From: Escherichia coli
GTDB taxonomy: Bacteria > Pseudomonadota > Gammaproteobacteria > Enterobacterales > Enterobacteriaceae
Assembly: GCF_003334765.1 (NCBI RefSeq)
Contig: NZ_QOWT01000015.1
Direction: 5' to 3' (one strand)
Length of the DNA stretch: 64,000 bases
Shown: in pieces, positions 1-64,000 of the stretch
Position numbering within the stretch: the first letter of the stretch is position 1
Layout of the letters: every line of letters begins with the position of its first letter
Position numbers and translations under genes: made by a program
Notes under the pieces: generated by a model
Database searches by the model: none
What the model was told of the DNA's origin: nothing
The model's input: the letters and a program-made list of their open reading frames with translations, nothing else

Positions 1-511
1 CTGTCGGTTCATCGAGAATTAACAAGCGCACCTGTTTATTAAGTGCCTTGGCAATTTCAACCAGTTGTTGTTGCCCAAGCCCTAAATCGCCAACGCGGGT
101 ATCAGGTGAAATGGATAAACTGACCTGTGCGAGCAGCTTCTGACAGCGTAGCGTCATCAGGTCATAATCCATAATGCCATTGTGGGTTATTTCGTTACCC
201 AGGAAGATATTTTCCAGCACGGTCAATTCTTTCACCAGGGCCAATTCCTGATGAATGATGGCGATACCTTTGCGTTCGGTATCGCGGATGTGACTCGCCT
301 GAATCTCTTCTCCCGCAAAAATAATTTCGCCTTCGTAGGAGCCATGGGGATAAATACCACACAGCACTTTCATCAGCGTTGATTTACCAGACCCATTTTC
401 CCCACAAAGTGAGACGATTTCGCCAGCATTCAACCGCAAGCAGACGTTATCAATCGCCTTCACACTGCCGAAGGTTTTGGTAATGTTCTTCATTTCAAGT
501 AGATAAGGCAT
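1..511 (-). CDS. xylG: Xylose ABC transporter ATP-binding protein, N-terminal portion; gene continues beyond window start
   Basis: Reverse-strand translation from the ATG at ~509-511 reads [22 protein letters not shown]... with Walker A motif GENGSGKST; no stop before the window edge; lies directly downstream of xylF on the same strand. Absent from ORF track because it is truncated. Confidence 0.85.
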
Positions 512-588
512 AACGACTCCACCTAAGCCAATTCATTCACGCGGCATGGAGAGAAATCACGCCCCCGCTCCGCGCTGGGGCGTAACGC

Positions 589-1581
589 TTACAGCTCGCT
601 CTCTTTGTGGAATCCGTCTTTAATTACCGTATCTTTGATGTTGTTTTTATTCACATCGATCGGTGTCAGGAGGCGGGAGGGGACATCTTTCAGGCCATTA
701 TTCAGTGTGGTATCTGCTTTTGGTTCCTGACCATTGCCCAACTCAACGGCAATTTCTGCGGCAGTATTTGCCAACAACGTAATAGGTTTATACACCGTCA
801 TAGTTTGCGTACCGGCAGCAATACGTTTAATACCTGCGAGATCCGCATCCTGGCCGGAGATTGCTACTTTCCCTGATAAACCTTGCGCGCTTAATGCCTG
901 AATTGCCCCACCTGCGGTGGCATCGTTTGAGGCAACTACAGCATCAATTTTGTTATTATTGGCGGTTAGCGCGTTTTCCATAATTTTCAATGCGTTTTCC
1001 GGTAACCAGCCATCAACCCATTGGTCACCAACGACTTTAATTTTTCCGGAATCAACGTAAGGTTTTAACACTTTCATTTGTCCGGCGCGGAACAGCTTGG
1101 CGTTGTTATCTACCGGCGAGCCGCCCATCAGGAAGTAATTACCTTGCGGAACAATATCGACCAGGGCTTTTGCCTGCAGTTCACCGACTTTTTCGTTATC
1201 GAAAGAAATATAAAAATCGATATCCGCATCGTTAATCATACGGTCGTAAGCTAATACTTTAATGCCTTCTTGTTTGGCTTCTTTTACAACGTTACTTAAT
1301 ACCTGACCGTTATACGGAATAATGACAAGAACATCGACACCCCGGTTTATCATGTTTTCAATCTGCGACATTTGTGTTTCTTCATTGCCATTTGCAGACT
1401 GTACAAATACTTTCGCGCCGAGAGATTCTGCCTTTTTCACAAAGATATCTCGATCTTTTTGCCAGCGTTCAAGACGGAGATCATCAATCGCCATACCTAT
1501 TTTGACTTCTTTGGCGTGTGCAGCAACGTTGGTAAGCAGGAGTGAGGTGCAAAGGGTGAGTAGAATGTTCTTTATTTTCAT
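589..1581 (-). CDS. xylF: D-xylose ABC transporter periplasmic binding protein (330 aa)
   Basis: ORF track 589..1659; internal start MKIKNILLTLCTSLLLTNVAAHA (signal peptide) matches XylF; the upstream 26 codons are treated as a spurious extension. Confidence 0.95.
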   Translation of the reverse strand: MKIKNILLTLCTSLLLTNVAAHAKEVKIGMAIDDLRLERWQKDRDIFVKKAESLGAKVFVQSANGNEETQMSQIENMINRGVDVLVIIPYNGQVLSNVVKEAKQEGIKVLAYDRMINDADIDFYISFDNEKVGELQAKALVDIVPQGNYFLMGGSPVDNNAKLFRAGQMKVLKPYVDSGKIKVVGDQWVDGWLPENALKIMENALTANNNKIDAVVASNDATAGGAIQALSAQGLSGKVAISGQDADLAGIKRIAAGTQTMTVYKPITLLANTAAEIAVELGNGQEPKADTTLNNGLKDVPSRLLTPIDVNKNNIKDTVIKDGFHKESEL

Positions 1582-1946
1582 GGTGTAGGGCCTTCTGTAG
1601 TTAGAGGACAGTTTTAATAAGTAACAATCACCGCGATAAACGTAACCAATTTTTAGCAACTAAACAGGGGAAAACAATTACAGATTTTTATCTTTCGATT
1701 ACGATTTTTGGTTTATTTCTTGATTTATGACCGAGATCTTACTTTTGTTGCGCAATTGTACTTATTGCATTTTTCTCTTCGAGGAATTACCCAGTTTCAT
1801 CATTCCATTTTATTTTGCGAGCGAGCGCACACTTGTGAATTATCTCAATAGCAGTGTGAAATAACATAATTGAGCAACTGAAAGGGAGTGCCCAATATTA
1901 CGACATCATCCATCACCCGCGGCATTACCTGATTATGGAGTTCAAT
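1582..1946. promoter_or_regulatory. Divergent xylF / xylA promoter-operator region (expected XylR and CRP control region)
   Basis: 365 bp AT-rich intergenic region between divergently transcribed xylF and xylA; contains TGTGA-type half-sites (~1835-1860) and GGAG Shine-Dalgarno before the xylA ATG. Exact XylR/CRP sites not resolved by eye. Confidence 0.6.
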
Positions 1947-3269
1947 ATGCAAGCCTATTTTGACCAGCTCGATCGCGTTCGTTATGAAGGCTCAAAATCC
2001 TCAAACCCGTTAGCATTCCGTCACTACAATCCCGACGAACTGGTGTTGGGTAAGCGTATGGAAGAGCACTTGCGTTTTGCCGCCTGCTACTGGCACACCT
2101 TCTGCTGGAACGGGGCGGATATGTTTGGTGTGGGGGCGTTTAATCGTCCGTGGCAGCAGCCTGGTGAGGCACTGGCGTTGGCGAAGCGTAAAGCAGATGT
2201 CGCATTTGAGTTTTTCCACAAGTTACATGTGCCATTTTATTGCTTCCACGATGTGGATGTTTCCCCTGAGGGCGCGTCGTTAAAAGAGTACATCAATAAT
2301 TTTGCGCAAATGGTTGATGTCCTGGCAGGCAAGCAAGAAGAGAGCGGCGTGAAGCTGCTGTGGGGAACCGCCAACTGCTTTACAAACCCTCGCTACGGCG
2401 CGGGTGCGGCGACGAACCCAGATCCTGAAGTCTTCAGCTGGGCGGCAACGCAAGTTGTTACAGCGATGGAAGCAACCCATAAATTGGGCGGTGAAAACTA
2501 TGTCCTGTGGGGCGGTCGTGAAGGTTACGAAACGCTGTTAAATACCGACTTGCGTCAGGAGCGTGAACAACTGGGCCGCTTTATGCAGATGGTGGTTGAG
2601 CATAAACATAAAATCGGTTTCCAGGGCACGTTGCTTATCGAACCGAAACCGCAAGAACCGACCAAACATCAATATGATTACGATGCCGCGACGGTCTATG
2701 GCTTCCTGAAACAGTTTGGTCTGGAAAAAGAGATTAAACTGAACATTGAAGCTAACCACGCGACGCTGGCAGGTCACTCTTTCCATCATGAAATAGCCAC
2801 CGCCATTGCGCTTGGCCTGTTCGGTTCTGTCGACGCCAACCGTGGCGATGCGCAACTGGGCTGGGACACCGACCAGTTCCCGAACAGTGTGGAAGAGAAT
2901 GCGCTGGTGATGTATGAAATTCTCAAAGCAGGCGGTTTCACCACCGGTGGTCTGAACTTCGATGCCAAAGTACGTCGTCAAAGTACTGATAAATATGATC
3001 TGTTTTACGGTCATATCGGCGCGATGGATACGATGGCACTGGCGCTGAAAATTGCAGCGCGCATGATTGAAGATGGCGAGCTGGATAAACGCATCGCGCA
3101 GCGTTATTCCGGCTGGAATAGCGAATTGGGCCAGCAAATCCTGAAAGGCCAAATGTCACTGGCAGATTTAGCCAAATATGCTCAGGAACATCATTTGTCT
3201 CCGGTGCATCAGAGTGGTCGCCAGGAACAACTGGAAAATCTGGTAAACCATTATCTGTTCGACAAATAA
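1947..3269 (+). CDS. xylA: Xylose isomerase (440 aa)
   Basis: ORF track 1935..3269; protein [16 protein letters not shown]... with conserved xylose isomerase sequence throughout; start placed at the second ATG, which has a GGAG SD 7 nt upstream. Confidence 0.95.
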
Positions 3270-3340
3270 CGGCTAACTGTGCAGTCCGTTGGCCCGGTTA
3301 TCGGTAGCGATACCGGGCATTTTTTTAAGGAACGATCGAT

Positions 3341-4795
3341 ATGTATATCGGGATAGATCTTGGCACCTCGGGCGTAAAAGTTATTTTGCTCAACGAGCAG
3401 GGTGAGGTGGTTGCTGCGCAAACGGAAAAGCTGACCGTTTCGCGCCCGCATCCACTCTGGTCGGAACAAGACCCGGAACAGTGGTGGCAGGCAACTGATC
3501 GCGCAATGAAAGCTCTGGGCGATCAGCATTCTCTGCAGGACGTTAAAGCATTGGGTATTGCCGGCCAGATGCACGGAGCAACCTTGCTGGATGCTCAGCA
3601 ACGGGTGTTACGCCCTGCCATTTTGTGGAACGACGGGCGCTGTGCGCAAGAGTGCACTTTGCTGGAAGCGCGAGTTCCGCAATCGCGGGTGATTACCGGC
3701 AACCTGATGATGCCCGGATTTACTGCGCCTAAATTGCTATGGGTTCAGCGGCATGAGCCGGAGATATTCCGTCAAATCGACAAAGTATTATTACCGAAAG
3801 ATTACTTGCGTCTGCGTATGACGGGGGAGTTTGCCAGCGATATGTCTGACGCAGCTGGCACCATGTGGCTGGATGTCGCAAAGCGTGACTGGAGTGACGT
3901 CATGCTGCAGGCTTGCGACTTATCTCGTGACCAGATGCCCGCATTATACGAAGGCAGCGAAATTACTGGTGCTTTGTTACCTGAAGTTGCGAAAGCGTGG
4001 GGTATGGCGACGGTGCCAGTTGTCGCAGGCGGTGGCGACAATGCAGCTGGTGCAGTTGGTGTGGGAATGGTTGATGCTAATCAGGCAATGTTATCGCTGG
4101 GGACGTCGGGGGTCTATTTTGCTGTCAGCGAAGGGTTCTTAAGCAAGCCAGAAAGCGCCGTACATAGCTTTTGCCATGCGCTACCGCAACGTTGGCATTT
4201 AATGTCTGTGATGCTGAGTGCAGCGTCGTGTCTGGATTGGGCCGCGAAATTAACCGGCCTGAGCAATGTCCCAGCTTTAATCGCTGCAGCTCAACAGGCT
4301 GATGAAAGTGCCGAGCCAGTTTGGTTTCTGCCTTATCTTTCCGGCGAGCGTACGCCACACAATAATCCCCAGGCGAAGGGGGTTTTCTTTGGTTTGACTC
4401 ATCAACATGGCCCCAATGAACTGGCGCGAGCAGTGCTGGAAGGCGTGGGTTATGCGCTGGCAGATGGCATGGATGTCGTGCATGCCTGCGGTATTAAACC
4501 GCAAAGTGTTACGTTGATTGGGGGCGGGGCGCGTAGTGAGTACTGGCGTCAGATGCTGGCGGATATCAGCGGTCAGCAGCTCGATTACCGTACGGGGGGG
4601 GATGTGGGGCCAGCACTGGGCGCAGCAAGGCTGGCGCAGATCGCGGCGAATCCAGAGAAATCGCTCATTGAATTGTTGCCGCAACTACCGTTAGAACAGT
4701 CGCATCTACCAGATGCGCAGCGTTATGCCGCTTATCAGCCACGACGAGAAACGTTCCGTCGCCTCTATCAGCAACTTCTGCCATTAATGGCGTAA
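3341..4795 (+). CDS. xylB: Xylulokinase (484 aa)
   Basis: ORF track; MYIGIDLGTSGVKVILL... FGGY-family sugar kinase N-terminus; immediately downstream of xylA. Confidence 0.95.
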   Translation: MYIGIDLGTSGVKVILLNEQGEVVAAQTEKLTVSRPHPLWSEQDPEQWWQATDRAMKALGDQHSLQDVKALGIAGQMHGATLLDAQQRVLRPAILWNDGRCAQECTLLEARVPQSRVITGNLMMPGFTAPKLLWVQRHEPEIFRQIDKVLLPKDYLRLRMTGEFASDMSDAAGTMWLDVAKRDWSDVMLQACDLSRDQMPALYEGSEITGALLPEVAKAWGMATVPVVAGGGDNAAGAVGVGMVDANQAMLSLGTSGVYFAVSEGFLSKPESAVHSFCHALPQRWHLMSVMLSAASCLDWAAKLTGLSNVPALIAAAQQADESAEPVWFLPYLSGERTPHNNPQAKGVFFGLTHQHGPNELARAVLEGVGYALADGMDVVHACGIKPQSVTLIGGGARSEYWRQMLADISGQQLDYRTGGDVGPALGAARLAQIAANPEKSLIELLPQLPLEQSHLPDAQRYAAYQPRRETFRRLYQQLLPLMA

Positions 4796-4963
4796 ACGTT
4801 ATCCCCTGCCTGACCGGGTGGGGGATAATTCACATCTATATATCTCAGTAATTAATTAATATTTAGTATGAATTTATTCTGAAAATCATTTGTTAATGGC
4901 ATTTTTCAGTTTTGTCTTTCGTTGGTTACTCGTAATGTATCGCTGGTAGATATGGAGATCGTT

Positions 4964-5305
4964 ATGAAAACCTCAAAGACTGTGGCAAAACTATTATTTG
5001 TTGTCGGGGCGCTGGTTTATCTGGTTGGGCTATGGATCTCATGCCCATTGTTAAGTGGAAAAGGCTATTTTCTTGGCGTGTTAATGACAGCAACTTTTGG
5101 CAACTATGCATATCTTCGCGCAGAAAAACTCGGGCAACTGGATGATTTTTTTACCCATATCTGCCAGTTAGTTGCGTTAATCACTATCGGTCTCTTGTTT
5201 ATCGGTGTTTTAAACGCACCTATCAATACTTATGAAATGGTGATCTATCCCATCGCCTTTTTTGTCTGCTTGTTTGGTCAAATGCGTTTGTTTCGCTCGG
5301 CATGA
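4964..5305 (+). CDS. yiaB: Inner membrane protein YiaB (113 aa)
   Basis: ORF track 4922..5305; internal Met MKTSKTVAKLLFVVGALVYLVGLW... gives a 113 aa hydrophobic protein, a paralog of the next ORF (shared LxGLW and SxKGxY motifs). Confidence 0.8.
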   Translation: MKTSKTVAKLLFVVGALVYLVGLWISCPLLSGKGYFLGVLMTATFGNYAYLRAEKLGQLDDFFTHICQLVALITIGLLFIGVLNAPINTYEMVIYPIAFFVCLFGQMRLFRSA

Positions 5306-5350
5306 GCAACATAAAGCTCTTACATATTCAGGAATGAAAGGAATACTGTG

Positions 5351-5788
5351 ATGGACAACAAAATATCAACCTATTCACCGGCCTTTAGTATTGTGTCATG
5401 GATAGCTCTCGTTGGTGGTATCGTTACCTATCTGTTAGGGCTATGGAATGCAGAGATGCAGTTAAATGAAAAAGGATATTATTTTGCCGTACTGGTATTA
5501 GGACTGTTTTCTGCGGCGTCTTATCAAAAGACCGTTCGGGACAAGTATGAAGGCATACCGACCACTTCCATTTATTATATGACCTGCCTGACTGTCTTTA
5601 TTATCTCTGTTGCATTACTGATGGTAGGTCTGTGGAATGCGACATTATTACTCAGCGAAAAAGGTTTTTATGGACTGGCTTTCTTCTTAAGCTTGTTTGG
5701 TGCAGTAGCGGTGCAGAAAAATATTCGTGATGCCGGAATAAACCCACCAAAAGAAACACAGGTTACCCAGGAAGAATACAGCGAATAA
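5351..5788 (+). CDS. yiaA: Inner membrane protein YiaA (145 aa)
   Basis: ORF track 5348..5788 (GTG then ATG); [23 protein letters not shown]...; contains two internal repeats of the YiaAB motif. Confidence 0.85.
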
Positions 5789-5795
5789 CTCACGT

Positions 5796-5827
5796 AAGCC
5801 CGGTCAGTCCAATGTGACCGGGCTTTT
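5796..5827. terminator. Bidirectional intrinsic terminator between convergent yiaA and wecH
   Basis: Hairpin AAGCCCGGTCA...TGACCGGGCTT followed by a T-run; lies in the 41 bp gap between the convergent genes. Confidence 0.6.
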
Positions 5828-5829
5828 AC

Positions 5830-6825
5830 TTAACTCACTAATCTGTTTCTGTCGATTCGTTGTACCAGCATAGAAAGTAACAAACTCGCTGCCAACGTCG
5901 CGCAAAAGATCCAAATAATATCCAGTATTGGCCAATTTTTAAGCTCAATTCCCCGGGTGCGCAGCGCATGGATAATCAAGGCGTGGAATCCGTATATACC
6001 CAATGAATGGCGGGAGATTAAGCCAAGTCCGCGAATGGTACGCGTATCCAGCGTGTTTTTAACCAGAGTCAATAGCGCGATTGCGCAGATAAAAACCATC
6101 GGCCCACAGTAAAGATACCAGGTATCGGCAAAATTTCCGCGCCACTGCAATTCATATAATGTCCCGCGAGAGATAATAAAAACCCCCGTCGCAAACAGCG
6201 CGGCGCTCACCCACGACAGTGCTTTATGCTGTGTGTCCATCATCCCTATAGCGCGGCCCAACATGCCATACAGAATGTAGTAAAAAGTATCGCCATTGAT
6301 ATATAAGTTAATTGGCAGCCATTCAAAACCGTCAATTTTCTGCGGCACTGTGTTTGGGTTAGCGATAATGCCAATCACCGCCATTAGCACCAGCAACATT
6401 TTTCCGCCGACGTTCTTCACCTGAATCAGCGGTGAAACCAGATAAATCACCGCAATCGCGAAGAAAAACCACAAGTGGTAAAACACTGGCTTTTGCAGCA
6501 GGTTTTTCAGCGCTAACTCCATATTGATGGAGGTAAACAGCGCAATGTAGAGCAGTGCGATTGCGCTATAAAAAATCAGACATAAGCCGATACGCAAGAA
6601 ATGGCGCGGCTGGGCGCTGCGTTCGCCAAAAAAGAGATAGCCGGAAATCATGAAAAATAGCGGCACGCTGACACGAGAGGCAGAATTCAGAACATTGGCG
6701 ATATCCCATGTGACGGGGCTAACACTATGAGCATTGGTCACATACCAGGTAGTGGTGTGAATCATCACCACCATTAAACACGCTATCCCTCGCAGGTTAT
6801 CAATCCAGTAAATTTTGGGCTGCAT
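5830..6825 (-). CDS. wecH: O-acetyltransferase WecH (YiaH), acyltransferase-3 family membrane protein (331 aa)
   Basis: ORF track; multi-pass hydrophobic protein [25 protein letters not shown]... typical of the acyltransferase-3 family. Confidence 0.9.
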
Positions 6826-6999
6826 CTGTGTCTCTGTATCTGGTTAAAAAAAGTCTGACCGATAAATCATTTGGTTGGCGCACTGGAATAATCTGAGTTT
6901 TATCACTACAGCTTATAGAGGCTTAAGGAAATTCGTAAGATATCAGCCACTATACCGATATAAATAATAAGACTCACCTGCAAACCAGACGGTAATTTA

Positions 7000-7299
7000 A
7001 TGATGATGAACGCTTTCTTTCCGGCAATGGCGCTTATGGTGCTAGTGGGTTGTTCTATACCGTCACCCGTGCAGAAAGCACAACGGGTAAAGGTTGATCC
7101 TCTGCGTTCGTTGAATATGGAAGCGTTATGCAAGGATCAGGCGGCAAAACGTTATAACACCGGCGAGCAAAAAATCGACGTCACCGCCTTCGAACAGTTC
7201 CAGGGAAGCTATGAAATGCGCGGTTATACCTTCCGTAAAGAGCAGTTTGTCTGTTCTTTTGACGCGGATGGCCATTTTTTGCATCTTTCCATGCGTTAA
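7000..7299 (+). CDS. ysaB: Small lipoprotein YsaB (99 aa)
   Basis: ORF track; signal peptide with lipobox LVGC, then a soluble domain; position between wecH and glyQ. Confidence 0.8.
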   Translation: MMMNAFFPAMALMVLVGCSIPSPVQKAQRVKVDPLRSLNMEALCKDQAAKRYNTGEQKIDVTAFEQFQGSYEMRGYTFRKEQFVCSFDADGHFLHLSMR

Positions 7300-7393
7300 G
7301 CCCTGCTTTTTCCCGTTTCGTACTGTATATCTTCCATCCAGCGGGTATACTGATCCCTTCCTTTAAATCCACACGTATCCAGCACGAAATAAT

Positions 7394-8305
7394 ATGCAAA
7401 AGTTTGATACCAGGACCTTCCAGGGCTTGATCCTGACCTTACAGGATTACTGGGCTCGCCAGGGCTGCACCATTGTTCAACCATTGGACATGGAAGTCGG
7501 CGCGGGAACCTCTCACCCAATGACCTGTCTGCGCGCGCTGGGGCCAGAACCGATGGCGGCTGCTTATGTTCAGCCTTCTCGTCGCCCGACCGATGGTCGC
7601 TACGGCGAAAACCCCAACCGTTTACAGCACTACTATCAGTTCCAGGTGGTCATTAAGCCATCGCCGGACAATATTCAGGAGCTGTACCTCGGTTCTCTGA
7701 AAGAGCTGGGCATGGACCCGACTATTCACGACATCCGTTTCGTGGAAGATAACTGGGAAAACCCGACGCTGGGTGCCTGGGGACTGGGCTGGGAAGTGTG
7801 GCTGAACGGCATGGAAGTGACGCAGTTCACTTACTTCCAGCAGGTTGGTGGTCTGGAGTGTAAACCGGTTACCGGCGAGATCACCTACGGTCTGGAACGT
7901 CTGGCCATGTACATTCAGGGCGTAGACAGCGTTTACGACCTGGTCTGGAGCGACGGCCCGCTGGGTAAAACCACCTACGGCGACGTGTTCCATCAGAACG
8001 AAGTGGAGCAGTCCACTTACAACTTCGAATACGCGGATGTGGACTTCCTGTTCACCTGCTTCGAGCAGTACGAGAAAGAAGCGCAGCAGCTGCTGGCGCT
8101 GGAAAATCCGCTGCCGCTGCCAGCCTACGAGCGTATTCTGAAAGCCGCCCACAGCTTCAACCTGCTGGATGCGCGTAAAGCCATCTCCGTCACCGAGCGT
8201 CAGCGCTACATTCTGCGCATTCGCACCCTGACCAAAGCAGTGGCAGAAGCATACTACGCTTCCCGTGAAGCCCTCGGCTTCCCGATGTGCAACAAAGATA
8301 AGTAA
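7394..8305 (+). CDS. glyQ: Glycine--tRNA ligase alpha subunit (303 aa)
   Basis: ORF track; [39 protein letters not shown]... is unmistakably GlyQ. Confidence 0.97.
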
Positions 8306-8314
8306 GAGGCGGCT

Positions 8315-10384
8315 ATGTCTGAGAAAACTTTTCTGGTGGAAATCGGCACTGAAGAGCTGCCACCAAAAGCACTGCGCAGCCTGGCTGAGTCCTTTGCTGC
8401 GAACTTTACTGCGGAGCTGGATAACGCTGGCCTCGCACACGGCACCGTTCAATGGTTTGCTGCTCCGCGTCGTCTGGCGCTGAAAGTAGCTAACCTGGCG
8501 GAAGCGCAACCGGATCGTGAAATCGAAAAACGCGGCCCGGCGATTGCCCAGGCGTTCGACGCTGAAGGCAAACCGAGCAAAGCGGCAGAAGGTTGGGCGC
8601 GTGGTTGCGGTATTACCGTTGACCAGGCTGAGCGTCTGACTACCGATAAAGGCGAATGGCTGCTGTATCGCGCCCATGTGAAGGGCGAAAGCACCGAAGC
8701 ACTGCTGCCGAATATGGTTGCGACTTCTCTGGCGAAACTGCCGATCCCGAAACTGATGCGTTGGGGCGCAAGCGACGTGCACTTCGTGCGTCCGGTGCAC
8801 ACCGTGACCCTGCTGCTGGGCGACAAAGTCATTCCGGCAACCATTCTGGGCATTCAGTCCGATCGCGTGATTCGCGGCCACCGCTTTATGGGCGAGCCGG
8901 AATTCACCATCGATAACGCCGATCAGTATCCGGAAATTCTGCGTGAGCGTGGGAAAGTCATCGCCGATTACGAAGAACGTAAGGCGAAGATTAAAGCCGA
9001 TGCCGAAGAAGCAGCGCGTAAGATTGGCGGTAACGCTGACTTAAGCGAAAGCCTGCTGGAAGAAGTGGCTTCGCTGGTGGAGTGGCCGGTCGTTCTGACC
9101 GCAAAATTCGAAGAGAAATTCCTCGCGGTGCCGGCTGAAGCGCTGGTTTACACCATGAAAGGTGACCAGAAATACTTCCCGGTGTATGCGAACGACGGCA
9201 AACTGCTGCCGAACTTTATCTTCGTTGCCAACATCGAATCGAAAGATCCGCAGCAGATTATCTCCGGTAACGAGAAAGTCGTTCGTCCGCGTCTGGCGGA
9301 TGCCGAGTTCTTCTTCAACACCGACCGTAAAAAACGTCTTGAAGATAACCTGCCGCGCCTGCAAACCGTGTTGTTCCAGCAACAGTTGGGGACGCTGCGC
9401 GACAAAACTGACCGCATCCAGGCGCTGGCTGGCTGGATTGCTGAACAGATTGGCGCTGACGTTAACCACGCTACCCGTGCGGGTCTGCTGTCTAAGTGCG
9501 ACCTGATGACCAACATGGTCTTCGAGTTCACCGACACCCAGGGCGTTATGGGGATGCACTATGCGCGTCACGATGGCGAAGCGGAAGATGTCGCGGTGGC
9601 GCTGAATGAGCAGTATCAGCCGCGTTTTGCTGGTGATGACCTGCCGTCCAACCCAGTAGCTTGTGCGCTGGCGATTGCTGACAAGATGGATACCCTGGCG
9701 GGTATCTTCGGTATCGGTCAGCATCCGAAAGGCGACAAAGACCCGTTTGCGCTGCGTCGTGCCGCGCTTGGCGTGCTGCGAATTATCGTTGAGAAGAACC
9801 TCAACCTTGATCTGCAAACGCTGACCGAAGAAGCGGTGCGTCTGTATGGCGATAAGCTGACTAATGCCAACGTAGTTGATGATGTTATCGACTTTATGCT
9901 CGGTCGCTTCCGCGCCTGGTATCAGGACGAAGGTTATACCGTTGACACCATCCAGGCGGTACTGGCGCGTCGTCCGACTCGTCCGGCTGATTTCGATGCC
10001 CGTATGAAAGCGGTATCGCATTTCCGTACCCTGGATGCAGCTGCTGCACTGGCGGCGGCGAACAAACGTGTATCTAACATTCTGGCGAAATCTGACGAAG
10101 TGCTGAGCGACCGCGTGAATGCCTCTACCCTGAAAGAGCCGGAAGAAATTAAACTGGCGATGCAGGTTGTGGTGCTACGTGACAAGCTGGAGCCGTACTT
10201 TACGGAAGGTCGTTACCAGGATGCGCTGGTCGAACTGGCTGAGCTGCGTGAACCGGTTGATGCTTTCTTCGATAAAGTGATGGTCATGGTTGATGACAAA
10301 GAATTGCGTATCAACCGTCTGACCATGCTGGAGAAACTGCGCGAACTGTTCCTGCGCGTTGCGGATATTTCGCTGTTGCAATAA
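8315..10384 (+). CDS. glyS: Glycine--tRNA ligase beta subunit (689 aa)
   Basis: ORF track; [28 protein letters not shown]...; begins 9 bp after the glyQ stop (operon). Confidence 0.97.
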
Positions 10385-10401
10385 TAACGCCGTTATTAAA
10401 T

Positions 10402-10428
10402 AGCCTGCCATCTGGCAGGCTTTTTTTA
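10402..10428 (+). terminator. Intrinsic terminator of glyQS
   Basis: AGCCTGCC-ATCT-GGCAGGCT hairpin followed by TTTTTTT, 18 bp after the glyS stop. Confidence 0.8.
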
Positions 10429-10539
10429 TCGCTAAATAATACAGCAACCTTTAATAATCTTCTGCTGAATAAAGATTATCTCATATATTAATTTTATGAG
10501 ATTTTTTTAGGATTATATCAAGGAGAAGAAACAAACTTA

Positions 10540-10615
10540 TTAAGCTAGAATAGCCACGGGTGCTTGAGACTGTTTGTCTCAGGTATTCACCGAAAGGCAG
10601 ACAGAGAAAAGCCCC
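10540..10615 (-). ncRNA. sokA: Putative Sok-type antisense RNA of the hokA locus (approximate position)
   Basis: Inferred only from hok/sok architecture: the antisense RNA lies opposite the hok mRNA leader, roughly 50-120 nt upstream of the hok start. The region contains inverted repeats (GCTTGAGACTGTTTGTCTCAGG). Boundaries not determined. Confidence 0.2.
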
Positions 10616-10660
10616 ACCTGACTATAAATCAAAGTTGGAAATCAACACAGGAGGCTGGGA

Positions 10661-10813
10661 ATGCCGCAGAAATATAGATTACTTTCTTTAATAGTGATTT
10701 GTTTCACGCTTTTATTTTTCACCTGGATGATAAGAGATTCACTGTGTGAATTGCATATTAAACAGGAGAGTTATGAGCTGGCGGCGTTTTTAGCCTGCAA
10801 ATTGAAAGAGTAA
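10661..10813 (+). CDS. hokA: Hok-family type I toxin (50 aa)
   Basis: Hand-translated (too short for the ORF track): MPQKYRLLSLIVICFTLLFFTWMIRDSLCELHIKQESYELAAFLACKLKE; GGAGG SD 6-10 nt upstream; single transmembrane helix plus conserved Cys typical of Hok/Gef. Confidence 0.85.
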   Translation: MPQKYRLLSLIVICFTLLFFTWMIRDSLCELHIKQESYELAAFLACKLKE

Positions 10814-10999
10814 GAGTCTTCGGCGGGAAATTATTCCCGCCTTACTTACGGCGTTGCGCATTCTCATTGCACCCAAATTTATTCTTCACAAAAATAATAA
10901 TAGATTTTATTACGCGATCGATTATTTATTTCCTGAAAACAAATAAAAAAATCCCCGCCAAATGGCAGGGATCTTAGATTCTGTGCTTTTAAGCAGAGA

Positions 11000-11212
11000 T
11001 TACAGGCTGGTTACGTTACCAGCTGCCGGGCCTTTAGCGCCGCTTTCGATGGTGAAGGACACTTTCTGACCTTCGTCCAGAGATTTGTAACCATCGTTCT
11101 GGATAGCAGAGAAGTGTACGAACACATCTTTAGAGCCATCGTCAGGAGTGATGAAGCCGAAGCCTTTGTCAGCGTTGAACCATTTTACGATACCAGTCAT
11201 TTTACCGGACAT
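11000..11212 (-). CDS. cspA: Major cold-shock protein CspA (70 aa)
   Basis: ORF track; [38 protein letters not shown]... with the RNP1 motif KGFGFI. Confidence 0.97.
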
Positions 11213-11410
11213 AGTGTATTACCTTTAATAATTAAGTGTGCCTTTCGGCGATATGGCGTGCTTTACAGATTTTGAAGCGTTAAAGGAATGTGCACTACGA
11301 GGGGTATCAACGATAACTCTTGAAGGGACTTGCCTTACTACACTGCTTTAATGGTCTGTACGTCAAACCGTTGATGTGCATTAAGCCACGCATTGGCGGG
11401 TGATGCAACA
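11213..11410 (-). promoter_or_regulatory. cspA long 5' UTR (~159 nt) with cold box, plus core promoter
   Basis: Reverse strand reads ...GGCTTAATGCACATCAACGGTTTGACGTACAGACCATTAAAGCAG...; cold-box element TGACGTACAGA at ~11351-11366; -10 CTTAAT just upstream of the inferred transcript start (~11371). Confidence 0.75.
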
Positions 11411-11492
11411 ATTATTTTTCATATTTATGATTAATCGGTTGGAAAACGGTCCTGTCATCAGGACCGTAAACAGCAATAAAGTGGATAAAAGT

Positions 11493-11783
11493 CTATTCCA
11501 TCAACTGCTTACTTAATGCCGGGTTGGCTTGAATCAAACGCATCAATTTTAGTTCGGCACTTGAAGGCTTCACGCGTCTGGATTCCCATTCCTTTACCAT
11601 GGCGACTGATACGCCCAAAACCCGGGCGAAATCATCGATTTTTAATCCTGTCCCTTTTCGTAACTGCTCAATTTCGGTACAGGACGTTGTTCTGTGCGTC
11701 AGGGTAATTTTCTGCGTTTCATCTTTAAAAACAATCTGTTCCAGGCTGCTCAACAGCTCATGCATTGGATCTTTATATTCCAT
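11493..11783 (-). CDS. yiaG: HTH (XRE/Cro-like) transcriptional regulator YiaG (96 aa)
   Basis: ORF track; MEYKDPMHELLSSLEQIVFKD... with an HTH segment IDDFARVLGVSVAMVKEWE. Confidence 0.9.
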   Translation of the reverse strand: MEYKDPMHELLSSLEQIVFKDETQKITLTHRTTSCTEIEQLRKGTGLKIDDFARVLGVSVAMVKEWESRRVKPSSAELKLMRLIQANPALSKQLME

Positions 11784-12216
11784 TGAAAACTCCTCAAATC
11801 ACACTGCGGGATCGTGAATTGCATCGAAGCTCATTAAGAATAGTCGGGAAAAGCAGACACAGCGGGGTGAAGTCAGGGCATGCTCTGGCTATGATTCGAT
11901 TCAGCCTGTCATTTAGCGTGACTTATAGCCACCTAACGATCTGATAAATGCCGATATATCTCTTACCACTCCTGTTTTGTAAAGATTTCGAAAATCTAAC
12001 CTTCTGCGAAGGCGTAAATCTCTGGCTACAAAAAAGGCAACGGCACTATCATTTTTTAACAATGAAACAACAAATTAACCTTGTTTCATTTTCTCCATGA
12101 TTTTACCAGGAAGATTACGTAGAAAGGGTATCCTGCAAGCCTGTCCTGGACTATCCTTGTCACGTCAGACACGCGTGTGTCGTTGTGCGCTTTTTTTGGG
12201 TGAAAGGAGTAAGAAA

Positions 12217-12927
12217 ATGGCGACAGGAAAGTCCTGCTCTCGCTGGTTTGCGCCTCTTGCGGCGTTATTAATGGTAGTTAGCCTGAGTGGGTGTTTTGAT
12301 AAAGAAGGCGATCAGCGTAAAGCGTTTATCGACTTCCTGCAGAATACAGTGATGCGTAGCGGTGAACGTCTACCAACCCTGACTGCCGATCAGAAAAAAC
12401 AGTTTGGTCCTTTTGTCTCTGATTACGCGATTCTGTATGGTTATTCTCAGCAGGTGAATCAGGCGATGGATTCCGGTCTGCGCCCGGTTGTAGACAGCGT
12501 TAACGCAATTCGCGTACCGCAGGATTACGTTACGCAAAGCGGTCCGCTGCGTGAAATGAACGGTTCGCTGGGTGTGCTGGCGCAACAACTGCAAAATGCG
12601 AAGTTGCAGGCCGATGCTGCGCACTCTGCGCTAAAACAGAGCGATGATTTGAAACCGGTCTTTGATCAGGCATTCACCAAAGTGGTAACGACGCCAGCTG
12701 ATGCATTGCAACCGTTGATTCCGGCGGCACAAACTTTCACGCAACAACTGGTGATGGTTGGAGACTACATTGCTCAGCAAGGTACTCAGGTGAGCTTTGT
12801 CGCAAATGGCATCCAGTTCCCGACTTCACAGCAGGCAAGTGAATATAACAAACTGATTGCGCCATTACCGGCACAGCATCAGGCGTTTAATCAGGCCTGG
12901 ACTACAGCAGTTACTGCAACCCAATAA
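12217..12927 (+). CDS. yiaF: Lipoprotein YiaF, DUF3053 family (236 aa)
   Basis: ORF track 12097..12927; start placed at MATGKSCSRWFAPLAALLMVVSLSGC (lipobox LSGC), which has an AAGGAG SD 8 nt upstream; the 40-codon upstream extension is treated as spurious. Confidence 0.85.
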   Translation: MATGKSCSRWFAPLAALLMVVSLSGCFDKEGDQRKAFIDFLQNTVMRSGERLPTLTADQKKQFGPFVSDYAILYGYSQQVNQAMDSGLRPVVDSVNAIRVPQDYVTQSGPLREMNGSLGVLAQQLQNAKLQADAAHSALKQSDDLKPVFDQAFTKVVTTPADALQPLIPAAQTFTQQLVMVGDYIAQQGTQVSFVANGIQFPTSQQASEYNKLIAPLPAQHQAFNQAWTTAVTATQ

Positions 12928-12933
12928 AGAGTA

Positions 12934-12962
12934 AAAGCCCGAGCGATTATCGGGCTTTACTC
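12934..12962. terminator. Bidirectional terminator between convergent yiaF and ghrB
   Basis: AAAGCCCGA-GCGATTAT-CGGGCTTT hairpin in the 49 bp gap between the two stop codons. Confidence 0.6.
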
Positions 12963-12976
12963 TACGCAGTCGCGGC

Positions 12977-13951
12977 TTAGTCCGCGACGTGCGGATTCAC
13001 ACAGTTCTTCTCAACCTTTCCTTGTAACGCATCAATCAAATTATCCACGGCACAGGCGGCCATGCCATAACGCGTCTCATGGGTGGCAGATCCAATATGC
13101 GGTACTGCGACGACGTTGGCCATTGAGAGCAACGGCGAATCTACGGACAGTGGCTCTTGTTCGAAGACATCCAGCCCGGCAGCGTGAATTTCGCCTTTCT
13201 GCAATGCTGCGATCAGTGCATTTTCGTCAACCACCGGGCCACGTCCGGCATTAATGAAAATGGCGGAGGATTTCATTTTGGCGAATTGTTCTGCGCCAAA
13301 CAGATGATGCGTCTCATCAGTTAACGGCAGGATCAGGCAAACGAAATCTGACTCTTGTAACAGAGTATCCAAATCGCAGTAGCGGGCGTTGAAGCGTTCT
13401 TCTGCTTCTTTATGGTGGCGGCGCGCGTTATAGAGGATGGGCATGTTGAAGCCAAAGTGCGCACGTTGTGCCAGCGCCATGCCGATCCGTCCCATCCCGA
13501 CAATGCCCAGTGTTTTATGGTGAACGTCAGTGCCGTACCAGTCCGGGCCTATGCTCGCGGTCCATTCGCCTGCTTTTACCCGTTCTGCTACCTCCACAAC
13601 CCGACGAGCGGTAGACAACACCAGCGCCATCAGCGTATCGGCGACGGTTTCTGTTAATACGGTTGGCGTGTGCATCAGCAGAATTTTTCGGGCGGTAAGC
13701 GCATCGACATCAAAATTGTCATAGCCGACGGAGATCGTTGATGTGGCACGCAGTTTCGGCATTTTTTCCAGCAATGCGGCATTTACATTCTCGTTTGAAC
13801 CCAGTAAACCTTCAGCTTCGGCAAAAATTGCTGCATTTTGTTCGACGGTTTGTGGGCTGAGGTTTGCCACCTGGTGAACGGTGAAATGCTCTTGCAGGCG
13901 TTGCAGTAAATCATCAGGTAAGGCTTTGTAGAGGATAACGGACGGCTTCAT
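12977..13951 (-). CDS. ghrB: Glyoxylate/hydroxypyruvate reductase B (2-ketogluconate reductase), 324 aa
   Basis: ORF track 12977..13963; start at [16 protein letters not shown]...; D-2-hydroxyacid dehydrogenase with NAD-binding motif GIVGMGRIG. Confidence 0.92.
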
Positions 13952-14054
13952 GCTTCTCTCCATTCACTGATAAGGCGATCACCTTAGCCTGAAATATGAT
14001 GAAGGAAAACTGAAGAATGCCAGGTGATTTCTGCATCACCTGGCATGAAAGGGA

Positions 14055-14714
14055 TTACAGCGGGCTTAAGGTAATTTCTACACGGCGGTTTTGCGCCTTA
14101 CCTTCTGCGGTGCTGTTGCTGGCGATTGGGTTAGCCGGGCCAAGGCCCTGAGTACGGATGCGGCTGGCGTCCACGCCCTGGGTGATCAACGCGCTGGCAA
14201 CGGAATCCGCACGTTGCTGGGAGAGACGCATGTTCAGGTCGTGACCACCCGTGCTGTCGGTATAACCAATCACGTTAACCGCCGTTTTCGGATACTCTTT
14301 CAGTACCATTGCCACGCCGGTCAGGGTGTTAGCGCCCGCCGGTTTCAGGGTCGCGCTGCTGCTGTCGAAGGTCACATTGTTCGGCATATTGAGGATAATG
14401 TTATCCCCGCTGCGGGTTACGCTAACACCAGTGCCGCGCATTTTGTCGCGCAGCTTCGCTTCCTGCACATCCATGTAATAACCAACGCCGCCGCCCAGAG
14501 CTGCGCCTGCTGCTGCGCCAATCAGCGCGCCTTTACCGCGATCTTTCTTCGAAGAAGAGAGCGCACCAATACCCGCGCCCACGAGAGAGCCCAGACCTGC
14601 GCCGATAGCAGATTTACCTGCTTCGCGTTCGCCGGTGTAAGGGTTAGTTGTGCAGCCAGATACCGCCAGAGCGCCACTCACTACGGCGGCAATAAGATAA
14701 ACACGTTTCTTCAT
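14055..14714 (-). CDS. yiaD: OmpA-domain outer-membrane lipoprotein YiaD (219 aa)
   Basis: ORF track; lipobox SGC, Gly-rich linker, C-terminal OmpA-like peptidoglycan-binding domain (...NRRVEITL). Confidence 0.9.
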   Translation of the reverse strand: MKKRVYLIAAVVSGALAVSGCTTNPYTGEREAGKSAIGAGLGSLVGAGIGALSSSKKDRGKGALIGAAAGAALGGGVGYYMDVQEAKLRDKMRGTGVSVTRSGDNIILNMPNNVTFDSSSATLKPAGANTLTGVAMVLKEYPKTAVNVIGYTDSTGGHDLNMRLSQQRADSVASALITQGVDASRIRTQGLGPANPIASNSTAEGKAQNRRVEITLSPL

Positions 14715-14866
14715 TGTTAATCCTTAATAACCTTTTTATTCTTTGCCACGGGTTCCGTGGCGGGAGATTATGCCGCGTGAACATGAAGATTATTCCTGGG
14801 AATACTCGGAAATTTGTAAGTAATATTTAACTGCTCAATACATCTAACCTTTCAGGAGTCTTCGGT

Positions 14867-17200
14867 TTGGCCAACTCATCCTCACGATATTCCGTTCTGA
14901 CTGCCGCCCATTGGGGGCCCATGCTGGTTGAAACCGACGGCGAAACCGTGTTTAGCTCGCGTGGCGCGTTAGCCACAGGAATGGAAAACTCCTTGCAGAG
15001 CGCGGTTCGCGACCAGGTTCACAGCAATACGCGGGTACGATTTCCAATGGTGCGAAAAGGCTTTCTTGCGTCACCGGAAAACCCGCAAGGCATTCGTGGG
15101 CAGGATGAATTTGTTCGCGTGAGTTGGGATGAGGCGCTGGATCTTATTCACCAACAACATAAACGCATTCGTGAGGCTTATGGTCCGGCATCGATTTTTG
15201 CTGGTTCCTACGGCTGGCGTTCAAACGGCGTGCTGCATAAGGCCTCGACATTATTACAACGCTATATGGCGCTGGCAGGCGGTTATACCGGGCATCTGGG
15301 GGATTATTCGACCGGCGCGGCACAGGCGATCATGCCGTATGTCGTGGGTGGTAGTGAAGTTTATCAACAGCAGACCAGTTGGCCGCTGGTGCTGGAACAT
15401 AGCGATGTCGTGGTGCTGTGGAGTGCTAACCCACTCAATACGCTGAAAATTGCGTGGAATGCATCCGATGAGCAGGGGCTTTCTTACTTTTCTGCACTGC
15501 GTGACAGCGGGAAAAAGCTGATCTGCATTGATCCAATGCGATCGGAAACCGTCGATTTCTTTGGCGATAAAATGGAGTGGGTGGCACCGCACATGGGCAC
15601 CGATGTTGCGCTGATGCTGGGGATCGCCCATACGCTGGTGGAAAATGGTTGGCACGACGAAGCGTTTCTGGCGCGTTGCACCACAGGTTATGCCGTCTTC
15701 GCCTCTTATTTGCTGGGCGAGAGTGACGGAATAGCGAAAACCGCCGAATGGGCAGCAGAGATTTGTGGTGTTGGCGCAGCGAAAATCCGCGAGCTGGCGG
15801 CTATTTTCCACCAAAATACCACCATGCTGATGGCAGGCTGGGGAATGCAGCGCCAACAGTTTGGTGAGCAAAAACACTGGATGATCGTCACGCTGGCAGC
15901 AATGTTGGGGCAAATCGGCACACCCGGCGGCGGTTTTGGTCTTTCTTACCATTTTGCCAATGGTGGTAACCCCACGCGGCGTTCTGCGGTGCTCTCTTCC
16001 ATGCAGGGCAGCTTGCCGGGTGGCTGCGATGCGGTGGATAAAATCCCTGTTGCCCGCATTGTTGAAGCACTGGAAAACCCTGGTGGCGCATATCAACACA
16101 ACGGTATGAACCGACATTTCCCGGATATTCGTTTTATCTGGTGGGCGGGCGGTGCCAACTTTACTCATCATCAGGATACCAATCGCCTGATCCGTGCCTG
16201 GCAAAAACCGGAGCTGGTGGTGATCTCTGAATGCTTCTGGACGGCGGCGGCAAAACACGCGGATATCGTTCTGCCTGCGACTACCTCTTTTGAGCGTAAT
16301 GATCTCACCATGACCGGTGATTACAGTAATCAGCATCTGGTGCCGATGAAGCAAGTGGTGCCGCCACGCTATGAAGCGCGTAATGATTTTGATGTTTTTG
16401 CCGAGTTAAGTGAACGCTGGGAGAAGGGCGGTTATGCACGTTTTACGGAAGGAAAAAGTGAGCTGCAATGGCTGGAAACGTTTTATAACGTTGCCCGACA
16501 GCGCGGGGCAAGCCAGCAGGTTGAATTGCCGCCATTTGCTGAGTTCTGGCAAGCCAACCAGTTAATTGAGATGCCGGAAAACCCGGACAGCGAGCGGTTT
16601 ATTCGCTTCGCTGATTTTTGCCGCGATCCGCTGGCGCATCCGTTAAAAACCGCCAGCGGCAAGATTGAAATCTTCTCACAGCGTATTGCCGATTACGGTT
16701 ACCCGGATTGCCCTGGGCATCCAATGTGGCTGGAGCCGGACGAATGGCAGGGCAATGCCGAACCAGAACAGTTGCAGGTACTTTCTGCCCATCCGGCGCA
16801 CCGCCTGCACAGCCAGCTGAATTACAGTTCTCTGCGCGAATTGTACGCGGTGGCAAATCGTGAGCCTGTCACCATTCATCCTGACGATGCCCAGGAGCGC
16901 GGCATACAAGATGGCGATACTGTTCGGTTGTGGAACGCACGCGGGCAAATTCTTGCCGGAGCGGTCATTAGCGAGGGAATTAAACCTGGCGTGATTTGCA
17001 TTCACGAAGGGGCATGGCCGGATCTGGATTTAACCGCTGACGGTATTTGTAAAAACGGCGCAGTGAACGTGCTGACCAAAGATCTCCCCAGCTCGCGGCT
17101 GGGGAATGGCTGTGCGGGTAATACGGCGCTGGCATGGCTGGAAAAATACAACGGTCCGGAACTGACACTTACAGCGTTTGAACCACCGGCCAGCTCATAA
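14867..17200 (+). CDS. bisC: Biotin sulfoxide reductase, molybdopterin oxidoreductase (777 aa)
   Basis: ORF track; DMSO-reductase-family protein without a Tat signal (cytoplasmic); N-terminus [25 protein letters not shown]. Confidence 0.93.
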
Positions 17201-17609
17201 TCCATGTGGGTAGTTGGGTTTCATCCTGCCATGCGCAATCGACAATGTGAAAACCCTGTGCCTGGTAAAAATTTATCGCCGGTTGATTTTTTTGATAAAC
17301 CTCCAGCATCAGGTGGGGATGGCGCTGCTGCACATACTGCATCAGCGCCTTACCAATACCGCGCCTGACGGCCTTCGGTGCGACAAACATCGCTGCCAGA
17401 AATCGGCCTTCCATAATGCTGACAAAACCGAGAAGCTTACCGTCTTCTTCCCAGACCCAGTTTTGCGCGTTGGCAAGATAGGCATCCCGCACCAGCGGAA
17501 TGCAGTCACGCCAGTAATTCGCTTTTATAAAGGGATGCCCCCAGGTTGTACTTTCCAGCCACAGTTCGAGGATCGCGGGGAGTTCTGAACGTTGCGCTTC
17601 CCGAATCAT
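17169..17609 (-). CDS. yiaC: GNAT-family N-acetyltransferase YiaC (146 aa)
   Basis: ORF track; GNAT motifs (...[12 protein letters not shown]...); 3' end overlaps the bisC 3' end by 32 bp (convergent). Confidence 0.88.
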
Positions 17610-18169
17610 GGTTTATTTCCCGGATAGCAACAGCAGCCAACCACATGATCATTCACCAGCCCACATGCCTGCATAAAGGAGTAACAGATTGTGGTGCCGA
17701 CAAACTTAAAACCACGTTTTTTCAGTGCCTTAGATAGGGCGTCGGAGGCGGACGTAGATGTGGGAATTTCGCTCAACGTTGTGGCTTGTGTCACCTGTGG
17801 CTGATGATTTACAAACGACCAGACAAAGTCGACAAACGGTTCGCCGTTCTGTTCCATTTGCAGGTACGCCCGCGCATTACCAATAATTGCCTGAATTTTC
17901 CCTCGATGGCGGATAATCCCGGCGTCCTGTACCAGTCTTTCGACATCCTCTTCCTGCATTGCTGCGACCTTCACCGGATCGAACTGATGAAAGCAGGCGC
18001 GATAGTTTTCGCGTTTTTTGAGGACGGTGATCCACGATAATCCAGCCTGCTGCCCTTCAAGGCAGATCATTTCGAACAGTTTTTTACTGTCAGTTTCAGG
18101 CACGCCCCACTCATTATCATGGTAGGCAATATAAAGCGGGTCCTGACTCACCCAGCCGCAACGTTCCAT
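17606..18169 (-). CDS. tag: DNA-3-methyladenine glycosylase I (187 aa)
   Basis: ORF track 17606..18406; start placed at MERCGWVSQDPLYIAYHDNEWGVPE (canonical Tag N-terminus); the stop overlaps the yiaC start by 4 bp. Confidence 0.92.
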   Translation of the reverse strand: MERCGWVSQDPLYIAYHDNEWGVPETDSKKLFEMICLEGQQAGLSWITVLKKRENYRACFHQFDPVKVAAMQEEDVERLVQDAGIIRHRGKIQAIIGNARAYLQMEQNGEPFVDFVWSFVNHQPQVTQATTLSEIPTSTSASDALSKALKKRGFKFVGTTICYSFMQACGLVNDHVVGCCCYPGNKP

Positions 18170-18326
18170 ACTTTCCCTCGCTATGTACCCGATCGTAAAA
18201 ATTTCAGCCGCTTTTCTTGACGCATCGGTGAAAAAGTCAATATTTAATACAGGGCTACTATGCCCGATATCCTTCATACAATGACAATAATATTGCCGAA
18301 TTCGGCTCTTCCCTGGAGTCGTGTTA

Positions 18327-19025
18327 ATGATCATAAAAAAAAGCGGTGGTCGCTGGCAGCTAAGCCTGCTGGCGAGCGTGGTAATCAGTGCCTTTTTTCT
18401 CAACACAGCTTACGCCTGGCAACAAGAATATATCGTTGATACGCAACCCGGACTTTCCACAGAGCGTTACACCTGGGATAGTGATCATCAACCTGATTAC
18501 AACGATATTTTGTCGCAACGTATTCAAAGTAGCCAAAGGGCGCTGGGACTGGAAGTCAATCTGGCGGAAGAAACCCCTGTGGATGTGACCAGCAGTATGA
18601 GTATGGGCTGGAATTTTCCTTTATATGAACAGGTTACAACCGGCCCGGTCGCGGCATTACATTACGATGGCACAACCACCTCGATGTATAACGAGTTTGG
18701 CGACAGTACTACCACGCTGACCGATCCGTTATGGCATGCCAGCGTGAGTACCTTAGGCTGGCGTGTTGACTCCCGGCTTGGCGATCTCCGACCCTGGGCG
18801 CAAATCAGCTATAACCAGCAATTTGGCGAGAATATCTGGAAGGCGCAATCAGGCCTGAGCCGGATGACGGCGACAAACCAGAACGGCAACTGGCTGGATG
18901 TCACCGTAGGCGCTGATATGTTGCTCAATCAAAATATTGCCGCCTATGCCGCGCTAACTCAGGCAGAAAATACCACTAATAATAGCGACTATCTGTATAC
19001 GATGGGGGTTAGCGCCAGATTTTAA
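18327..19025 (+). CDS. yhjY: YhjY, autotransporter beta-barrel-like protein (~232 aa)
   Basis: ORF track 18321..19025; signal peptide MIIKKSGGRWQLSLLASVVISAFFLNTAYA; C-terminus ends ...YTMGVSARF (aromatic terminal residue typical of outer-membrane beta-barrels). Start could be off by 1-2 codons. Confidence 0.8.
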   Translation: MIIKKSGGRWQLSLLASVVISAFFLNTAYAWQQEYIVDTQPGLSTERYTWDSDHQPDYNDILSQRIQSSQRALGLEVNLAEETPVDVTSSMSMGWNFPLYEQVTTGPVAALHYDGTTTSMYNEFGDSTTTLTDPLWHASVSTLGWRVDSRLGDLRPWAQISYNQQFGENIWKAQSGLSRMTATNQNGNWLDVTVGADMLLNQNIAAYAALTQAENTTNNSDYLYTMGVSARF

Positions 19026-19139
19026 CGTAACAGTCACAATTGAAACCATTAAATAACAATAGTTGTGGCGATAGTGGGTGCTAACTTACCAAATAATAAA
19101 TTTGGTGAATAATTGTCGCGTCATTCATTCCTGAACTAA

Positions 19140-19170
19140 GGCATTTCATTCCGTTCTGATGGCATTTCAT
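19140..19170 (+). promoter_or_regulatory. YpdB (LytTR response regulator) binding site: direct repeat GGCATTTCAT-N11-GGCATTTCAT upstream of yhjX
   Basis: Perfect 10 bp direct repeat with 11 bp spacer (two helical turns), ~85-115 bp upstream of the yhjX start; matches the motif recalled for YpdA/YpdB control of yhjX. Confidence 0.7.
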
Positions 19171-19253
19171 GCCGTTTTTCCCCAGGCATAAAGTGCACTT
19201 CGTTATGGTTGTCGGCAGAGATTTTTCCTTTTTATTACTGCAGGAATACTGCC

Positions 19254-20462
19254 ATGACACCTTCAAATTATCAGCGTACCCGCTGGCTGACACTCATCGG
19301 TACTATCATTACCCAGTTTGCGCTGGGGTCGGTTTATACCTGGAGCCTGTTTAATGGCGCGCTTTCCGCCAAGCTGGATGCGCCGGTAAGCCAGGTCGCT
19401 TTCTCTTTCGGCTTGTTAAGTCTGGGGCTGGCAATTTCGTCTTCTGTTGCGGGCAAATTACAGGAACGTTTTGGCGTTAAACGCGTCACCATGGCTTCCG
19501 GCATTTTGCTGGGATTAGGCTTCTTCCTGACAGCGCATTCTGACAACCTGATGATGCTGTGGTTAAGCGCCGGTGTGCTGGTGGGACTGGCAGATGGCGC
19601 GGGTTATCTGCTGACGCTCTCTAACTGTGTGAAGTGGTTCCCGGAGCGTAAAGGTCTGATCTCCGCGTTCGCTATCGGTTCTTATGGTCTGGGTAGCCTG
19701 GGTTTCAAATTTATCGACACGCAGCTGCTGGAAACGGTCGGTCTGGAAAAAACCTTTGTGATTTGGGGAGCGATTGCGCTGTTGATGATTGTTTTCGGCG
19801 CAACGTTAATGAAAGACGCACCAAAACAGGAAGTGAAAACCAGCAATGGTGTGGTGGAGAAAGATTACACGCTGGCAGAGTCGATGCGTAAACCGCAGTA
19901 CTGGATGTTAGCGGTAATGTTCCTGACCGCCTGCATGAGCGGCCTGTACGTGATTGGGGTAGCGAAAGATATCGCCCAAAGTCTGGCACACCTTGATGTG
20001 GTTTCCGCAGCCAATGCAGTCACTGTTATTTCCATCGCCAACCTTTCAGGTCGTCTGGTGCTGGGTATTCTGTCTGACAAAATCGCCCGTATCCGTGTTA
20101 TTACCATTGGTCAGGTGATATCGCTGGTGGGTATGGCGGCCCTGCTGTTTGCACCATTGAATGCAGTGACGTTCTTTGCAGCGATTGCCTGCGTGGCATT
20201 TAACTTTGGCGGCACTATTACCGTCTTTCCGTCACTGGTCAGTGAGTTCTTTGGCCTCAATAACCTGGCGAAAAACTACGGTGTGATTTATCTCGGTTTC
20301 GGTATCGGTAGCATTTGTGGTTCGATTATCGCCTCACTGTTTGGCGGCTTCTATGTGACCTTCTACGTGATTTTCGCCCTGCTGATTCTGTCATTGGCGC
20401 TTTCTACGACGATTCGTCAGCCAGAGCAGAAAATGTTGCGTGAGGCGCATGGCTCCCTTTAA
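19254..20462 (+). CDS. yhjX: MFS transporter YhjX (oxalate/formate antiporter family), pyruvate-inducible (402 aa)
   Basis: ORF track 19209..20462; start at MTPSNYQRTRWLTLIGTIITQFALGSVYTW...; 12 predicted TM segments. Confidence 0.9.
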   Translation: MTPSNYQRTRWLTLIGTIITQFALGSVYTWSLFNGALSAKLDAPVSQVAFSFGLLSLGLAISSSVAGKLQERFGVKRVTMASGILLGLGFFLTAHSDNLMMLWLSAGVLVGLADGAGYLLTLSNCVKWFPERKGLISAFAIGSYGLGSLGFKFIDTQLLETVGLEKTFVIWGAIALLMIVFGATLMKDAPKQEVKTSNGVVEKDYTLAESMRKPQYWMLAVMFLTACMSGLYVIGVAKDIAQSLAHLDVVSAANAVTVISIANLSGRLVLGILSDKIARIRVITIGQVISLVGMAALLFAPLNAVTFFAAIACVAFNFGGTITVFPSLVSEFFGLNNLAKNYGVIYLGFGIGSICGSIIASLFGGFYVTFYVIFALLILSLALSTTIRQPEQKMLREAHGSL

Positions 20463-20785
20463 TGCTCAGCCGCGAGCTACTGGGCTTCAGCTTCCGTGTG
20501 CATCAAACGCATCAACGAAATGTATAAACAATGACTCGTAAAATTTGGGCCAATTAACTGGCCCTTTTTACTGCTTTTTGTAACGCTAAAGTCTCTTTTC
20601 AAACTTGCATTTTTGTAAATTTGTGCTTCATGCACACTCTTTCCCCACACTTTTTCCCTTTGCTGTGGTCTACTTATTCGCGCGTGTAGATTTTACTTAT
20701 CTGACTACCTCCGCACTTTTTCCCTGCCGGGCCTGAAAAGCCACTAAGCAGGGTGTTATCACCTGTTTGTCCAGGGTTTGTTTGC

Positions 20786-22477
20786 ATGAGATACATCAAA
20801 TCGATTACACAGCAGAAGCTGAGCTTTTTGCTTGCAATCTATATTGGCCTTTTTATGAATGGCGCGGTTTTTTACCGCCGCTTCGGCAGCTATGCGCACG
20901 ATTTTACCGTCTGGAAAGGCATTTCTGCTGTTGTTGAACTGGCCGCCACCGTACTGGTGACCTTCTTTTTACTACGTCTTCTTTCGCTGTTTGGCCGCCG
21001 CAGCTGGCGTATTCTGGCATCGCTGGTGGTGCTCTTTTCCGCAGGTGCCAGCTATTACATGACCTTCCTTAATGTGGTCATTGGTTATGGCATCATCGCT
21101 TCCGTCATGACCACCGATATCGACCTGTCAAAAGAAGTTGTTGGTCTGAACTTTATTCTCTGGTTAATCGCCGTTAGTGCATTGCCTCTTATCCTTATCT
21201 GGAATAACCGCTGTCGCTACACCTTGCTCCGACAACTGCGAACCCCAGGGCAGCGTATTCGCAGCCTGGCGGTCGTCGTACTGGCGGGTATTATGGTTTG
21301 GGCACCGATTCGTTTGCTGGATATCCAGCAGAAGAAAGTGGAGAGGGCGACCGGCGTTGATTTGCCGAGTTATGGCGGTGTCGTAGCGAACTCTTATCTG
21401 CCATCAAACTGGCTTTCTGCGTTGGGGCTGTATGCCTGGGCGCGGGTCGATGAATCTTCCGATAATAATTCATTGCTTAATCCGGCGAAGAAATTCACTT
21501 ATCAGGCACCGCAAAACGTTGATGACACTTATGTCGTGTTTATCATCGGTGAAACCACGCGTTGGGACCATATGGGTATTTTCGGCTATGAGCGTAATAC
21601 CACGCCGAAACTGGCCCAGGAGAAAAATCTGGCGGCGTTCCGTGGTTACTCCTGTGATACCGCAACCAAACTCTCACTGCGTTGCATGTTTGTACGTCAG
21701 GGGGGCGCGGAAGATAATCCGCAGCGCACATTAAAAGAACAGAACATTTTCGCGGTTCTGAAGCAGTTAGGATTCAGTTCTGACCTCTACGCTATGCAGA
21801 GCGAAATGTGGTTCTACAGCAACACGATGGCGGACAACATTGCTTATCGTGAGCAGATTGGTGCGGAGCCACGTAATCGTGGCAAGCCGGTAGATGATAT
21901 GTTGCTGGTAGACGAAATGCAGCAATCGCTAGGGCGCAACCCGGATGGTAAGCATCTGATCATTCTGCATACCAAAGGTTCGCATTTTAACTACACCCAG
22001 CGTTATCCGCGTAGCTTCGCGCAGTGGAAGCCGGAATGTATTGGTGTTGATAGCGGCTGTACCAAAGCGCAGATGATCAACTCCTATGACAACTCGGTGA
22101 CCTATGTGGATCACTTTATCTCCAGCGTGATTGATCAGGTTCGCGATAAGAAAGCGATTGTGTTCTACGCAGCTGACCACGGTGAGTCAATTAATGAACG
22201 CGAGCACCTGCACGGCACGCCGCGTGAACTGGCACCGCCGGAGCAGTTCCGCGTACCGATGATGGTCTGGATGTCAGATAAATATCTGGAAAATCCGGCC
22301 AATGCGCAGGCGTTTGCGCAGCTGAAAAAAGAAGCCGACATGAAAGTGCCACGCCGTCACGTAGAGCTGTACGATACCATCATGGGTTGTCTTGGCTATA
22401 CTTCACCGGATGGTGGAATTAACGAAAACAACAACTGGTGTCACATCCCGCAGGCAAAAGAGGCAGCGGCTAACTAA
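20786..22477 (+). CDS. eptB: Kdo2-lipid A phosphoethanolamine transferase EptB (563 aa)
   Basis: ORF track 20753..22477; start at [16 protein letters not shown]...; N-terminal TM helices plus C-terminal sulfatase-like domain. Confidence 0.9.
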
Positions 22478-22568
22478 GCGGCCTGCTGACTTTCTCGCCG
22501 ATCAAAAGGCATTTTGCTATTAAGGGATTGACGAGGGCGTATCTGCGCAGTAAGATGCGCCCCGCATT

Positions 22569-22902
<334 letters not shown>

Positions 22903-22990
22903 CGTAGGCCTGATAAGACGCGTCAGCGTCGCATCAGGCAAATGTGCCGGCCATTGTCGGATGCGGCGCGACCGCCTTATTCGACCTACA
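22903..22990. repeat. REP / BIME palindromic element pair
   Basis: AGGCCTGATAAGACGCGTCAGCGTCGCATCAGGC and CGGATGCGGCGCGACCGCCTTATTCGACCTAC match the E. coli REP consensus family. Confidence 0.75.
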
Positions 22991-23555
22991 CGACACACAT
23001 TTCCCTGCCAAATTTGCGCCCCATATCTCACTATCCATTAACGGATTTGTGACAGAAACCATTGTCTTTTTTTATATTTGCTTAAATCTTTTTTTGCGTT
23101 ACTTATGGCTGGCCCTGGCATTTTCCGCTGTGCGTTTTAGCGTTCATGGTATTAATCGCTCAGATATCCACCTTTTCCTCAGATTTTTTTCATTAAATGC
23201 ATAAAACTTAATCACCAAATGTTGCTAAATATTAAGCTGATTGTTCTGGTCATGTTGGAGTAGCACAAATTTCTCTGCTGCAAATAGCTGTTTGAAGTTT
23301 TTTTAATCTTTGTTTGTGGATTCTCACCGTTGGTGTAAATCCCGGTTGGCTGTATTGACGTTTTCACATTCTGTTGACAGATTGTAGGTCACGAGGGGCA
23401 TTTTATGGAGGATCCGCACTGTTACACTGATGTTAATTAGTACGGCATCCCCACCTCATAACGTTGACCCGACCGGGCAAAAAACAAAAAAGGTCAGGCA
23501 GCGACAACCCACTGCAAAGGGTTAAAACAACAAACATCACAATTGGAGCAGAATA

Positions 23556-25163
23556 ATGCGTATTTCCTTGAAAAAGTCAGGGATGCTGAAGCTTGGTCTC
23601 AGCCTGGTGGCTATGACCGTCGCAGCAAGTGTTCAGGCTAAAACTCTGGTTTATTGCTCAGAAGGATCTCCGGAAGGGTTTAACCCGCAGCTGTTTACCT
23701 CCGGCACCACCTATGACGCCTCTTCCGTCCCGCTTTATAACCGTCTGGTTGAATTTAAAATCGGCACCACCGAAGTGATCCCGGGCCTCGCTGAAAAGTG
23801 GGAAGTCAGCGAAGACGGTAAAACCTATACCTTCCATCTGCGTAAAGGTGTGAAGTGGCACGACAATAAAGAATTCAAACCGACGCGTGAACTGAACGCC
23901 GATGATGTGGTGTTCTCGTTCGATCGTCAGAAAAACGCGCAAAACCCGTACCATAAAGTTTCTGGCGGCAGCTACGAATACTTCGAAGGCATGGGCTTGC
24001 CAGAGCTGATCAGTGAAGTGAAAAAGGTGGACGACAACACCGTTCAGTTTGTGCTGACTCGCCCGGAAGCGCCGTTCCTCGCTGACCTGGCAATGGACTT
24101 CGCCTCTATTCTGTCAAAAGAATATGCTGATGCGATGATGAAAGCCGGTACACCGGAAAAACTGGACCTCAACCCAATCGGAACCGGTCCGTTCCAGTTA
24201 CAGCAGTATCAAAAAGATTCCCGTATCCGCTACAAAGCGTTTGATGGCTACTGGGGCACCAAACCGCAGATCGATACGCTGGTTTTCTCTATTACCCCTG
24301 ACGCTTCCGTGCGTTACGCGAAATTGCAGAAGAATGAATGCCAGGTGATGCCGTACCCGAACCCGGCAGATATCGCTCGCATGAAGCAGGATAAATCCAT
24401 CAATCTGATGGAAATGCCGGGGCTGAACGTCGGTTATCTCTCGTATAACGTGCAGAAAAAACCACTCGATGACGTGAAAGTTCGCCAGGCTCTGACCTAC
24501 GCGGTGAACAAAGACGCGATCATCAAAGCGGTTTATCAGGGCGCGGGCGTATCAGCGAAAAACCTGATCCCGCCAACCATGTGGGGCTATAACGACGACG
24601 TTCAGGACTACACCTACGATCCTGAAAAAGCGAAAGCCTTGCTGAAAGAAGCGGGTCTGGAAAAAGGTTTCTCCATCGACCTGTGGGCGATGCCGGTACA
24701 ACGTCCGTATAACCCGAACGCTCGCCGCATGGCGGAGATGATTCAGGCAGACTGGGCGAAAGTCGGCGTGCAGGCCAAAATTGTCACCTACGAATGGGGT
24801 GAGTACCTCAAGCGTGCGAAAGATGGCGAGCACCAGACGGTAATGATGGGCTGGACTGGCGATAACGGGGATCCGGATAACTTCTTCGCCACCCTGTTCA
24901 GCTGCGCCGCCTCTGAACAAGGCTCCAACTACTCAAAATGGTGCTACAAACCGTTTGAAGATCTGATTCAACCGGCGCGTGCTACCGACGACCACAATAA
25001 ACGCGTTGAACTGTACAAACAAGCGCAGGTGGTGATGCACGATCAGGCTCCGGCACTGATCATCGCTCACTCCACCGTGTTTGAACCGGTACGTAAAGAA
25101 GTTAAAGGCTATGTGGTTGATCCATTAGGCAAACATCACTTCGAAAACGTCTCTATCGAATAA
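23556..25163 (+). CDS. dppA: Dipeptide ABC transporter periplasmic binding protein (535 aa)
   Basis: ORF track; MRISLKKSGMLKLGLSLVAMTVAASVQAKTLVYCSEGSPEGFNPQLF... is canonical DppA; long untranslated leader upstream. Confidence 0.97.
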   Translation: MRISLKKSGMLKLGLSLVAMTVAASVQAKTLVYCSEGSPEGFNPQLFTSGTTYDASSVPLYNRLVEFKIGTTEVIPGLAEKWEVSEDGKTYTFHLRKGVKWHDNKEFKPTRELNADDVVFSFDRQKNAQNPYHKVSGGSYEYFEGMGLPELISEVKKVDDNTVQFVLTRPEAPFLADLAMDFASILSKEYADAMMKAGTPEKLDLNPIGTGPFQLQQYQKDSRIRYKAFDGYWGTKPQIDTLVFSITPDASVRYAKLQKNECQVMPYPNPADIARMKQDKSINLMEMPGLNVGYLSYNVQKKPLDDVKVRQALTYAVNKDAIIKAVYQGAGVSAKNLIPPTMWGYNDDVQDYTYDPEKAKALLKEAGLEKGFSIDLWAMPVQRPYNPNARRMAEMIQADWAKVGVQAKIVTYEWGEYLKRAKDGEHQTVMMGWTGDNGDPDNFFATLFSCAASEQGSNYSKWCYKPFEDLIQPARATDDHNKRVELYKQAQVVMHDQAPALIIAHSTVFEPVRKEVKGYVVDPLGKHHFENVSIE

Positions 25164-25200
25164 TTAAAAGCCATACAAGACTGATGGCAAAGGCAAAAAT

Positions 25201-25300
25201 GCCTGATGCGCTCCGCTTATCAGGCCTACGAAAATTCTGCAATGTATTGAATTTGCACGATTTTGTAGGCCGGATAAGGCGTTAACGCCGCATCCGGCAT
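25201..25300. repeat. REP / BIME element in the dppA-dppB intergenic region
   Basis: GCCTGATGCGCTCCGCTTATCAGGCCTAC ... GTAGGCCGGATAAGGCGTTAACGCCGCATCCGGC: inverted REP pair. Confidence 0.8.
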
Positions 25301-25470
25301 AAACAAAGCGCACTTTGTCAACAATCTGTATACCCGGTGGCGCTGTGCCTCTGCGTGCAGCGCCATCCGGCAGCAATACTTCATTCCCTGTCCGATAAGG
25401 GCGGGAATTGATTTGTGAGCAATACAGACACGCAGTTCCAGGCTGCGGGTCACTATAGAGAATCCGGGTT

Positions 25471-26490
25471 ATGTTGCAGTTTATTCTCCGACGTTTGGGA
25501 CTCGTCATCCCCACGTTTATCGGTATTACCCTTCTCACATTTGCCTTTGTCCACATGATCCCGGGCGATCCGGTGATGATCATGGCGGGCGAACGTGGGA
25601 TCTCCCCAGAGCGTCACGCGCAGCTGCTGGCTGAACTCGGCTTAGATAAACCGATGTGGCAGCAGTATCTCCATTACATTTGGGGCGTTATGCATGGCGA
25701 TCTAGGCATTTCAATGAAAAGCCGCATCCCGGTTTGGGAAGAGTTCGTGCCGCGCTTCCAGGCCACGCTGGAACTTGGCGTCTGCGCGATGATTTTTGCT
25801 ACGGCAGTCGGTATTCCGGTCGGCGTGCTGGCTGCGGTTAAACGCGGTTCCATTTTCGATCACACAGCGGTTGGCCTGGCGCTGACAGGTTATTCAATGC
25901 CTATCTTCTGGTGGGGCATGATGCTGATCATGCTGGTTTCGGTGCACTGGAACCTGACGCCCGTCTCCGGTCGCGTGAGCGATATGGTGTTCCTCGATGA
26001 CTCCAATCCGTTAACCGGTTTTATGCTAATCGACACCGCCATCTGGGGTGAAGACGGCAACTTTATCGATGCCGTCGCCCATATGATCTTGCCTGCCATT
26101 GTGCTGGGTACTATTCCGCTGGCGGTCATTGTGCGTATGACACGCTCCTCGATGCTGGAAGTGCTGGGCGAGGATTACATCCGCACCGCGCGCGCCAAAG
26201 GGCTAACCCGCATGCGGGTGATTATCGTCCATGCGCTGCGTAACGCGATGCTGCCGGTGGTGACCGTTATCGGCCTGCAGGTGGGAACATTGCTGGCGGG
26301 GGCGATTCTGACCGAAACCATCTTCTCGTGGCCCGGTCTGGGACGCTGGTTGATTGACGCACTGCAACGCCGCGACTATCCGGTAGTGCAGGGCGGCGTA
26401 TTGCTGGTGGCGACGATGATTATCCTCGTCAACTTGCTGGTCGATCTGCTGTACGGCGTGGTGAACCCGCGTATTCGTCATAAGAAGTAA
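25471..26490 (+). CDS. dppB: Dipeptide ABC transporter permease (339 aa)
   Basis: ORF track; MLQFILRRLGLVIPTFIGITLLTFAFVHMIPGDP...; ABC permease signature region present. Confidence 0.96.
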   Translation: MLQFILRRLGLVIPTFIGITLLTFAFVHMIPGDPVMIMAGERGISPERHAQLLAELGLDKPMWQQYLHYIWGVMHGDLGISMKSRIPVWEEFVPRFQATLELGVCAMIFATAVGIPVGVLAAVKRGSIFDHTAVGLALTGYSMPIFWWGMMLIMLVSVHWNLTPVSGRVSDMVFLDDSNPLTGFMLIDTAIWGEDGNFIDAVAHMILPAIVLGTIPLAVIVRMTRSSMLEVLGEDYIRTARAKGLTRMRVIIVHALRNAMLPVVTVIGLQVGTLLAGAILTETIFSWPGLGRWLIDALQRRDYPVVQGGVLLVATMIILVNLLVDLLYGVVNPRIRHKK

Positions 26491-26499
26491 GGGGACATC

Positions 26500-27402
26500 A
26501 TGTCACAGGTTACTGAAAATAAAGTGATTAGCGCACCGGTGCCGATGACCCCGTTACAGGAGTTCTGGCACTATTTTAAACGCAACAAAGGCGCGGTCGT
26601 CGGGCTGGTTTACGTCGTCATCGTGCTGTTCATCGCGATCTTTGCCAACTGGATTGCACCCTATAACCCGGCGGAACAGTTCCGCGATGCACTGCTCGCC
26701 CCGCCAGCCTGGCAGGAAGGCGGCAGCATGGCGCACTTGCTGGGCACCGATGACGTAGGCCGTGATGTGCTGTCGCGCCTGATGTACGGTGCGCGCCTGT
26801 CGCTGCTGGTTGGCTGTCTGGTAGTTGTGTTATCGCTGATTATGGGCGTTATTCTCGGCCTGATCGCCGGTTACTTTGGCGGCCTGGTCGATAACATCAT
26901 TATGCGCGTGGTCGATATCATGCTGGCGCTGCCAAGTCTGCTGCTGGCGCTGGTGCTGGTGGCAATTTTCGGCCCGTCGATTGGTAACGCCGCGCTGGCA
27001 CTGACCTTCGTTGCCTTGCCGCACTATGTGCGCTTAACCCGCGCCGCCGTGCTGGTGGAAGTTAACCGCGATTACGTCACCGCGTCTCGCGTGGCGGGTG
27101 CCGGGGCGATGCGTCAGATGTTTATTAACATCTTCCCGAACTGCCTTGCGCCGCTGATTGTTCAGGCGTCGCTCGGTTTCTCTAACGCCATTCTCGATAT
27201 GGCTGCTCTTGGTTTCCTCGGCATGGGGGCACAGCCGCCAACGCCTGAGTGGGGCACCATGCTCTCCGACGTGTTGCAGTTCGCGCAAAGCGCCTGGTGG
27301 GTCGTGACCTTCCCGGGTCTGGCGATCCTGCTGACGGTGCTGGCATTTAACCTGATGGGTGACGGTCTGCGTGACGCGCTCGATCCCAAACTGAAGCAGT
27401 AA
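26500..27402 (+). CDS. dppC: Dipeptide ABC transporter permease (300 aa)
   Basis: ORF track; second permease of the operon, begins 9 bp after dppB. Confidence 0.96.
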
Positions 27403-27412
27403 GAGGTTCGAG

Positions 27413-28396
27413 ATGGCGTTATTAAATGTAGATAAATTATCGGTGCATTTCGGCGACGAAAGCGCGCCGTTCCGCGCCGTAGACCGCATCAGCTACAGCG
27501 TAAAACAGGGCGAAGTGGTCGGGATTGTGGGTGAGTCCGGCTCCGGTAAGTCGGTCAGTTCACTGGCGATTATGGGGCTGATTGATTATCCGGGCCGCGT
27601 AATGGCAGAAAAACTGGAGTTTAACGGCCAGGATTTGCAGCGTATCTCAGAAAAAGAGCGCCGCAACCTGGTGGGTGCCGAAGTGGCGATGATCTTCCAG
27701 GACCCGATGACCAGCCTTAACCCGTGCTACACCGTGGGTTTCCAGATTATGGAAGCGATTAAGGTGCATCAGGGCGGCAACAAAAGTACCCGCCGTCAGC
27801 GAGCGATTGACCTGCTGAATCAGGTCGGTATTCCCGATCCGGCATCGCGTCTGGATGTTTACCCGCATCAGCTTTCCGGCGGCATGAGCCAGCGCGTGAT
27901 GATCGCCATGGCGATTGCCTGTCGGCCAAAACTGCTGATTGCCGATGAACCGACCACCGCGCTGGACGTGACCATTCAGGCGCAAATCATCGAACTACTG
28001 CTGGAGCTACAGCAGAAAGAGAACATGGCGCTGGTGTTAATTACCCATGACCTGGCGCTGGTGGCGGAAGCGGCACATAAAATCATCGTGATGTATGCAG
28101 GCCAGGTGGTGGAAACCGGTGATGCGCACGCCATCTTCCATGCGCCGCGTCACCCGTATACTCAGGCATTGCTGCGTGCGCTGCCAGAATTTGCTCAGGA
28201 CAAAGAACGTCTGGCGTCGTTGCCAGGTGTCGTTCCCGGCAAGTACGACCGCCCGAACGGCTGCCTGCTTAACCCGCGCTGCCCCTATGCCACTGACAGA
28301 TGTCGCGCTGAAGAACCGGCGCTGAATATGCTCGCTGACGGGCGTCAGTCCAAATGCCATTACCCACTTGATGATGCCGGGAGGCCGACACTATGA
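27413..28396 (+). CDS. dppD: Dipeptide ABC transporter ATP-binding protein (327 aa)
   Basis: ORF track; Walker A GESGSGKS, signature LSGGMSQR, Walker [13 protein letters not shown]. Confidence 0.96.
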
Positions 28397-29397
28397 GTAC
28401 GCAAGAGGCCACCCTGCAACAACCGCTGTTGCAGGCTATCGACCTGAAAAAACATTATCCGGTGAAGAAAGGCATGTTCGCGCCGGAACGTCTGGTTAAA
28501 GCGCTGGATGGCGTTTCGTTTAACCTTGAACGTGGCAAAACGCTGGCAGTAGTGGGCGAATCTGGCTGCGGTAAATCGACCCTCGGTCGGTTGCTGACGA
28601 TGATTGAAATGCCCACCGGTGGCGAGCTGTATTACCAGGGGCAGGATCTGCTTAAGCACGATCCGCAGGCGCAGAAGCTGCGTCGGCAGAAAATCCAGAT
28701 CGTCTTCCAGAACCCTTACGGTTCGCTGAATCCGCGTAAAAAAGTCGGGCAAATTCTTGAAGAGCCGCTGCTGATCAACACCAGCTTAAGCAAAGAACAG
28801 CGTCGGGAAAAAGCCCTGTCGATGATGGCGAAAGTCGGCCTGAAAACCGAGCACTATGACCGCTATCCGCATATGTTCTCCGGCGGTCAGCGTCAGCGTA
28901 TCGCCATCGCCCGTGGTCTGATGCTCGACCCGGATGTGGTGATTGCCGATGAACCGGTTTCCGCGCTGGATGTTTCAGTGCGCGCGCAGGTGCTGAATCT
29001 GATGATGGATTTGCAGCAGGAGTTGGGGCTGTCTTATGTCTTTATCTCCCACGACCTGTCGGTGGTGGAGCACATTGCTGATGAAGTGATGGTGATGTAC
29101 CTGGGCCGCTGCGTGGAGAAGGGAACGAAAGACCAAATCTTCAATAACCCGCGCCATCCGTACACTCAGGCGCTACTTTCCGCGACGCCGCGCCTGAACC
29201 CGGACGATCGCCGCGAGCGCATCAAGCTCAGCGGTGAACTACCAAGCCCACTGAATCCACCGCCGGGTTGCGCCTTCAACGCCCGCTGTCGTCGGCGCTT
29301 CGGCCCCTGCACCCAGTTGCAGCCGCAGCTAAAAGACTACGGCGGTCAACTGGTAGCTTGTTTTGCTGTTGATCAGGATGAAAATCCGCAGCGTTAA
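28393..29397 (+). CDS. dppF: Dipeptide ABC transporter ATP-binding protein (334 aa)
   Basis: ORF track; Walker [10 protein letters not shown], signature FSGGQRQR; 4 bp ATGA overlap with the dppD stop. Confidence 0.96.
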
Positions 29398-29426
29398 CTC
29401 ACAAAACCGGGGCCATGCGCTCCGGT

Positions 29427-30698
29427 TTACTCAATCAGCTTCAACAGTGGCGACAAGCATAGCAAAATGCCGTACAGCAGAATCAGCCAGGCTTTAAATC
29501 CGCGAAGTTTTTCCAGTTGTGCGACTTTATAGATCAGGAAAAACGGAATGAGGCACGACACAATACCATATAACGGGCTTCCCAACTGAAAGAACACCAG
29601 CACCGATACACGAAACGAAACCCAAATCGTCAACGTAATGACGATAAAAGCGCAGATCGCTAGAGTCAGCACGCGTGAGTTAATTTTCTTGGTATCAATA
29701 ATTCGGCTTAACAGATTGAGAATAATGCCTTTAATGGCCTCGTGGAAACCGAGATAAATGCCAAAGAATGCGGTCAGTACGGCAAAGATATTAAGCACCG
29801 TAGAGGTGATATGAATGATATGCCCAGGGATCACCTGCGCGGCCAGCGCCAGTGCTGAGATATTTTGTTCAAAGGCAGAAACGGCTTCTTCGTGGCTAAT
29901 TGAGAAGGTAAACGAAAAGGCAAAAAACAGGATCACCGCGATGAGCGTGATATAACTAATTCGGTGGGTACGCAGCGCGAGCCGGGTTGCCAGTACTTTA
30001 TCCGCTTCCCGTTTACGATAGGCAATATTCATTGGGTTAAGTACCTGAATAAATACTGCAGAAAAGAAGCAAAATGGAATGGTAAGCAAGACATCGCGGA
30101 AAAAGACGGAGGCTTGCGGGAAGGCGGTTATATTGGCGAAATTCCAGTGCGGGATCATCGCAAAACCGAACACGACAATAATCCCTACTTTGACCACCAC
30201 CATTGGCCCGGAAATCTTAAACAGTAATCGTTCACCACCAGACGCAATCGCCACCAGTACGGCGAAAATAGCGACTTTATAAAGTAGAGATTGTGAAAGA
30301 TCGGCATCGGTTAAACCGAAGGTTTTCAGGTACGAGGCGCTGTCGAAAACCACGGAGAGAGAGTAGATAAAAATCCCGTGGATAATCATCAAAAAGTAGA
30401 TAACCCCGAGGAAAATTCCCCAGTTCTTCCCCAGGTAATGACTGATAATATCGGTGTAGTCATTACAGGAATCGCTTTCAGAAAGGGTTTTTAAATAAAT
30501 GTCCTGCACTACCCAGGTGGCAGGATAAGCAATGATCGCTGCGGTAATAAATACCCAAATTCCCTTCAAGCCAATTTGTACTGGCATCAGCACGGTTCCG
30601 GCACCAATCGCCATGCCTATGCATAATAAAACCCAGCCGAAGTCGTAGCGTGTAAACGGCAATTTCTGATTGTGTTTCGATAGTGTGTTGTGCTGCAT
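29427..30698 (-). CDS. yhjV: Amino-acid permease-family inner membrane transporter YhjV (423 aa)
   Basis: ORF track 29427..30761; start placed at [34 protein letters not shown]...; HAAAP/serine-threonine permease-like fold. Confidence 0.88.
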
Positions 30699-31057
30699 AA
30701 AGTCCTGTCCAGAAAGAAGTCGGCCTCGCAAAAATGAATAAACCCAGTTTCTCTTGCGCAACAGGTGGAGAAGTCGAATACGCAGTATGTAAAAAATGAG
30801 GCAACAGATTCACTGGGGAGGTCGCGAGGAGGCGCAATTCTACAAAATTGCGCATTTCACTACCAGTCTGGAGTCAGCCCGGATATGAACTGCAACTATT
30901 GCAAATAAAGAAATTAAGCTGGAAGGCATCGCGCAATGAGGAAGATTGCCGGGTGCTGACAGTAAAAAGCAATCGTAGAATCAGCGGCAAGCCGGAAAGG
31001 TTCCGGTGAGGCGCAATGTTGCGGGGGCTTTATCCCTGGTGGCATTGGTTGCTGGAG

Positions 31058-31125
31058 AGAGAAAACCCCCGCACGTTGCAGGTATGCACCTGACAACACC
31101 ACGGGGGCTAATCTTGACTCTAGAC
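31058..31125 (-). ncRNA. rdlD: Rdl-type antisense regulatory RNA opposite the ldrD leader (approximate boundaries)
   Basis: Reverse strand reads GTCTAGAGTCAAGATTAGCCCCCGTGGTGTTGTCAGGTGCATACCTGCAACGTGCGGGGGTTTTCTCTC: a GC-rich hairpin plus U-run terminator ending ~31058, about 50 nt upstream of the ldrD ATG, as expected for ldr/rdl loci. Confidence 0.45.
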
Positions 31126-31173
31126 CACTCAAGAATAGCCGCGAAACGTTGTCATTACAACACAGGCGGCTAT

Positions 31174-31281
31174 ATGACGTTCGCAGAGCTGGGCATGGCC
31201 TTCTGGCATGATTTAGCGGCTCCGGTCATTGCTGGCATTCTTGCCAGTATGATCGTGAACTGGCTGAACAAGCGGAAGTAA
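31174..31281 (+). CDS. ldrD: Type I toxin LdrD (35 aa)
   Basis: C-terminal 35 codons of ORF-track 31006..31281 read MTFAELGMAFWHDLAAPVIAGILASMIVNWLNKRK, the Ldr small hydrophobic toxin. Confidence 0.85.
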   Translation: MTFAELGMAFWHDLAAPVIAGILASMIVNWLNKRK

Positions 31282-31367
31282 CGTGTCATGCGGGCGTCAG
31301 GCTGCCGTAATGGCAATTTGCGCCCGGACCAGGCCGCAGGGGGGAAACTCTGCGGCCTTTTTCGTTC

Positions 31368-33047
31368 TTACTGCGGGTAAGGCACCCAGTCGCCGCCGTT
31401 CAGGCGAACGTACGGTTTATCCTGGTATTGAATAACTACTGCATTTGAGTTCTCGGAGACCGGTGCTGTTTGTGGCAACCCACTGGTGAGTTTTTTCCAG
31501 TCAACATTGTCTTCGGTGAAAATCTTGCCATCGAGAACGCGAACCACCAGATCGGAGATAGCCAGGAAGCTGCTCGGTTGTTCGATGACAATCGGTGCCC
31601 CCTGATGCGGTGCCTTCATGCCGAAGAATTTCACCCCAACGGGGACGTCGGTGATAGACGGGCTAGGGATATCACGTAGGCCAGATACCTGCATTCTGTC
31701 GCCCTTCAGCGCGCCGCCGTGTTCCGGCACCACGACCACCATCACTTTACGACCCGATTTCTCAAGTTCAGTAAAGAAGGCGTCCAGTTCATCAAAGAAT
31801 TTCTGCGCCCGCGCTTTGTAATCCGCTGTTTTGCTGACCCCCGGATAATGGTTGCCGTCATGCAGTGGAAGCGTGTTGTAGAACGTGGCACTACGGCTGT
31901 TTTTATCTTTTTCGGTAACGTCCAGCCAGCGGTTAAGCACAGCGGTATCGTCATAAACCGGCGAACCATCAAAGCCCAGCAAAATAACCGGCAGATTTGT
32001 TTGATCCATCAATTCGCTCTGCATGCCGCCATTTTCGCGAACTTCTTTCAAAAAACCGCCGAACTGGCCGTTATGTCCCATCATCAGGTGCTGGGTAAAG
32101 CCCAGTTTCGAAAGGTTATCAAACAGATAGCAGTCGTTATTTGCCGGTTGATACAGATTAGTGTGCGAAGTCTGCCCGCAGCTGGCGCGCAGTAAACGGA
32201 TCGCCGCCGGGCCACTGTAGGAGGTGGCGGAGTTAAAGTTCTTGAACTCAATATCGAAATGCGACCACAGTGGATGCGACATCAACCCGGCGGCTTCTAT
32301 ATCCGACCAGGAAAGCGAACAGATGTTAATCACCAGTAGTTCAAATGGCTGAGCATCAGCGGGCAGCGAAGACGGGAAGGTCGATTTACGTTTCGCCTCC
32401 GCGTTATAGAAATTATTCAGCCAGGCGTTAAGGTTCGCCGTTGTTGGCGGTGCAGTTTGTGCGGGCATATCACCCACTACCGGTGCGCCACCCGTCGCCG
32501 CAACGGTTGCCGCTGCGTTACCACCCGTCGTTGTTACAGTGGTCGTCGGTTGTCCGGCTGGCCACAAGGAGAAACTTGGTCCCGCCAGGGTAAGTACGTT
32601 CAGCCATAGCAGTATGGCAACCACAAAAACGGTAATGCGAATCCATTGTGACAGGAATAACCAGGCCACTAATAAAACAAAAATGGCCCCAATCATCTGC
32701 CAGTTAATAAAGCGTGTGACAAGGTCGATTAAATAATCGGTACTGAACCCCGCCACCTGCGAACCCTGGCTCATTATGCTTTCCGGGCCAGGCAACCAGG
32801 TGTCATGCCAGAACAAAGCAAAGCCGATCGGCAGGGCAATCCAGTGGCGCAAGCGATGCAGGCTGTAGCGCGGAAGGGGCATCAGCAGAAACGCGGCAAA
32901 CACCAAATTGAGGAGCGGATGGAAGTTAAGATATCCCGCCCACAACAGGCCGAACTTAACCAGAAAATAGAAGTTCCAGCCGGAAAGGCCGCGCCAGTAT
33001 TGCCAGAGGGAAGAAGGCATGGCGGTATTTTGCGTAAATTGAGTCAT
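31368..33047 (-). CDS. bcsG: Cellulose biosynthesis protein BcsG, phosphoethanolamine transferase (559 aa)
   Basis: ORF track; N-terminal TM region plus C-terminal alkaline-phosphatase-like domain; last gene of bcsEFG. Confidence 0.93.
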
Positions 33048-33235
33048 TTTTTGGTTGCCCTGGCTTTTTCCGTGCGGCGTAACGTCCCGGCCGGTTTAAC
33101 ATAACGAGGTTTAGCAAAGAACAAACGTAAGGTGTCGCGAATGCGTCGCAAAGAGTGCCGCGCCAGATAGCCCAGCGGGAAAAATATCAGTGCGCAAACG
33201 ACAATAATTTCAATGATATCGCTGATGGTCATCAT
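33044..33235 (-). CDS. bcsF: Cellulose biosynthesis small membrane protein BcsF (63 aa)
   Basis: ORF track; [36 protein letters not shown]...; 4 bp overlaps with both bcsE and bcsG. Confidence 0.9.
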
Positions 33236-34803
33236 GATGAGCGCTCCACAGCATCATCTAACAGTCGCATGGGTTCTGGTATTCGTCGCCAGTGGCGACC
33301 ATCGTGCTCGGCATTGATGACCGGTTTAGAACTTTGCGTTAAAGGCAGCGGCATGCCCCATTGTTCTGGGGCAAGCAAGCGCATCTGCACCAGCTCGGCA
33401 CTGATTTGATCATCTTCAAACCAGACCATACGGTTTGAGAAAATGTCGCCAGTAGGCAATGGGAAAATATGATTCAACGCGGTATCCAGATCGTTAATCC
33501 GACAGAATGAGAGAAACAGCACCAGCCGATTACCGCCAATGGTCATGATATCGCCGGTACGGTTAGGGCGACACAGCGTCAGGGCTTGTTCAACGCGGAT
33601 ACCCGGTACCGGACGTAGGGCAACCAGAACGCCTTTACCGTGGGCAGGTAATAGAGGGTTATTCATCATGTTGTTGACGGCATTACAGAACACATCCCAC
33701 TTCTGGAAACCACGCAGTTTGAGCGGCTGGGTCATTGACAGCAAGGTAGTGATATCTTCCGGCACATAGCGACTAAACTTCTGCCCTTGCACGCTTTCGA
33801 TCATCGTCAGACAACGGGAGAGTGGCGCATTCCACGGAATAACCATATTTGCACCGCAGGCCAATAACAAACGTTCATCGGTGGCGCGCAGGCTAGCGGT
33901 ATTTTCCCGCACGAGGATTTTCATCGCACTACCGCGCTGGCGACGCAGGGTATGAATGCTGCGGGCCAGTGGCTCGATTTGCGCATTTTGCTGTAAAGAA
34001 AAGACCACCGTCGCCGCCTGAGCGGTACGGGCTTCATTGAACAGGACTTCGTTATTGTTGAACAGTTGCCAGTGTTCCGATAGCGGCGGCGCACCTTCCA
34101 GTACAGCAACATTACTCAGAATGCGTTTTTCGTCGCTGCGTGGTTGGATCTCCGCCTCTTCGCTTTGAACTAATGTCCAGATACCATTTTGTTGCTGAAC
34201 GCTAAGCTGCTGACGGGCGCTGACCCCTTTTTCGTTGCACCAGAAGGCAATATCCAGCAAATGTTGGTCACCCTGAAAACGCAAACTGGCAAGACCAAAA
34301 AGTGAACGGTATTCCTCAAGCAACAATGAAAATTGTTTATCGTTATTATTTCCGGGATTAATTACCAAAAGCGAACAATGGTTTAACCTGCTCCATTTAT
34401 TCATTTTATCCAACCATGAGCGAAGCCGCTCGGCAGGAATGTTTTGCCATGCGTTATTTGCGCAAACAAGAATAAAAAGGTAATTATGGGGATCAATAGA
34501 ACACTGCAAATCACGGGTCAAATAGTATAGACCTTTTTCATGATTTAGCATTGAAAATAATTTTATTTTTTCCGGCCCTTGAGAATCATCTAATTGAAAG
34601 ATTTTCGCCGGATCGCTGTCCATGCTAATGACCGCGACGTGTGCGGTTTCAGCCTGGGATGCAATTGTTTGATTCGCCAGACTGATAGCATCTTCATGGC
34701 GATCGACGTTAAACCACCAGACGCCGCCTGCTGGCATATGTCGCAGCTCATCCCATAATGATGAGATACCGATAGAGAATACAGGGTCCACAATGTCCCT
34801 CAT
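33232..34803 (-). CDS. bcsE: Cellulose biosynthesis c-di-GMP-binding protein BcsE (523 aa)
   Basis: ORF track; [35 protein letters not shown]...; first gene of the divergent bcsEFG operon. Confidence 0.93.
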
Positions 34804-35075
34804 GTCACCATTTTGTCTGATTATCAGTTTACTAGCGAAAGCTAAGAAATAAACCTACCATTGAAATTAAAACTTATCAGATTTAGCATGTGAATCAATT
34901 TAGAAGGTCACAAGACGTGTGATTTTAGTCTTTTCGTTTTTAACTTTTTCTGTTGCGTAACGGAAAGTCAAAAAGTGAGCAAATTCCCGTCTCGCCGTAA
35001 ACAATAAACCGGCGAAATGCTCACGGTTAGAATTGTCTCATGAACGGTACGGTTATTTCATAGGGATCAAGCAAA

Positions 35076-35264
35076 ATGAATAACAATGAACCAGATACTC
35101 TGCCTGATCCCGCGATAGGCTATATCTTCCAGAATGATATTGTGGCGTTAAAGCAGGCATTTTCACTGCCTGATATTGATTATGCCGATATTTCCCAACG
35201 CGAACAGTTGGCCGCGGCATTAAAACGCTGGCCGTTGCTGGCAGAGTTTGCGCAACAAAAGTAG
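35076..35264 (+). CDS. bcsR: Cellulose biosynthesis protein BcsR (YhjR), 62 aa
   Basis: ORF track; MNNNEPDTLPDPAIGYIFQNDIVALKQAFSLPDIDYADISQREQLAAALKRWPLLAEFAQQK. Confidence 0.9.
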   Translation: MNNNEPDTLPDPAIGYIFQNDIVALKQAFSLPDIDYADISQREQLAAALKRWPLLAEFAQQK

Positions 35265-35275
35265 GGGATTGGTGA

Positions 35276-36028
35276 ATGGCCGTACTGGGATTGCAGGGGG
35301 TGCGGGGAGGCGTGGGGACAACAACCATCACCGCCGCATTAGCCTGGTCATTACAAATGTTGGGAGAAAATGTCCTGGTGGTCGATGCCTGCCCGGACAA
35401 CTTGTTGCGCCTGTCATTTAATGTTGATTTTACCCACCGTCAGGGCTGGGCCAGAGCGATGCTGGATGGCCAGGACTGGCGTGACGCTGGGTTGCGCTAC
35501 ACCTCGCAGCTCGATTTGCTGCCTTTTGGTCAGTTATCCATTGAAGAACAAGAAAATCCACAGCACTGGCAAACCCGGCTGAGCGATATTTGCTCCGGCT
35601 TACAGCAACTAAAAGCCAGCGGGCGTTACCAGTGGATTTTAATCGACTTACCGCGTGATGCCTCGCAGATAACCCACCAGCTGCTGAGTTTGTGCGATCA
35701 CTCGCTGGCAATCGTCAATGTGGATGCCAACTGCCATATCCGACTGCATCAGCAAGCGCTGCCGGATGGCGCACATATTTTGATTAATGACTTCCGTATT
35801 GGCAGTCAGGTTCAGGACGATATTTACCAGCTTTGGTTGCAAAGCCAGCGCCGATTACTGCCGATGCTCATTCATCGTGATGAAGCGATGGCTGAATGCC
35901 TGGCGGCTAAGCAACCAGTAGGTGAATATCGCAGTGATGCGCTGGCGGCTGAAGAGATACTGACGCTGGCGAACTGGTGCCTGTTGAACTACTCCGGGCT
36001 GAAAACGCCAGTCGGGAGTGCATCATGA
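35276..36028 (+). CDS. bcsQ: Cellulose biosynthesis ParA/MinD-like ATPase BcsQ, full length (250 aa)
   Basis: ORF track; MAVLGLQGVRGGVGTTTITAALAWSLQ...; deviant Walker A present; codon 6 is TTG (Leu) and the frame is open throughout. Confidence 0.93.
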   Translation: MAVLGLQGVRGGVGTTTITAALAWSLQMLGENVLVVDACPDNLLRLSFNVDFTHRQGWARAMLDGQDWRDAGLRYTSQLDLLPFGQLSIEEQENPQHWQTRLSDICSGLQQLKASGRYQWILIDLPRDASQITHQLLSLCDHSLAIVNVDANCHIRLHQQALPDGAHILINDFRIGSQVQDDIYQLWLQSQRRLLPMLIHRDEAMAECLAAKQPVGEYRSDALAAEEILTLANWCLLNYSGLKTPVGSAS

Positions 36029-38643
36029 GTATCCTGACCCGGTGGTTGCTTATCCCGCCGGTCAACGCGCGGCTTATCGGGCGTTATCGCGATTATCGTC
36101 GTCACGGTGCGTCGGCTTTCAGCGCGACGCTCGGCTGTTTCTGGATGATCCTGGCCTGGATTTTTATTCCGCTGGAGCACCCGCGCTGGCAGCGTATTCG
36201 CGCAGAACATAAAAACCTGTATCCGCATATCAACGCCTCGCGTCCGCGTCCGCTGGACCCGGTCCGTTATCTCATTCAAACATGCTGGTTATTGATCGGT
36301 GCATCGCGCAAAGAAACGCCGAAACCGCGCAGGCGGGCATTTTCAGGTCTGCAAAATATTCGTGGACGTTACCATCAATGGATGAACGAGCTGCCTGAGC
36401 GCGTTAGCCATAAAACACAGCATCTGGATGAGAAAAAAGAGCTCGGTCATTTGAGTGCCGGGGCGCGGCGGTTGATCCTCGGTATCATCGTCACCTTCTC
36501 GCTGATTCTGGCGTTAATCTGCGTTACTCAGCCGTTTAACCCGCTGGCGCAGTTTATCTTCCTGATGCTGCTGTGGGGGGTAGCGCTGATCGTACGGCGG
36601 ATGCCGGGGCGCTTCTCGGCGCTAATGTTGATTGTGCTGTCGCTGACCGTTTCTTGCCGTTATATCTGGTGGCGTTACACCTCTACGCTGAACTGGGACG
36701 ATCCGGTCAGCCTGGTGTGCGGGCTTATTCTGCTCTTCGCTGAAACGTACGCGTGGATTGTGCTGGTGCTCGGCTACTTCCAGGTAGTATGGCCGCTGAA
36801 TCGTCAGCCGGTGCCATTGCCGAAAGATATGTCGCTGTGGCCGTCGGTGGATATCTTTGTCCCGACTTACAACGAAGATCTCAACGTGGTGAAAAATACC
36901 ATTTACGCCTCGCTGGGTATCGACTGGCCGAAAGATAAGCTGAATATCTGGATCCTTGATGACGGCGGCAGGGAAGAGTTTCGCCAGTTTGCGCAAAACG
37001 TGGGGGTGAAATATATCGCCCGCACCACTCATGAACATGCGAAAGCAGGCAACATCAACAATGCGCTGAAATATGCCAAAGGCGAGTTCGTGTCGATTTT
37101 CGACTGCGACCACGTACCAACGCGATCGTTCTTGCAAATGACCATGGGCTGGTTCCTGAAAGAAAAACAGCTGGCGATGATGCAGACGCCGCACCACTTC
37201 TTCTCACCGGACCCGTTTGAACGCAACCTGGGGCGTTTCCGTAAAACGCCGAACGAAGGCACGCTGTTCTATGGTCTGGTGCAGGATGGCAACGATATGT
37301 GGGACGCCACTTTCTTCTGCGGTTCCTGTGCGGTGATTCGTCGTAAGCCGCTGGATGAAATTGGCGGCATTGCTGTCGAAACCGTGACTGAAGATGCGCA
37401 TACTTCTCTGCGGTTGCACCGTCGTGGCTATACCTCCGCGTATATGCGTATTCCGCAGGCGGCGGGGCTGGCGACCGAAAGTCTGTCGGCGCATATCGGT
37501 CAGCGTATTCGCTGGGCGCGCGGGATGGTACAAATCTTCCGTCTCGATAACCCGCTCACCGGTAAAGGGCTGAAGTTTGCTCAGCGGCTATGTTACGTCA
37601 ACGCCATGTTCCACTTCTTGTCGGGCATTCCACGGCTGATCTTCCTGACTGCGCCGCTGGCGTTCCTGCTGCTTCATGCCTACATCATCTATGCGCCAGC
37701 GTTGATGATCGCCCTATTCGTGCTGCCGCATATGATCCATGCCAGCCTGACCAACTCCAAGATCCAGGGCAAATATCGCCACTCTTTCTGGAGTGAAATC
37801 TACGAAACGGTGCTGGCGTGGTATATCGCACCACCGACGCTGGTGGCGCTGATTAACCCGCACAAAGGCAAATTTAACGTCACCGCCAAAGGTGGACTGG
37901 TGGAAGAAGAGTACGTCGACTGGGTGATCTCGCGGCCCTACATCTTCCTTGTCCTGCTCAACCTGGTGGGCGTTGCGGTAGGCATCTGGCGCTACTTCTA
38001 TGGCCCGCCAACCGAGATGCTCACCGTGGTCGTCAGTATGGTGTGGGTGTTCTACAACCTGATTGTTCTTGGCGGCGCAGTTGCGGTATCGGTAGAAAGC
38101 AAACAGGTACGCCGATCGCACCGCGTGGAGATGACGATGCCCGCGGCAATTGCCCGCGAAGATGGTCACCTCTTCTCGTGTACCGTTCAGGATTTCTCCG
38201 ACGGTGGTTTGGGGATCAAGATCAACGGTCAGGCGCAGATTCTGGAAGGGCAGAAAGTGAATCTGTTGCTTAAACGCGGTCAGCAGGAATACGTCTTCCC
38301 GACCCAGGTGGCGCGCGTGATGGGTAATGAAGTTGGGCTGAAATTAATGCCGCTCACCACCCAGCAACATATCGATTTTGTGCAGTGTACGTTTGCCCGT
38401 GCGGATACATGGGCGCTCTGGCAGGACAGCTACCCGGAAGATAAGCCGCTGGAAAGTCTGCTGGATATTCTGAAGCTCGGCTTCCGTGGCTACCGCCATC
38501 TGGCGGAGTTTGCGCCTTCTTCGGTGAAGGGCATATTCCGTGTGCTGACTTCTCTGGTTTCCTGGGTTGTATCGTTTATTCCGCGCCGCCCGGAGCGGAG
38601 CGAAACGGCACAACCATCGGATCAGGCTTTGGCTCAACAATGA
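36025..38643 (+). CDS. bcsA: Cellulose synthase catalytic subunit BcsA (872 aa)
   Basis: ORF track 35977..38643; start at MSILTRWLLIPPVNARLIGRYRDYRRHG... (ATGA overlap with the bcsQ stop); GT2 motifs including QTPH and QRIRWARG; C-terminal PilZ domain. Confidence 0.95.
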   Translation: MSILTRWLLIPPVNARLIGRYRDYRRHGASAFSATLGCFWMILAWIFIPLEHPRWQRIRAEHKNLYPHINASRPRPLDPVRYLIQTCWLLIGASRKETPKPRRRAFSGLQNIRGRYHQWMNELPERVSHKTQHLDEKKELGHLSAGARRLILGIIVTFSLILALICVTQPFNPLAQFIFLMLLWGVALIVRRMPGRFSALMLIVLSLTVSCRYIWWRYTSTLNWDDPVSLVCGLILLFAETYAWIVLVLGYFQVVWPLNRQPVPLPKDMSLWPSVDIFVPTYNEDLNVVKNTIYASLGIDWPKDKLNIWILDDGGREEFRQFAQNVGVKYIARTTHEHAKAGNINNALKYAKGEFVSIFDCDHVPTRSFLQMTMGWFLKEKQLAMMQTPHHFFSPDPFERNLGRFRKTPNEGTLFYGLVQDGNDMWDATFFCGSCAVIRRKPLDEIGGIAVETVTEDAHTSLRLHRRGYTSAYMRIPQAAGLATESLSAHIGQRIRWARGMVQIFRLDNPLTGKGLKFAQRLCYVNAMFHFLSGIPRLIFLTAPLAFLLLHAYIIYAPALMIALFVLPHMIHASLTNSKIQGKYRHSFWSEIYETVLAWYIAPPTLVALINPHKGKFNVTAKGGLVEEEYVDWVISRPYIFLVLLNLVGVAVGIWRYFYGPPTEMLTVVVSMVWVFYNLIVLGGAVAVSVESKQVRRSHRVEMTMPAAIAREDGHLFSCTVQDFSDGGLGIKINGQAQILEGQKVNLLLKRGQQEYVFPTQVARVMGNEVGLKLMPLTTQQHIDFVQCTFARADTWALWQDSYPEDKPLESLLDILKLGFRGYRHLAEFAPSSVKGIFRVLTSLVSWVVSFIPRRPERSETAQPSDQALAQQ

Positions 38644-38653
38644 TGATAACGCG

Positions 38654-40993
38654 ATGAAAAGAAAACTATTCTGGATTTGTGCAGTGGCTATGGGGATGAG
38701 TGCGTTCCCCTCTTTCATGACGCAGGCGACGCCAGCAACGCAACCACTGATCAATGCTGAGCCAGCTGTAGCCGCCCAGACGGAACAAAATCCGCAGGTG
38801 GGGCAAGTGATGCCGGGCGTGCAGGGCGCTGATGCGCCAGTCGTGGCGCAGAACGGTCCTTCGCGTGATGTGAAGCTGACCTTTGCGCAAATTGCACCGC
38901 CGCCGGGCAGCATGGTGCTACGTGGCATTAACCCGAACGGCAGCATTGAGTTTGGTATGCGCAGCGATGAAGTGGTGACGAAGGCGATGCTCAACCTCGA
39001 ATACACCCCATCGCCATCGTTACTGCCTGTCCAGTCGCAGTTAAAGGTTTATCTCAATGATGAACTGATGGGCGTGCTGCCAGTGACCAAAGAACAGTTG
39101 GGTAAAAAAACGCTGGCGCAAATGCCCATTAACCCACTGTTTATTACCGACTTCAACCGTGTACGGCTGGAGTTTGTCGGCCATTATCAGGACGTGTGCG
39201 AAAACCCGGCCAGCACCACGCTTTGGCTGGATGTTGGGCGGAGCAGTGGACTGGATCTGACCTATCAGACCCTGAATGTGAAGAATGACCTGTCACACTT
39301 CCCGGTGCCATTCTTTGACCCGCGCGATAACCGCACCAACACCTTGCCGATGGTCTTTGCGGGTGCGCCGGATGTTGGGCTGCAACAAGCCTCTGCCATT
39401 GTCGCCTCGTGGTTTGGTTCGCGTTCTGGCTGGCGTGGGCAGAACTTCCCGGTACTCTATAACCAACTGCCGGATCGCAATGCCATTGTCTTTGCAACCA
39501 ACGACAAACGGCCGGACTTCCTGCGCGATCATCCGGCGGTAAAAGCCCCGGTGATTGAGATGATTAACCATCCGCAGAATCCTTACGTCAAACTGCTGGT
39601 GGTGTTTGGTCGTGACGACAAAGACCTGTTGCAGGCAGCGAAAGGTATCGCTCAGGGTAACATTCTGTTCCGTGGTGAAAGCGTGGTAGTGAATGAAGTG
39701 AAACCGCTGCTACCGCGTAAGCCGTACGATGCGCCGAACTGGGTACGTACCGATCGTCCGGTCACATTTGGCGAACTGAAAACCTATGAAGAACAGTTAC
39801 AATCCAGCGGTCTTGAGCCAGCAGCGATTAACGTTTCGCTAAACCTGCCGCCGGATCTCTACCTGATGCGCAGTACCGGCATTGATATGGATATTAATTA
39901 CCGCTACACCATGCCGCCGGTGAAAGACAGTTCGCGGATGGATATCAGCCTGAATAACCAGTTCCTGCAATCCTTCAACCTGAGCAGCAAACAGGAGGCG
40001 AACCGCCTGCTGCTGCGGATTCCGGTATTACAAGGTTTGCTGGATGGCAAAACAGATGTCTCTATTCCGGCGCTGAAACTGGGCGCGACCAACCAGCTGC
40101 GCTTCGACTTTGAGTATATGAACCCGATGCCGGGCGGTTCGGTGGATAACTGTATTACCTTCCAGCCGGTGCAGAATCATGTGGTGATTGGTGACGACTC
40201 CACCATCGACTTCTCGAAGTATTACCACTTCATCCCGATGCCGGATCTACGCGCCTTTGCTAACGCGGGCTTCCCATTCAGCCGGATGGCGGATCTGTCG
40301 CAAACCATCACCGTGATGCCGAAAGCGCCTAACGAAGCACAGATGGAAACGTTGCTGAATACTGTTGGTTTTATCGGCGCACAGACGGGCTTCCCGGCGA
40401 TTAATCTGACGGTGACCGATGATGGCAGCACCATTCAGGGCAAAGATGCCGACATCATGATCATCGGTGGTATCCCGGACAAACTGAAAGACGATAAGCA
40501 GATCGACCTATTGGTGCAGGCGACCGAAAGCTGGGTGAAAACACCGATGCGCCAGACCCCGTTCCCCGGCATTGTGCCGGACGAGAGCGATCGCGCGGCA
40601 GAAACCCGGTCAACGCTGACCTCTTCCGGTGCGATGGCGGCGGTGATTGGCTTCCAGTCGCCGTATAACGACCAGCGCAGCGTGATTGCGCTGTTGGCAG
40701 ATAGCCCACGCGGTTATGAAATGCTTAACGATGCGGTGAACGATAGCGGCAAACGCGCCACCATGTTCGGTTCGGTCGCGGTGATCCGCGAGTCCGGTAT
40801 CAACAGCCTACGTGTTGGCGACGTTTATTACGTAGGTCATCTGCCGTGGTTCGAGCGCGTGTGGTATGCGCTGGCAAACCATCCGATTCTGCTGGCGGTG
40901 CTGGCGGCTATCAGTGTGATATTGCTGGCATGGGTACTGTGGCGTCTGCTGCGAATTATTAGTCGTCGTCGTCTTAACCCGGATAACGAGTAA
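38654..40993 (+). CDS. bcsB: Cellulose synthase periplasmic subunit BcsB (779 aa)
   Basis: ORF track 38567..40993; start at MKRKLFWICAVAMGMSAFPSFMTQA (signal peptide); C-terminal TM anchor. Confidence 0.94.
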   Translation: MKRKLFWICAVAMGMSAFPSFMTQATPATQPLINAEPAVAAQTEQNPQVGQVMPGVQGADAPVVAQNGPSRDVKLTFAQIAPPPGSMVLRGINPNGSIEFGMRSDEVVTKAMLNLEYTPSPSLLPVQSQLKVYLNDELMGVLPVTKEQLGKKTLAQMPINPLFITDFNRVRLEFVGHYQDVCENPASTTLWLDVGRSSGLDLTYQTLNVKNDLSHFPVPFFDPRDNRTNTLPMVFAGAPDVGLQQASAIVASWFGSRSGWRGQNFPVLYNQLPDRNAIVFATNDKRPDFLRDHPAVKAPVIEMINHPQNPYVKLLVVFGRDDKDLLQAAKGIAQGNILFRGESVVVNEVKPLLPRKPYDAPNWVRTDRPVTFGELKTYEEQLQSSGLEPAAINVSLNLPPDLYLMRSTGIDMDINYRYTMPPVKDSSRMDISLNNQFLQSFNLSSKQEANRLLLRIPVLQGLLDGKTDVSIPALKLGATNQLRFDFEYMNPMPGGSVDNCITFQPVQNHVVIGDDSTIDFSKYYHFIPMPDLRAFANAGFPFSRMADLSQTITVMPKAPNEAQMETLLNTVGFIGAQTGFPAINLTVTDDGSTIQGKDADIMIIGGIPDKLKDDKQIDLLVQATESWVKTPMRQTPFPGIVPDESDRAAETRSTLTSSGAMAAVIGFQSPYNDQRSVIALLADSPRGYEMLNDAVNDSGKRATMFGSVAVIRESGINSLRVGDVYYVGHLPWFERVWYALANHPILLAVLAAISVILLAWVLWRLLRIISRRRLNPDNE

Positions 40994-40999
40994 TTGAAG

Positions 41000-42106
41000 A
41001 TGAATGTGTTGCGTAGTGGAATCGTGACGATGCTGCTGCTGGCTGCCTTTAGTGTTCAGGCAGCCTGTACCTGGCCTGCCTGGGAGCAGTTTAAAAAGGA
41101 TTACATCAGTCAGGAAGGGCGCGTCATCGACCCCAGCGACGCGCGCAAAATCACCACCTCCGAAGGGCAAAGTTACGGCATGTTCTCTGCCCTGGCGGCT
41201 AACGACCGTGCAGCTTTCGATAATATTCTCGACTGGACGCAGAACAATCTCGCTCAGGGTTCTTTAAAAGAACGTTTGCCCGCCTGGCTGTGGGGCAAGA
41301 AAGAGAACAGTAAGTGGGAAGTGCTGGACAGCAATTCGGCCTCCGATGGTGATGTCTGGATGGCCTGGTCGTTGCTGGAGGCGGGGCGTTTGTGGAAAGA
41401 GCAGCGTTATACCGACATCGGCAGCGCGTTGCTAAAACGTATCGCGCGGGAGGAAGTGGTGACGGTGCCTGGGCTGGGTTCCATGTTGTTACCGGGCAAA
41501 GTGGGTTTTGCTGAGGATAACAGCTGGCGTTTTAACCCCAGCTACCTGCCGCCGACGCTGGCGCAGTATTTCACCCGCTTTGGCGCGCCGTGGACCACGC
41601 TGCGCGAAACCAATCAACGTTTATTGCTGGAAACCGCCCCGAAAGGTTTTTCGCCAGACTGGGTGCGCTATGAGAAAGACAAAGGCTGGCAGCTAAAAGC
41701 CGAAAAAACATTGATCAGCAGCTACGACGCTATCCGCGTTTACATGTGGGTAGGCATGATGCCTGACAGCGATCCGCAAAAAGCGCGGATGCTCAACCGG
41801 TTTAAACCGATGGCGACATTCACTGAGAAAAACGGTTATCCGCCGGAAAAAGTGGATGTGGCTACGGGGAAAGCGCAGGGTAAAGGACCAGTCGGTTTTT
41901 CTGCCGCCATGCTGCCCTTTTTACAAAACCGCGATGCGCAGGCCGTTCAGCGCCAGCGCGTGGCCGATAACTTTCCCGGCAGCGATGCCTATTACAACTA
42001 TGTGCTGACCCTGTTTGGACAAGGCTGGGATCAACACCGTTTCCGCTTCTCGACAAAAGGTGAGTTATTACCTGACTGGGGCCAGGAATGCGCAAATTCA
42101 CACTAA
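41000..42106 (+). CDS. bcsZ: Endo-1,4-beta-glucanase BcsZ, GH8 (368 aa)
   Basis: ORF track 40994..42106; [31 protein letters not shown]...; GH8-like region SEGQSYGMF. Confidence 0.94.
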
Positions 42107-45100
42107 ACATATTCACGCTTTCCCTCGGTCTGGCCGTCATGCCGATGGTCGAGGCAGCACCAACCGCTCAGCAACAGTTGCTGGAGCAAGTTCGGTTAGG
42201 CGAAGCGACCCATCGTGAAGATCTGGTGCAACAGTCGTTATATCGGCTGGAACTTATTGATCCGAATAACCCGGACGTCGTTGCCGCCCGTTTCCGTTCT
42301 TTGTTACGTCAGGGCGATATTGATGGCGCGCAAAAACAGCTCGATCGGCTGTCGCAGTTAGCGCCGAGTTCAAATGCGTATAAATCGTCGCGGACTACGA
42401 TGCTACTTTCCACGCCGGATGGTCGTCAGGCACTGCAACAGGCACGATTGCAGGCGACGACCGGTCATGCAGAAGAAGCTGTGGCGAGTTACAACAAACT
42501 GTTCAACGGTGCGCCGCCGGAAGGTGACATTGCTGTCGAGTACTGGAGTACGGTGGCGAAAATTCCGGCTCGCCGTGGCGAAGCGATTAATCAGTTAAAA
42601 CGCATCAATGCGGATGCACCGGGCAATACGGGCCTGCAAAACAATCTGGCGCTATTGCTGTTTAGTAGCGATCGCCGTGACGAAGGTTTTGCCGTCCTGG
42701 AACAGATGGCAAAATCGAACGCCGGGCGCGAAGGGGCCTCTAAAATCTGGTACGGGCAGATTAAAGACATGCCCGTCAGTGATGCCAGTGTGTCGGCGCT
42801 GAAAAAATATCTCTCGATCTTTAGTGATGGCGATAGCGTGGCGGCTGCGCAATCGCAACTGGCAGAACAGCAAAAACAGCTGGCCGATCCTGCTTTCCGC
42901 GCTCGTGCGCAAGGTTTAGCGGCGGTGGACTCTGGTATGGCGGGTAAAGCCATTCCCGAACTACAACAGGCGGTGCGGGCGAACCCGAAAGACAGTGAAG
43001 CTCTGGGGGCGCTGGGCCAGGCGTATTCTCAGAAAGGCGATCGCGCCAATGCAGTGGCGAATCTGGAAAAAGCCCTCGCACTGGACCCGCACAGCAGCAA
43101 CAACGACAAATGGAACAGTCTGCTGAAAGTAAACCGCTACTGGCTGGCGATCCAGCAGGGCGATGCTGCGCTGAAAGCCAATAATCCTGACCGGGCAGAA
43201 CGCCTGTTCCAGCAGGCGCGTAATGTCGATAACACCGACAGTTATGCAGTGCTGGGGCTGGGCGATGTGGCGATGGCGCGAAAAGATTATCCCGCCGCCG
43301 AACGTTATTATCAGCAGACCTTGCGTATGGACAGCGGCAACACTAACGCCGTGCGCGGGCTGGCAAATATTTACCGCCAGCAATCGCCAGAAAAAGCTGA
43401 AGCGTTTATCGCCTCGCTCTCTGCCAGTCAGCGGCGTAGCATTGATGATATCGAACGCAGCCTGCAAAACGACCGTCTGGCACAGCAGGCAGAGGCACTG
43501 GAAAACCAGGGCAAATGGGCGCAGGCGGCAGCACTTCAGCGGCAACGACTGGCGCTGGACCCCGGCAGCGTATGGATTACTTACCGACTTTCGCAGGATC
43601 TCTGGCAGGCCGGACAACGCAGCCAGGCCGATACGTTAATGCGCAATCTGGCGCAGCAGAAGTCGAACGACCCGGAGCAGGTTTACGCTTACGGGCTGTA
43701 CCTCTCTGGTCATGACCAGGACAGAGCGGCGCTGGCGCATATCAACAGCCTGCCGCGTGCGCAGTGGAACAGCAATATTCAGGAGCTGGTTAATCGACTG
43801 CAAAGCGATCAGGTGCTGGAAACCGCTAACCGCCTGCGAGAAAGCGGCAAAGAGGCAGAAGCGGAAGCGATGCTGCGCCAGCAACCACCTTCCACGCGTA
43901 TTGACCTCACGCTGGCTGACTGGGCGCAACAACGACGTGATTACACCGCCGCCCGCGCTGCATATCAGAATGTCCTGACGCGGGAGCCAGCTAACGCCGA
44001 CGCCATTCTTGGTCTGACGGAAGTGGATATTGCTGCCGGTGACAAAGCGGCGGCACGTAGCCAGCTGGCGAAACTGCCCGCTACCGATAACGCCTCGCTG
44101 AACACACAGCGGCGCGTGGCGCTGGCACAGGCGCAGCTTGGCGATACCGCAGCAGCGCAGCGGACGTTTAATAAGTTGATCCCGCAGGCAAAATCTCAGC
44201 CACCGTCGATGGAAAGCGCGATGGTGCTGCGTGATGGTGCGAAGTTTGAAGCGCAGGCGGGCGATCCAACGCAGGCGCTGGAAACCTACAAAGACGCCAT
44301 GGTCGCATCCGGTGTGACTACGACGCGTCCGCAGGATAACGACACCTTTACCCGACTGACCCGTAACGACGAGAAAGATGACTGGCTGAAACGTGGCGTG
44401 CGCAGCGATGCGGCGGACCTCTATCGCCAGCAGGATCTTAACGTCACCCTTGAGCACGATTACTGGGGTTCGAGCGGCACCGGTGGTTACTCCGATCTGA
44501 AAGCGCACACTACCATGTTGCAGGTGGATGCGCCGTATTCTGACGGGCGGATGTTCTTTCGCAGTGATTTCGTCAATATGAACGTCGGCAGTTTCTCCAC
44601 TAATGCCGATGGCAAATGGGATGACAACTGGGGCACCTGTACATTACAGGACTGTAGCGGCAACCGCAGCCAGTCGGATTCCGGTGCCAGCGTGGCGGTC
44701 GGCTGGCGAAATGACGTCTGGAGCTGGGATATCGGTACCACGCCGATGGGCTTCAACGTGGTGGATGTGGTCGGCGGCATCAGTTACAGCGATGATATCG
44801 GGCCGCTGGGTTACACCGTTAACGCCCACCGTCGGCCCATCTCCAGTTCTTTGCTGGCCTTTGGTGGGCAAAAAGACTCCCCGAGCAATACCGGGAAAAA
44901 ATGGGGTGGCGTACGTGCCGACGGTGTGGGGCTAAGTCTGAGCTACGATAAAGGTGAAGCAAACGGCGTCTGGGCATCGCTTAGTGGCGACCAGTTAACC
45001 GGTAAAAATGTCGAAGATAACTGGCGCGTGCGCTGGATGACGGGCTATTACTATAAGGTCATTAACCAGAACAATCGCCGCGTCACAATCGGCCTGAACA

Positions 45101-45561
45101 ACATGATCTGGCATTACGACAAAGATCTGAGTGGCTACTCACTCGGTCAGGGCGGTTACTACAGTCCGCAGGAATACCTGTCGTTTGCCATACCGGTGAT
45201 GTGGCGGGAGCGCACGGAAAACTGGTCGTGGGAGCTGGGTGCGTCTGGCTCGTGGTCGCATTCACGCACCAAAACCATGCCGCGTTATCCGCTGATGAAT
45301 CTGATCCCGACCGACTGGCAGGAAGAAGCTGCGCGGCAATCCAACGATGGCGGCAGCAGTCAGGGCTTCGGCTACACGGCGCGGGCATTACTTGAACGAC
45401 GTGTTACTTCCAACTGGTTTGTTGGCACGGCAATTGATATCCAGCAGGCGAAAGATTACGCACCCAGCCATTTCCTGCTCTACGTACGTTATTCCGCCGC
45501 CGGATGGCAGGGTGACATGGATTTACCGCCGCAGCCGCTGATACCTTACGCCGACTGGTAA
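42088..45561 (+). CDS. bcsC: Cellulose synthase outer-membrane subunit BcsC, TPR-rich (1157 aa)
   Basis: ORF track; signal peptide, long TPR region, C-terminal beta-barrel; overlaps the bcsZ 3' end by 19 bp. Confidence 0.95.
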
Positions 45562-45642
45562 GTTTTCAGATAGCGCCTCTCTTAATGCCGCTGCGATCGG
45601 GTATACTCGGGCGGCAATCTGGGATTTCCGGGGGGAGACAAT

Positions 45643-47631
45643 TTGCGCGTAAGTCGCTCGTTAACAATCAAGCAGATGGCAATGGTGGCAGCCGTTGTCC
45701 TGGTGTTCGTTTTTATTTTTTGCACCGTTTTGCTGTTCCATCTGGTCCAGCAGAATCGCTATAACACGGCTACGCAACTGGAAAGCATTGCTCGCTCTGT
45801 CCGCGAACCCTTATCTTCAGCTATTTTGAAAGGCGATATTCCCGAAGCGGAAGCTATTCTTGCCAGCATTAAACCGGCAGGCGTGGTCAGCCGTGCCGAT
45901 GTAGTGCTGCCTAACCAGTTCCAGGCGCTGCGTAAAAGTTTTATTCCAGAGCGCCCGGTGCCGGTAATGGTTACTCGCCTGTTTGAGCTACCGGTTCAAA
46001 TCTCGCTGGGCGTTTACTCGCTCGAACGTCCGGCAAACCCGCAGCCAATTGCCTATCTGGTACTACAGGCGGATTCCTTCCGTATGTATAAGTTCGTGAT
46101 GAGCACCCTCTCAACGTTAGTGACCATTTACTTACTTTTGTCGCTTATCCTGACCGTCGCCATCAGCTGGTGCATTAACCGCCTGATTTTGCATCCGTTA
46201 CGCAATATTGCTCGCGAACTTAACGCCATCCCAGCCAAGGAGCTTGTTGGTCACCAACTGGCATTACCGCGTCTGCATCAGGACGATGAAATCGGTATGT
46301 TGGTGCGCAGTTACAACCTCAACCAGCAATTGCTGCAGCGCCATTATGAAGAACAGAACGAAAATGCGATGCGCTTCCCGGTGTCGGATTTGCCGAACAA
46401 AGCCTTGCTGATGGAGATGCTGGAGCAGGTTGTCGCGCGTAAACAAACCACCGCGCTGATGATCATCACCTGTGAAACCCTGCGTGATACTGCGGGCGTG
46501 CTGAAAGAGGCGCAACGAGAAATTCTGCTGCTGACGCTGGTGGAAAAACTCAAATCGGTACTGTCGCCACGTATGATCCTCGCGCAGATTAGCGGTTATG
46601 ACTTTGCTGTCATTGCCAACGGTGTACAGGAACCGTGGCACGCAATCACCTTAGGTCAGCAAGTGCTCACTATCATGAGCGAGCGCCTGCCGATTGAACG
46701 TATTCAACTCCGTCCGCACTGTAGCATTGGCGTGGCGATGTTCTACGGCGATCTCACCGCCGAACAGCTTTACAGTCGCGCTATTTCTGCGGCATTTACC
46801 GCTCGCCATAAAGGCAAGAATCAGATTCAGTTCTTTGATCCGCAGCAGATGGAAGCCGCCCAGAAGCGGTTGACGGAAGAGAGCGATATCCTTAATGCAC
46901 TGGAAAATCATCAGTTTGCTATTTGGTTACAGCCACAGGTCGAGATGACCAGCGGTAAACTGGTCAGTGCGGAAGTGTTACTGCGTATCCAGCAACCGGA
47001 TGGCAGTTGGGACCTGCCGGATGGCTTAATCGATCGCATTGAGTGCTGTGGGCTGATGGTTACCGTCGGTCACTGGGTGCTGGAAGAGTCCTGTCGATTG
47101 CTTGCAGCCTGGCAAGAGCGCGGCATTATGCTGCCCTTGTCGGTAAACCTCTCTGCGCTGCAACTGATGCACCCGAATATGGTGGCGGATATGCTGGAAC
47201 TGTTAACCCGCTATCGCATTCAGCCGGGAACACTGATTCTGGAAGTGACAGAAAGCCGACGTATTGACGACCCTCATGCTGCGGTGGCAATCCTCCGTCC
47301 GCTGCGCAATGCCGGAGTTCGGGTGGCGCTGGATGATTTCGGCATGGGCTACGCAGGGCTGCGTCAGCTGCAGCATATGAAATCGTTGCCAATCGACGTA
47401 CTGAAAATCGACAAAATGTTTGTTGAAGGCTTGCCGGGAGATAGCAGCATGATTGCTGCAATTATCATGCTGGCGCAGAGCCTGAACTTACAAATGATTG
47501 CCGAAGGCGTGGAGACTGAAGCACAACGCGACTGGCTGGCAAAAGCGGGCGTTGGTATTGCCCAGGGCTTCCTTTTTGCTCGCCCACTCCCTATTGAAAT
47601 CTTCGAAGAGAGTTACCTGGAAGAAAAGTAG
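45643..47631 (+). CDS. pdeK: c-di-GMP phosphodiesterase PdeK (YhjK): HAMP, degenerate GGDEF and EAL domains (up to 662 aa)
   Basis: ORF track; N-terminal TM/HAMP region; EAL-domain motifs in the C-terminus (...[10 protein letters not shown]..., ...[10 protein letters not shown]). Exact start uncertain. Confidence 0.88.
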
Positions 47632-47777
47632 CTACCCCAAACTGATTACAAAACTTTAAAAAGTGCTGGTTTGTGCGAGCCAGCTCAAACTTTTTAACCT
47701 TTTTGTTTCAATTATGATCCAGGTACATTTCTGTGATGTTGTCTGGGTGTTATTTTAAGGCCGCAGGTACCCCATAA

Positions 47778-49100
<1,323 letters not shown>

Positions 49101-49320
49101 TCTCATCACTTATGCCCGCACTCCCTTCCCCGAGTGCGGGTGTTTGCGCATAATTGACCCCTGTGCCTGAACTTACCACCTGGGTGAGTTCAGGTTTATT
49201 TCACTTCTTCCGTGACATTTTCATGTTCTTGCGGTCTAACACGAAGTGTTTTTAACGTCATTTAGACTGACCGACAACGGGCAGTTTTTTTATTACCAGG
49301 ATAGTTGATCAGGGGTTCAC

Positions 49321-50817
49321 ATGCAGGGCACAAAAATTCGACTTTTAGCGGGCGGTTTGCTGATGATGGCCACTGCTGGCTATGTGCAGGCAGATGCGCT
49401 CCAGCCTGATCCAGCATGGCAACAGGGGACGCTTTCCAACGGTTTACAGTGGCAAGTGCTGACCACCCCCCAGCGTCCCAGCGATCGTGTTGAAATTCGC
49501 CTGCTGGTTAATACCGGTTCGCTCGCCGAAAGTACACAACAGAGCGGTTACAGTCACGCCATCCCTCGTATTGCGCTAACGCAAAGCGGTGGCCTTGACG
49601 CAGCACAGGCGCGTTCATTGTGGCAGCAGGGGATCGACCCTAAACGCCCGATGCCGCCGGTAATTGTCTCTTATGACACCACGCTGTTTAATCTGAGTTT
49701 GCCCAATAACCGTAACGATTTGCTGAAAGAAGCGCTCTCTTATCTGGCAAATGCCACTGGCAAATTGACCATCACACCAGAAACCATCAACCACGCGCTG
49801 CAAAGTCAGGACATGGTGGCAACCTGGCCTGCCGATACTAAAGAGGGCTGGTGGCGCTATCGTCTGAAAGGGTCAACCTTGTTAGGTCACGATCCTGCCG
49901 ATCCGCTGAAACAACCCGTTGAAGCGGAAAAAATTAAAGATTTCTATCAGAAATGGTACACCCCGGATGCAATGACGCTACTGGTGGTGGGAAACGTGGA
50001 TGCGCGCTCGGTTGTCGACCAAATAAACAAAACGTTTGGCGAACTGAAAGGCAAACGTGAAACGCCAGCTCCGGTGCCGACGCTTTCTCCGCTGCGTGCG
50101 GAAGCGGTGAGTATTATGACTGACGCGGTGCGTCAGGACCGGTTATCTATCATGTGGGATACGCCGTGGCAGCCGATTCGTGAATCAGCCGCACTGCTGC
50201 GCTACTGGCGTGCGGACCTGGCCCGCGAGGCGCTGTTCTGGCATGTTCAGCAAGCGTTAAGTGCCAGTAACAGCAAAGACATCGGTCTTGGATTTGACTG
50301 CCGTGTGCTGTATCTGCGTGCGCAGTGTGCCATCAACATCGAATCACCAAACGACAAGCTGAACAGCAACCTTAATCTGGTGGCGCGTGAACTGGCGAAG
50401 GTTCGCGATAAAGGTCTGCCGGAAGAAGAGTTCAATGCGTTAGTGGCGCAAAAGAAACTGGAGCTGCAGAAACTGTTTGCCGCCTATGCACGAGCTGATA
50501 CCGATATTCTGATGGGTCAGCGGATGCGTTCGTTGCAAAATCAGGTTGTCGATATCGCGCCGGAGCAATATCAGAAACTGCGGCAGGATTTCCTTAATAG
50601 CCTGACGGTAGAGATGTTAAATCAGGATCTGCGTCAACAGTTGTCGAATGATATGGCGTTAATACTGCTGCAGCCGAAAGGCGAGCCGGAATTTAACATG
50701 AAAGCGTTGCAGGCGGTCTGGGATCAAATCATGGCCCCATCTACCGCCGCTGCGACCACCTCTGTCGCCACGGATGACGTACATCCTGAAGTGACGGATA
50801 TTCCACCTGCACAGTAA
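49321..50817 (+). CDS. yhjJ: Periplasmic M16-family (pitrilysin-like) protein YhjJ, probably non-catalytic (498 aa)
   Basis: ORF track; signal peptide MQGTKIRLLAGGLLMMATAGYVQA; M16-like fold with no obvious HxxEH zinc motif in the N-terminal part. Confidence 0.88.
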   Translation: MQGTKIRLLAGGLLMMATAGYVQADALQPDPAWQQGTLSNGLQWQVLTTPQRPSDRVEIRLLVNTGSLAESTQQSGYSHAIPRIALTQSGGLDAAQARSLWQQGIDPKRPMPPVIVSYDTTLFNLSLPNNRNDLLKEALSYLANATGKLTITPETINHALQSQDMVATWPADTKEGWWRYRLKGSTLLGHDPADPLKQPVEAEKIKDFYQKWYTPDAMTLLVVGNVDARSVVDQINKTFGELKGKRETPAPVPTLSPLRAEAVSIMTDAVRQDRLSIMWDTPWQPIRESAALLRYWRADLAREALFWHVQQALSASNSKDIGLGFDCRVLYLRAQCAINIESPNDKLNSNLNLVARELAKVRDKGLPEEEFNALVAQKKLELQKLFAAYARADTDILMGQRMRSLQNQVVDIAPEQYQKLRQDFLNSLTVEMLNQDLRQQLSNDMALILLQPKGEPEFNMKALQAVWDQIMAPSTAAATTSVATDDVHPEVTDIPPAQ

Positions 50818-50912
50818 TGCCTGATGGTGATGAGTTAGCACAACCATCAGGTATTTATGGATGAGCTGGATAGAGGGGTAACACTTTATCCAGCCTTTTG
50901 CATATGCTGCGT

Positions 50913-51842
50913 TTATGCTGGCATCGCCTCACGCGGGATAATCGCGCCGCGATACTGAATAACGGTACTTGCGGTCAGGTGCCCACGTTTCGCCGCGTCT
51001 TCCGCGCTGCCGCCTGTCAGACGTACCGCCAGATAACCGGCACTGAAAGAGTCGCCAGCTGCGGTGGTATCGATCACTTTTTCTTTCGGCAGTTTCACCG
51101 CCGGAACATCCACTAACCCTTCGCCAGCAATGGACACCAGGCAAGAATCCGCCCCGCGTTTCACCACCACTTCTTTCACGCCCGCGTTATGGGTGCGCGC
51201 AATGACGTCTTCCACCGGCTGTTGACCCCACAGCGCGTCTTCGTCGTCCAGCGTCAGGAAGGCGATATCCGTGCATTCCAGCATTTGTTGGTACACCTGC
51301 TGTGTCTCTTCTTTGCTGGCCCACAGGCGCGGACGATAGTTATTGTCGAAAATCACTTTTCCGCCGTTGGCGCGGCATTCGCGCAGCAGGGAAAGCAGCT
51401 TTTCGCGGCTGGTCGGGCTTAAGATCGCCAGGCTAATCCCGCTCAGGTAGAGATAATCGAAATTCGCCAGCTCTTCGCAAATCGCCGCAGACTGCTCACT
51501 CTCCAGCCAGAATTTGGCGGCGGCTTCGTTCCGCCAGTAGTAGAACGTACGCTCGCCGGTGCTGTCGGTTTCAATGTAGTAAAGGCCCGGTAGACGGTTT
51601 TCCATCCGTTGGGTCAGGGAAGTATCAACGTTCTCGCCGTGCCAGGCGTCCAGCATCTGCTGGCTAAAACTGTCCGTTCCCAGCGCCGTTACGTAATGAA
51701 CGGTTAATGCCGCAGGATCGACCTGACGGGCGATATAGACGGAAGTGTTCAGGGTATCGCCGCCGAAACCGCGCTTAACGTCCGCGCCTTTCTCGGAAAG
51801 CTCAATCATGCATTCGCCAATCACGGCAATCTTTTTGGACAT
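50913..51842 (-). CDS. kdgK: 2-dehydro-3-deoxygluconokinase (309 aa)
   Basis: ORF track 50913..52190; start placed at MSKKIAVIGECMIELSEKG... (PfkB ribokinase-family N-terminus); the 116-codon upstream extension is treated as spurious because it spans the divergent promoter region. Confidence 0.92.
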   Translation of the reverse strand: MSKKIAVIGECMIELSEKGADVKRGFGGDTLNTSVYIARQVDPAALTVHYVTALGTDSFSQQMLDAWHGENVDTSLTQRMENRLPGLYYIETDSTGERTFYYWRNEAAAKFWLESEQSAAICEELANFDYLYLSGISLAILSPTSREKLLSLLRECRANGGKVIFDNNYRPRLWASKEETQQVYQQMLECTDIAFLTLDDEDALWGQQPVEDVIARTHNAGVKEVVVKRGADSCLVSIAGEGLVDVPAVKLPKEKVIDTTAAGDSFSAGYLAVRLTGGSAEDAAKRGHLTASTVIQYRGAIIPREAMPA

Positions 51843-51909
51843 AGTCGTGAACCTGATCTGTAAAAAATTAGCGTTAGTTTGCGCTGTGGTGGTTTGCTGG
51901 TCAACCATA

Positions 51910-51928
51910 TTAAAACAGTGTTCCATTA
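51910..51928. promoter_or_regulatory. Putative KdgR operator (TTAAAACAGTGTTCCATTA) upstream of kdgK
   Basis: Imperfect palindrome resembling the KdgR box (AAAACA-N-TGTTTCATT), ~70-85 bp upstream of the kdgK ATG. Confidence 0.4.
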
Positions 51929-51998
51929 TTTTTTTGAGCCAGAACGTATTCCTGAAAGATTCCGTTGTGGAGTGAGGAAATTTACCCCGGCCAGGCGG

Positions 51999-52025
51999 TA
52001 AAGTTCTGCCCTTACGCGCCGATAA
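51999..52025 (+). promoter_or_regulatory. Sigma-28 (FliA) promoter of pdeH: TAAAGTTC-N11-GCCGATAA
   Basis: Near-perfect match to the flagellar class 3 consensus TAAAGTTT-N11-GCCGATAA, ~50 bp upstream of the pdeH ATG. Confidence 0.75.
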
Positions 52026-52073
52026 TCTTTGTCGAGTCCGGGCAGCATCACTTTTAAACACAGGACATCTTTG

Positions 52074-52841
52074 ATGATAAGGCAGGTTATCCAGCGAATA
52101 AGCAACCCTGAAGCAAGCATCGAGAGCTTGCAGGAACGGCGTTTTTGGTTGCAGTGTGAGCGTGCTTACACCTGGCAGCCGATCTATCAAACATGCGGGC
52201 GGTTAATGGCCGTGGAGCTATTAACGGTGGTCACGCATCCCTTGAACCCTTCGCAACGCCTGCCGCCGGATCGCTATTTTACTGAAATCACCGTCAGCCA
52301 TCGGATGGAGGTTGTGAAAGAGCAGATTGATTTGCTGGCGCAAAAAGCCGACTTCTTTATAGAGCACGGCCTGCTGGCATCGGTCAATATTGATGGCCCT
52401 ACGCTCATCGCCCTGCGTCAGCAACCAAAAATCCTGCGCCAGATTGAGCGTCTTCCCTGGCTGCGTTTCGAACTGGTGGAGCATATCCGTCTGCCGAAAG
52501 ATTCAACCTTTGCCTCGATGTGTGAATTTGGCCCGCTGTGGCTGGATGATTTTGGTACCGGGATGGCAAATTTCTCTGCGCTAAGTGAAGTGCGTTATGA
52601 CTACATCAAAATCGCGCGAGAACTGTTTGTGATGCTGCGTCAGTCGCCGGAAGGACGCACACTCTTTTCTCAGCTTTTACATCTAATGAATCGCTATTGT
52701 CGCGGGGTGATTGTCGAGGGCGTAGAAACGCCGGAAGAGTGGCGTGATGTTCAGAACTCGCCCGCATTCGCCGCACAAGGCTGGTTTCTTTCACGCCCGG
52801 CACCGATAGAAACGCTGAATACGGCGGTTCTGGCGCTATAA
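52074..52841 (+). CDS. pdeH: c-di-GMP phosphodiesterase PdeH (YhjH), stand-alone EAL domain (255 aa)
   Basis: ORF track 52029..52841; start at MIRQVIQRISNPEASIESLQERRFWLQ...; EAL-domain motifs (ELLTVV, DDFGTG). Confidence 0.92.
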   Translation: MIRQVIQRISNPEASIESLQERRFWLQCERAYTWQPIYQTCGRLMAVELLTVVTHPLNPSQRLPPDRYFTEITVSHRMEVVKEQIDLLAQKADFFIEHGLLASVNIDGPTLIALRQQPKILRQIERLPWLRFELVEHIRLPKDSTFASMCEFGPLWLDDFGTGMANFSALSEVRYDYIKIARELFVMLRQSPEGRTLFSQLLHLMNRYCRGVIVEGVETPEEWRDVQNSPAFAAQGWFLSRPAPIETLNTAVLAL

Positions 52842-52910
52842 GCTGCCTCATTTTCCGCCTGGCTGGACTATCTTTAGGACTGGCACAGGAAGAATATGAG
52901 GAAGCGAACG

Positions 52911-54971
52911 ATGAGCAAGGCAGGCAAAATAACCGCTGCGATTTCAGGGGCTTTCTTGTTGTTGATTGTCGTGGCGATCATTTTGATTGCAACTTTTGAC
53001 TGGAATCGACTCAAACCGACTATCAACCAGAAAGTCTCTGCGGAGTTGAATCGTCCGTTCGCTATCCGTGGCGATCTGGGCGTGGTGTGGGAGCGGCAAA
53101 AACAAGAAACTGGCTGGCGCAGCTGGGTGCCGTGGCCCCATGTACACGCGGAAGACATCATTCTTGGCAATCCACCGGATATTCCCGAAGTCACGATGGT
53201 GCATTTGCCACGCGTAGAGGCAACGCTGGCCCCGCTGGCGCTGCTGACCAAAACGGTCTGGCTGCCGTGGATCAAGCTCGAAAAGCCCGACGCGCGCCTG
53301 ATTCGCCTCTCTGAAAAGAACAATAACTGGACGTTTAATCTTGCCAACGATGATAACAAAGACGCGAATGCAAAGCCGTCGGCATGGTCGTTTCGGCTGG
53401 ATAATATTCTTTTCGATCAAGGGCGGATCGCCATTGATGACAAAGTAAGCAAAGCGGATCTGGAGATTTTTGTTGATCCCTTAGGCAAGCCGCTGCCGTT
53501 CAGCGAAGTTACTGGATCGAAAGGTAAAGCGGATAAAGAAAAGGTGGGCGATTACGTTTTTGGCCTGAAGGCGCAGGGACGATATAACGGTGAACCGCTC
53601 ACGGGTACGGGAAAAATAGGCGGTATGCTGGCGCTGCGTGGCGAAGGGACGCCGTTTCCGGTACAGGCTGATTTCCGCTCTGGTAACACCCGTGTTGCTT
53701 TTGATGGCGTCGTGAATGACCCAATGAAGATGGGCGGTGTCGATTTACGGCTTAAATTTTCTGGCGATTCACTGGGTGATCTCTATGAACTGACGGGCGT
53801 TCTGCTGCCCGATACCCCGCCGTTTGAAACGGATGGTCGGCTGGTAGCGAAAATCGACACTGAAAAATCGTCGGTCTTTGATTATCGCGGTTTTAATGGG
53901 CGAATTGGTGATAGCGATATCCACGGTTCTCTGGTCTACACCACCGGAAAGCCACGACCAAAACTGGAAGGTGATGTCGAGTCGCGGCAATTGCGGCTGG
54001 CGGACCTGGGACCGTTGATTGGCGTTGATTCCGGGAAAGGGGCAGAAAAGTCGAAACGGTCTGAACAGAAGAAGGGCGAAAAAAGCGTTCAGCCTGCGGG
54101 CAAAGTGCTGCCTTATGACCGCTTCGAAACCGATAAATGGGACGTTATGGATGCCGATGTTCGCTTCAAAGGGCGGCGCATTGAGCATGGCAGTAGCCTG
54201 CCGATTAGCGATCTTTCTACTCATATCATCCTCAAAAATGCTGACCTGCGCCTGCAACCGCTGAAATTTGGCATGGCGGGCGGCAGCATTGCGGCGAATA
54301 TTCATCTGGAAGGCGATAAAAAGCCGATGCAGGGGCGGGCAGATATTCAGGCTCGTCGACTGAAACTGAAAGAACTGATGCCCGATGTGGAACTGATGCA
54401 GAAGACGCTGGGGGAAATGAACGGTGACGCGGAACTACGCGGTAGCGGTAACTCGGTGGCGGCACTTTTAGGCAACAGTAACGGCAACCTGAAACTGTTG
54501 ATGAATGACGGGCTGGTGAGCCGCAACCTGATGGAGATTGTTGGGCTGAATGTCGGCAACTACATTGTCGGTGCGATATTTGGTGATGATGAGGTGCGGG
54601 TGAACTGCGCGGCGGCGAATCTGAATATTGCCAACGGCGTGGCGCGCCCGCAGATTTTTGCTTTCGATACTGAGAACGCGTTGATTAATGTTACCGGCAC
54701 GGCAAGTTTTGCTTCGGAACAGCTGGATTTGACTATTGATCCGGAGAGTAAAGGAATTCGGATTATCACACTGCGTTCGCCGCTGTATGTGCGGGGGACG
54801 TTTAAAAATCCGCAGGCTGGGGTGAAAGCCGGACCGCTGATTGCCCGTGGTGCTGTTGCTGCGGCACTGGCAACGCTGGTAACACCGGCGGCGGCGTTAC
54901 TGGCACTGATCTCACCTTCCGAAGGGGAGGCTAATCAGTGTCGGACGATTTTGTCGCAGATGAAGAAGTGA
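52911..54971 (+). CDS. yhjG: AsmA-family inner-membrane-anchored periplasmic protein YhjG (686 aa)
   Basis: ORF track 52896..54971; start at MSKAGKITAAISGAFLLLIVVAIILIATFDWN (N-terminal TM anchor). Confidence 0.88.
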   Translation: MSKAGKITAAISGAFLLLIVVAIILIATFDWNRLKPTINQKVSAELNRPFAIRGDLGVVWERQKQETGWRSWVPWPHVHAEDIILGNPPDIPEVTMVHLPRVEATLAPLALLTKTVWLPWIKLEKPDARLIRLSEKNNNWTFNLANDDNKDANAKPSAWSFRLDNILFDQGRIAIDDKVSKADLEIFVDPLGKPLPFSEVTGSKGKADKEKVGDYVFGLKAQGRYNGEPLTGTGKIGGMLALRGEGTPFPVQADFRSGNTRVAFDGVVNDPMKMGGVDLRLKFSGDSLGDLYELTGVLLPDTPPFETDGRLVAKIDTEKSSVFDYRGFNGRIGDSDIHGSLVYTTGKPRPKLEGDVESRQLRLADLGPLIGVDSGKGAEKSKRSEQKKGEKSVQPAGKVLPYDRFETDKWDVMDADVRFKGRRIEHGSSLPISDLSTHIILKNADLRLQPLKFGMAGGSIAANIHLEGDKKPMQGRADIQARRLKLKELMPDVELMQKTLGEMNGDAELRGSGNSVAALLGNSNGNLKLLMNDGLVSRNLMEIVGLNVGNYIVGAIFGDDEVRVNCAAANLNIANGVARPQIFAFDTENALINVTGTASFASEQLDLTIDPESKGIRIITLRSPLYVRGTFKNPQAGVKAGPLIARGAVAAALATLVTPAAALLALISPSEGEANQCRTILSQMKK

Positions 54972-55042
54972 TGATAATTGCCGGATGTCTGACATCCGGC
55001 AATTAAACAGATTTAGATTGTTGGCAAAGTGTGCTTTGTTCA

Positions 55043-55140
55043 TGCCGGATGCGGCGTGAACGCCTTATCCGGCCTACAAATCCTTGCGAATTCAATATAT
55101 TGTATGGAAATTCAGGCCTGATAAGCGTAGCGCATCAGGC
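55043..55140. repeat. REP / BIME element between convergent yhjG and yhjE
   Basis: GCCGGATGCGGCGTGAACGCCTTATCCGGCCTAC ... AGGCCTGATAAGCGTAGCGCATCAGGC; a further small hairpin GCCGGATGTCTGACATCCGGC lies at ~54980-55000. Confidence 0.8.
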
Positions 55141-55152
55141 TTTTCACTCTTA

Positions 55153-56475
55153 TTACAACGACTGATGTCGCGTCTCATGGGTCAGCAGCAGGGCGATTAA
55201 CGTCAAGCCAGCCATCGCCGCCAGATATAACCCCACCGCACCTAGCCCGTAGTTAGTCTGCAACCAGGCTGCGATATATGGCGCAACGGAAGCCCCGAGA
55301 ATCGACGCTACGTTGTAAGAGAACGATGCTCCGGTGTAACGCACTTCTGTCGGAAACAGCTCTGGTAACAGCGCACCCATTGGCCCGAAGGTCAGACCCA
55401 TCAGACTTAACCCCAGCAGCAGGAAGGCAAAAACCAGAATCGGGTTGCCAGAACCGAGCAGTGGGTTAAAGGCGAACAGCGCGAACAGGATGATCAGCGT
55501 GGTGATGATTACCATGCTTTTACGGCGACCAAAGGCATCAGCCAGTAATCCAGCGACTGGCACCATCACGCCAAAACCAATAACTGCCATCATCAACATC
55601 CACAACACTTCGTTACGCGGCAGGCCAAGCCCAACTGGCGCGGCGGCGGTACTAAAGGTCATAGAGTAGACCGTCATGATGTAAAACAGCGTATAGGTTG
55701 CCAGCATAATGAACGTACCCAGTACGGTTACGCGAACATGTTTGGTCAGCAGCGTACCCAGCGGGATCTTCACCTGTTTTTTCGCTTTAGCGACTTTCTC
55801 AAACACCGGCGACTCATGCAGCGACACGCGAACATACAGGCCGATAATGACCAGCACCGCCGAGAAGATAAATGGCACACGCCAGCCCCAGCTCATAAAC
55901 TGCTCGTCGGTCAGTAGCCAGGAAAGCAGCAAGAAAGTGCCATTGGCAAAGAAGAAGCCAATCGGTGCGCCCAGCTGCGGAAAGGAGCCATACAGTGCAC
56001 GTTTGCGCGGTGGGGCGTTTTCAGTCGCCAGCAGCGCCGCGCCGCCCCATTCACCGCCTAAGCCCAGACCCTGACCAAATCGAGCCAGCGCCAGCAGCAG
56101 CGGGGCGAAAATACCAATCGTGGCATAGCCCGGCAGCAGACCAATCACCACGGTCGAAATCCCCATCGTTAGCAACGAGGCGACCAGCGTCGCTTTACGC
56201 CCAACGCGATCGCCAAAATGACCAAAAACGGCAGAGCCAATGGGGCGCGCGACGAAGGCGATGGCGAAGGTGGCGAGCGACTGTAGCGTTGCTGCCGTAG
56301 GATCGCCCTGCGGGAAGAAGATATGCGGAAACACAATAACGGCCGCAGTGGCGTAAATGTAAAAGTCGAAGAACTCAATGGCTGTGCCAATGAGAGAGGC
56401 GACAAGGACTTTATTACGCGAGTTGATCGGCGTGTATTCTTGCTCGTGGTCGAGTGTTGTGGCTGTTGCTTGCAT
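55153..56475 (-). CDS. yhjE: MFS transporter YhjE (metabolite:H+ symporter family), 440 aa
   Basis: ORF track; 12 predicted TM segments; MQATATTLDHEQEYTPINSRNKVLVASLIGTAIEFFDFYIY... Confidence 0.9.
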   Translation of the reverse strand: MQATATTLDHEQEYTPINSRNKVLVASLIGTAIEFFDFYIYATAAVIVFPHIFFPQGDPTAATLQSLATFAIAFVARPIGSAVFGHFGDRVGRKATLVASLLTMGISTVVIGLLPGYATIGIFAPLLLALARFGQGLGLGGEWGGAALLATENAPPRKRALYGSFPQLGAPIGFFFANGTFLLLSWLLTDEQFMSWGWRVPFIFSAVLVIIGLYVRVSLHESPVFEKVAKAKKQVKIPLGTLLTKHVRVTVLGTFIMLATYTLFYIMTVYSMTFSTAAAPVGLGLPRNEVLWMLMMAVIGFGVMVPVAGLLADAFGRRKSMVIITTLIILFALFAFNPLLGSGNPILVFAFLLLGLSLMGLTFGPMGALLPELFPTEVRYTGASFSYNVASILGASVAPYIAAWLQTNYGLGAVGLYLAAMAGLTLIALLLTHETRHQSL

Positions 56476-56786
56476 AATCTTTTCTTATTTTTTGGCTAAC
56501 GAATAGCCATATTACGCACAGCAAAAGTGATATTTCAATGTGTAACAAATCGCGGAAATGGTCAAAAATCAGGCAAAAAGGGGATAATGTTTAGGCCAGT
56601 GATTTTTCTTCTATGAAATGCTTCACATAATTTTATAAATAGTGGATAAAACTGGTTTCAGGTTAAATAAAAGTTACCAACTGGATTTATATGCTGGGGT
56701 TATGAGTTGGAATGAAATTGTTTGCTCCCAAATAGATGGCTGAAGAGGCTCTGGGGACGAGTTTCAAGAGGTTATGTGCGCATTAT

Positions 56787-56885
56787 AGCCGGATGCGATG
56801 CTGGCGCATCTTATCCGGCCTACGGGGAGCCAGGCCGAATAAAATCGTATGCCGGATAAGGCGTTTACGCCGCATCCGGCCTATT
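56787..56885. repeat. REP / BIME element between yhjE and yhjD
   Basis: GCCGGATGCGATGCTGGCGCATCTTATCCGGCCTAC ... GCCGGATAAGGCGTTTACGCCGCATCCGGCC; abuts the yhjD stop codon. Confidence 0.8.
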
Positions 56886-57899
56886 TTAAGGCTGCGTTTT
56901 CCCCGGCATTCGCGGGTCGTCTTTATATTCGGCGGTGGCAATCCACGCCGCGCAAAACAGCGTCAAACGGGCGAAGAAGTAGAAAAATGCCATCAGCCCC
57001 AGCACGGAACCAAATGCTGCGCCAGAGGGGGATTTCATCAACGATGGCAGGGTGTAGGTCATCACGATTTTAATCACTTCAAAACCAATAGCAGCCAGAA
57101 ATGTTCCGCGAATCAGGGCTTTTTTGCGCGGACGGTGGCGCGGCAACCGCCAGAAGATCCAGAAGAAAAGCAGATAGTTGGCGAAGATGGAAATCGCCAG
57201 GCCAATCAATCGCCACGTCGGTTTCAGCCACTCAATGCTGTTCAGGTGCAGGGCGCTAATAATCATTTGCTGCGCCGAACCGGCAACCGAGGTGATCGAA
57301 AGCGTCACAATCAGCGCAATCAACAAACCAATCAGCGAAATAAAATCTCGCAGATATTTTACCCAGAACTTCTCCTGATCTTGCGGCGAGCGTTCCCAGA
57401 CATCGCGCGACTGGGCACGAATCGCTTCACGCAGGTTACCCATCCAGTTGATGCCGGAATAAAGTGCCACCGCCAGGCCGACAAGCCCTACAGTCGTACG
57501 CTGCTGAACGGCGGTGTTGATGGTGTTTTTCAACGTGGCGGCTAGCGTCGGATCGCTGATGTTTTGCAGAATTTTGTCGAAGATATCCTGTAGCAACATC
57601 GGATGGGAGGCCAGCACAAAGCCCCCTGCGGCAAACGACACCATCAAAATTGGTATCATCGACAAAAATGAGAAATAGGTGATAGCCGCACCAAACTGGT
57701 TACCCAGCCGATCGTTAAAGCGTTCTGTCGCGCGAATCAGGTGCGCAATAACCGGTTGGCGTTGGACTTTTTCGGCAGTGGTGGTGACGGTTTCCAGCGC
57801 CTGGCTAACTTTGCTGCCTTTCTCGCTATTATCCAACGGCTTAATCGGCTCGTGCTCCAGATCCTGGATGGGACGTTTGATCTCGTTTTCCTGCGTCAT
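56886..57899 (-). CDS. yhjD: Inner membrane protein YhjD, YihY/virulence-factor BrkB family (337 aa)
   Basis: ORF track; MTQENEIKRPIQDLEHEPIKPL..., then a polytopic membrane domain. Confidence 0.88.
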   Translation of the reverse strand: MTQENEIKRPIQDLEHEPIKPLDNSEKGSKVSQALETVTTTAEKVQRQPVIAHLIRATERFNDRLGNQFGAAITYFSFLSMIPILMVSFAAGGFVLASHPMLLQDIFDKILQNISDPTLAATLKNTINTAVQQRTTVGLVGLAVALYSGINWMGNLREAIRAQSRDVWERSPQDQEKFWVKYLRDFISLIGLLIALIVTLSITSVAGSAQQMIISALHLNSIEWLKPTWRLIGLAISIFANYLLFFWIFWRLPRHRPRKKALIRGTFLAAIGFEVIKIVMTYTLPSLMKSPSGAAFGSVLGLMAFFYFFARLTLFCAAWIATAEYKDDPRMPGKTQP

Positions 57900-57947
57900 C
57901 CGCTCTTTTGTCCTTCTGTCGTGGTCATTCTTAAAAAGTATAGTCGG

Positions 57948-58847
57948 TCAGTCCAGGTACTCTTTCATTACGCCAGCCAGCCACTGCATAAACAGGTTTA
58001 CACGCCGGGAAAGCTCCCGACGCTGCGGATAAACCAGCGAAAGGGAGAGCGGCTCGGCACGGTAGCCAGGTAATACTTCAATAAGCCGCCCGGCACGCAG
58101 GGCTTCGCGCACGGCAATGCGCGGGATCTGAATAATCCCCAGACCGGCAAGACCGGCGGTGAGATAGTTTTCGCTACTGTTTACCGTCAACATGCCGCCA
58201 GACTTAAACCACTGGACGCCATTAACGCTGGCAACCTCAAAACCTAACGGATGTACACCCAGGTGCGGTGTATAACGCACTATTGCGTGTGAAGTCAGAT
58301 CATCGGGGCTTTGCGGATAACCAAAGCGCGTCAGATAGTGCGGACTGGCACAGTTGACCATGGTCAGTTTGCCGAGGGGACGGGCGATAACGCCATCTTC
58401 CGGTAACGCGCCAGTGCGTATCACGCAATCAAAACCATCATGAAGAATATCTACCGGACGGTCATGGCTACTCAGTTCCAGCTCAATTCCCGGATGCAGA
58501 TAGAGAAATTCCGACAGGCGCGGCAGTAACAGGCTTTTCGCGATTCCTGGCGGGATGTCGATGCGTAATTTACCGCTGATACTGGTGGCATCCTGTTGAA
58601 ACAGACCGTCCAGTTCGCTGAGATTACTCAACACATCTTTTGCTCGTTGATAATAGGTCATGCCTTCTGGCGTGAGTTTGACCCGTCGCGTGGTGCGCTG
58701 GAGAAGCTGGGTGCCAAGTTGATGTTCCAGTGCCTGTATCTGGCGCGAAACACTTCCCTTTGGCAAAGCAAAGAAATCCGCTGCGCGGGAAAAACTTTCC
58801 AGCTCCGCGACTTTGATGAACAACTGCATTGCGTGAATTTTATCCAT
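57948..58847 (-). CDS. yhjC: LysR-family transcriptional regulator YhjC (299 aa)
   Basis: ORF track 57948..58919; start at MDKIHAMQLFIKVAELESFSRAADFFALPKGSVSRQIQALE (LysR HTH); the upstream 24 codons are treated as spurious. Confidence 0.9.
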   Translation of the reverse strand: MDKIHAMQLFIKVAELESFSRAADFFALPKGSVSRQIQALEHQLGTQLLQRTTRRVKLTPEGMTYYQRAKDVLSNLSELDGLFQQDATSISGKLRIDIPPGIAKSLLLPRLSEFLYLHPGIELELSSHDRPVDILHDGFDCVIRTGALPEDGVIARPLGKLTMVNCASPHYLTRFGYPQSPDDLTSHAIVRYTPHLGVHPLGFEVASVNGVQWFKSGGMLTVNSSENYLTAGLAGLGIIQIPRIAVREALRAGRLIEVLPGYRAEPLSLSLVYPQRRELSRRVNLFMQWLAGVMKEYLD

Positions 58848-59366
58848 TTCTTTGACCGATTGTTGTTCACAGCGAAACAGTAACGCGCATATCGCATTGT
58901 TTATTGTTTTTTCTAACATCTAATGCCGGGTTTCACAATGTTGTCATGCCGAATGTGGCGATTTCTCAGCAGGAAAAGGGCGGAATAGCTTTCTGAGAAA
59001 GGTGAATCCCCTTAAACAGAGCGTATTTTTCAGCGATTCCCTTTAAAGTGAACAGAGGACGTGTTGGCTATTTGTGCTTATTTTTGTCTCCTTGCCGTTT
59101 GTTATTTTGGCTTGTGGTCGCGGAATTTCATTTTTAATTGCATGCGTACTAACCACCAATATAAGGAAATCCTCAAAATTGTTTTAAATAGTGCCCTCGA
59201 CATGTAATTTCAGGCGTTTAGCTGTAACTATTTATATCGGTAACTATTTTCTACACGTCATCTCTGTAGAATGGCCACCGCCAAATGGCGAATTCTTATT
59301 TTTTCTCGCGGGTAATACCCTTCCACTACTTAAGTCTTTTTAACGTATTCAGGTGGAGATTCAGTT

Positions 59367-59969
59367 ATGCAAATAGTCATGTTTGACAGGCAGTCAATAT
59401 TTATTCATGGAATGAAAATCAGTTTACAGCAGCGTATTCCAGGAGTGAGTATTCAGGGGGCCAGTCAGGCAGACGAGTTATGGCAAAAGCTGGAAAGTTA
59501 CCCTGAAGCCTTAGTTATGCTCGATGGCGATCTGGATGGTGAGTTTTGCTACTGGTTGCTGCAAAAAACCGTGGTGCAATTTCCTGAGGTTAAGGTGTTA
59601 ATTACGGCGACGGATTGCAATAAACGGTGGTTACAGGAAGTTATCCATTTTAATGTGCTGGCCATTGTGCCTCGTGATTCAACCGTCGAGACATTTGCGT
59701 TGGCGGTAAATAGTGCGGCGATGGGGATGATGTTTCTGCCTGGAGACTGGCGGACGACGCCGGAAAAGGACATTAAAGATCTCAAATCGTTAAGCGCCCG
59801 CCAGCGGGAGATTTTAACCATGTTAGCGGCGGGCGAATCAAATAAGGAGATCGGCAGAGCGCTGAATATCAGTACCGGAACGGTAAAAGCGCATCTGGAA
59901 TCCCTGTATCGCCGTCTGGAAGTGAAAAATCGCACCCAGGCGGCAATGATGTTAAATATCTCCTCCTGA
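59367..59969 (+). CDS. yhjB: LuxR/FixJ-family putative response regulator YhjB (200 aa)
   Basis: ORF track; C-terminal LuxR HTH (LSARQREILTMLAAGESNKEIGRALNISTGTVKAHL); N-terminal receiver-like domain with an atypical acidic pocket. Confidence 0.9.
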   Translation: MQIVMFDRQSIFIHGMKISLQQRIPGVSIQGASQADELWQKLESYPEALVMLDGDLDGEFCYWLLQKTVVQFPEVKVLITATDCNKRWLQEVIHFNVLAIVPRDSTVETFALAVNSAAMGMMFLPGDWRTTPEKDIKDLKSLSARQREILTMLAAGESNKEIGRALNISTGTVKAHLESLYRRLEVKNRTQAAMMLNISS

Positions 59970-59977
59970 AGAGGATA

Positions 59978-60017
59978 ATTTTACAGCCAGCAGGAAGTTA
60001 GCGGCTGGCTGTAAAAA
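59978..60017. terminator. Bidirectional terminator between convergent yhjB and treF
   Basis: TTTTACAGCCAGC-AGGAAGTTA-GCGGCTGGCTGTAAAAA: 9 bp stem flanked by T- and A-runs. Confidence 0.7.
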
Positions 60018-60019
60018 TA

Positions 60020-61699
<1,680 letters not shown>

Positions 61700-61951
61700 T
61701 TATCGGCTTTTCTTTAAGGGTAGTCATTCGCTCCGCCTGGTGGGCGACAAAGCGTGCGGTGGATCACGTTTATTAACCTGTCAAAAAATATAACGCACTA
61801 ATATCAATGGAATTTATAAAAATACCGATTTGGTGTTGTTTTTCATTTTCAGAACATTCAATCCTGCTCTCGCCGCAATCATGATATGCCATTCCTGATC
61901 TGGGTAATAGGCACAGGCTATCTTATTGATAGTTTATATTCATGTAATTGA

Positions 61952-61965
61952 TTGATTCCTATCAA
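61952..61965 (+). promoter_or_regulatory. FNR binding site TTGATTCCTATCAA upstream of ccp
   Basis: Perfect match to the FNR consensus TTGAT-N4-ATCAA, centred ~115 bp upstream of the ccp ATG. Confidence 0.7.
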
Positions 61966-62072
61966 AAAGCGTATCTCCCTGTTTTTTATGATGGCTTTGT
62001 CTCGCAGAGACGTTTGCAGCATTCTGGAAAATTTTCTGGGTCACAATAACTCACCACCGTGAGGGAAGAATA

Positions 62073-63470
62073 ATGAAAATGGTCTCACGTATTACCGCGA
62101 TCGGCCTGGCTGGCGTCGCGATTTGCTATTTAGGGTTATCTGGTTATGTGTGGTACCACGATAATAAACGCAGTAAACAGGCCGATGTTCAGGCATCTGC
62201 TGTCAGTGAAAATAATAAGGTTTTAGGCTTTCTCCGCGAAAAAGGATGCGACTATTGCCACACGCCTTCGGCAGAATTACCCGCCTATTATTATATTCCT
62301 GGCGCGAAACAGTTGATGGATTACGACATTAAGCTTGGATATAAATCTTTTAACCTTGAGGCCGTGCGTGCGGCACTGCTGGCTGATAAACCCGTTTCGC
62401 AAAGCGATTTGAATAAGATTGAATGGGTGATGCAGTATGAAACTATGCCACCAACGCGTTATACCGCGCTACACTGGGCGGGTAAGGTGAGTGATGAAGA
62501 GCGGGCGGAAATACTGGCCTGGATTGCAAAACAGCGCGCGGAATATTACGCCAGCAATGATACTGCTCCGGAACATCGCAATGAACCGGTGCAGCCCATC
62601 CCGCAAAAACTGCCTACCGATGCGCAAAAAGTGGCGTTGGGTTTTGCGCTGTATCACGATCCCCGTTTATCGGCTGATAGCACCATTTCATGCGCTCATT
62701 GCCATGCGTTGAATGCGGGGGGCGTCGATGGCAGAAAAACATCGATTGGTGTTGGTGGCGCAGTTGGGCCGATTAACGCGCCGACGGTATTTAACTCAGT
62801 ATTTAACGTTGAGCAGTTCTGGGATGGTCGTGCGGCAACATTGCAGGATCAGGCTGGTGGACCGCCGTTGAACCCGATTGAAATGGCGTCGAAATCCTGG
62901 GACGAAATTATTGCTAAGCTGGAAAAAGATCCGCAGCTTAAAACGCAGTTCCTCGAAGTCTATCCGCAAGGTTTCAGTGGCGAAAATATTACTGATGCCA
63001 TTGCTGAATTTGAGAAAACATTAATTACGCCGGATTCCCCATTTGATAAATGGTTGCGCGGAGATGAAAATGCGCTGACGGCGCAACAGAAAAAAGGCTA
63101 TCAATTATTTAAAGATAATAAATGTGCAACTTGTCATGGTGGTATTATTCTCGGCGGACGTTCCTTTGAACCGTTGGGGCTGAAAAAAGACTTTAACTTT
63201 GGGGAAATTACGGCGGCGGATATTGGTCGTATGAATGTGACTAAAGAAGAGCGTGATAAATTGCGTCAGAAAGTACCCGGTTTACGTAACGTTGCTTTAA
63301 CGGCACCGTACTTCCATCGCGGTGACGTGCCGACGCTGGACGGGGCGGTGAAACTGATGCTGCGCTATCAGGTAGGCAAAGAGCTGCCGCAGGAGGATGT
63401 GGATGATATCGTAGCTTTCCTGCACAGTCTGAACGGGGTGTACACGCCGTATATGCAGGATAAACAATAA
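62073..63470 (+). CDS. ccp: Cytochrome c peroxidase (YhjA), di/tri-heme, membrane-anchored (465 aa)
   Basis: ORF track; N-terminal TM anchor; three CxxCH heme motifs (CDYCH, CAHCH, CATCH). Confidence 0.93.
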   Translation: MKMVSRITAIGLAGVAICYLGLSGYVWYHDNKRSKQADVQASAVSENNKVLGFLREKGCDYCHTPSAELPAYYYIPGAKQLMDYDIKLGYKSFNLEAVRAALLADKPVSQSDLNKIEWVMQYETMPPTRYTALHWAGKVSDEERAEILAWIAKQRAEYYASNDTAPEHRNEPVQPIPQKLPTDAQKVALGFALYHDPRLSADSTISCAHCHALNAGGVDGRKTSIGVGGAVGPINAPTVFNSVFNVEQFWDGRAATLQDQAGGPPLNPIEMASKSWDEIIAKLEKDPQLKTQFLEVYPQGFSGENITDAIAEFEKTLITPDSPFDKWLRGDENALTAQQKKGYQLFKDNKCATCHGGIILGGRSFEPLGLKKDFNFGEITAADIGRMNVTKEERDKLRQKVPGLRNVALTAPYFHRGDVPTLDGAVKLMLRYQVGKELPQEDVDDIVAFLHSLNGVYTPYMQDKQ

Positions 63471-63478
63471 TTAATTTG

Positions 63479-63512
63479 ATCGCCCGAACAGCAATGTTTG
63501 GGCGATTTTTAT
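63479..63512 (+). terminator. Intrinsic terminator of ccp
   Basis: CGCCCGAACA-GCAA-TGTTTGGGCG hairpin followed by ATTTTTATT. Confidence 0.7.
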
Positions 63513-63581
63513 TACGATAATAAAGTCTGTTTTTAATATTATCATGTTAAATGTTTATATTATAAAAAGTCGTTTTTCTGC

Positions 63582-63601
63582 TTAGGATTTTGTTATTTAA
63601 A
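63582..63601 (+). promoter_or_regulatory. GAD box (GadE/RcsB site) TTAGGATTTTGTTATTTAAA in the gadA promoter
   Basis: 20 bp element ~80-100 bp upstream of the gadA ATG; matches the conserved gad box of gadA/gadBC promoters. Confidence 0.75.
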
Positions 63602-63680
63602 TTAAGCCTGTAATGCCTTGCTTCCATTGCGGATAAATCCTACTTTTTTATTGCCTTCAAATAAATTTAAGGAGTTCGAA

Positions 63681-64000
63681 ATGGACCAGAAGCTGTTAAC
63701 GGATTTCCGCTCAGAACTACTCGATTCACGTTTTGGCGCAAAGGCCATTTCTACTATCGCGGAGTCAAAACGATTTCCGCTGCACGAAATGCGCGATGAT
63801 GTCGCATTTCAGATTATCAATGATGAATTATATCTTGATGGCAACGCTCGTCAGAACCTGGCCACTTTCTGCCAGACCTGGGACGACGAAAACGTCCATA
63901 AATTGATGGATTTGTCGATCAATAAAAACTGGATCGACAAAGAAGAATATCCGCAATCCGCAGCCATCGACCTGCGTTGCGTAAATATGGTTGCCGATCT
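63681..64000 (+). CDS. gadA: Glutamate decarboxylase alpha, N-terminal portion; gene continues past window end
   Basis: Hand-translated: [92 protein letters not shown]...; AGGAG SD upstream. Confidence 0.93.

What the first reader, a model, noticed from the sequence alone, without database searches (positions are those of the whole stretch)
10385..10999. Uninterrupted hokA type I toxin locus between glyS and cspA (no IS150)
A complete 50-codon Hok-family ORF with a strong SD sits 277 bp after the glyS stop, and the whole glyS-cspA gap is only ~615 bp. My recollection is that K-12 carries a ~1.4 kb IS150 (insJK) just upstream of hokA at this position; that comparison is from memory, not from this sequence. 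If correct, this strain keeps a potentially functional hok/mok/sok module, so the toxin could still be expressed and regulated by its antisense RNA.
Basis: partly seen in the sequence, partly recalled or inferred. Interest (0 to 1): 0.4.

Follow-up and report, generated by a model that had tools for sequence, protein, structure and literature searches.

The report
hokA toxin remnant with IS150 scar
The hokA toxin gene is present and IS150 is absent, but a 46-bp deletion, most likely left when IS150 was lost, has removed the start of the mok leader gene and the front half of the Sok antitoxin RNA, so this is an ordinary decayed remnant and not a working toxin-antitoxin module.

Summary
A 50-codon hokA ORF (10661..10813, SD AGGAGG) starts 277 nt after glyS, in a 615-bp glyS-cspA gap with no IS150. 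K-12 does carry IS150 at this position.

Against intact hokA loci the window lacks 46 bp at 10633-10636. That segment holds the mokA SD and ATG, and the inferred -10 box, 5' tail and 5' hairpin arm of sokA.

The hokA promoter, tac/fbi pairing and ORF are kept. The hokA AUG stays fully base-paired in folds. In plasmid R1, Hok translation needs mok translation. The locus is therefore predicted to be a silent orphan toxin gene.

The deletion is most likely a scar of IS150 loss. Removing 1,451 bp (IS150 plus 8 bp, GTT microhomology) from the IS150-bearing isolate CFSAN061762 reproduces window 1-25000 with 0 mismatches.

Among 5,426 complete E. coli genomes:
- about 52% have an uninterrupted gap
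- about 28% carry the K-12-type IS150 allele
- 12% carry a second, independent IS150 insertion at the same site
- 17 (including NCTC86) share this exact junction

IS-free hokA loci have been known since 1999. Low interest.

The parts
10402..10421 (+). glyS intrinsic terminator (context; left border of the locus)
   Evidence: Terminator scan.
10546..10551 (+). Inferred -10 box (TAGAAT) of the hokA mRNA promoter, 6 nt before the mRNA 5' end
   Evidence: It aligns with the TATAAT of the K-12 hokC locus. Its position relative to Rfam model position 1 fits. Inferred, not mapped.
10558..10635 (+). Retained 5' part of the hokA mRNA leader. It begins with the tac element GGGUGCUUGAG and holds hairpins 1 and 2.
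   Evidence: Rfam RF01794 match 10558..10663, 67.2 bits, model positions 1-83 aligned. tac-fbi pairing appears in the MFE fold.
10601..10635 (-). sokA 3' remnant (35 nt: loop, 3' arm of the terminator hairpin, U-tract). It has no promoter -10, no start and no 5' arm.
   Evidence: It corresponds base for base to the K-12 sokA pseudogene b4614. It does not fold (-7.2 kcal/mol, z +0.4), against -25 kcal/mol and z -3.9 for the intact SokA.
10633..10636 (.). Deletion junction (AGTT). 46 bp of the intact locus are missing here, which equals 1,451 bp of the IS150-bearing allele. The cut point is ambiguous over the GTT microhomology.
   Evidence: Alignments. In silico excision gives 0 mismatches over 25,000 nt for cut points 10633-10636.
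10640..10645 (-). Orphaned -35-like hexamer (TTGATT) of the inferred sokA promoter. Its -10 partner (TAACCT or TATGGT) lies in the deleted 46 bp.
   Evidence: Read from the sequence and from homology to the K-12 sokC start. Inferred.
10634..10660 (+). mokA remnant: the last 9 codons of the leader that lie upstream of hokA, in frame with hokA, with no start codon. An in-frame TAA lies at 10625-10627, and there is no ATG, GTG or TTG before hokA.
   Evidence: Direct reading. The intact mokA is 70 aa with its ATG 20 codons upstream of hokA. K-12 annotates the mokA pseudogene b4647 here.
10649..10654 (+). hokA Shine-Dalgarno sequence AGGAGG
10661..10813 (+). hokA CDS, 50 aa, identical to K-12 HokA
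10779..10800 (+). Segment within hokA codons 40-47 that pairs with the hokA SD/AUG region in predicted folds
   Evidence: MFE and partition-function folds. P(unpaired) of the AUG is 0.001 in both full-length and 3'-truncated mRNA.
10822..10841 (+). 3' stem-loop GGCGGGAAAUUAUUCCCGCC of the hokA mRNA, the presumed end of the processed form
   Evidence: Folds. Assigned by analogy with R1 hok mRNA (PMC9841398).
10862..10874 (+). fbi element (UCUCAUUGCACCC), which pairs with tac at the mRNA 5' end
   Evidence: MFE folds of the window and intact alleles both close 5' on 3', with z -6.4 and -8.6.
10790..10861 (-). ysaE small ORF (23 aa), antisense to the hokA 3' end. It is annotated in K-12 (b4793) and in relatives, and is not part of the TA module.
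   Evidence: Annotation transfer.

Best explanation
This is the chromosomal hokA type I toxin locus in a decayed state.

Shown:
- The hokA ORF, its SD and the tac and fbi elements are present and identical to K-12. The mRNA promoter region is also identical, though the promoter itself is only inferred.
- 46 bp present in intact hokA loci are missing at 10633-10636.
- That segment contains the mokA SD, ATG and first 11 codons.
- It also contains the part of the antisense strand that gives SokA its 5' tail and the 5' arm of its hairpin.

Inferred:
1. With no mok translation initiation region, ribosomes cannot open the helix that buries the hokA SD/AUG. HokA is then not made, even though the mRNA is probably transcribed from its own promoter.
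2. No SokA is made, and its target site is gone, so there is neither antitoxin nor any need for one.
3. The allele arose from the K-12-type allele. That allele has IS150 inserted in sokA plus a 40-bp adjacent deletion. The whole IS and 8 flanking bp (1,451 bp) were then lost between two GTT triplets. The 46-bp gap is therefore an IS150 excision scar, not an ancestral IS-free state.
For: Deletion and its content:
- Alignment with HH97 and O157 intact loci and junction strings.
- Intact mokA is 70 aa, in frame with hokA.
- Intact SokA folds into a -25 kcal/mol hairpin with an 8-10 nt 5' tail; the window equivalent is unstructured.
- The K-12 annotation places the sokA pseudogene on the glyS side and the mokA pseudogene on the hokA side of IS150.
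- The sokC start lies 8 nt inside mokC, and the loci align.
- Rfam RF01794 scores 119.3 bits on the intact locus and 67.2 bits on the window, with model positions ~84-149 missing.

Silencing:
- The hokA AUG has P(unpaired) 0.001 in all four modelled mRNAs.
- tac/fbi closure is retained.
- In R1 hok/Sok, single substitutions in the mok start codon or the GAGG SD abolish Hok toxicity, and mok translation up to the hok SD is mandatory (PMC9841398).
- There is no in-frame start upstream of hokA in the window.

IS150 scar:
- The window is colinear with MG1655 over 64 kb, with 12 SNPs, and differs otherwise only by the IS150 segment.
- The best 25-kb matches are all 100.0% identical with a span of 25,000 + 1,451 bp.
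- Deleting 1,451 bp from CFSAN061762 at any of 4 equivalent positions gives 0 mismatches over 25,000 nt.
- The K-12 allele still holds TACTC of the intact sequence, which the window lacks, so the window cannot be its ancestor.

Real variant:
- 17 independent complete genomes share the junction, including two separate NCTC86 assemblies.
Against: - The same product can arise directly from an intact allele by a 46-bp deletion between two GT dinucleotides.
- One genome, EcN_Sk, has an intact locus on a nearly identical 8-kb haplotype. An intact progenitor on this background is therefore not excluded.
- The sokA promoter and start are inferred by homology. The consensus promoter scan found nothing there, even in the intact locus.
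- Silence of hokA rests on in silico folds and on analogy with R1. hokA has a strong SD of its own.
- Nothing here measures RNA or protein.
Confidence: 0.8

Rival explanations
1. The 46-bp deletion arose directly in a never-occupied, intact hokA locus by slippage between two GT dinucleotides. IS150 was never involved in this lineage.
For: The junction is compatible with it. EcN_Sk shows that an intact allele exists on an almost identical local 8-kb haplotype.
Against: - Both deletion end points would have to fall by chance within 1 nt and 5 nt of the two K-12 IS150 junctions.
- The closest genomes over 25 kb (0 mismatches) all carry IS150.
- EcN_Sk diverges outside the central 8 kb, with 64 mismatches in 20 kb.
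Confidence: 0.13
2. One reading: an intact, potentially functional hok/mok/sok module in which antisense SokA regulates the toxin.
For: The ORF, SD, probable promoter, tac and fbi are present. The Rfam hit is above its gathering score.
Against: The mokA SD and ATG, and the inferred sokA -10, start and 5' half, are deleted. The Rfam alignment lacks two hairpins.
Confidence: 0.02
3. hokA here is an antitoxin-less toxin gene that is still translated at a low or conditional level from its own strong SD, without mok, and has a physiological role such as membrane depolarisation or persistence.
For: - The native promoter is rejoined to the ORF, unlike in K-12.
- The SD is AGGAGG with ideal spacing.
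- The HokA CDS is toxic when expressed (bioRxiv 10.1101/2025.08.07.668861).
- The ORF is undamaged in all 17 genomes examined or annotated.
Against: - The hokA AUG is fully paired in predicted structures.
- R1 data show a strict dependence on mok (PMC9841398).
- Even the intact hokA locus of E. coli C gave no post-segregational killing or rifampicin-induced killing, as reported in 10.1101/2025.08.07.668861 citing Pedersen and Gerdes 1999.
- Conservation of the ORF is also seen in K-12, where it is cut off from its promoter, so it may simply reflect the short time elapsed.
Confidence: 0.08
4. Assembly artefact: an IS150 copy collapsed out of the assembly.
For: IS elements are a common source of assembly errors.
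Against: Collapse would not also remove 8 flanking bp. The identical junction occurs in 17 complete genomes from different laboratories and platforms.
Confidence: 0.01

Closest known systems
hokA / mokA' / sokA' locus of E. coli K-12 MG1655 (b4455, b4647, b4614) with IS150 (insJK)
   Same: The chromosomal site is the same, between glyS and cspA. HokA is identical. The flanks are identical (12 SNPs in 64 kb). The same 40 bp of the mok/sok overlap are missing, and the same 35-nt sokA remnant is present.
   Different: The window lacks the 1,443-bp IS150 and a further 8 bp (T on the left, TACTCGT on the right, read through the GTT repeat). The hokA promoter and tac leader are therefore rejoined to the ORF.
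Intact (IS-free) chromosomal hokA/mokA/sokA loci of wild-type E. coli. Examples here are HH97, O157:H7 and O91:H21. E. coli C and ECOR strains were described by Pedersen and Gerdes 1999, as cited in PMC7337300 and bioRxiv 10.1101/2025.08.07.668861.
   Same: Position, promoter region, tac, fbi, hokA ORF and 3' stem-loop are the same. There is no IS.
   Different: Those loci keep the 46 bp with the mokA SD/ATG and the SokA 5' half. They score 119 bits on RF01794 against 67 here. Even those loci did not mediate post-segregational killing, according to the cited work.
hok/mok/Sok (parB) of plasmid R1
   Same: The toxin belongs to the Hok/Gef family. The mRNA has tac-fbi closure and a buried hok translation start. 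In intact hokA alleles there is a 70-codon mok with a GAGG SD, and a short Sok with a 5' tail and a hairpin (PMC9841398, PMC1635323).
   Different: In the window the mok initiation region, the Sok target and the front half of the Sok gene are deleted. The R1 regulatory circuit therefore cannot operate.
hokC/mokC/sokC of E. coli K-12
   Same: The leader is homologous from the -10 box through tac to the mok start. mok is in frame with hok, and sokC starts 8 nt inside mokC.
   Different: hokC keeps mokC and sokC, although IS186 lies next to it. The window has lost the equivalent segment.
Recurrent IS150 insertion next to hok/sok and ldr loci in experimental evolution of E. coli B (PMC5419217)
   Same: IS150 repeatedly lands in the cis-regulatory region of hok loci. 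The natural hokA locus shows two independent IS150 insertions at the same nucleotide.
   Different: The window represents the step after that: loss of the IS, leaving a deletion.

Membership tests
[quoted passage not shown] | Small (~50 aa) hydrophobic Hok/Gef-family toxin ORF | tested here: met
   PF01848 E = 1.6e-21. NCBIfam HokA equivalog 129.7 bits against a cut-off of 89. Identical to K-12 HokA.
[quoted passage not shown] | Overlapping mok leader ORF with its own SD and start, whose translation is needed for hok translation | tested here: not met
   The mokA SD GAGG, ATG and first 11 codons lie in the missing 46 bp. There is an in-frame TAA at 10625-10627 and no start codon before hokA.
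[quoted passage not shown] | Cis-encoded antisense Sok RNA (promoter, single-stranded 5' tail, terminator hairpin) complementary to the mok initiation region | tested here: not met
   Only the 35-nt 3' remnant is left (10601-10635, -). It does not fold. The -10 and start are inferred to lie in the deleted segment. Transcription was not measured.
[quoted passage not shown] | Long-range tac (5') - fbi (3') pairing that closes the full-length mRNA | tested here: met
   The MFE and centroid folds pair GGGUGC/UGAGA with UCUCA/GCACCC, z -6.4. In silico only.
[quoted passage not shown] | Complete hok leader structure as modelled by RF01794 (four hairpins up to the hok AUG) | tested here: inconclusive
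   The score of 67.2 bits is above the gathering score of 59, but hairpins 3 and 4 (66 model positions) are absent. An intact locus scores 119.3 bits.
[quoted passage not shown] | Toxicity of Hok when the antitoxin is absent; post-segregational killing | not testable with these tools
   Literature only. The HokA CDS is toxic on induction, and the intact hokA locus of E. coli C did not give post-segregational killing (bioRxiv 10.1101/2025.08.07.668861).
IS excision scar (imprecise loss of IS150) | The sequence equals that of an IS-bearing relative minus the IS and a few flanking bases, with microhomology at the junction | tested here: met
   CFSAN061762 minus 1,451 bp equals window 1-25000 with 0 mismatches. 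There are 4 equivalent cut points, reflecting the GTT repeat.
IS excision scar (imprecise loss of IS150) | The scar allele is nested phylogenetically within IS-bearing lineages | tested here: inconclusive
   The nearest 25-kb matches all carry IS150. The window shares alleles at 2369 and 7536 with CFSAN061762, not with MG1655 or EcN_Sk. No whole-genome tree was built, and EcN_Sk has an intact allele on the same 8-kb haplotype.

The most novel reading that the evidence does not exclude
The rejoined, Mok-less and Sok-less hokA could be a naturally 'unguarded' toxin gene. It would be transcribed from its own promoter and kept silent only by mRNA structure. If so, the 17 strains (including Escherich's NCTC86) would be a natural test of whether chromosomal hok translation can occur without mok. 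In addition, the fact that IS150 hit the same nucleotide of sokA twice in nature could reflect a specific target preference of IS150 for the Sok hairpin, or selection to disarm hok loci.
Probability: 0.08. Interest if true: 0.35.

Novelty: already known. Interest (0 to 1): 0.1.

Why it matters
It matters little beyond correct annotation.

- An automatic pipeline labels this gene 'type I toxin-antitoxin system toxin HokA'. A reader seeing no IS150 could take the module for functional, but it has neither a mok start nor a Sok gene.
- The case shows that absence of an IS does not imply the ancestral state. Here it is most likely a secondary loss that left a 46-bp scar.
- The allele survey gives a compact picture of how one chromosomal hok locus decays in E. 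coli: about 52% uninterrupted, about 28% K-12-type IS150 with a deletion, 12% a second IS150 insertion at the same nucleotide, and 0.3% the scar.
- That picture agrees with the long-standing view that chromosomal hok/sok loci are often inactivated, and with IS150 hitting such loci repeatedly in evolution experiments.

Tried and rejected
1. The consensus promoter/terminator scan found neither the hokA nor the sokA promoter, even in the intact locus. It was uninformative, so promoter positions rest on homology with hokC/sokC.
2. Paper searches with 'hokA/sokA' as word starts were swamped by unrelated words. Pedersen and Gerdes 1999 is not held, so its content is cited second-hand. No paper in the library holds both IS150 and hokB.
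3. HH97 as 'nearest intact genome' first suggested a clear flank difference (42 SNPs in 20.6 kb). The SNPs, however, start only 370 nt to the left and 2 kb to the right of the junction, so that argument was weak. I therefore searched with the window plus the restored 46 bp. This found EcN_Sk, with an intact allele on a near-identical 8-kb haplotype, and it lowers my confidence in the scar origin from near certainty to about 0.85.
4. I considered that the window allele might be the ancestor of the K-12 allele. I rejected this because K-12 keeps TACTC of the intact sequence.
5. I considered an engineered IS-free K-12 strain. I set this aside because the junction occurs in natural isolates, including NCTC86.
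6. Two + strand ORFs run across the hokA start (10560..10691 from GTG, 10564..10677 from TTG) and were considered as surrogate leaders. I rejected them because their starts sit at mRNA nucleotides +3 and +7, inside the tac stem, with no SD.
7. A fortuitous new sok promoter (TTGATT ... TATAGT on the - strand) was considered. The spacer is only 13 nt and the transcript would lack the hairpin.
8. The STnc370 hit at 10392..10459 (-) scores 33.6 bits against a gathering score of 54 and overlaps the glyS terminator. I treated it as chance.

Full report
**1. Observation**

The sequence is as described.
- glyS (8315..10384) ends at 10384.
- A 50-codon ORF runs 10661..10813 on the + strand, preceded by AGGAGG (10649-10654) and a 6-nt spacer.
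- cspA lies at 11000..11212 on the - strand, so the gap is 615 bp.
- The ORF is HokA. Pfam HOK_GEF gives E = 1.6e-21. The NCBIfam HokA equivalog gives 129.7 bits against a cut-off of 89. The sequence is identical to K-12 HokA.
IS150 (1,443 bp, insJK) sits between glyS and hokA, with a 35-nt sokA pseudogene on the glyS side and a mokA pseudogene on the hokA side.

**2.

A search of 5,426 complete E. coli genomes with the 615-bp gap returned full-length matches that span 661-665 bp in two pieces. Aligning the window with two such loci (HH97 and an O157:H7 strain) shows that the window lacks 46 bp. The missing sequence is GTGAGGCCCCTCTATGCATAGACACCATAAGGTTAGCCTCTTACTC, and the junction lies at 10633-10636.

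**3. What the 46 bp encode**

In the intact locus an ATG inside this segment, preceded by GAGG, opens a 70-codon frame. It runs in frame into hokA: MHRHHKVSLLLVGNQHRRLG followed by HokA. This mirrors the 70-codon mok with a GAGG SD of plasmid R1 (PMC9841398), and K-12 mokC.

On the other strand, the segment plus the 35 nt to its left fold into a strong hairpin followed by a U-tract. The fold is -25 kcal/mol with z -3.9, and it leaves an 8-10 nt single-stranded 5' tail. This is the Sok architecture described for R1 (PMC1635323).

K-12 sokC starts 8 nt inside mokC, and the hokA and hokC leaders align through this region. That places the sokA start, and either candidate -10 box (TAACCT or TATGGT), inside the 46 bp. 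Only a -35-like TTGATT survives, at 10640-10645 (-).

The window equivalent of SokA does not fold (-7.2 kcal/mol, z +0.4).

Rfam RF01794 is named 'sok', but it matches the sense strand from GGGUGCUUGA to the hok AUG. It scores 119.3 bits over its full length on the intact locus. On the window it scores 67.2 bits, with two hairpins (66 model positions) missing.

**4. What remains and what it implies**

The putative hokA mRNA promoter (-10 TAGAAT, 10546-10551) and the tac element at the 5' end (10558) are intact. So are the fbi element (10862-10874) and the 3' stem-loop (10822-10841). Both alleles fold with the 5' end closed on the 3' end.

In partition-function folds the hokA AUG is paired with codons 40-47 (10779-10800). 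P(unpaired) is 0.001 for both alleles, in both full-length and 3'-truncated mRNA. The deletion therefore does not expose the hokA start.

Upstream of hokA there is an in-frame TAA at 10625-10627 and no start codon. In R1, substitutions in the mok start codon or SD abolish Hok toxicity, and mok translation up to the hok SD is mandatory (PMC9841398).

I therefore infer that the mRNA is probably made but HokA is not translated. No SokA is made either, and its target is absent. This step is an inference from structure prediction and analogy, not a measurement.

**5. Origin of the deletion**

Three alleles can be written across the junction:
- intact: ATCAAAG-TGAGG...(46 bp)...CTCGTT-GGAAATC
- K-12 type: ATCAAAGTT-[IS150]-TACTCGTT-GGAAATC
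- window: ATCAAAGTT-GGAAATC

The K-12 type lacks about 40 of the 46 bp but keeps TACTC, so it derives from the intact allele and not from the window allele. The window can derive from the K-12 type by loss of 1,451 bp between two GTT triplets. It can also derive from the intact allele by loss of 46 bp between two GT dinucleotides.

Evidence for the first route:
- The window is colinear with MG1655 over all 64 kb, with only 12 SNPs and no other indel.
- The 30 best matches to window 1-25000 are 100.0% identical and span exactly 25,000 + 1,451 bp.
- Deleting 1,451 bp from the natural isolate CFSAN061762 at any of four equivalent positions reproduces window 1-25000 with 0 mismatches. This includes the two positions (2369, 7536) where the window differs from MG1655.
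- Under the second route, both deletion end points would have to fall by chance within 1 nt and 5 nt of the IS150 junctions.

Evidence against the first route: a search with the 46 bp restored found one genome, EcN_Sk, with an intact locus on a nearly identical 8-kb haplotype. That genome diverges outside this stretch, with 64 mismatches in 20 kb.

I put the scar origin at about 0.85.

**6. Population picture**

Among 5,426 complete genomes:
- 2,831 have an uninterrupted gap.
- 3,762 retain the 46-bp segment.
- 1,471 carry the K-12-type left junction and 1,573 the right junction.
- 652 have a second, independent IS150 insertion. It is in the opposite orientation, has a clean AAG target duplication and lies at the same nucleotide (ATCAAAG^). 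ST131 is among these genomes.
- 17 share the window's exact junction. These include two NCTC86 assemblies, B-1109, EC2, H3 and FDAARGOS_1248. B-1109 is identical to the window over 20 kb.

The variant is therefore real, natural and rare. Absence of IS150, by contrast, is the majority state.

**7. Comparison with what is known**

- PMC7337300, citing Pedersen and Gerdes 1999 and a review, reports that K-12 hok loci appear to be inactivated by insertion elements close to the toxin frames. [quoted passage not shown]
- bioRxiv 10.1101/2025.08.07.668861 reports that the intact hokA locus of E. coli C did not mediate post-segregational killing, while the HokA CDS is toxic when expressed.
- K-12 has a single IS150 copy (PMC3032704, Table 3).

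The finding is thus a known locus in a further-decayed state. The only new detail is that this IS-free allele is probably secondary.

**8. Verdict**

Novelty: already known. Interest is low (0.1).

Noticed in passing
window 10633-10636; L015 2010-3452 (TUM1886); L021 (ST131 strain 4993); L003/L011 (K-12 type): IS150 has inserted at the same nucleotide of sokA (ATCAAAG^) at least twice independently, in opposite orientations. One event carries a 40-bp adjacent deletion (K-12 type, ~1,470-1,570 genomes). The other has a clean AAG duplication (652 genomes, including ST131). This echoes IS150 hits next to hok loci in evolution experiments (PMC5419217). Whether it reflects target preference or selection is open.
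   Followed up: partly
window 10790..10861 (-): A small ORF, ysaE (23 aa, MRNAVSKAGIISRRRLLLFQFAG), lies antisense to the 3' end of hokA and its 3' stem-loop. It is annotated in K-12 (b4793) and in relatives. Any interplay with hokA mRNA is unexplored.
   Followed up: no
L020 401-465, L021 401-460 (related loci); The 46-bp mok/sok overlap exists in two haplotypes about 9% apart (GGCCCCTCTATGCATAGAC versus GGCTACCCTATGCCTGAAC). The second is in about 2,460 genomes. It changes both the early mokA codons and the SokA stem and tail. I did not check whether the changes are compensatory.
   Followed up: no
window ~22627-22902: There is a 168-bp tandem unit downstream of tRNA-Pro (proK), containing the RtT-like element (Rfam RF00391 at 22680..22813). 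It is present in one more copy in the window, MG1655 and FDAARGOS_1248 than in NCTC86, EC2 and H3.
   Followed up: no
window 31060..31125 (-): rdlD antisense RNA (Rfam RF01813, 87 bits) belongs to the ldrD/rdlD type I toxin-antitoxin locus, a second type I system in the window. It is colinear with K-12.
   Followed up: no
L016 1631-2002 (strain 1579): Some genomes carry an extra ~400 bp between hokA and cspA, with a 372-nt ORF that RefSeq names 'yidD' (membrane protein insertion efficiency factor). It is absent from the window.
   Followed up: no
window 10560..10691 and 10564..10677 (+): Two mechanical ORFs start at mRNA nucleotides +3 (GTG) and +7 (TTG) and read across the deletion junction and the hokA start. 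They have no SD and lie inside the tac stem, so they are probably meaningless.
   Followed up: partly
window 2369 and 7536, and 10 positions in 21762-64000: The window differs from MG1655 by only 12 substitutions in 64 kb, with no indel other than the IS150 segment. It comes from a very close natural relative of K-12 (ST10-like), identical over 20 kb to strain B-1109.
   Followed up: partly
window 22907..22986 (-) and 25222..25264 (-): Rfam hits to naRNA4 (RF02564, 69 bits) and ES036 (RF02751, 56.7 bits), both above their gathering scores. Not examined.
   Followed up: no

Follow-up and report, generated by a model that had tools for sequence, protein, structure and literature searches.

Few genes of E. 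coli are transcribed as strongly as cspA, and the stretch of DNA analyzed here (64,000 nucleotides in all, hereafter the window) carries a copy of it whose upstream region raises two questions: whether its promoter and long leader are those of the reference gene in every part, and whether the leader by itself acts as the RNA thermosensor of CspA translation, as proposed in a sequence-only reading of positions 11213..11410 that gave no strand for the cspA features.

The cspA locus and its promoter

The cspA element lies on the minus strand of the window. Alignment to K-12 MG1655 (reference segment 3716000-3724000) showed 0 differences over 10942..11492, an interval comprising the yiaG-cspA spacer, promoter and leader together with the CDS and its terminator. 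Between the yiaG stop and the cspA terminator, the window does not differ at any base from the experimentally studied K-12 cspA mRNA thermosensor (RF01766; Giuliodori et al. 2010; Zhang et al. 2018). The two are identical in promoter, cold box, upstream box, Shine-Dalgarno (SD) sequence, downstream box and terminator, leaving no difference in the element, and the gene order glyS-hokA-cspA-yiaG-yiaF-ghrB was that of K-12 read backwards. The Rfam model RF01766 (cspA thermoregulator; gathering score, 78 bits) matched 11372..10945 on the minus strand across model positions 1-428 of 428, with 500.8 bits and E = 3e-141. The matched RNA is the mRNA of a CspA-family gene, the ORF at 11212..11000 being NP_418012/WP_000014594 (100% DNA identity), and it contains the 5′-proximal cold-box stem-loop of the family as a 6-bp GGUUUG/CAGACC stem at nt 3-19. 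We regard it as almost certain that the element is the reference K-12 cspA promoter and leader, real, intact and already known. The interval 11213..11410 holds the leader and the core promoter through the −35 hexamer, and the UP element and the coding-region part of the sensor fall outside it. The individual features are:

10948..10975, minus strand: cspA intrinsic terminator with a 12-bp stem and T run (terminator scan, Rfam); mRNA 3′ end near 10945
11000..11212, minus strand: cspA CDS, 70 aa (ORF list, K-12 alignment; RefSeq protein WP_000014594.1)
11180..11200, minus strand: downstream box ATGACTGGTATCGTAAAATGG, within the cspA CDS
11213..11371, minus strand: cspA 5′ untranslated leader, 100% identical to K-12 MG1655
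11222..11225, minus strand: SD sequence AAGG (nt 147-150); A148, G149 and G150 invariant in 47 leaders
11237..11249, minus strand: upstream box GCCGAAAGGCACA with a GCC-GAAA-GGC tetraloop hairpin, conserved in cspB, cspG and cspI
11264..11269, minus strand: UCUGUA (nt 103-108), putative alternative long-range partner of the cold-box 3′ arm (predicted cold-type fold)
11280..11286, minus strand: putative anti-SD segment CCUUUAA (nt 86-92), partner of UUAAAGG in the closed 37 °C form (Rfam consensus helix, ViennaRNA warm-type fold)
11353..11369, minus strand: cold-box hairpin GGUUUG-ACGUA-CAGACC (nt 3-19), from folding, alignment and an Rfam consensus with the same 6-bp stem
11355..11365, minus strand: cold box proper TGACGTACAGA, 11 nt (exact sequence match)
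11371 (159-nt UTR) or 11372 (160-nt UTR, 428-nt mRNA), minus strand: putative transcription start, placed by K-12 identity
11380..11385, minus strand: −10 hexamer CTTAAT, 4/6 to consensus and non-consensus at −12 and −11 (PMC2613000)
11386..11388, minus strand: TGn extended −10 motif (TGG), directly before CTTAAT (sequence; PMC2613000)
11403..11408, minus strand: −35 hexamer TTGCAT (sequence; PMC2613000)
11409..11434 (boundaries approximate), minus strand: AT-rich UP element ATTAATCATAAATATGAAAAATAATT, identical to K-12, with its role taken from the literature

The claim that a ~159-nt 5′ UTR is intact upstream of cspA was borne out for 11213..11371, since the pairwise alignment to a characterized cspA leader called for by the sequence-only reading gave 100% identity to K-12 MG1655, with no substitutions in the cold box, upstream box, SD sequence or start codon. 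The cold box at 11365..11355 (TGACGTACAGA) was likewise unchanged relative to K-12, as had been proposed. Published UTR lengths are 159 nt (PMC6719143) and 160 nt with a 428-nt mRNA (PMC6386945, PMC9947658), the start of the RF01766 model falls at 11372, and a start 7-8 nt downstream of CTTAAT would be carried over from K-12 (Tanabe et al. 1992, as cited in PMC2613000). Identity to K-12 is also the ground on which the temperature response and CspA feedback would be assigned to this locus.

At 11408..11380 the promoter has TTGCAT and CTTAAT 17 bp apart, with TGn just before the latter; this is the make-up of the extended −10/UP-element σ70 promoter PcspA. The composite TTGCAT-N14-TGN-CTTAAT occurred once in the window against 0.01 expected from shuffles, and the CTTAAT at 11385..11380, rightly described as an intact −10, lies within this unique match; CTTAAT alone, with 30 copies in the window, was not significant. 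Mitta et al. are said to have described, in 1997, a role for the UP element at the cspA promoter. Such a role is also described in 10.1101/289264; the −35 TTGCAT and the −10 CTTAAT with its non-consensus −12 and −11 positions are named as PcspA elements in PMC2613000, which also cites Phadtare and Severinov (2005) for the requirement of TGn for PcspA activity. A generic σ70 consensus scan called no promoter for cspA, because TTGCAT matches at 3/6 positions and CTTAAT at 4/6 (lacking the A at position 2), and activity depends on TGn and the UP element. The missed PcspA reflects a limit of the generic scan and is not evidence against the promoter, and negatives of that scan weigh little.

Directly upstream of the UP element and 27 nt past the yiaG stop, we found a hairpin, CGGTCCTG-ATGA-CAGGACCG, followed by TTTT (11443..11466, minus strand), with the same bases in K-12. 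It is probably the yiaG terminator, shielding cspA from read-through; the terminator scan was silent on it because it has only 4 T. Two small ORFs that overlap the leader, one on its own strand (minus, 11307..11411) and one on the other (plus, 11238..11351), were dropped, there being no support for either, and the former begins upstream of the cspA transcription start. In RefSeq, the gene for the 70-aa protein WP_000014594.1 goes by cspA (“RNA chaperone/antiterminator CspA”) in some genomes and by cspE (“transcription antiterminator/RNA stability regulator CspE”) in many others, NZ_CP019777.1 (L003) and NZ_CP019778.1 being among the records concerned; this split is an annotation inconsistency, not biology.

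The only difference from K-12 MG1655 in the vicinity is the lack of IS150 (insJK), which in MG1655 lies between hokA/mokA and sokA. The hokA/sokA toxin-antitoxin locus is uninterrupted in the window (10558..10813, plus strand), which therefore comes from an E. coli strain other than MG1655; NCTC86 and many further strains have 1.1-kb stretches identical to it. Features recorded there and further along the window are:

10558..10663, plus strand: sok RNA (Rfam match)
10661..10813, plus strand: HokA ORF, 50 aa
22569..22642, plus strand: tRNA (Rfam, above gathering score)
22680..22813, plus strand: RtT RNA element, after the tRNA (Rfam, above gathering score)
22907..22986, minus strand: naRNA4 (Rfam, above gathering score)
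25222..25264, minus strand: ES036 sRNA (Rfam, above gathering score)
31060..31125, minus strand: rdlD antitoxin RNA (Rfam, above gathering score)

Conservation of the leader and its pairing partners

The 11-mer UGACGUACAGA is the sequence that we take to be the cold box as named by Jiang et al. in 1996, an assignment also supported by its conservation in the paralogue and leader alignments. Counting both strands of the 64-kb window, TGACGTACAGA had a single exact copy, against ~0.03 expected of a random 11-mer over 2 x 64 kb. Allowing up to one mismatch gave 3 matches against 0.57 expected, a number reached in 1/100 shuffles; the two additional copies were TGACGCACAGA at 11691..11701 and TGACGTACAAA at 21689..21699, both on the minus strand. 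The former sits within the yiaG CDS, on the same strand as the true cold box and 326 nt upstream of it, and equals the cold-box variant of leaders L062, L081 and L088. It is probably a chance occurrence because it lacks the GGUU/CC hairpin arms.

Within the species, the 248 bases upstream of the ATG were found in 5423/5426 complete E. coli genomes; identity was ≥99% in 4640 of these and in no case under 95%. The diverged alleles of NU14 (98.8%) and CUPF09 (95.2%) carry leader changes only at ~nt 82-100 and nt 136, with cold box, upstream box, SD sequence and ATG unchanged. For more distant relatives, one genome per species was scanned with the downstream-box 26-mer AAAATGACTGGNNNNGTAAAATGGTT, an anchor outside the helices under test. 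This yielded 118 usable upstream fragments, of which 49 besides the window had nhmmer homology to the leader; 46 distinct sequences were aligned, giving 47 rows with the window, and among the contigs listed are Escherichia, Citrobacter, Enterobacter, Klebsiella, Pectobacterium, Serratia and Erwinia. The 26-nt pattern was also present in contigs labelled Phascolarctobacterium, Clostridia and Izimaplasma (L007, L026, L031, L034, L059, L063, L064), which had no ATG 9 nt upstream of the pattern, no cold box and no upstream box; these matches likely reflect the conserved KMTG.VKWF coding sequence rather than a common leader.

Across the 47 leaders, G3-G8 (GGTTTG) and C14-A17 (CAGA) were invariant and T103, C104, T105 and G106 nearly so, and the five cold-box loop bases varied (ACGTA, ATATA, ACGCA, TTACA, GAATA, AAAGA, ATTCG and others). 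The local cold-box hairpin was paired in 98.9% of the alignment cells, the two long-range cold-type helices in 96.2% and 85.3%, and the anti-SD helix in 69%; the four core pairs between UCUGUA and the cold-box 3′ arm were kept in 44-46 of the 47. The upstream-box hairpin was 100% paired, with compensatory changes at 2/3 of its pairs, and the only other compensatory changes fell in some central pairs. Both structures exceeded slid controls (71-74% versus 35-43% paired), a comparison to be read with the knowledge that they were derived from the window sequence, which itself favors them. Because the key helices are invariant, covariation is uninformative here and speaks neither for nor against either fold, and the conservation of pairs would signify compatibility rather than proof.

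Given this pattern, it is quite possible, though somewhat less likely than not, that the 11-nt cold box is conserved neither as a sequence motif nor as a protein-binding word. The fixed unit may instead consist of the arms GGUUUG/CAGACC and a second partner, UCUG(U), ~90 nt downstream, with the 5-nt loop, and in it the center of the classical cold box, left free; it would form a two-state pairing switch shared by the whole family and not peculiar to E. coli. Both the stem-loop (Xia et al. 2002) and the two pairings (Zhang et al. 2018) have been published before, and the breadth of the arms-plus-partner conservation in 46 other Enterobacterales leaders might be an only mildly new point.

The paralogues cspB, cspG and cspI of E. 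coli share many of these elements. Like cspA, they have long leaders of ~145-160 nt (PMC6719143), and all three carry the upstream box GCCGAAAGGC (GCCCAAGGGC in cspI), the downstream box and a TGn −10 of the same kind (TGn-GTTAAT, beside TGn-CTTAAT in cspA); cspB and cspG of K-12 have the cold-box arms GGUUUGA-nnn-ACAGAC found in cspA. Their leaders differ from that of cspA in the loop of the cold box and across most of the central part (71% mean column identity, with many gaps), and they occupy other loci, cspB and cspI lying in the Qin prophage.

Predicted folding and the extent of the thermosensor

With ViennaRNA we folded the nt 1-187 fragment across temperature and the full 427-nt mRNA at 10-42 °C. 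Two competing folds were predicted for nt 1-187. The cold-type fold has one long interrupted helix, formed by UACAGA (nt 12-17) with UCUGUA (nt 103-108) and by GG.UG with nt 112-117, and its SD sequence lies in a weak A-U hairpin. The warm-type fold has the local GGUUUG/CAGACC hairpin, CCUUUAA (nt 86-92) paired with UUAAAGG (nt 144-150), and the AUG region paired with nt 73-79. The two were predicted to cross near 28 °C, the cold-type being favored by −5.8 kcal/mol at 10 °C and standing at +2.8 at 37 °C; the probability of the long-range cold-box pair in the 187-nt ensemble dropped from 0.90 at 10 °C to 0.04 at 37 °C. The SD was unpaired in the fragment with a probability of 0.31 at 10 °C and 0.03 at 37 °C; the in silico equilibrium ensemble of the full-length RNA gave 0.00 at all temperatures. 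Equilibrium folding of the full mRNA at 10-42 °C showed no switch: at each temperature the minimum, by 6.6-9.1 kcal/mol, was the closed form, which combines the cold-box hairpin with the anti-SD helix and has the leader zipped onto the CDS, as in the Rfam consensus. On this model, the cold form would have to be a kinetically trapped co-transcriptional fold, as published (PMC6386945, PMC9947658).

These results bear on an equilibrium “zipper” RNA thermometer contained in the 5′ UTR and independent of the coding region, in favor of which stands the in silico crossover of the 187-nt fragment near 28 °C. However, with the coding region included, the closed form was the predicted minimum throughout; in published probing, mRNA fragments <190 nt have one structure that is unchanged by temperature, and the 37 °C form requires the CDS, the 5′ UTR pairing with the coding region (C232-G326) (PMC6386945, PMC9947658). 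The 5′ UTR alone supports no translation at 15 °C, and the 5′ UTR with the first 9 codons is necessary and sufficient for cold translation (PMC6386945). We rejected such a thermometer, which is very improbable, on the full-mRNA folding, and published chimera and probing data had already largely refuted it. The switch predicted for the fragment is at odds with the single structure seen by probing at 10-37 °C (PMC6386945), so the nearest-neighbor model is right only qualitatively. Even less credible, to the point of being virtually excluded, is that the leader is a degenerate copy or that of a paralogue (cspB, cspG or cspI) instead of that of cspA proper: the shared cold-box arms, upstream box and downstream box, together with the “cspE” label in many RefSeq genomes, could suggest it, but the 100% identity to K-12 cspA and its flanks, the same neighbors and the divergence of the paralogue leaders all speak against it. 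This reading and that of a chance occurrence were rejected on the K-12 identity, the paralogue divergence and the rarity of both the cold box and the composite promoter.

A third reading, which we consider quite possible though somewhat short of an even chance, is that the cold box is not a translational thermosensor at all, its job being stability of the mRNA in the cold and late negative feedback by CspA, with translation controlled by the SD-proximal region and the first codons. In its favor, the title of Xia et al. (2002), cited in PMC1636342, links the cold box to mRNA stabilization; a long tandem of stems emanating from the cold box at 10 °C likely prevents degradation (PMC9411577); CspA binds the cold box in late adaptation according to the figure 2 legend of PMC4496569; cold translation needs no more than the 5′ UTR and nine codons mentioned above; and the SD partner in the predicted folds is nt 86-92, not the cold box. 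On the other hand, the two roles appear coupled, as the choice of cold-box partner determines in the predicted folds whether masking of the SD sequence by nt 86-92 can occur, which would make the cold box part of the same switch. This reading complements the main explanation and rivals only the equation of the cold box with the translational sensor. The published role of the cold box is mRNA stabilization and CspA feedback, not SD masking; the SD sequence is masked by CCUUUAA (nt 86-92).

The designation of the leader as the RNA thermosensor of CspA translation holds in substance, given the full-length RF01766 match and the K-12 identity, and is too narrow in scope, for the sensor is the entire cspA mRNA and not just its leader (PMC6386945, PMC9947658), with which the folding here agrees. 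In the proposed mechanism, which is taken from the literature and is consistent with our folding, with no contradicting evidence, the cold-box 3′ arm (ACAGA) of the nascent ~190-nt RNA would pair with UCUGU (nt 103-107) far downstream, placing the SD sequence in weak A-U/G-U helices. This fold, formed during transcription, would persist in the cold, allowing efficient translation of a stable mRNA. At 37 °C it would rearrange to the local 6-bp cold-box hairpin, with CCUUUAA (nt 86-92) pairing with the SD region and the leader closing onto the CDS, and the closed mRNA would be poorly translated and short-lived. CspA protein would later bind its own mRNA, resulting in feedback. The cold-box pairing with distant downstream sequence agrees with the in vivo DMS data of Zhang et al. 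(2018) as described in PMC9411577, namely a 6-bp cold-box stem at 37 °C and distant downstream pairing at 10 °C. Temperature-dependent structure and translation would be expected of the present allele from its 100% identity to the probed one (Giuliodori et al. 2010; the 2023 study, PMC9947658; Zhang et al. 2018, via PMC9411577).

Relation to other thermosensors and significance

Staphylococcus aureus cspB and cspC thermoswitches have a 5′ UTR that alternates between two mutually exclusive folds, the cold one favoring translation (PMC8034633); the likeness to cspA is taken here as an analogy. ROSE, fourU and hsp17 thermometers resemble cspA in that temperature-dependent mRNA structure governs access to the ribosome-binding site, but their polarity is opposite, with a single hairpin melting at high temperature (PMC4477652), whereas cspA combines alternative folds, kinetic trapping and the coding region.

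Our analysis established the sequence identity, family membership, motif positions, conservation of both pairing partners and in silico bistability of the element. The cspA locus makes no open question testable; its relevance lies in annotation, as the strand, promoter, transcript boundaries and regulatory parts of cspA are now fixed in the window. Since the allele is the reference one, published K-12 results on cold induction, mRNA thermosensing and pCold-type expression vectors carry over to it directly.

Follow-up and report, generated by a model that had tools for sequence, protein, structure and literature searches.

The junction analysed here lies within a window of 64 kb of Escherichia coli DNA (the whole stretch of 64,000 nucleotides that was examined; all positions are counted from its first base unless an MG1655 coordinate is given). 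Three annotated genes meet in it, and the DNA shared by two of them is the subject of this report:

14867 to 17200, plus strand: bisC coding sequence, biotin sulfoxide reductase of 777 amino acids (open reading frame list and RefSeq).
17169 to 17609, minus strand: yiaC coding sequence, GNAT lysine acetyltransferase of 146 amino acids (open reading frame list and RefSeq).
17606 to 18169, minus strand: tag, 3-methyladenine DNA glycosylase I (annotation).
17169 to 17200, no strand assigned: 32-bp convergent coding overlap of bisC and yiaC.

BisC is known from the literature as a biotin and methionine sulfoxide reductase, and its gene runs from a TTG start to a TAA stop at 17198-17200. The TTG is annotated at 14867, while the open frame runs 12 codons further upstream (14831-14867), and called BisC lengths range from 759 to 804 amino acids in other genera, leaving the start less certain than the stop. 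YiaC has been described as a lysine acetyltransferase and lactylase (PMC6199490, PMC9636275); its homologues are 143-148 amino acids long, and the gene ends in a TAA that occupies 17171 to 17169 in reading direction. The tag gene precedes yiaC in the same orientation, and its 3' end shares 4 bp with the yiaC start; the two are probably co-transcribed. This 4-bp overlap (17606-17609), with a tag product of 187 amino acids, is found in Escherichia and in one metagenome locus (L020), whereas in the other genera examined the product has 192-193 amino acids and the overlap with yiaC measures 20-23 bp (loci L009-L015, at 3501-3523), the yiaC start having stayed fixed and the tag stop having shifted.

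The initial annotation described the 3' ends of bisC and yiaC as occupying the same 32 nucleotides, and both the open reading frame coordinates and the RefSeq annotation agree: the genes converge and share exactly 32 bp, from 17169 to 17200, with each stop codon inside the coding sequence of the partner on the opposite strand. Within the shared DNA, third codon positions of bisC face second positions of yiaC, second positions face third, and first positions face first. RefSeq/PGAP coordinates are identical in independent, unrelated E. coli genomes. In MG1655, RefSeq places yiaC at 3713652..3714092 (plus) and bisC at 3714061..3716394 (minus); relative to that genome the window is in reverse complement, with no mismatches across the 6 kb compared, and positions convert as MG1655 position = 3731261 minus window position.

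Misassignment of a stop codon, or a sequencing error, could create an apparent overlap between genes that in truth do not overlap, and the initial annotation had named a correction of this kind as the way in which its claim might fail. We found nothing that favours such an artefact. Several YiaC database entries of other lengths represent fragments or frameshifted copies; with a single exception, the ones inspected share the same C-terminus. Against it, both stops are unambiguous and both frames are open and ungapped in 13 taxa, and at least 80% of an 801-bp query spanning the junction is present in 5422 of the 5426 complete E. coli genomes. Moreover, selection is visible in the codon-position patterns of both frames up to each stop, and both YiaC (PMC6199490, PMC9636275) and BisC are enzymes that have been studied experimentally. 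Both open reading frames are real protein-coding genes on the evidence of homologues with Pfam domains, codon periodicity and purifying selection, a confident YiaC fold and solved relatives of BisC. We therefore reject the artefact as refuted by the comparative data (the 5422 genomes, the 13-taxon frames and the codon patterns) and regard its remaining chance as negligible. By far the most credible reading, in our view, is that the bisC-yiaC overlap is real, already known and ordinary, that is, an annotated tail-to-tail coding overlap of considerable evolutionary age.

The overlap was kept in all 15 further taxa examined in which bisC and yiaC are adjacent, and among these none carried the two genes adjacent but separated. 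Five other Escherichia lineages have the 32-bp form, and exactly 32 bp are also shared in a genome labelled Salmonella, in Citrobacter amalonaticus, Enterobacter ludwigii and Pseudescherichia, and in a JGI metagenome. Lelliottia, Kosakonia and the metagenome locus L020 share 38 bp (YiaC of 148 amino acids), and one locus, L021, shares 23 bp (YiaC of 143 amino acids). The position of the bisC stop is constant in every taxon, and it is the yiaC stop alone that shifts to give overlaps of 23, 32 or 38 bp. The contigs from the Salmonella-labelled genome, Citrobacter, Enterobacter, Pseudescherichia and the JGI metagenome are syntenic, with eptB or osmC, yhjX, yhjY, tag and yiaC facing bisC, and with yiaD next in most loci; the YiaC homologues on them are 54-65% identical. 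The contig search, made with a single YiaC protein, reached Escherichia only, and the other genera were reached by searching the protein database and looking up contigs; the look-up for Kluyvera (P0133) returned nothing. The origin of the overlap dates back at least to the divergence of Escherichia from Enterobacter and Kosakonia.

One E. coli strain has lost most of bisC. In BE104 (locus L003, 2264-2509) nearly all of bisC is gone, a 153-bp 5' remnant being annotated as a pseudogene, and yiaC is complete, including the bases it has in common with bisC. The loss resembles a deletion, either engineered or natural, that ends short of yiaC.

Conserved elements of both proteins lie within the shared DNA:

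17171 to 17188, plus strand: codons for BisC T769-P774 (TAFEPP), the C-terminal motif of the family; the opposite strand encodes YiaC residues 141-146.
17190 to 17198, minus strand: codons for YiaC M138-S139-W140, which close the last beta-strand and form the M-x-W of this GNAT subfamily.

In the C-termini of about 100 homologues, the motif (V/L)TAF(D/E)PP is found throughout the BisC/TorA/DorA family, with TAF(D/E)PP carried in Alphaproteobacteria, Aliivibrio, Aeromonas, Nitrospinae and Sphaerobacteraceae. It also occurs in relatives that have no yiaC neighbour, as well as in a torYZ-type paralogue whose next downstream gene is 76 nt away. It aligns in the solved DMSO reductase DorA (1EU1), at most two residues from the C-terminus, and in TorA (7L5I); beyond the two prolines, the tails of the family vary in both length and sequence. 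When 1.84 billion representatives were searched with a YiaC profile, M-x-W proved conserved across the subfamily, with between one and about ten variable residues after it. The AlphaFold model of YiaC (mean pLDDT 94) places the strand at residues 133-140 and gives low confidence to the tail at 141-146 (block mean 50), which is disordered in this model; the solved structure of YjaB (2KCW), a paralogue of YiaC, aligns as far as YiaC position 134. Opposite M138-W140 lie the codons of the BisC tail, A775-S777, together with the first base of the bisC stop. The two conserved cores consequently abut with a single base between them, the BisC core ending at 17188 and the YiaC core starting at 17190, and what extends past each is a short tail: three variable residues in BisC, and three to eight residues across taxa in YiaC.

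The tail of YiaC appears dispensable and is loosely constrained, on the basis of the AlphaFold model, the truncation at L021 and the tail changes within E. coli. In E. coli proper the tail reads PVVQTL in place of the consensus QADQTP, a replacement of 4 of 6 residues for which the only change in BisC is D to E. At L021 (3410-3432), a change of BisC Asp to Asn (GAT to AAC) creates TTAA, an earlier yiaC stop on the other strand, by which three residues are lost to leave the 143-residue protein; one codon change has hit both proteins.

Constraint on the two frames was measured in an ungapped 13-taxon alignment of the 3'-terminal 900 nt of bisC and the whole of yiaC. Four of the 9 bisC third positions inside the overlap are invariant, against 19 of 289 outside it (Fisher p=0.0027), and for yiaC the counts are 8 of 9 and 11 of 136 (Fisher p=1.6e-7), p-values that are indicative only since the aligned taxa are related and the tests overstate their independence. 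Overall, 23 of the 32 sites of the overlap are invariant, a level matched by 36 of the 1277 windows of 32 nt in the 1.3-kb alignment. To judge from these codon-position patterns, both frames are under purifying selection within the overlap. The invariant synonymous sites of bisC face YiaC M138, W140, Q144 and T145, and the variable bisC third positions alter YiaC residues 141, 142, 143 and 146 while being silent or conservative in BisC. That the third positions of bisC A770 (GCG) and F771 (TTT) do not vary in the 13 taxa suggests some selection on YiaC Q144 and T145; the YiaC encoded at L021 has neither residue.

A simple account of how such an overlap persists follows from this geometry. Each frame reads on through the core of its partner until it meets a stop, and the tail of each protein is the core of the other read backwards. 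The arrangement would be frozen because each stop sits beyond the conserved motif of the partner, such that any separation by point mutation truncates a conserved element, and both frames constrain the shared bases. Separation of the genes would be possible only via duplication of the shared segment. The overlap itself is likely to have arisen either by deletion of a former spacer along with the old tails, or by loss of a stop codon. We infer that it is a frozen arrangement, and not one selected for its own sake.

Convergent overlaps such as this one are fairly common. Such pairs are more conserved than non-overlapping neighbours, and in E. coli they have been counted at 75 (PMC4161906). Like the others, bisC and yiaC are real genes on opposite strands, with common 3' ends and a short overlap that arises via stop movement; we see no essential difference, the 32 bp being a little above the commonest overlaps of a few bases, and what characterises this pair within the class is that its two conserved cores abut exactly. 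About 10 convergent pairs occur in the 64-kb window, of which two have a coding overlap, yiaC/bisC and ysaE/hokA. The latter, in which ysaE (a small protein gene) opposes hokA/mokA, spans 24 bp at 10790-10813 (MG1655 3720448-3720471), and ysaE-hokA is likewise in the published excludon list discussed below.

The initial annotation further held that the two transcripts must each read through the stop region of the other, and that no intrinsic terminator is visible for either gene inside the overlap. Both statements stand. Transcript overlap is obligatory because each stop lies inside the coding sequence of the partner, and a complete mRNA of either gene includes 32 nt complementary to the other. 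A consensus scan found no terminator-like site in 17169-17200, and folds of the junction on both strands were no more stable than shuffled controls (z +1.70 and -0.07); an Rfam search of 14000-19000 drew no hit, even with the threshold relaxed to E<=1. Nor is there, between or within the two 3' ends, a G+C-rich hairpin with an A tract on one side and a U tract on the other, as in a bidirectional intrinsic terminator. Further along the path of tag-yiaC transcription, inside bisC, there are two candidate sites of termination, and comparable regions occur elsewhere in the window:

17084 to 17106, minus strand: terminator-like hairpin, CCCCAGC-N5-GCUGGGG followed by AUCUUUGGU, 63 nt past the yiaC stop and inside bisC.
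16917, minus strand: Rho termination region, about 252 nt past the yiaC stop, in bisC (by coordinate conversion).
About 28973: antisense Rho region in dppF (MG1655 3702288, plus strand).
About 12584: antisense Rho region in yiaF (MG1655 3718677, plus strand).
About 4316: antisense Rho region in yiaA (MG1655 3726945, plus strand).

The Rho region was reported on the tag-yiaC strand at MG1655 3714344 (plus), where it was classed as antisense to bisC (PMC7815308), and its position is coarse, having been resolved in windows of 800 nt (PMC7815308 Supplementary file 2). In the same data, DirectRNA-seq reads upstream and downstream of the region numbered 90 and 23 without bicyclomycin and 60 and 112 with it, for a Rho score of 7.3 (p=5.5e-14); read-through in the tag-yiaC direction thus increases when Rho is inhibited. 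The RNA past the yiaC stop, from 17168 to about 16880 on the minus strand, is C-rich and G-poor over approximately 290 nt (C/G ratio 1.4-1.7 in most windows, and 1.0 in one), as expected for Rho loading, and this untranslated stretch lies ahead of the Rho zone. Apart from the Rho region, the curated Term-seq tables (PMC7815308) have no entries in MG1655 3713800-3714399, and the TERMITe supplements have no entry for yiaC or bisC. Under the account that these observations favour, tag-yiaC transcription would meet no efficient intrinsic terminator and would enter bisC in antisense, to be stopped by Rho some 250 nt on.

An alternative is that the tag-yiaC transcript ends mainly at the intrinsic hairpin at 17106..17084 on the minus strand, with Rho acting only as a backup, in which case the transcript overlap would be short and fixed, at about 90-120 nt. 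The consensus scan describes a 9-pair stem with 6 G-C pairs, perfect across 8 bp and followed by AUCUUUGGU, and the hairpin is kept in most taxa (Escherichia, Enterobacter, Lelliottia and a metagenome); its palindrome, CCCCAGC/GCTGGGG, draws on CCC (Pro) and GGG (Gly), two uncommon codons. However, the stem is followed by a short U tract with interruptions, Kosakonia and Pseudescherichia have lost the intact hairpin and Citrobacter has a weak one, and the scan found 5 such sites in the region where 2.5 were expected by chance. Furthermore, no 3' end is recorded at the hairpin in the curated Term-seq tables, and read-through on the yiaC strand is sensitive to bicyclomycin farther downstream. 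As a terminator the hairpin is marginal, and we consider it unlikely to be the main end of the transcript. As a separate observation, most genera retain the CCC and GGG codons at 17084-17106, possibly a sign that the hairpin is under selection.

The preferred account, antisense read-through ended by Rho, has parallels close by. Antisense Rho regions have also been reported in dppF, yiaF and yiaA (PMC7815308 supplementary table), just downstream of the convergent partners yhjV, ghrB and wecH, respectively, and since these three other convergent pairs of the window show equivalent regions, the behaviour is a general one. The yiaC/bisC junction likewise has a bicyclomycin-sensitive region after C-rich, G-poor RNA, and we see no apparent difference from the known pattern of Rho-terminated read-through past convergent genes. 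The comparison with overlapping bidirectional terminators, such as that of ynaJ-uspE (Ju et al. 2019; bioRxiv 10.1101/2022.10.23.513370), is less close: there too the genes are convergent and polymerases meet in the same DNA, but those sites have a hairpin in the overlap and uniform, Rho-independent 3' ends, whereas the bisC-yiaC overlap has no hairpin and its yiaC side is Rho-dependent.

For transcription leaving bisC, the published tables report no 3' end and no Rho region. A run of seven T residues at 17288-17294 was considered as a bisC terminator and rejected, there being no stable stem ahead of it. One strong structure lies along the read-through path, and it is the only one:

17320 to 17350, plus strand: stable hairpin (-18.8 kcal/mol), inside yiaC, 120-150 nt past the bisC stop.

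This hairpin was likewise rejected as a terminator, as it has no U tract. It is retained in several taxa, with some paired changes, a conservation that cannot be interpreted because its arms encode the conserved A-L...Q-R of YiaC. A C-rich stretch at 17331-17512 lies on the same path, and from this composition the bisC transcript is likely to be ended by Rho inside yiaC.

Overlapping transcripts of convergent genes raise the question of regulation. Of the convergent excludons that ExcludonFinder identified in at least 50% of 58 MG1655 transcriptomes, 165 in all, yiaC-bisC is one (PMC12288877). Overlap of the transcripts follows from the coding geometry, and the RNA-seq of that study and the Rho region within bisC point the same way. 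One hypothesis is that the pair is a functional convergent excludon, in which tag-yiaC and bisC transcription repress each other and both the overlap and the absence of a terminator have been selected; collision of RNA polymerases, RNase III cleavage of the 3' duplex, or both, would then make expression mutually exclusive. The listing itself speaks for this, as do the higher synteny reported for excludon pairs as a class (PMC12288877) and the conservation of overlap and synteny across genera at this locus. Yet coding constraint on both frames fully explains that conservation, and the excludon call is made by coverage thresholds, a criterion that a coding overlap meets almost by definition. Rho, moreover, ends antisense read-through here as at other convergent pairs in the window, there is no known functional link between the bisC and tag-yiaC units, and we found no reciprocal-expression or dsRNA data for yiaC-bisC. 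While the pair resembles other convergent excludons in being explicitly listed and in having transcripts that necessarily overlap, classic excludons combine overlap of untranslated regions with reciprocal expression, whereas the bisC-yiaC overlap is coding. We judge a functional excludon to be distinctly improbable.

A stronger version would have the overlap selected across the Enterobacteriaceae as regulatory coupling, with bisC, a sulfoxide reductase gene, and tag-yiaC, a unit serving DNA repair and protein acylation, antagonising each other through collision or duplex RNA and with the frozen third positions of A770 and F771 reflecting a signal in RNA or DNA rather than the tail of YiaC, and to this we attach even less weight. 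Transcriptional interference or antisense pairing of the 3' ends, both of which the initial annotation had put forward, could possibly occur between bisC and yiaC; any mutual interference of bisC and tag-yiaC is probably a by-product, and a small one at the low expression of both units.

With respect to what is new, standard annotation already shows the overlap, and a published list of overlapping transcripts includes the pair; what the present analysis adds is that the overlap is ancient and locked by the abutting of two conserved C-terminal cores. In practical terms, a clean deletion of bisC or yiaC, or a C-terminal tag on either, alters the partner gene, a point relevant to engineering of the locus. 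Although its importance beyond such bookkeeping is slight, the bisC-yiaC pair is a tidy example of convergent overlaps turning irreversible.

Follow-up and report, generated by a model that had tools for sequence, protein, structure and literature searches.

The direct repeat upstream of Escherichia coli yhjX matches the published YpdB/PyrR operator and is rigidly conserved in enterobacterial yhjX promoters

Introduction

What does the perfect direct repeat in front of yhjX do? In a 64-kb stretch of Escherichia coli DNA (the window, that is, the whole stretch analysed), a first-pass annotation made from the letters alone had picked out this repeat, read it as a LytTR-type YpdB motif and predicted that yhjX is induced by pyruvate through the two-component pair YpdA/YpdB. 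Occupancy of positions 19140-19170 by YpdB was reported earlier, as was the loss of pyruvate induction of yhjX when site A, the distal copy of the repeat, is changed by transversion or when ypdB is deleted. The abstract of Fried et al. 2013 reportedly gives the motif as GGCATTTCAT, present as two direct repeats with an 11-bp spacer, in agreement with the papers that cite it. The same study is said to include EMSA and in vivo site mutagenesis at the yhjX operator. Additional PyrR targets have reportedly been proposed by Miyake et al. 2019 from genomic SELEX.

Results

A perfect direct repeat in the yhjX promoter region

An exact string search of the window found GGCATTTCAT exactly twice, both times on the + strand, at 19140-19149 and 19161-19170. 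The two copies are separated by the 11-bp spacer TCCGTTCTGAT (19150-19160, + strand), as the first-pass annotation had described. The period of the pair is 21 bp, or 2.0 turns at 10.5 bp per turn, which bears out the earlier placement of both copies on one face of the helix. Relative to the yhjX ATG at 19254, the pair occupies -114 to -84, close to the ~85-115 bp first estimated, and gene and repeats both lie on the + strand. Identity in register between the K-12 copies widens to 16 of 17 bases (GGCATTTCATnCCGTT). The intergenic region that carries the repeats measures 228 bp (19026-19253). It lies between yhjY, upstream of the site, and yhjX; beyond yhjX come eptB, a tRNA-Pro gene and dppA.

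The gene had been named as yhjX, and its 402-aa translation, the RefSeq annotation and the identity of the locus to MG1655 all agree with that name. The 2.3 kb surrounding the repeats are 100% identical to E. coli K-12 MG1655, and a survey of 5,426 complete E. coli genomes found them in 5,423. Upstream of yhjX (b3547) in NC_000913.3, the repeat occupies 3,712,091-3,712,121 of the minus strand.

The yhjX coding sequence (19254-20462, + strand) encodes an MFS transporter of the oxalate/formate antiporter and monocarboxylate-transporter-like family. The protein scores 478 bits against NCBIfam TIGR00890 (oxalate/formate antiporter family MFS) and 342 bits against the equivalog NF049980 ("SfMCT, L-lactate MFS transporter"). 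Because the NF049980 cutoff of 320 is passed, RefSeq names YhjX an L-lactate transporter. This name is used in most RefSeq E. coli; the protein is a "putative transporter" in NC_000913.3 and a putative pyruvate transporter in the literature. Membership among the monocarboxylate transporters would be compatible with a role in pyruvate transport.

A repeat of this length carries little weight by itself. With periods of 11-40, the window holds 6 exact 10-mer repeats, compared with 1.6 +/- 1.2 in first-order Markov simulations, so that one such pair, taken alone, is no rarity. Since such repeats are unremarkable, the functional case must rest on context, literature and conservation. Their frequency is also what speaks for reading the pair as a chance duplication, or a remnant of replication slippage, that plays no regulatory role. 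Against this reading, the repeat pair pattern is unique in the window: when a degenerate pair, GCANTTCATNCC-N9-GCANTTCATNCC, is sought with at most three mismatches, the yhjX promoter locus alone matches, and 0.01 matches are expected. The cores of the repeats are nearly invariant over ~25 genera while the spacer varies freely (see below), and binding and mutagenesis data on the repeats are published (PMC4847170). A chance origin is excluded by this conservation pattern together with the mutagenesis, and we find it scarcely credible. We regard the repeat as non-random because it has an intergenic promoter position, is identical to a published operator and is deeply conserved.

Five further exact direct repeats of 10-11 bp, with periods of 16-33 bp, occur in the window at 26921, 28026, 32488, 54372 and 59224. 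Among them are TGCTGGCGCTG (period 21) and TGGCGCTGGTG (period 27). These are probably coding-sequence repeats.

The repeat pair coincides with the published YpdB binding sites

LytTR-type operators have been defined as two repeats of 9-11 nt, direct or inverted, with a spacer of 11-13 nt (PMC4847170), and the yhjX pair has repeats of 10 nt and a spacer of 11 nt. The same paper quotes the YpdB motif and gives the name site A to the sequence that we find, as an exact match, at 19140-19149 (+ strand). The second exact match, at 19161-19170 (+ strand), is the promoter-proximal site B. Moreover, the 58-bp core of the SPR oligonucleotide "yhjX YpdB bs" of PMC4847170 is identical, base for base, to 19117-19174 (+ strand). 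According to its authors, this oligonucleotide takes in every nucleotide that YpdB protected in earlier DNase I footprinting (PMC4847170). That paper credits the footprint, and in vivo promoter work on the site, to Fried et al. 2013 (PMC4847170). Recognition of a LytTR-type YpdB motif from the letters was therefore sound. We conclude, with a probability of about 0.96, that the repeat pair is the published pyruvate-responsive YpdB/PyrR operator of yhjX, comprising sites A and B. Nothing that we found contradicts this.

Binding at the operator has been dissected by SPR with the phosphomimetic variant YpdB-D53E, which is a monomer in solution (PMC4847170). On the native fragment, two binding events were resolved, one with a KD of 1.2 nM and slow on/off rates, assigned to site A, and one with a KD of 21 nM and fast on/off rates, assigned to site B (PMC4847170). 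A 10-base transversion of site A removed all binding of YpdB-D53E at concentrations up to 50 nM, and mutation of site B left a single binding event with a KD of 23 nM (PMC4847170). Site A is thus described as the high-affinity site that is filled first and site B as a lower-affinity site with fast on/off rates that needs A to be occupied, and a sequential "AB-BA" model was derived from these results (PMC4847170). The authors also state that nucleotides flanking the sites affect expression in vivo (PMC4847170). SPR with each repeat mutated, akin to the experiments that the first-pass annotation had proposed, is already in print (PMC4847170). The yhjX operator element is known in detail, and the observation made in the window is correct but ordinary.

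Pyruvate induction through YpdB, and why its paralogue BtsR is an unlikely binder

The expected induction of yhjX by pyruvate through YpdA/YpdB agrees with the literature (PMC5552118; PMC5431176; PMC7660256). External pyruvate induces yhjX via YpdA/YpdB with a threshold of ~600 uM (PMC5552118; PMC5431176), and 3 mM pyruvate raises yhjX mRNA 678-fold (PMC7660256). The two regulator genes had been placed elsewhere in the genome, and they are indeed distant. Now annotated pyrS/pyrR, ypdA/ypdB lie at 2,498,671-2,501,117 in NC_000913.3 (MG1655), 1.2 Mb from the yhjX repeat, and tblastn searches of the 64-kb window with YpdA and YpdB gave noise only (E above 1).

The signalling route can differ between strains. 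In the uropathogenic strain UTI89, yhjX induction has been ascribed to the non-cognate pair of BtsS and YpdB, and induction is absent from a btsS ypdB double mutant (PMC9765748). Statements that YpdA/YpdB has yhjX as its only target, or that YpdA is the cognate kinase, are qualified by later work that includes this BtsS-YpdB pairing in UPEC.

Could the paralogous LytTR regulator BtsR (YehT) bind the repeats instead of, or besides, YpdB? The Bts and Ypd systems are interconnected, BtsS signals to yhjX in UPEC (PMC9765748; PMC5431176), and both BtsR and YpdB use repeats with a period of ~21 bp. The DNA, however, argues otherwise. The BtsR motif, which we took from the yjiY oligonucleotide in PMC4847170, reads ACC[G/A]CT[C/T]A with a 13-bp spacer; it is unrelated to the yhjX repeat and absent from both strands of 19026-19253. 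A yjiY promoter fragment served as control DNA in the YpdB SPR experiments (PMC4847170), and the cross-talk reported in UPEC runs from kinase to regulator (BtsS to YpdB), not from regulator to DNA (PMC9765748). We consider binding by BtsR very improbable and retain YpdB/PyrR as the regulator that recognises the pair. The joint YpdB/YehT matrix that had been suggested for a motif scan is unsuitable, as the YehT/BtsR motif is a different one and does not occur in the intergenic region.

Cores and spacing are rigidly conserved across 80 yhjX promoters

We gathered 80 loci with YhjX orthologues (84-99% protein identity) from ~25 enterobacterial genera, among them Escherichia, Citrobacter, Enterobacter, Klebsiella, Kluyvera, Buttiauxella, Kosakonia, Lelliottia, Cedecea, Yokenella and Atlantibacter. 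The 300 bp upstream of each yhjX start were scanned for the motif pair, with spacers of 10, 11 or 12 bp allowed. At every one of the 80 loci the best pair had an 11-bp spacer, with 0-5 mismatches per 20 bases. An ungapped alignment anchored on this pair contains three blocks of ~2 bits per position, and the spacers hold 0.2-0.9 bits. None of the 80 aligned promoters has an indel in 19120-19178.

The conserved core is GCAnTTCAT(T/G)CC. It starts a base further right than the published 10-mer and extends three bases beyond it, occupying 19141-19152 at site A (GCATTTCATTCC) and 19162-19173 at site B (GCAnTTCATGCC). The first three bases of the spacer at 19150-19160 (TCC) consequently fall within the site A core, and the rest varies freely: information content across 19153-19161 is 0.2-1.2 bits, compared with ~2 bits in the cores. 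An invariant TTTT (19175-19178) follows the site B core in all 80 promoters. The least conserved base of the motif is the first G of the 10-mer, with counts of G 52 and T 28 at site A and T 43 and G 29 at site B. The boundaries of the published 10-mer thus differ from those of the evolutionarily conserved core.

Discrete conserved blocks with free spacers indicate selection on protein contacts held at a fixed helical phase. Two open reading frames overlap the region, at 19081-19293 (- strand) and 19169-19354 (+ strand). We rejected them as an explanation, since discrete 12-bp blocks and free spacers fit protein-binding sites and not coding sequence. Qualitatively the same conservation of the yhjX promoter motif was found earlier in a few species (PMC5552118).

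A third in-phase block upstream of site A

The third block of the alignment, which we call site 0 (GTCATTCATTCC), occupies 19120-19131 on the + strand. Its offset from the site A core is exactly 21 bp in the upstream direction, and in that register 9 of 12 bases agree between the two. Of the 12 positions of site 0, seven show no variation in the 80 sequences, and each of the other five keeps its main base in 61-77 of them (1.1-1.7 bits). Together with site A, it matches the degenerate pair pattern with two mismatches; this is the sole other match in the 64 kb, where 0.01 is expected. Site 0 is also invariant in five divergent E. coli strains, among which 19026-19090 varies. The published two-site model neither names site 0 as a binding site nor accounts for it.

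These features raise the possibility of a 63-bp array of three sites (0, A and B) in helical phase, in which site 0 would be touched by a third YpdB protomer or by an extended contact of the protomer bound at A. We hold this reading tentatively, at somewhat less than even odds. In its favour, the conservation of site 0 comes close to that of A and B, its 21-bp phasing is fixed and free of indels through 80 distinct promoters, it fits the pair pattern together with site A, and it stays constant among divergent strains in which DNA further upstream varies. The oligonucleotide said to cover all DNase I-protected nucleotides begins 3 bp before site 0 and includes it (19117-19174; PMC4847170). The reported influence of flanking nucleotides on expression in vivo points in the same direction (PMC4847170).

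Three observations weigh against it. In SPR, YpdB-D53E at up to 50 nM did not bind DNA in which site A was mutated and site 0 kept, and a single binding event was resolved when B was mutated and both 0 and A were kept (PMC4847170). It follows from these two results that site 0 does not act independently and that binding at A alone does not lead to its detectable occupation. The left part of site 0 also reads GTCA instead of GCAT and is itself conserved in that form, which would fit a different protein or a role in DNA shape equally well. That site 0 is a functional YpdB contact is a conjecture we would not quite bet on. Should the three-site array exist, site 0 might be needed for full activation or for pulsed kinetics, and the recognition unit might be the 12-mer GnnnTTCAT(T/G)CC in place of the 10-mer; we rate this, too, as possible but short of probable. 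The three-site reading extends the known two-site model and does not replace it.

We looked for a parallel case in the yjiY promoter. There, an upstream motif, GCCGCTCA, lies at a 20-bp offset, not a 21-bp one, and we rejected it as too weak.

A predicted promoter downstream of site B

On the basis of conservation in the 80 promoters, we predict that the -10 hexamer of the YpdB-dependent yhjX promoter is TATGGT at 19204-19209 (+ strand). T19204 and A19205 are invariant and T19209 is ~90% conserved; the variants seen are TATCGT, TATGGT (the K-12 form), TATTGT and TACTCT. In all 80 promoters this -10-like hexamer lies 29-30 nt from the site B core. At the -35 position the sequence is CCCAGG (19181-19186), no good match to a -35 element, which would suit a promoter that depends on an activator. 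The likely transcription start is the CA at 19216-19217 (+ strand), 7-8 nt after the -10, where C19216 is ~90% and A19217 100% conserved. If transcription does begin there, the cores would be centred near -49.5 (site B), -70.5 (site A) and -91.5 (site 0). We found no usable report of an experimentally mapped yhjX start site in the literature.

A generic sigma-70 scan gave a single hit, TTACCA-16-AATAAT (19086-19113), in a poorly conserved stretch upstream of the operator. For both reasons we rejected it as the regulated promoter. No CRP site emerged from a loose scan of the yhjY-yhjX intergenic region.

Further upstream, an imperfect palindrome, GATAGT-N4-ACTAAC (GATAGTGGGTGCTAAC in K-12), occupies 19070-19085, at a distance of ~170-185 bp from the yhjX ATG. 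Most of the 80 orthologous promoters retain it; it is missing from the Kluyvera, Yokenella and Pseudocitrobacter types, and the window holds no second good copy. The palindrome may be the site of a second regulator.

Site A varies naturally, and an IS element splits site B in one strain

Of 5426 complete E. coli genomes, 5388 contain a 44-bp stretch with the repeats, nearly all of them in a single copy. The K-12 44-mer is present exactly in 3,607 genomes, and in a further 1,627 it differs only by TGCATTTCAT at site A. The difference is a natural G-to-T polymorphism at 19140, the first base of site A, which occurs in ~30% of complete E. coli genomes. Alignment places T at 19140 in the extraintestinal pathogenic strain APEC O1, in NGF1 and in one isolate from blood. 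EC958, also an extraintestinal pathogen, shares the 94.2% identity class of such carriers, an assignment made by class and not from base 19140. The "perfect" repeat is therefore a feature of about two thirds of the E. coli species. The surveys of 5,426 E. coli genomes and of 80 species rule out that the repeat is a peculiarity of K-12.

In strain DX6 (NZ_CP126345.1; locus L004, 2630-3410), an IS1 element sits within site B (~19160-19168) and is flanked by a 9-bp target duplication (TGGCATTTC). The insertion parts site A and a truncated B from an intact B and the core promoter by ~0.77 kb. We predict that it would uncouple yhjX from YpdB control or put yhjX under an outward promoter of IS1. The yhjY autotransporter gene is disrupted by IS elements (an IS4-like ISVsa5 element; IS1X2) in strains BM28 lysU and CP131_Sichuan. 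DX6 and the yhjY insertions together suggest that the yhjY-yhjX interval is a recurrent IS target.

Discussion

Published experiments have established YpdB binding at the yhjX operator, the order in which its sites are occupied, the requirement for site A and the induction by pyruvate. Placed on the sequence described here, they suggest the following course of events. External pyruvate at ~0.6 mM or more, whether excreted in overflow or added, would activate YpdA/PyrS, a kinase of the LytS type; for uropathogenic strains, this role has been reported for its paralogue BtsS instead. The kinase would phosphorylate YpdB on Asp53, and the activated monomer would bind distal site A tightly and slowly (KD ~1 nM). 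Occupancy of A would then let a second monomer bind proximal site B, 21 bp away on the same face of the DNA (KD ~21 nM, fast on/off). Site B adjoins a promoter with a predicted -10 (TATGGT) and no usable -35, and because of this arrangement we infer that the protein bound at B recruits RNA polymerase. Quick release from B, and then from A, would yield pulsed expression, as in the "AB-BA" model. As the output, YhjX, an MFS transporter of the monocarboxylate type that has been implicated in pyruvate transport, would be induced several-hundred-fold.

A PyhjX-lux fusion is already in use as a pyruvate-responsive reporter. Finding the operator again from raw sequence shows that the first-stage reader recognises real regulatory sites, without yielding new biology. 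Beyond the literature consulted, the leads are limited to the third in-phase block, the shifted core, the common site A variant and the predicted -10. They should be useful mainly to those who model LytTR operators or engineer pyruvate biosensors.

Compared with the published E. coli yhjX sites A and B (Fried, Behr and Jung 2013; Behr, Heermann and Jung 2016, PMC4847170), the DNA, the 10-mer, the 11-bp spacer and the gene are the same, and there is no difference in sequence. What departs from the published two-site model is the core, shifted and extended to GCAnTTCAT(T/G)CC, and the addition of a third in-phase block at 19120-19131. The operators of AgrA (P2/P3), ComE, PlnC, VirR and AlgR resemble that of yhjX in being direct repeats of 9-11 nt set 11-13 nt apart, with a period of ~21 bp. 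These LytTR-type operators lie just upstream of a weak -35 and bind two protomers cooperatively (PMC4847170). Members of the family have no common consensus, and YpdB is reported to occupy A strictly before B and to clear B fast. A further comparison is the yjiY/btsT operator of BtsR (YehT), which belongs to a paralogous pyruvate-sensing LytS/LytTR system with a single transporter target. That operator also has a 21-bp period, built from an 8-mer and a 13-bp spacer; its motif, ACC[G/A]CT[C/T]A, differs from that of YpdB and is absent from the yhjX intergenic region. The two systems also differ in sensitivity, in that the Bts system senses micromolar pyruvate under nutrient limitation, whereas YpdA/YpdB needs ~0.6 mM (PMC5552118; PMC5431176).

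Follow-up and report, generated by a model that had tools for sequence, protein, structure and literature searches.

The gap between yhjV and bcsG in Escherichia coli raises the question of how an antisense RNA controls a toxin gene whose start codon lies beyond the reach of the duplex it forms. The window analysed here, a stretch of 64,000 nucleotides of E. coli DNA (RefSeq assembly GCF_003334765.1, contig NZ_QOWT01000015.1), contains this gap at 30699–31367 (669 bp), bounded by yhjV on the left (29427–30698, minus strand) and bcsG on the right (31368–33047, minus strand). The toxin gene is ldrD and the antisense RNA is RdlD, whose mechanism of repression is described in reviews as not established (PMC8309996) and as a matter on which 'further work is needed' (PMC4147584).

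Sequence comparison revealed 100% identity between positions 30650–31420 of the window and E. coli K-12 MG1655. Part of the gap is filled by a repeat of about 392 bp (30974–31365), which over its whole length is homologous to the units of the LDR family and shows 79.4–80.2% identity to LDR-A, LDR-B and LDR-C, the three tandem units adjoining kdsA/chaA. This repeat was found in 5426 out of 5426 complete E. coli genomes. The locus can be assigned with high confidence, a grade that also takes in a mechanism based on RdlD, to LDR-D, the fourth 'long direct repeat' of E. coli K-12, with its ldrD/rdlD type I toxin-antitoxin pair. An ldrD/rdlD module between yhjV and bcsG, near the cellulose genes, had been proposed in the initial annotation and is confirmed by the identity with MG1655, by family models, by PDB entry 5LBJ and by the literature (PMC4147584, PMC8309996, PMC7373196). 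The placement of this module in a gap of 670 bp was right as to location, but the gap measures 669 bp and the module occupies 30974–31365 only. Nothing argues against the identification as ldrD/rdlD. Published work and the annotation of the reference genome already cover the locus and both of its genes, LdrD toxicity, control by the antisense RNA and the peptide structure.

The remaining part of the gap (30699–30973, no strand assigned) lies outside the module, save for a −35-like box of ldrD at its right edge. No homology to LDR-A, LDR-B or LDR-C, no Rfam match at E ≤ 1 and no feature of NC_000913.3 was found in this segment, which presumably represents the promoter and leader of yhjV.

The coding sequence of ldrD (31174–31281, plus strand) comprises 35 codons, and its product MTFAELGMAFWHDLAAPVIAGILASMIVNWLNKRK contains one transmembrane helix. 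Both the coordinates and the peptide had been given exactly in the initial annotation and agree with the RefSeq coding sequence. LdrD matches positions 1–35 of the 35 positions of the Pfam family Ldr_toxin (PF13940) with 93.7 bits (E 6.9e-27), the sole match in the Pfam search, and is identical in sequence to chain A of PDB entry 5LBJ, 'Small toxic polypeptide LdrD'. None of the NCBIfam models captures the peptide; the type_I_tox_Fst model (NF033608) aligns with residues 15–35 at 13.8 bits, below its cut-off of 26 (E 0.039). For this exact peptide, growth arrest and nucleoid condensation upon overproduction have been reported, the toxicity is relieved by co-expression of rdlD, and both transcripts have been detected (Kawano et al. 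2002, via PMC4147584 and PMC8309996). The experiments that had been suggested for this locus, detection of the transcripts and induced expression of ldrD, have thus already been published with a positive outcome (PMC4147584, PMC8309996).

Upstream of ldrD, the putative promoter (30953–30981, plus strand) consists of a weak −35-like box GTGCTG (30953–30958), a spacer of 17 nt and the −10 box TAGAAT (30976–30981), and it is here that the homology to LDR-A, LDR-B and LDR-C begins. Across the Ldr loci compared, the −10 box (TAGAAT, TAGTAT or TAATAT) keeps its position together with a GTG or ATG motif 17–18 nt upstream. The candidate promoter of rdlD (31132–31160, minus strand) is composed of the −35 box TTGTAA (31155–31160), a 17-nt spacer and the −10 box TATTCT (31132–31137), all read as reverse complement, and would place the start of the RNA at 31125. 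Its boxes are likewise kept in position, as TTGTAA, TTGCAA or TTGTCA and TATTCT or TATCCT in nearly all of 31 loci, with TATCTT in a Klebsiella MAG. A consensus scan of 30600–31450 at a cut-off of 9 out of 12 positions yielded no sigma-70 sites; both promoters match at most 8 of 12 consensus positions and are defined instead by this positional conservation.

With its 5′ end derived from the −10 box and its 3′ end from the terminator, the ldrD mRNA would span about 375 nt (30988–31363, plus strand). This agrees with the description of a stable mRNA with a long 5′ UTR (PMC4147584). The predicted fold of the mRNA reaches −182.3 kcal/mol (z = −7.87), a stability attained by none of 100 shuffled sequences, and the region can be aligned throughout across six genera. 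The intrinsic terminator detected by a terminator scan (31331–31363, plus strand) is formed by an 11-bp stem (31331–31358) followed by UUUUU. In an alignment of 34 Ldr copies representing six genera of enterobacteria, conservation extends to both promoters, the stem-loop of Rdl and the terminator, and rdlD and the promoters keep their positions in these genera.

The antitoxin gene rdlD is encoded on the minus strand at 31060–31125 according to Rfam and at 31062–31125 in RefSeq NC_000913.3, corresponding to an RNA of 64–66 nt. Model positions 1–66 of 66 of the Rfam family rdlD (RF01813) are matched at 87 bits (gathering score 50, E 1.6e-18), and Rfam also recovers rdlD from 19 of 20 related loci, where its relative position is unchanged. 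In the predicted fold, RdlD begins with an unpaired 5′ tail, continues into a long stem-loop rich in GC and finishes in UUUUCU; the folding energy is −29.5 kcal/mol (z = −3.98), matched by 0 of 200 shuffles. Moreover, the terminator scan of the minus strand found a terminator-like site at rdlD, with a GC-rich stem at about 31066–31109 and a U-run at 31060–31065. The initial annotation had described a hairpin with a U-run on the opposite strand, about 50 nt upstream of ldrD; the element is present, but this distance suits the 5′ end of rdlD and not the terminator hairpin, which lies 65–114 nt upstream of the ATG. Since the match of LdrD to Ldr_toxin has an E-value of 6.9e-27, RdlD folds with the z-score given above and the repeat occurs in all 5426 genomes, chance is excluded as an explanation of the module.

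Situated between the −10 box of ldrD (30976–30981) and the ATG at 31174, rdlD lies within the inferred toxin mRNA, as expected for a type I pair. RdlD is complementary throughout to ldrD's 5′ UTR, over the stretch 49–114 nt upstream of the ATG. As the duplex stops 49 nt short of this codon, a direct block of the ldrD start is impossible and repression has to be indirect. In the proposed mechanism, the 35-residue membrane peptide LdrD is encoded by the structured mRNA (about 375 nt, roughly 30988–31363, plus strand), whose ribosome-binding site, judging from the 34 copies, may never be free, being sequestered by a local hairpin or by extended pairing to the 3′ UTR. Pairing would also join the two termini of the mRNA, a resemblance to hok mRNA. 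First contact is probably made between the single-stranded 5′ tail of RdlD and the hypervariable loop of an mRNA hairpin at 31112–31134, a contact which would give each LDR copy its cognate antitoxin. The duplex covers the motif GGGGG-N6-UUG at 31103–31116, and RdlD most likely prevents ribosomes from loading upstream, the blocked loading point being a leader ORF or in-frame start, or else a standby-type site. In addition, the duplex may mark the mRNA for RNase III.

The folds on which this proposal relies were assessed on the alignment of the 34 Ldr copies. In the consensus fold, 98.4% of cells are paired, compared with 36–48% in slid controls, and 12 pairs are changed on both sides, compared with 5.2 in shuffles (0/500). 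At the 5′ terminus, helix 1 of the consensus forms a hairpin (30991–31007, plus strand; GCCGGA...UCCGGU), the closing pair of which covaries between G-C in 17 sequences and A-U in 13. Adjacent to it, GGCGCA (31010–31015) is predicted to pair over a long distance with UGCGCC (31319–31324) on the same plus strand, both in the single-sequence minimum free energy fold and in the consensus fold; the two halves are essentially invariant in the 34 sequences and thus provide conservation without covariation. The stem of the intrinsic terminator, helix 18, is conserved in all 34 sequences with G-U and compensatory variation.

Within the RdlD target, helix 9 forms the hairpin at 31112–31134 (plus strand), with compensatory changes from U-A to C-G in four sequences and from G-C to A-U in two. 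Its 13-nt loop (31117–31129) is complementary to the 5′ tail of RdlD and represents the most variable segment of the repeat, differing between LDR-D and LDR-A/B/C as well as among E. coli alleles, with invariant flanks. Judged by this pattern of variation, the loop is likely to be the recognition loop of RdlD.

Downstream of the target, helices 10 and 11 enclose the Shine-Dalgarno region of ldrD in a local hairpin (31135–31173, plus strand), in which AUAGCCGC (31135–31142) pairs with GCGGCUAU (31166–31173). Enclosed in it is an inner hairpin (31148–31161; GUUGU-CAUU-ACAAC) that covaries between C-G in 19 sequences and U-A in 14. Alternatively, in the minimum free energy fold of the K-12 sequence, the start region (31148–31185) pairs with a segment of the 3′ UTR (31289–31317, plus strand). 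Applied to the 34 sequences, this long-range fold leaves 87.1% of cells paired compared with 34–50% in slid controls, an advantage inflated by the origin of the fold in the K-12 sequence; it also contains 13 pairs with changes on both sides, compared with 8.6 ± 1.4 in shuffles (0/500 reach this number). Covariation thus supports two mutually exclusive predicted folds of the ldrD start region, the local hairpin and the pairing with the 3′ UTR.

A candidate upstream translation start is located inside the RdlD target (31103–31116, plus strand), where the Shine-Dalgarno-like run GGGGG (31103–31107) is followed after 6 nt by TTG (31114–31116); this codon shares the frame of ldrD and precedes its ATG by 60 nt. 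According to a model proposed by Gerdes and Wagner and repeated in reviews (PMC4147584, PMC8167048, PMC5416894, PMC8594479), translation of a mok-like leader ORF, ldrX, would open the ldrD start. That such coupling is the whole mechanism, RdlD acting solely by occluding the upstream start, is less probable than not. In its favour are the position of GGGGG-N6-UUG within the RdlD footprint and the frame of this UUG, which stays open up to the ldr ATG in all 26 copies that possess it, despite indels that shift it among all three reading frames. In LDR-A, LDR-B, LDR-C and Salmonella, the frame ends in a classic ATGA overlap, and the sequestration of the ldrD Shine-Dalgarno sequence in conserved structure implies that some unfolding activity is needed. 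However, frame openness discriminates weakly: a leader-type ORF, whether fused in frame, overlapping by ATGA or stopping at +17, is present in 26 of 31 loci, and 20 of the 26 have another open frame as well. Five otherwise intact-looking Klebsiella copies carry CUC in place of UUG, and two of these are without any canonical start in the open frame. Furthermore, an experimental test of the coupling hypothesis is lacking (PMC4147584), and a literature search for ribosome-profiling or standby-site evidence on ldrD retrieved nothing concerning an upstream start. On sequence grounds, the published ldrX coupling model is compatible with the LDR comparison, and unproven.

LDR-D itself complicates the idea of a separate leader peptide. 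An extra C at 31163 brings the upstream UUG into the frame of ldrD, and in eight out of eight LDR-D alleles the TTG frame is open and in frame with the toxin, so that its fusion to ldrD would yield an extended LdrD of 55 residues instead of a separate leader peptide. A further reading takes this arrangement at face value. In the LDR-D copies (this locus, the eight E. coli LDR-D alleles and Citrobacter), RdlD would control UUG 31114 as the start of a 55-residue, N-terminally extended LdrD without any ldrX peptide, LDR-A, LDR-B and LDR-C would use a 20-codon leader with ATGA overlap, and a hok-like switch of the start region between the two conserved folds would be superimposed. This combination is considered quite improbable. 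If true, paralogues of one toxin-antitoxin family would give two outputs from the same regulatory start.

Three other frames upstream of ldrD were rejected. The in-frame ATG at 31084, 90 nt upstream, and the 91-codon frame initiated by GTG at 31006 are interrupted by in-frame stops in some E. coli alleles (O157, FDAARGOS_1254, CB7453 and SMN152SH1) and do not qualify as conserved extended ORFs. A 25-codon ORF at 31016–31093, considered as ldrX, stops short of the ldrD start and is frame-shifted in LDR-C.

Repression might also dispense with upstream translation altogether, in a manner similar to tisB/IstR-1. RdlD would then remove a single-stranded landing site for ribosomes, lock the mRNA in an inactive fold, or both, with RNase III inactivating the mRNA. 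As the whole explanation this is rather unlikely, and several observations fit it: direct occlusion by the duplex is impossible at the distance given above, the Klebsiella copies retain the RNA architecture and rdlD in the absence of the upstream start, and the start region has two conserved folds that exclude each other, a sign of conformational control. RNase III generates abundant products from the ldrD/rdlD overlap, where an RNase III-dependent peak of double-stranded RNA of about 21 nt lies (PMC7373196). Decay alone is improbable, however, because loss of RNase III makes the ldrD mRNA only slightly more abundant and longer-lived; in rnc mutants, both the ldrD and the rdlD RNA are slightly stabilised (PMC7373196). 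In the predicted folds, moreover, the RdlD target is largely structured and would offer a poor platform for standby binding unless the mRNA were processed first. A standby site in ldr is a proposal by analogy with tisB/IstR-1.

That the locus is a decaying, functionless remnant, a selfish repeat without a working toxin or antitoxin in this strain, is highly improbable. In its favour, deletion of ldrD or rdlD left proton-gradient dissipation unchanged, and the rdlD mutant gave no more than a small signal in membrane potential (PMC11997105); what chromosomal type I modules do physiologically is also under debate (PMC4147584). Against it, the ORF, the two promoters, the fold of the antisense RNA and the terminator are all undamaged and have been kept in six genera at a syntenic site, every complete E. 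coli genome searched carries the repeat, both transcripts have been detected and the induced peptide is toxic (PMC7373196, PMC4147584, PMC8309996).

The comparison of the LDR copies offers testable handles on how RdlD represses ldrD: the indirect nature of repression, two conserved alternative pairings of the ribosome-binding site and a hypervariable loop that is the likely site of recognition. A further handle is the proposed leader ORF itself, frame-fused in LDR-D and absent in the five Klebsiella copies. This represents a modest refinement of a known system and will chiefly concern specialists in type I toxin-antitoxin modules.

Comparison with known systems revealed no difference from ldrD/rdlD of K-12 MG1655 (b4453, b4454); the intergenic region and the flanking gene ends are identical, and the neighbours are again yhjV and bcsG. 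The K-12 pairs ldrA/rdlA, ldrB/rdlB and ldrC/rdlC share the architecture of about 392 bp, with an identity of about 80% and toxins of equal length. Whereas the 5′ UTR and the rdl stem are nearly identical between LDR-D and LDR-A/B/C, the toxins are only 57% identical, and the apical loop and 5′ tail of RdlD differ together with their mRNA targets. LDR-D is furthermore a solo copy at a separate chromosomal site, in contrast to the tandem arrangement of LDR-A, LDR-B and LDR-C.

The hok/sok system with its mok leader, found on plasmid R1 and in chromosomal copies, resembles ldrD/rdlD in its small membrane toxin, in a stable mRNA that is highly folded and has a long 5′ UTR, in antisense pairing upstream of the toxin start, in a leader frame (proposed for ldrD) and in cleavage of the duplex by RNase III (PMC4147584, PMC3874152). 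Pairing of the 5′ and 3′ ends and alternative folds of the start region are predicted likenesses on the side of ldrD. Membership in hok/sok was rejected: the Rfam model sok (RF01794), whose gathering score is 59, gives a weak hit of 24.2 bits on the mRNA strand, and in Pfam the toxin is a member of Ldr_toxin and not of Hok. For hok, activation by 3′ processing and leader coupling have been demonstrated, and the likeness of ldr is one of organisation only.

Like LdrD, Fst of the par locus of Enterococcus faecalis pAD1 (Fst/RNAII) is a short membrane peptide that has one helix and carries charge at its C-terminus. Ldr has been grouped with Fst in one superfamily, and nucleoid condensation is common to both (PMC4147584, PMC8309996). 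In Fst systems, however, the overlap between antisense RNA and toxin mRNA is at the 3′ end of the latter, whereas RdlD pairs with the 5′ UTR of ldrD (PMC8594479). With respect to regulation, tisB/istR-1 shows a similar layout, its antitoxin RNA acting far upstream of a sequestered toxin start so that repression is indirect. It differs in that IstR-1 is encoded divergently and does not overlap the toxin transcript in full, in that tisB is controlled by LexA, and in that the toxin belongs to another family.

The open reading frame of ldrD, read directly in the region 30500–31600, extends on the plus strand from an ATG at 31174 to a stop codon ending at 31281 and encodes MTFAELGMAFWHDLAAPVIAGILASMIVNWLNKRK, as stated in the initial annotation. 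The 35-residue peptide matches the Pfam family Ldr_toxin end to end (E = 6.9e-27) and has exactly the sequence of the chain in PDB entry 5LBJ, 'Small toxic polypeptide LdrD'. In NCBIfam, its sole match was to the Fst family and stayed below threshold (13.8 bits versus a cut-off of 26). In a megablast search of all complete E. coli genomes, the segment 30650–31420 was matched in 5426 of 5426 genomes, with at least 80% of the query covered in 5394 and with 100% identity in many strains, K-12 MG1655 among them. RefSeq annotates yhjV, ldrD and bcsG beneath this match, which places the toxin gene between yhjV and bcsG as proposed, and NC_000913.3 additionally lists the ncRNA rdlD (b4454), corresponding to 31062–31125 on the minus strand (the window is reversed relative to the reference, the record coordinate being 3731261 minus the window coordinate). 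Identity and arrangement of the toxin and antitoxin genes are established, and the locus is already known.

Both flanking genes lie on the minus strand: the transporter gene yhjV ends at 30698, and bcsG (559 codons) starts at 33047 and ends at 31368. A strong ldrD terminator followed by a T-run was located at 31331–31358 by a terminator scan. The hairpin (31331–31370 region) ends 9 nt from the stop codon of the convergent bcsG, and on the minus strand it is followed by GGTCCGGG in place of a U-run; bcsG transcription may therefore read through and would then be antisense to the entire ldrD mRNA.

Searching positions 30000–32000 against Rfam returned a full-length match to rdlD (RF01813, model positions 1–66 of 66) at 31060–31125 of the minus strand, with 87 bits where the gathering score is 50 (E = 1.6e-18), and thus an antisense RNA on the strand where one had been postulated. 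In its predicted fold, RdlD begins with an unpaired 5′ tail (about 11–15 nt), continues as a long stem-loop rich in GC and ends in a UUUUCU tail (−29.5 kcal/mol, z = −3.98, none of 200 shuffles being as stable); its lower stem was also recovered on the minus strand by the terminator scan. The distance of about 50 nt originally assigned to the Rdl hairpin applies to the rdlD 5′ end, located 49 nt upstream of the ldrD ATG, but not to the terminator hairpin and U-run, which lie 65–114 nt upstream. Likewise, the gap of about 670 bp described for the module does exist (30699–31367, 669 bp), but homology to LDR-A, LDR-B and LDR-C, the tandem K-12 paralogues adjoining kdsA and chaA, is limited to 30974–31365 (79–80% identity). 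The other 275 bp, on the yhjV side, lack LDR homology, an Rfam match and annotation. Altogether, the observation made in the initial annotation is confirmed and its interpretation supported.

Each of the four LDRs encodes a 35-residue Ldr toxin together with an Rdl RNA about 60 nt long; overproduction of LdrD is toxic, an effect relieved by co-expression of RdlD (PMC4147584, citing Kawano et al. 2002). The effects of LdrD are a rapid arrest of growth and condensation of the nucleoid, and its α-helical transmembrane domain has been solved by NMR (PMC8309996). A double-stranded RNA peak of about 21 nt, attributed to RNase III, lies inside the ldrD/rdlD overlap, and mutation of rnc slightly stabilises both RNAs (PMC7373196). 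When membrane potential and proton gradient were assayed, ldrD and rdlD mutants displayed little phenotype (PMC11997105). Toxicity, rescue and duplexes cut by RNase III have thus been shown in the literature, and since toxicity, rescue and transcript data are published, the experiments first suggested for this locus have already been done.

When a collection of species-representative genomes was scanned once with an Ldr alignment, 30 loci were recovered from Escherichia, Citrobacter, the Klebsiella oxytoca group, Kluyvera, Pseudocitrobacter and Salmonella arizonae/diarizonae. After LDR-D alleles of varied E. coli strains had been added, 34 copies were aligned from −200 to +199 around the ldr ATG. 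An rdlD match above the Rfam gathering score was present at the corresponding relative position in 19 of the 20 loci searched. Many Ldr loci adjoin bcsG and, in Escherichia and Salmonella, also yhjV; this synteny across genera indicates that the site is old. Both promoters are conserved by position: that of ldr on the plus strand (TAGAAT at 30976–30981, preceded at a 17-nt spacing by a weak −35-like GTG motif) and that of rdl on the minus strand (TTGTAA/TTGCAA, 17 nt, and TATTCT/TATCCT ending 7 nt before the RdlD 5′ end).

Some species possess tandem arrays at the bcsG site. Two to three Ldr/Rdl units, with bcsG downstream, are found in each of Escherichia sp. E1V33 (two units between yhjV and bcsG), K. 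michiganensis, K. oxytoca and K. spallanzanii, so that copy number at the old insertion site varies between species. E. coli genomes contain 1 to 12 LDR-like places (median 4), 27 of these places being on plasmids. In Pseudocitrobacter vendiensis (match at 1201–1305) the Ldr ORF stops prematurely after 30 codons and loses the charged C-terminus; this toxin is possibly inactivated, beside an intact rdlD (85 bits). A 503-bp contig with a coverage of 0.66 in an assembly named 'Bacillus sp. EB106-08-02-XG196' (NZ_JABWSY010000055.1) carries an ldrD 97% identical to that of E. coli with K-12-type upstream sequence, and is almost certainly E. coli contamination. Codon 3 of ldrD (31180–31182) specifies Phe in K-12-type LdrD (MTFAEL) and Leu (MTLAEL) in each of the seven further E. 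coli LDR-D alleles retrieved as well as, excepting this contig, in the species representatives. Among the alleles sampled, the well-studied peptide of K-12 is therefore in the minority.

Across LDR copies, the 5′ UTR/rdl region is much more conserved than the toxin ORF, the toxins being merely 57% identical. Upstream differences from LDR-A, LDR-B and LDR-C are concentrated in two segments: around 31079–31088, the apical loop of the Rdl stem, and 31117–31129, within which lies the sequence complementary to the Rdl 5′ tail. According to reviews, RdlD overlaps the 5′ UTR of ldrD and not its ribosome-binding site, and Gerdes and Wagner suggested that ldrD is coupled to a leader ORF, ldrX, in the way that hok is to mok.

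A possible upstream start lies inside the RdlD footprint and consists of a GGGGG run (31103–31107), 6 nt and a UUG (31114–31116). In LDR-A, LDR-B, LDR-C, S. arizonae and S. diarizonae, a frame of 20 codons begins at this UUG; its UGA stop shares bases with the ldr AUG (AUGA), a classic arrangement for translational coupling. In LDR-D an extra C at 31163 places the UUG in frame with ldrD, and this nucleotide alone decides between a fused frame and the ATGA overlap; initiation at 31114 would give a 55-residue extended LdrD. The UUG is in frame in each of the eight E. coli LDR-D alleles that were compared and also in Citrobacter. In Pseudocitrobacter and one Kluyvera copy, a stop at +17 closes the frame. 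All 26 copies having the UUG keep its frame open to the ldr AUG; with 20 of the 26 also showing another open frame, this openness is weak evidence. Five Klebsiella copies, otherwise intact and with rdlD detected in four, have CUC in place of UUG, and two of the five lack a canonical start anywhere in the open frame. A mechanical ORF list contains a 91-codon frame from GTG (31006–31281, plus strand) running unbroken into ldrD, of which only the last 20 upstream codons, from UUG 31114, are open in all E. coli LDR-D alleles. The more distant starts ATG 31084 and GTG 31006 were rejected as conserved features, their frames being broken by stops in some E. coli alleles (O157, SMN152SH1 and others).

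The consensus fold of the mRNA strand in the 34-copy alignment comprises 88 pairs, with 98.4% of cells paired compared with merely 36–48% when partners were slid. Twelve pairs are changed on both sides versus 5.2 ± 1.5 in column shuffles, none of 500 reaching the observed value. Compensatory changes occur, among other helices, in a 5′-terminal hairpin (30991–31007), a hairpin with a 13-nt hypervariable loop complementary to the RdlD 5′ tail (31112–31134), and an inner hairpin (31148–31161) enclosed by the helix 31135–31142/31166–31173, which buries the Shine-Dalgarno region of ldrD. In the K-12 minimum-energy fold (z = −7.87), the start region 31148–31185 instead pairs with the 3′ UTR (31289–31317) and the 5′ end 31010–31015 with 31319–31324. 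For this alternative, derived from one of the aligned and related sequences, 87.1% of cells pair versus 34–50% slid, and 13 pairs are changed on both sides versus 8.6 ± 1.4 in shuffles (0 of 500); the 5′–3′ end pairing is invariant and carries no covariation. Subject to these reservations, two conserved and mutually exclusive pairings seem to be available to the ldrD start region.

Direct occlusion of the ldrD ribosome-binding site by RdlD should be impossible, because the duplex ends 49 nt upstream. On the predicted folds, the ldrD start would itself be structurally sequestered. RdlD probably makes first contact through its 5′ tail with the variable hairpin loop, which would provide paralogue-specific recognition. 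Most likely, it then blocks upstream ribosome entry, either leader or in-frame initiation or a standby-type site, and the duplex most likely triggers cleavage by RNase III. Between the coupling model and a standby or structural model the data do not decide. The residual value of the locus lies in these mechanistic details alone and is modest, for specialists in type I toxin-antitoxin systems.

On the strand of the ldrD 5′ UTR, Rfam sok (RF01794) matches 31023–31176 (plus strand) weakly, below threshold (24.2 bits versus a gathering score of 59, E = 0.0078), and ends exactly at the ldrD AUG. In T1TAdb, one E. coli Ldr/Rdl locus is classified as Hok/Sok by RNA features (PMC8594479). The sok-like signal may reflect a convergent or distantly related leader architecture, and together with the T1TAdb entry it is consistent with a hok-like arrangement: the hok mRNA is a known example of the kind that the two exclusive start-region pairings of ldrD resemble.

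Follow-up and report, generated by a model that had tools for sequence, protein, structure and literature searches.

The stretch of Escherichia coli DNA analysed here (64,000 nucleotides, hereafter the window) carries the genes bcsRQABZC together with a divergent minus-strand group, bcsEFG, in the canonical two-operon layout and collinear with the RefSeq annotation of K-12 and of NCTC9038 (Table 1). All nine genes are full length, and their translated open reading frames are free of internal stops. Each of the nine products scores above the curated cut-off set for its NCBIfam model, with an end-to-end match in seven cases; BcsR and BcsG are not among these seven, though the whole model is covered for both. 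The models used are of the equivalog type, except that for BcsR, which is of the exception type. The ATG of bcsA overlaps the TGA of bcsQ as ATGA. Between yhjV and bcsG there is also a type I toxin-antitoxin pair, identical to that of K-12, composed of ldrD (31174-31281, plus strand) and the antisense RNA rdlD (31060-31125, minus strand).

Table 1. Features of the bcs locus and neighbouring c-di-GMP genes, in window coordinates
Feature	Position	Strand	Evidence
bcsG, phosphoethanolamine transferase modifying cellulose, 559 aa	31368..33047	-	identical to K-12; TIGR03368 817.5 bits, cut-off 410
bcsF, membrane protein, 63 aa	33044..33235	-	identical to K-12; TIGR03493 116.4 bits, cut-off 56
bcsE, c-di-GMP-binding GIL-domain protein, 523 aa	33232..34803	-	identical to K-12; NF011619 1-523/523, 1190 bits
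divergent bcsE/bcsR intergenic control region, 272 bp	34804..35075	.	zero base differences vs K-12
bcsR (yhjR), BcsQ partner, 62 aa	35076..35264	+	identical to K-12; NF040717 75.2 bits, cut-off 46
bcsQ, ParA/MinD-like ATPase, 250 aa	35276..36028	+	matches to NF007460 and to 6YBU/6YAR
bcsQ codon 6, TTG (Leu)	35291..35293	+	TAG in K-12
bcsA, catalytic cellulose synthase with PilZ domain, 872 aa	36025..38643	+	identical to K-12; NF008558 1-872/872, 1794 bits
bcsB, periplasmic co-polymerase subunit, 779 aa	38654..40993	+	intact; NF008325 1386 bits; 3 residues differ from K-12
bcsZ, periplasmic GH8 endoglucanase, 368 aa	41000..42106	+	identical to K-12; NF008305 591 bits
bcsC, TPR and outer-membrane beta-barrel export subunit, 1157 aa	42088..45561	+	protein identical to K-12; NF008520 1-1157/1157, 2199 bits
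pdeK (yhjK, annotated hmsP), GAPES3-HAMP-degenerate GGDEF-EAL phosphodiesterase	45643..47631	+	Pfam domains; NF008807 781 bits
pdeH (yhjH), EAL-only c-di-GMP phosphodiesterase, 255 aa	52074..52841	+	RefSeq annotation at the matching NCTC9038 position

The bcsQ frame opens with an ATG at 35276 and runs uninterrupted to its end (open reading frame listing), the plus strand beginning ATG GCC GTA CTG GGA TTG CAG GGG GTG. The N-terminus of the product reads MAVLGLQGVRGGVGTTT, with leucine at codon 6 and no stop before residue 17, so that the first strand and the deviant Walker A loop, whose motif GVRGGVGTT starts at residue 8, are both encoded. The protein matches the BcsQ equivalog NF007460 over residues 1-250 of 250 (542.9 bits against a cut-off of 399) and, as in the E. 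coli-type Bcs secretion system, the solved BcsQ chains 6YBU and 6YAR (~560 bits over 1-250), with MinD and ParA appearing as distant matches only. Because the matches to both the family model and the solved chains span residues 1-250, we conclude that bcsQ is a genuine gene, not an open reading frame that arose by chance. The sequence-only reading had described a continuous, ParA/MinD-like protein of 250 aa with TTG as its sixth codon; the coordinates, length and codon are exact on direct reading and translation, and the assignment fits a full-length BcsQ with distant similarity to MinD. In published work, BcsQ is a ParA/MinD-like ATPase whose partners are BcsR and BcsE.

An ungapped comparison of window positions 23000-48100 with K-12 MG1655 (NZ_CP174267.1) revealed 7 substitutions over 25,101 bp (99.97% identity) and not a single indel. 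At one of these positions, 35292, the T of the window corresponds to an A in K-12, where the codon reads TAG instead of TTG, and translation of the K-12 bcsQ gives a single internal stop, located at codon 6. Three others (39147, 39205 and 39323) are missense differences in bcsB, and the remaining three are synonymous, at 29661 (yhjV), 43746 (bcsC) and 46818 (pdeK). Four of the seven differences are thus non-synonymous transversions inside the bcs operon. A K-12 stop at about codon 6 of bcsQ had been put forward in the sequence-only reading, along with the loss of cellulose that it causes, and both statements are borne out, the former by the A at 35292 in MG1655 and the latter by strain AR3110, a W3110 derivative that became cellulose-proficient when codon 6 of bcsQ was changed from TAG to TTG (PMC7397504, PMC5014196). 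The stop has been reported to abrogate expression of bcsQ and of the downstream bcsA (PMC6685106). In the RefSeq annotation of K-12, bcsQ is given as a normal 242-aa CDS starting from a GTG after the TAG (12301-13029 in the MG1655 segment compared, equivalent to window 35300-36028) and bears no pseudogene flag, so that a known nonsense mutation is hidden by the annotation.

The consequences of the codon 6 difference can be envisaged as follows. With TTG in place, the full 250-aa BcsQ would be translatable, and ribosomes finishing bcsQ would reach the ATGA junction and may couple into bcsA, as suggested by the gene layout and by the review statement. In K-12, translation would end at the TAG, two residues short of the P-loop, leaving ~730 nt of bcsQ untranslated, which would explain the reported loss of bcsA expression, while a restart at the downstream GTG would yield a BcsQ devoid of the first strand of its fold.

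The remaining components of the locus had also been claimed to be full length (bcsR, bcsA, bcsB, bcsZ, bcsC and bcsEFG), and lengths, family models and open frames all agree with this; a frameshift or nonsense mutation elsewhere in bcsA, bcsB, bcsC, bcsE or bcsG was looked for by translation and against the family models, and none was found. Seven of the nine Bcs proteins are identical to those of K-12, the two exceptions being BcsB, with three residues different, and BcsQ, whose K-12 gene has the stop. Motifs expected in BcsA are DxD, TED and QxxRW of the glycosyltransferase and RxxxR and DxSxxG of the PilZ c-di-GMP site. The window protein has DCD at 360, TED at 455 and QRIRW at 493, as well as FFCGS, followed by RRSHR at 696 and DFSDGG at 723 in the PilZ domain. 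BcsG retains Ser278, which we take to be the catalytic serine, as well as Cys243, His396, Glu442 and His443, presumably the metal ligands. The R415-TGD motif of BcsE, assumed here to be its RxGD c-di-GMP site, is present, as are Glu55 and Asp243 of BcsZ, both of which we believe to be required residues. A frameshift at codon 448 of bcsE rendered the O104:H4 outbreak strain cellulose-negative (PMC4287979). This type of frameshift was sought at codon 448 in the window and is absent, the codon there being CCA with three Cs. A scan for promoter-like patterns over 34700-36200 returned two sites, a number at the shuffle expectation, with none above it in the bcsE-bcsR region; four terminator-like hairpins were detected in the same interval, against 1.3 expected.

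The BcsB protein of the window has T165, N184 and R224, compared with S165, K184 and S224 in K-12. The same three window residues recur in four other strains: PSS-04 (a phylogroup-A isolate), NC101 (a B2 strain), an O157:H7 strain and GN04592 (a blood isolate). The K-12 version of a 191-bp stretch of bcsB, at no more than one mismatch, occurs in 357 genomes, with all others at or below 98.4% identity; it is about as frequent as the bcsQ TAG (349 genomes), its sampled carriers are laboratory strains, and its changes amount to three clustered missense transversions within 177 bp. On these sequence comparisons, the window form of BcsB is the ancestral or species consensus and that of K-12 the derived outlier. 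Neither version is obviously defective, since cellulose is produced in AR3110, whose BcsB is that of K-12.

The same differences bear on the idea that the locus harbours a hidden defect (a harmful missense change or a lesion in its regulation) that makes it non-functional in spite of its open frames. The window BcsB does depart by three residues from the K-12/AR3110 protein, which has been validated experimentally. However, it is K-12 that stands apart at these positions, no difference from K-12 exists in the other seven proteins or in the bcsE-bcsR control region, and the surrounding 25-kb segment is shared unchanged with many natural isolates (see below), all of which makes such a defect very improbable. 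The converse can also be entertained, namely that the K-12 changes affect how BcsB functions or how it docks DgcC and PdeK, and that AR3110 is consequently not fully wild type. PdeK and DgcC are reported to dock on BcsB, where they act as a local c-di-GMP sink and source for BcsA (PMC7397504). Our literature search turned up nothing relevant on these missense changes in the BcsB of K-12, and we put this idea forward as speculation that is probably wrong. Were it true, loci like that of the window would be a better reference than AR3110, the standard E. coli model for cellulose.

A 1.1-kb query around bcsQ found matches, all of them chromosomal, in 5,304 of 5,426 complete E. coli genomes, with K-12 MG1655 99.9% identical. 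When 57-mers were used as queries, the exact TTG form was present in 3,553 of the 5,426 genomes and the exact TAG form in 349, the four sampled carriers of the latter being laboratory strains; ~1,340 other genomes differ from the window 57-mer by one or two further bases. Among the matches listed at even steps for the TAG 57-mer, four were at 100%, 40 at 98.2% and 15 at 96.5%, and the last two groups fit TTG plus another polymorphism, judging by their identity values. Many natural isolates, including NCTC9038, FDAARGOS_1337 and isolates from swine and chicken, match window positions 25001-50000 as a single piece at 100% identity. Given this prevalence of TTG and the identity with many natural isolates, we conclude that an intact bcsQ is the default state of the species and an ordinary natural allele.

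Two natural isolates whose bcsQ is identical to that of the window carry IS1 insertions in this locus. In PSS-04 (10997-11694 of the segment compared) the element lies at the 5' end of bcsE, of which a shortened CDS is left, and for M159-1 the annotation places an IS1 transposase inside the matched bcsR/bcsQ/bcsA stretch. These insertions look like independent natural routes to cellulose loss.

As judged from the RefSeq annotation of near-identical genomes, the window runs opposite to the K-12 map and extends from xylG to ccp inclusive, its high end holding the start of gadA. The chromosome is of phylogroup A and very closely related to K-12, without being K-12 itself. Positions 50001-64000 are 99.96% identical to NCTC9038 over the aligned sequence, with two gap openings in 14 kb (BLAST). 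The one inspected is a single-base homopolymer difference at ~59011, in the yhjC(rcdB)-yhjB spacer (C5 in the window and C4 in NCTC9038), and has no evident consequence.

At the other end of the window, the hokA/sok type I toxin-antitoxin locus (about 10558-10813) is uninterrupted. An IS150 element of 1,451 bp sits just upstream of hokA in DH1, a member of the K-12 lineage, and in NCTC9038; it is absent in the window at 10634-10636, and the Rfam match to sok spans the empty site. The empty site is common, being found in about 2,817 of the 5,426 genomes.

Near-identity to K-12 (7 SNPs in 25 kb), and the fact that the codon put into AR3110 was this very TTG, raise the question of whether the window could come from an engineered derivative of the AR3110 type, with codon 6 repaired in the laboratory. 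Such a strain would keep the K-12 alleles elsewhere, but at three bcsB codons the window follows the consensus and not K-12, and it shares two further SNPs relative to K-12 with natural isolates and is without the IS150 beside hokA that is present in K-12-lineage strains such as DH1. We consider an engineered origin extremely improbable and reject it on the strength of the non-K-12 bcsB alleles and the empty IS150 site.

The sequence-only reading had stated that no diguanylate cyclase is encoded in the window, and two lines of evidence concur: in a six-frame scan of the 64 kb, none of the long open frames contained a GGDEF or GGEEF motif, and neither a diguanylate cyclase nor csgD is present in the RefSeq annotation of near-identical sequence. 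The sole GGDEF domain is that of PdeK, which scores weakly (42 bits), reads SGYDF, and has been described as degenerate (PMC7397504). The EAL domain of PdeK is intact, with the motif EVLLR, and the gene adjoins the 3' end of bcsC. Two negative inputs into c-di-GMP, pdeK and pdeH, are encoded in the window, in addition to the absence of a cyclase to which the earlier reading was confined.

One alternative concerns the predicted phenotype alone and not the identification of the locus: the strain may be cellulose-negative under standard conditions in spite of an intact locus, for a reason lying outside the window (rpoS, mlrA, csgD, dgcC or high phosphodiesterase activity). Consistent with this are the lack of an annotated cyclase or csgD in the window, the presence of both phosphodiesterase genes, and the specific requirement for DgcC in the activation of cellulose synthase (PMC7397504). 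Against it, the window shows no sign of such a defect, and in the close relative K-12 repair of bcsQ alone sufficed for cellulose. We regard a cellulose-negative phenotype as somewhat unlikely.

Taken together, we are highly confident that the window contains a natural, uninterrupted cellulose secretion locus of the E. coli type (bcsRQABZC with divergent bcsEFG), with the ancestral TTG at codon 6 of bcsQ, in a phylogroup-A relative of K-12; nothing in the sequence speaks against this explanation. In comparison with AR3110, gene order, spacing and codon 6 are the same, and the BcsR, Q, A, Z, C, E, F and G proteins are identical; AR3110 differs in the three K-12 residues of BcsB and at the three synonymous positions in yhjV, bcsC and pdeK, and the window differs from it in being without IS150 at hokA. 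Laboratory K-12 strains with the bcsQ stop (MG1655, W3110, MC4100) share the locus and its surroundings to the same 99.97% over 25 kb, and differ in the stop at codon 6 and in being cellulose-negative. The window also resembles the Bcs secretion system of strains 1094 and UTI89 and of Salmonella in its full set of bcsRQABZC and bcsEFG and in BcsG as the phosphoethanolamine (pEtN) transferase; the differences are confined to the usual allelic variation between phylogroups, and no structural difference was found.

Since the other Bcs proteins are identical either to those of K-12 or to the species consensus, the locus should, at the level of the genes, be at least equivalent to that of AR3110, which makes pEtN-cellulose. 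Competence for pEtN-cellulose is thus supported at the genotype level, and the phenotype is a conditional prediction, because rpoS, mlrA, csgD and dgcC lie outside the window: production would still need c-di-GMP supplied by DgcC under the control of RpoS, MlrA and CsgD.

An intact bcsQ within an intact locus is an already known and common natural state. The bcsQ codon 6 base and the three bcsB codons make handy markers of the K-12 lineage and can be used to tell natural phylogroup-A isolates apart from laboratory K-12. The finding is of little importance beyond annotation, its further use being in the prediction of biofilm (rdar) behaviour: like most natural E. coli, the strain has the genetic capacity to make pEtN-cellulose.
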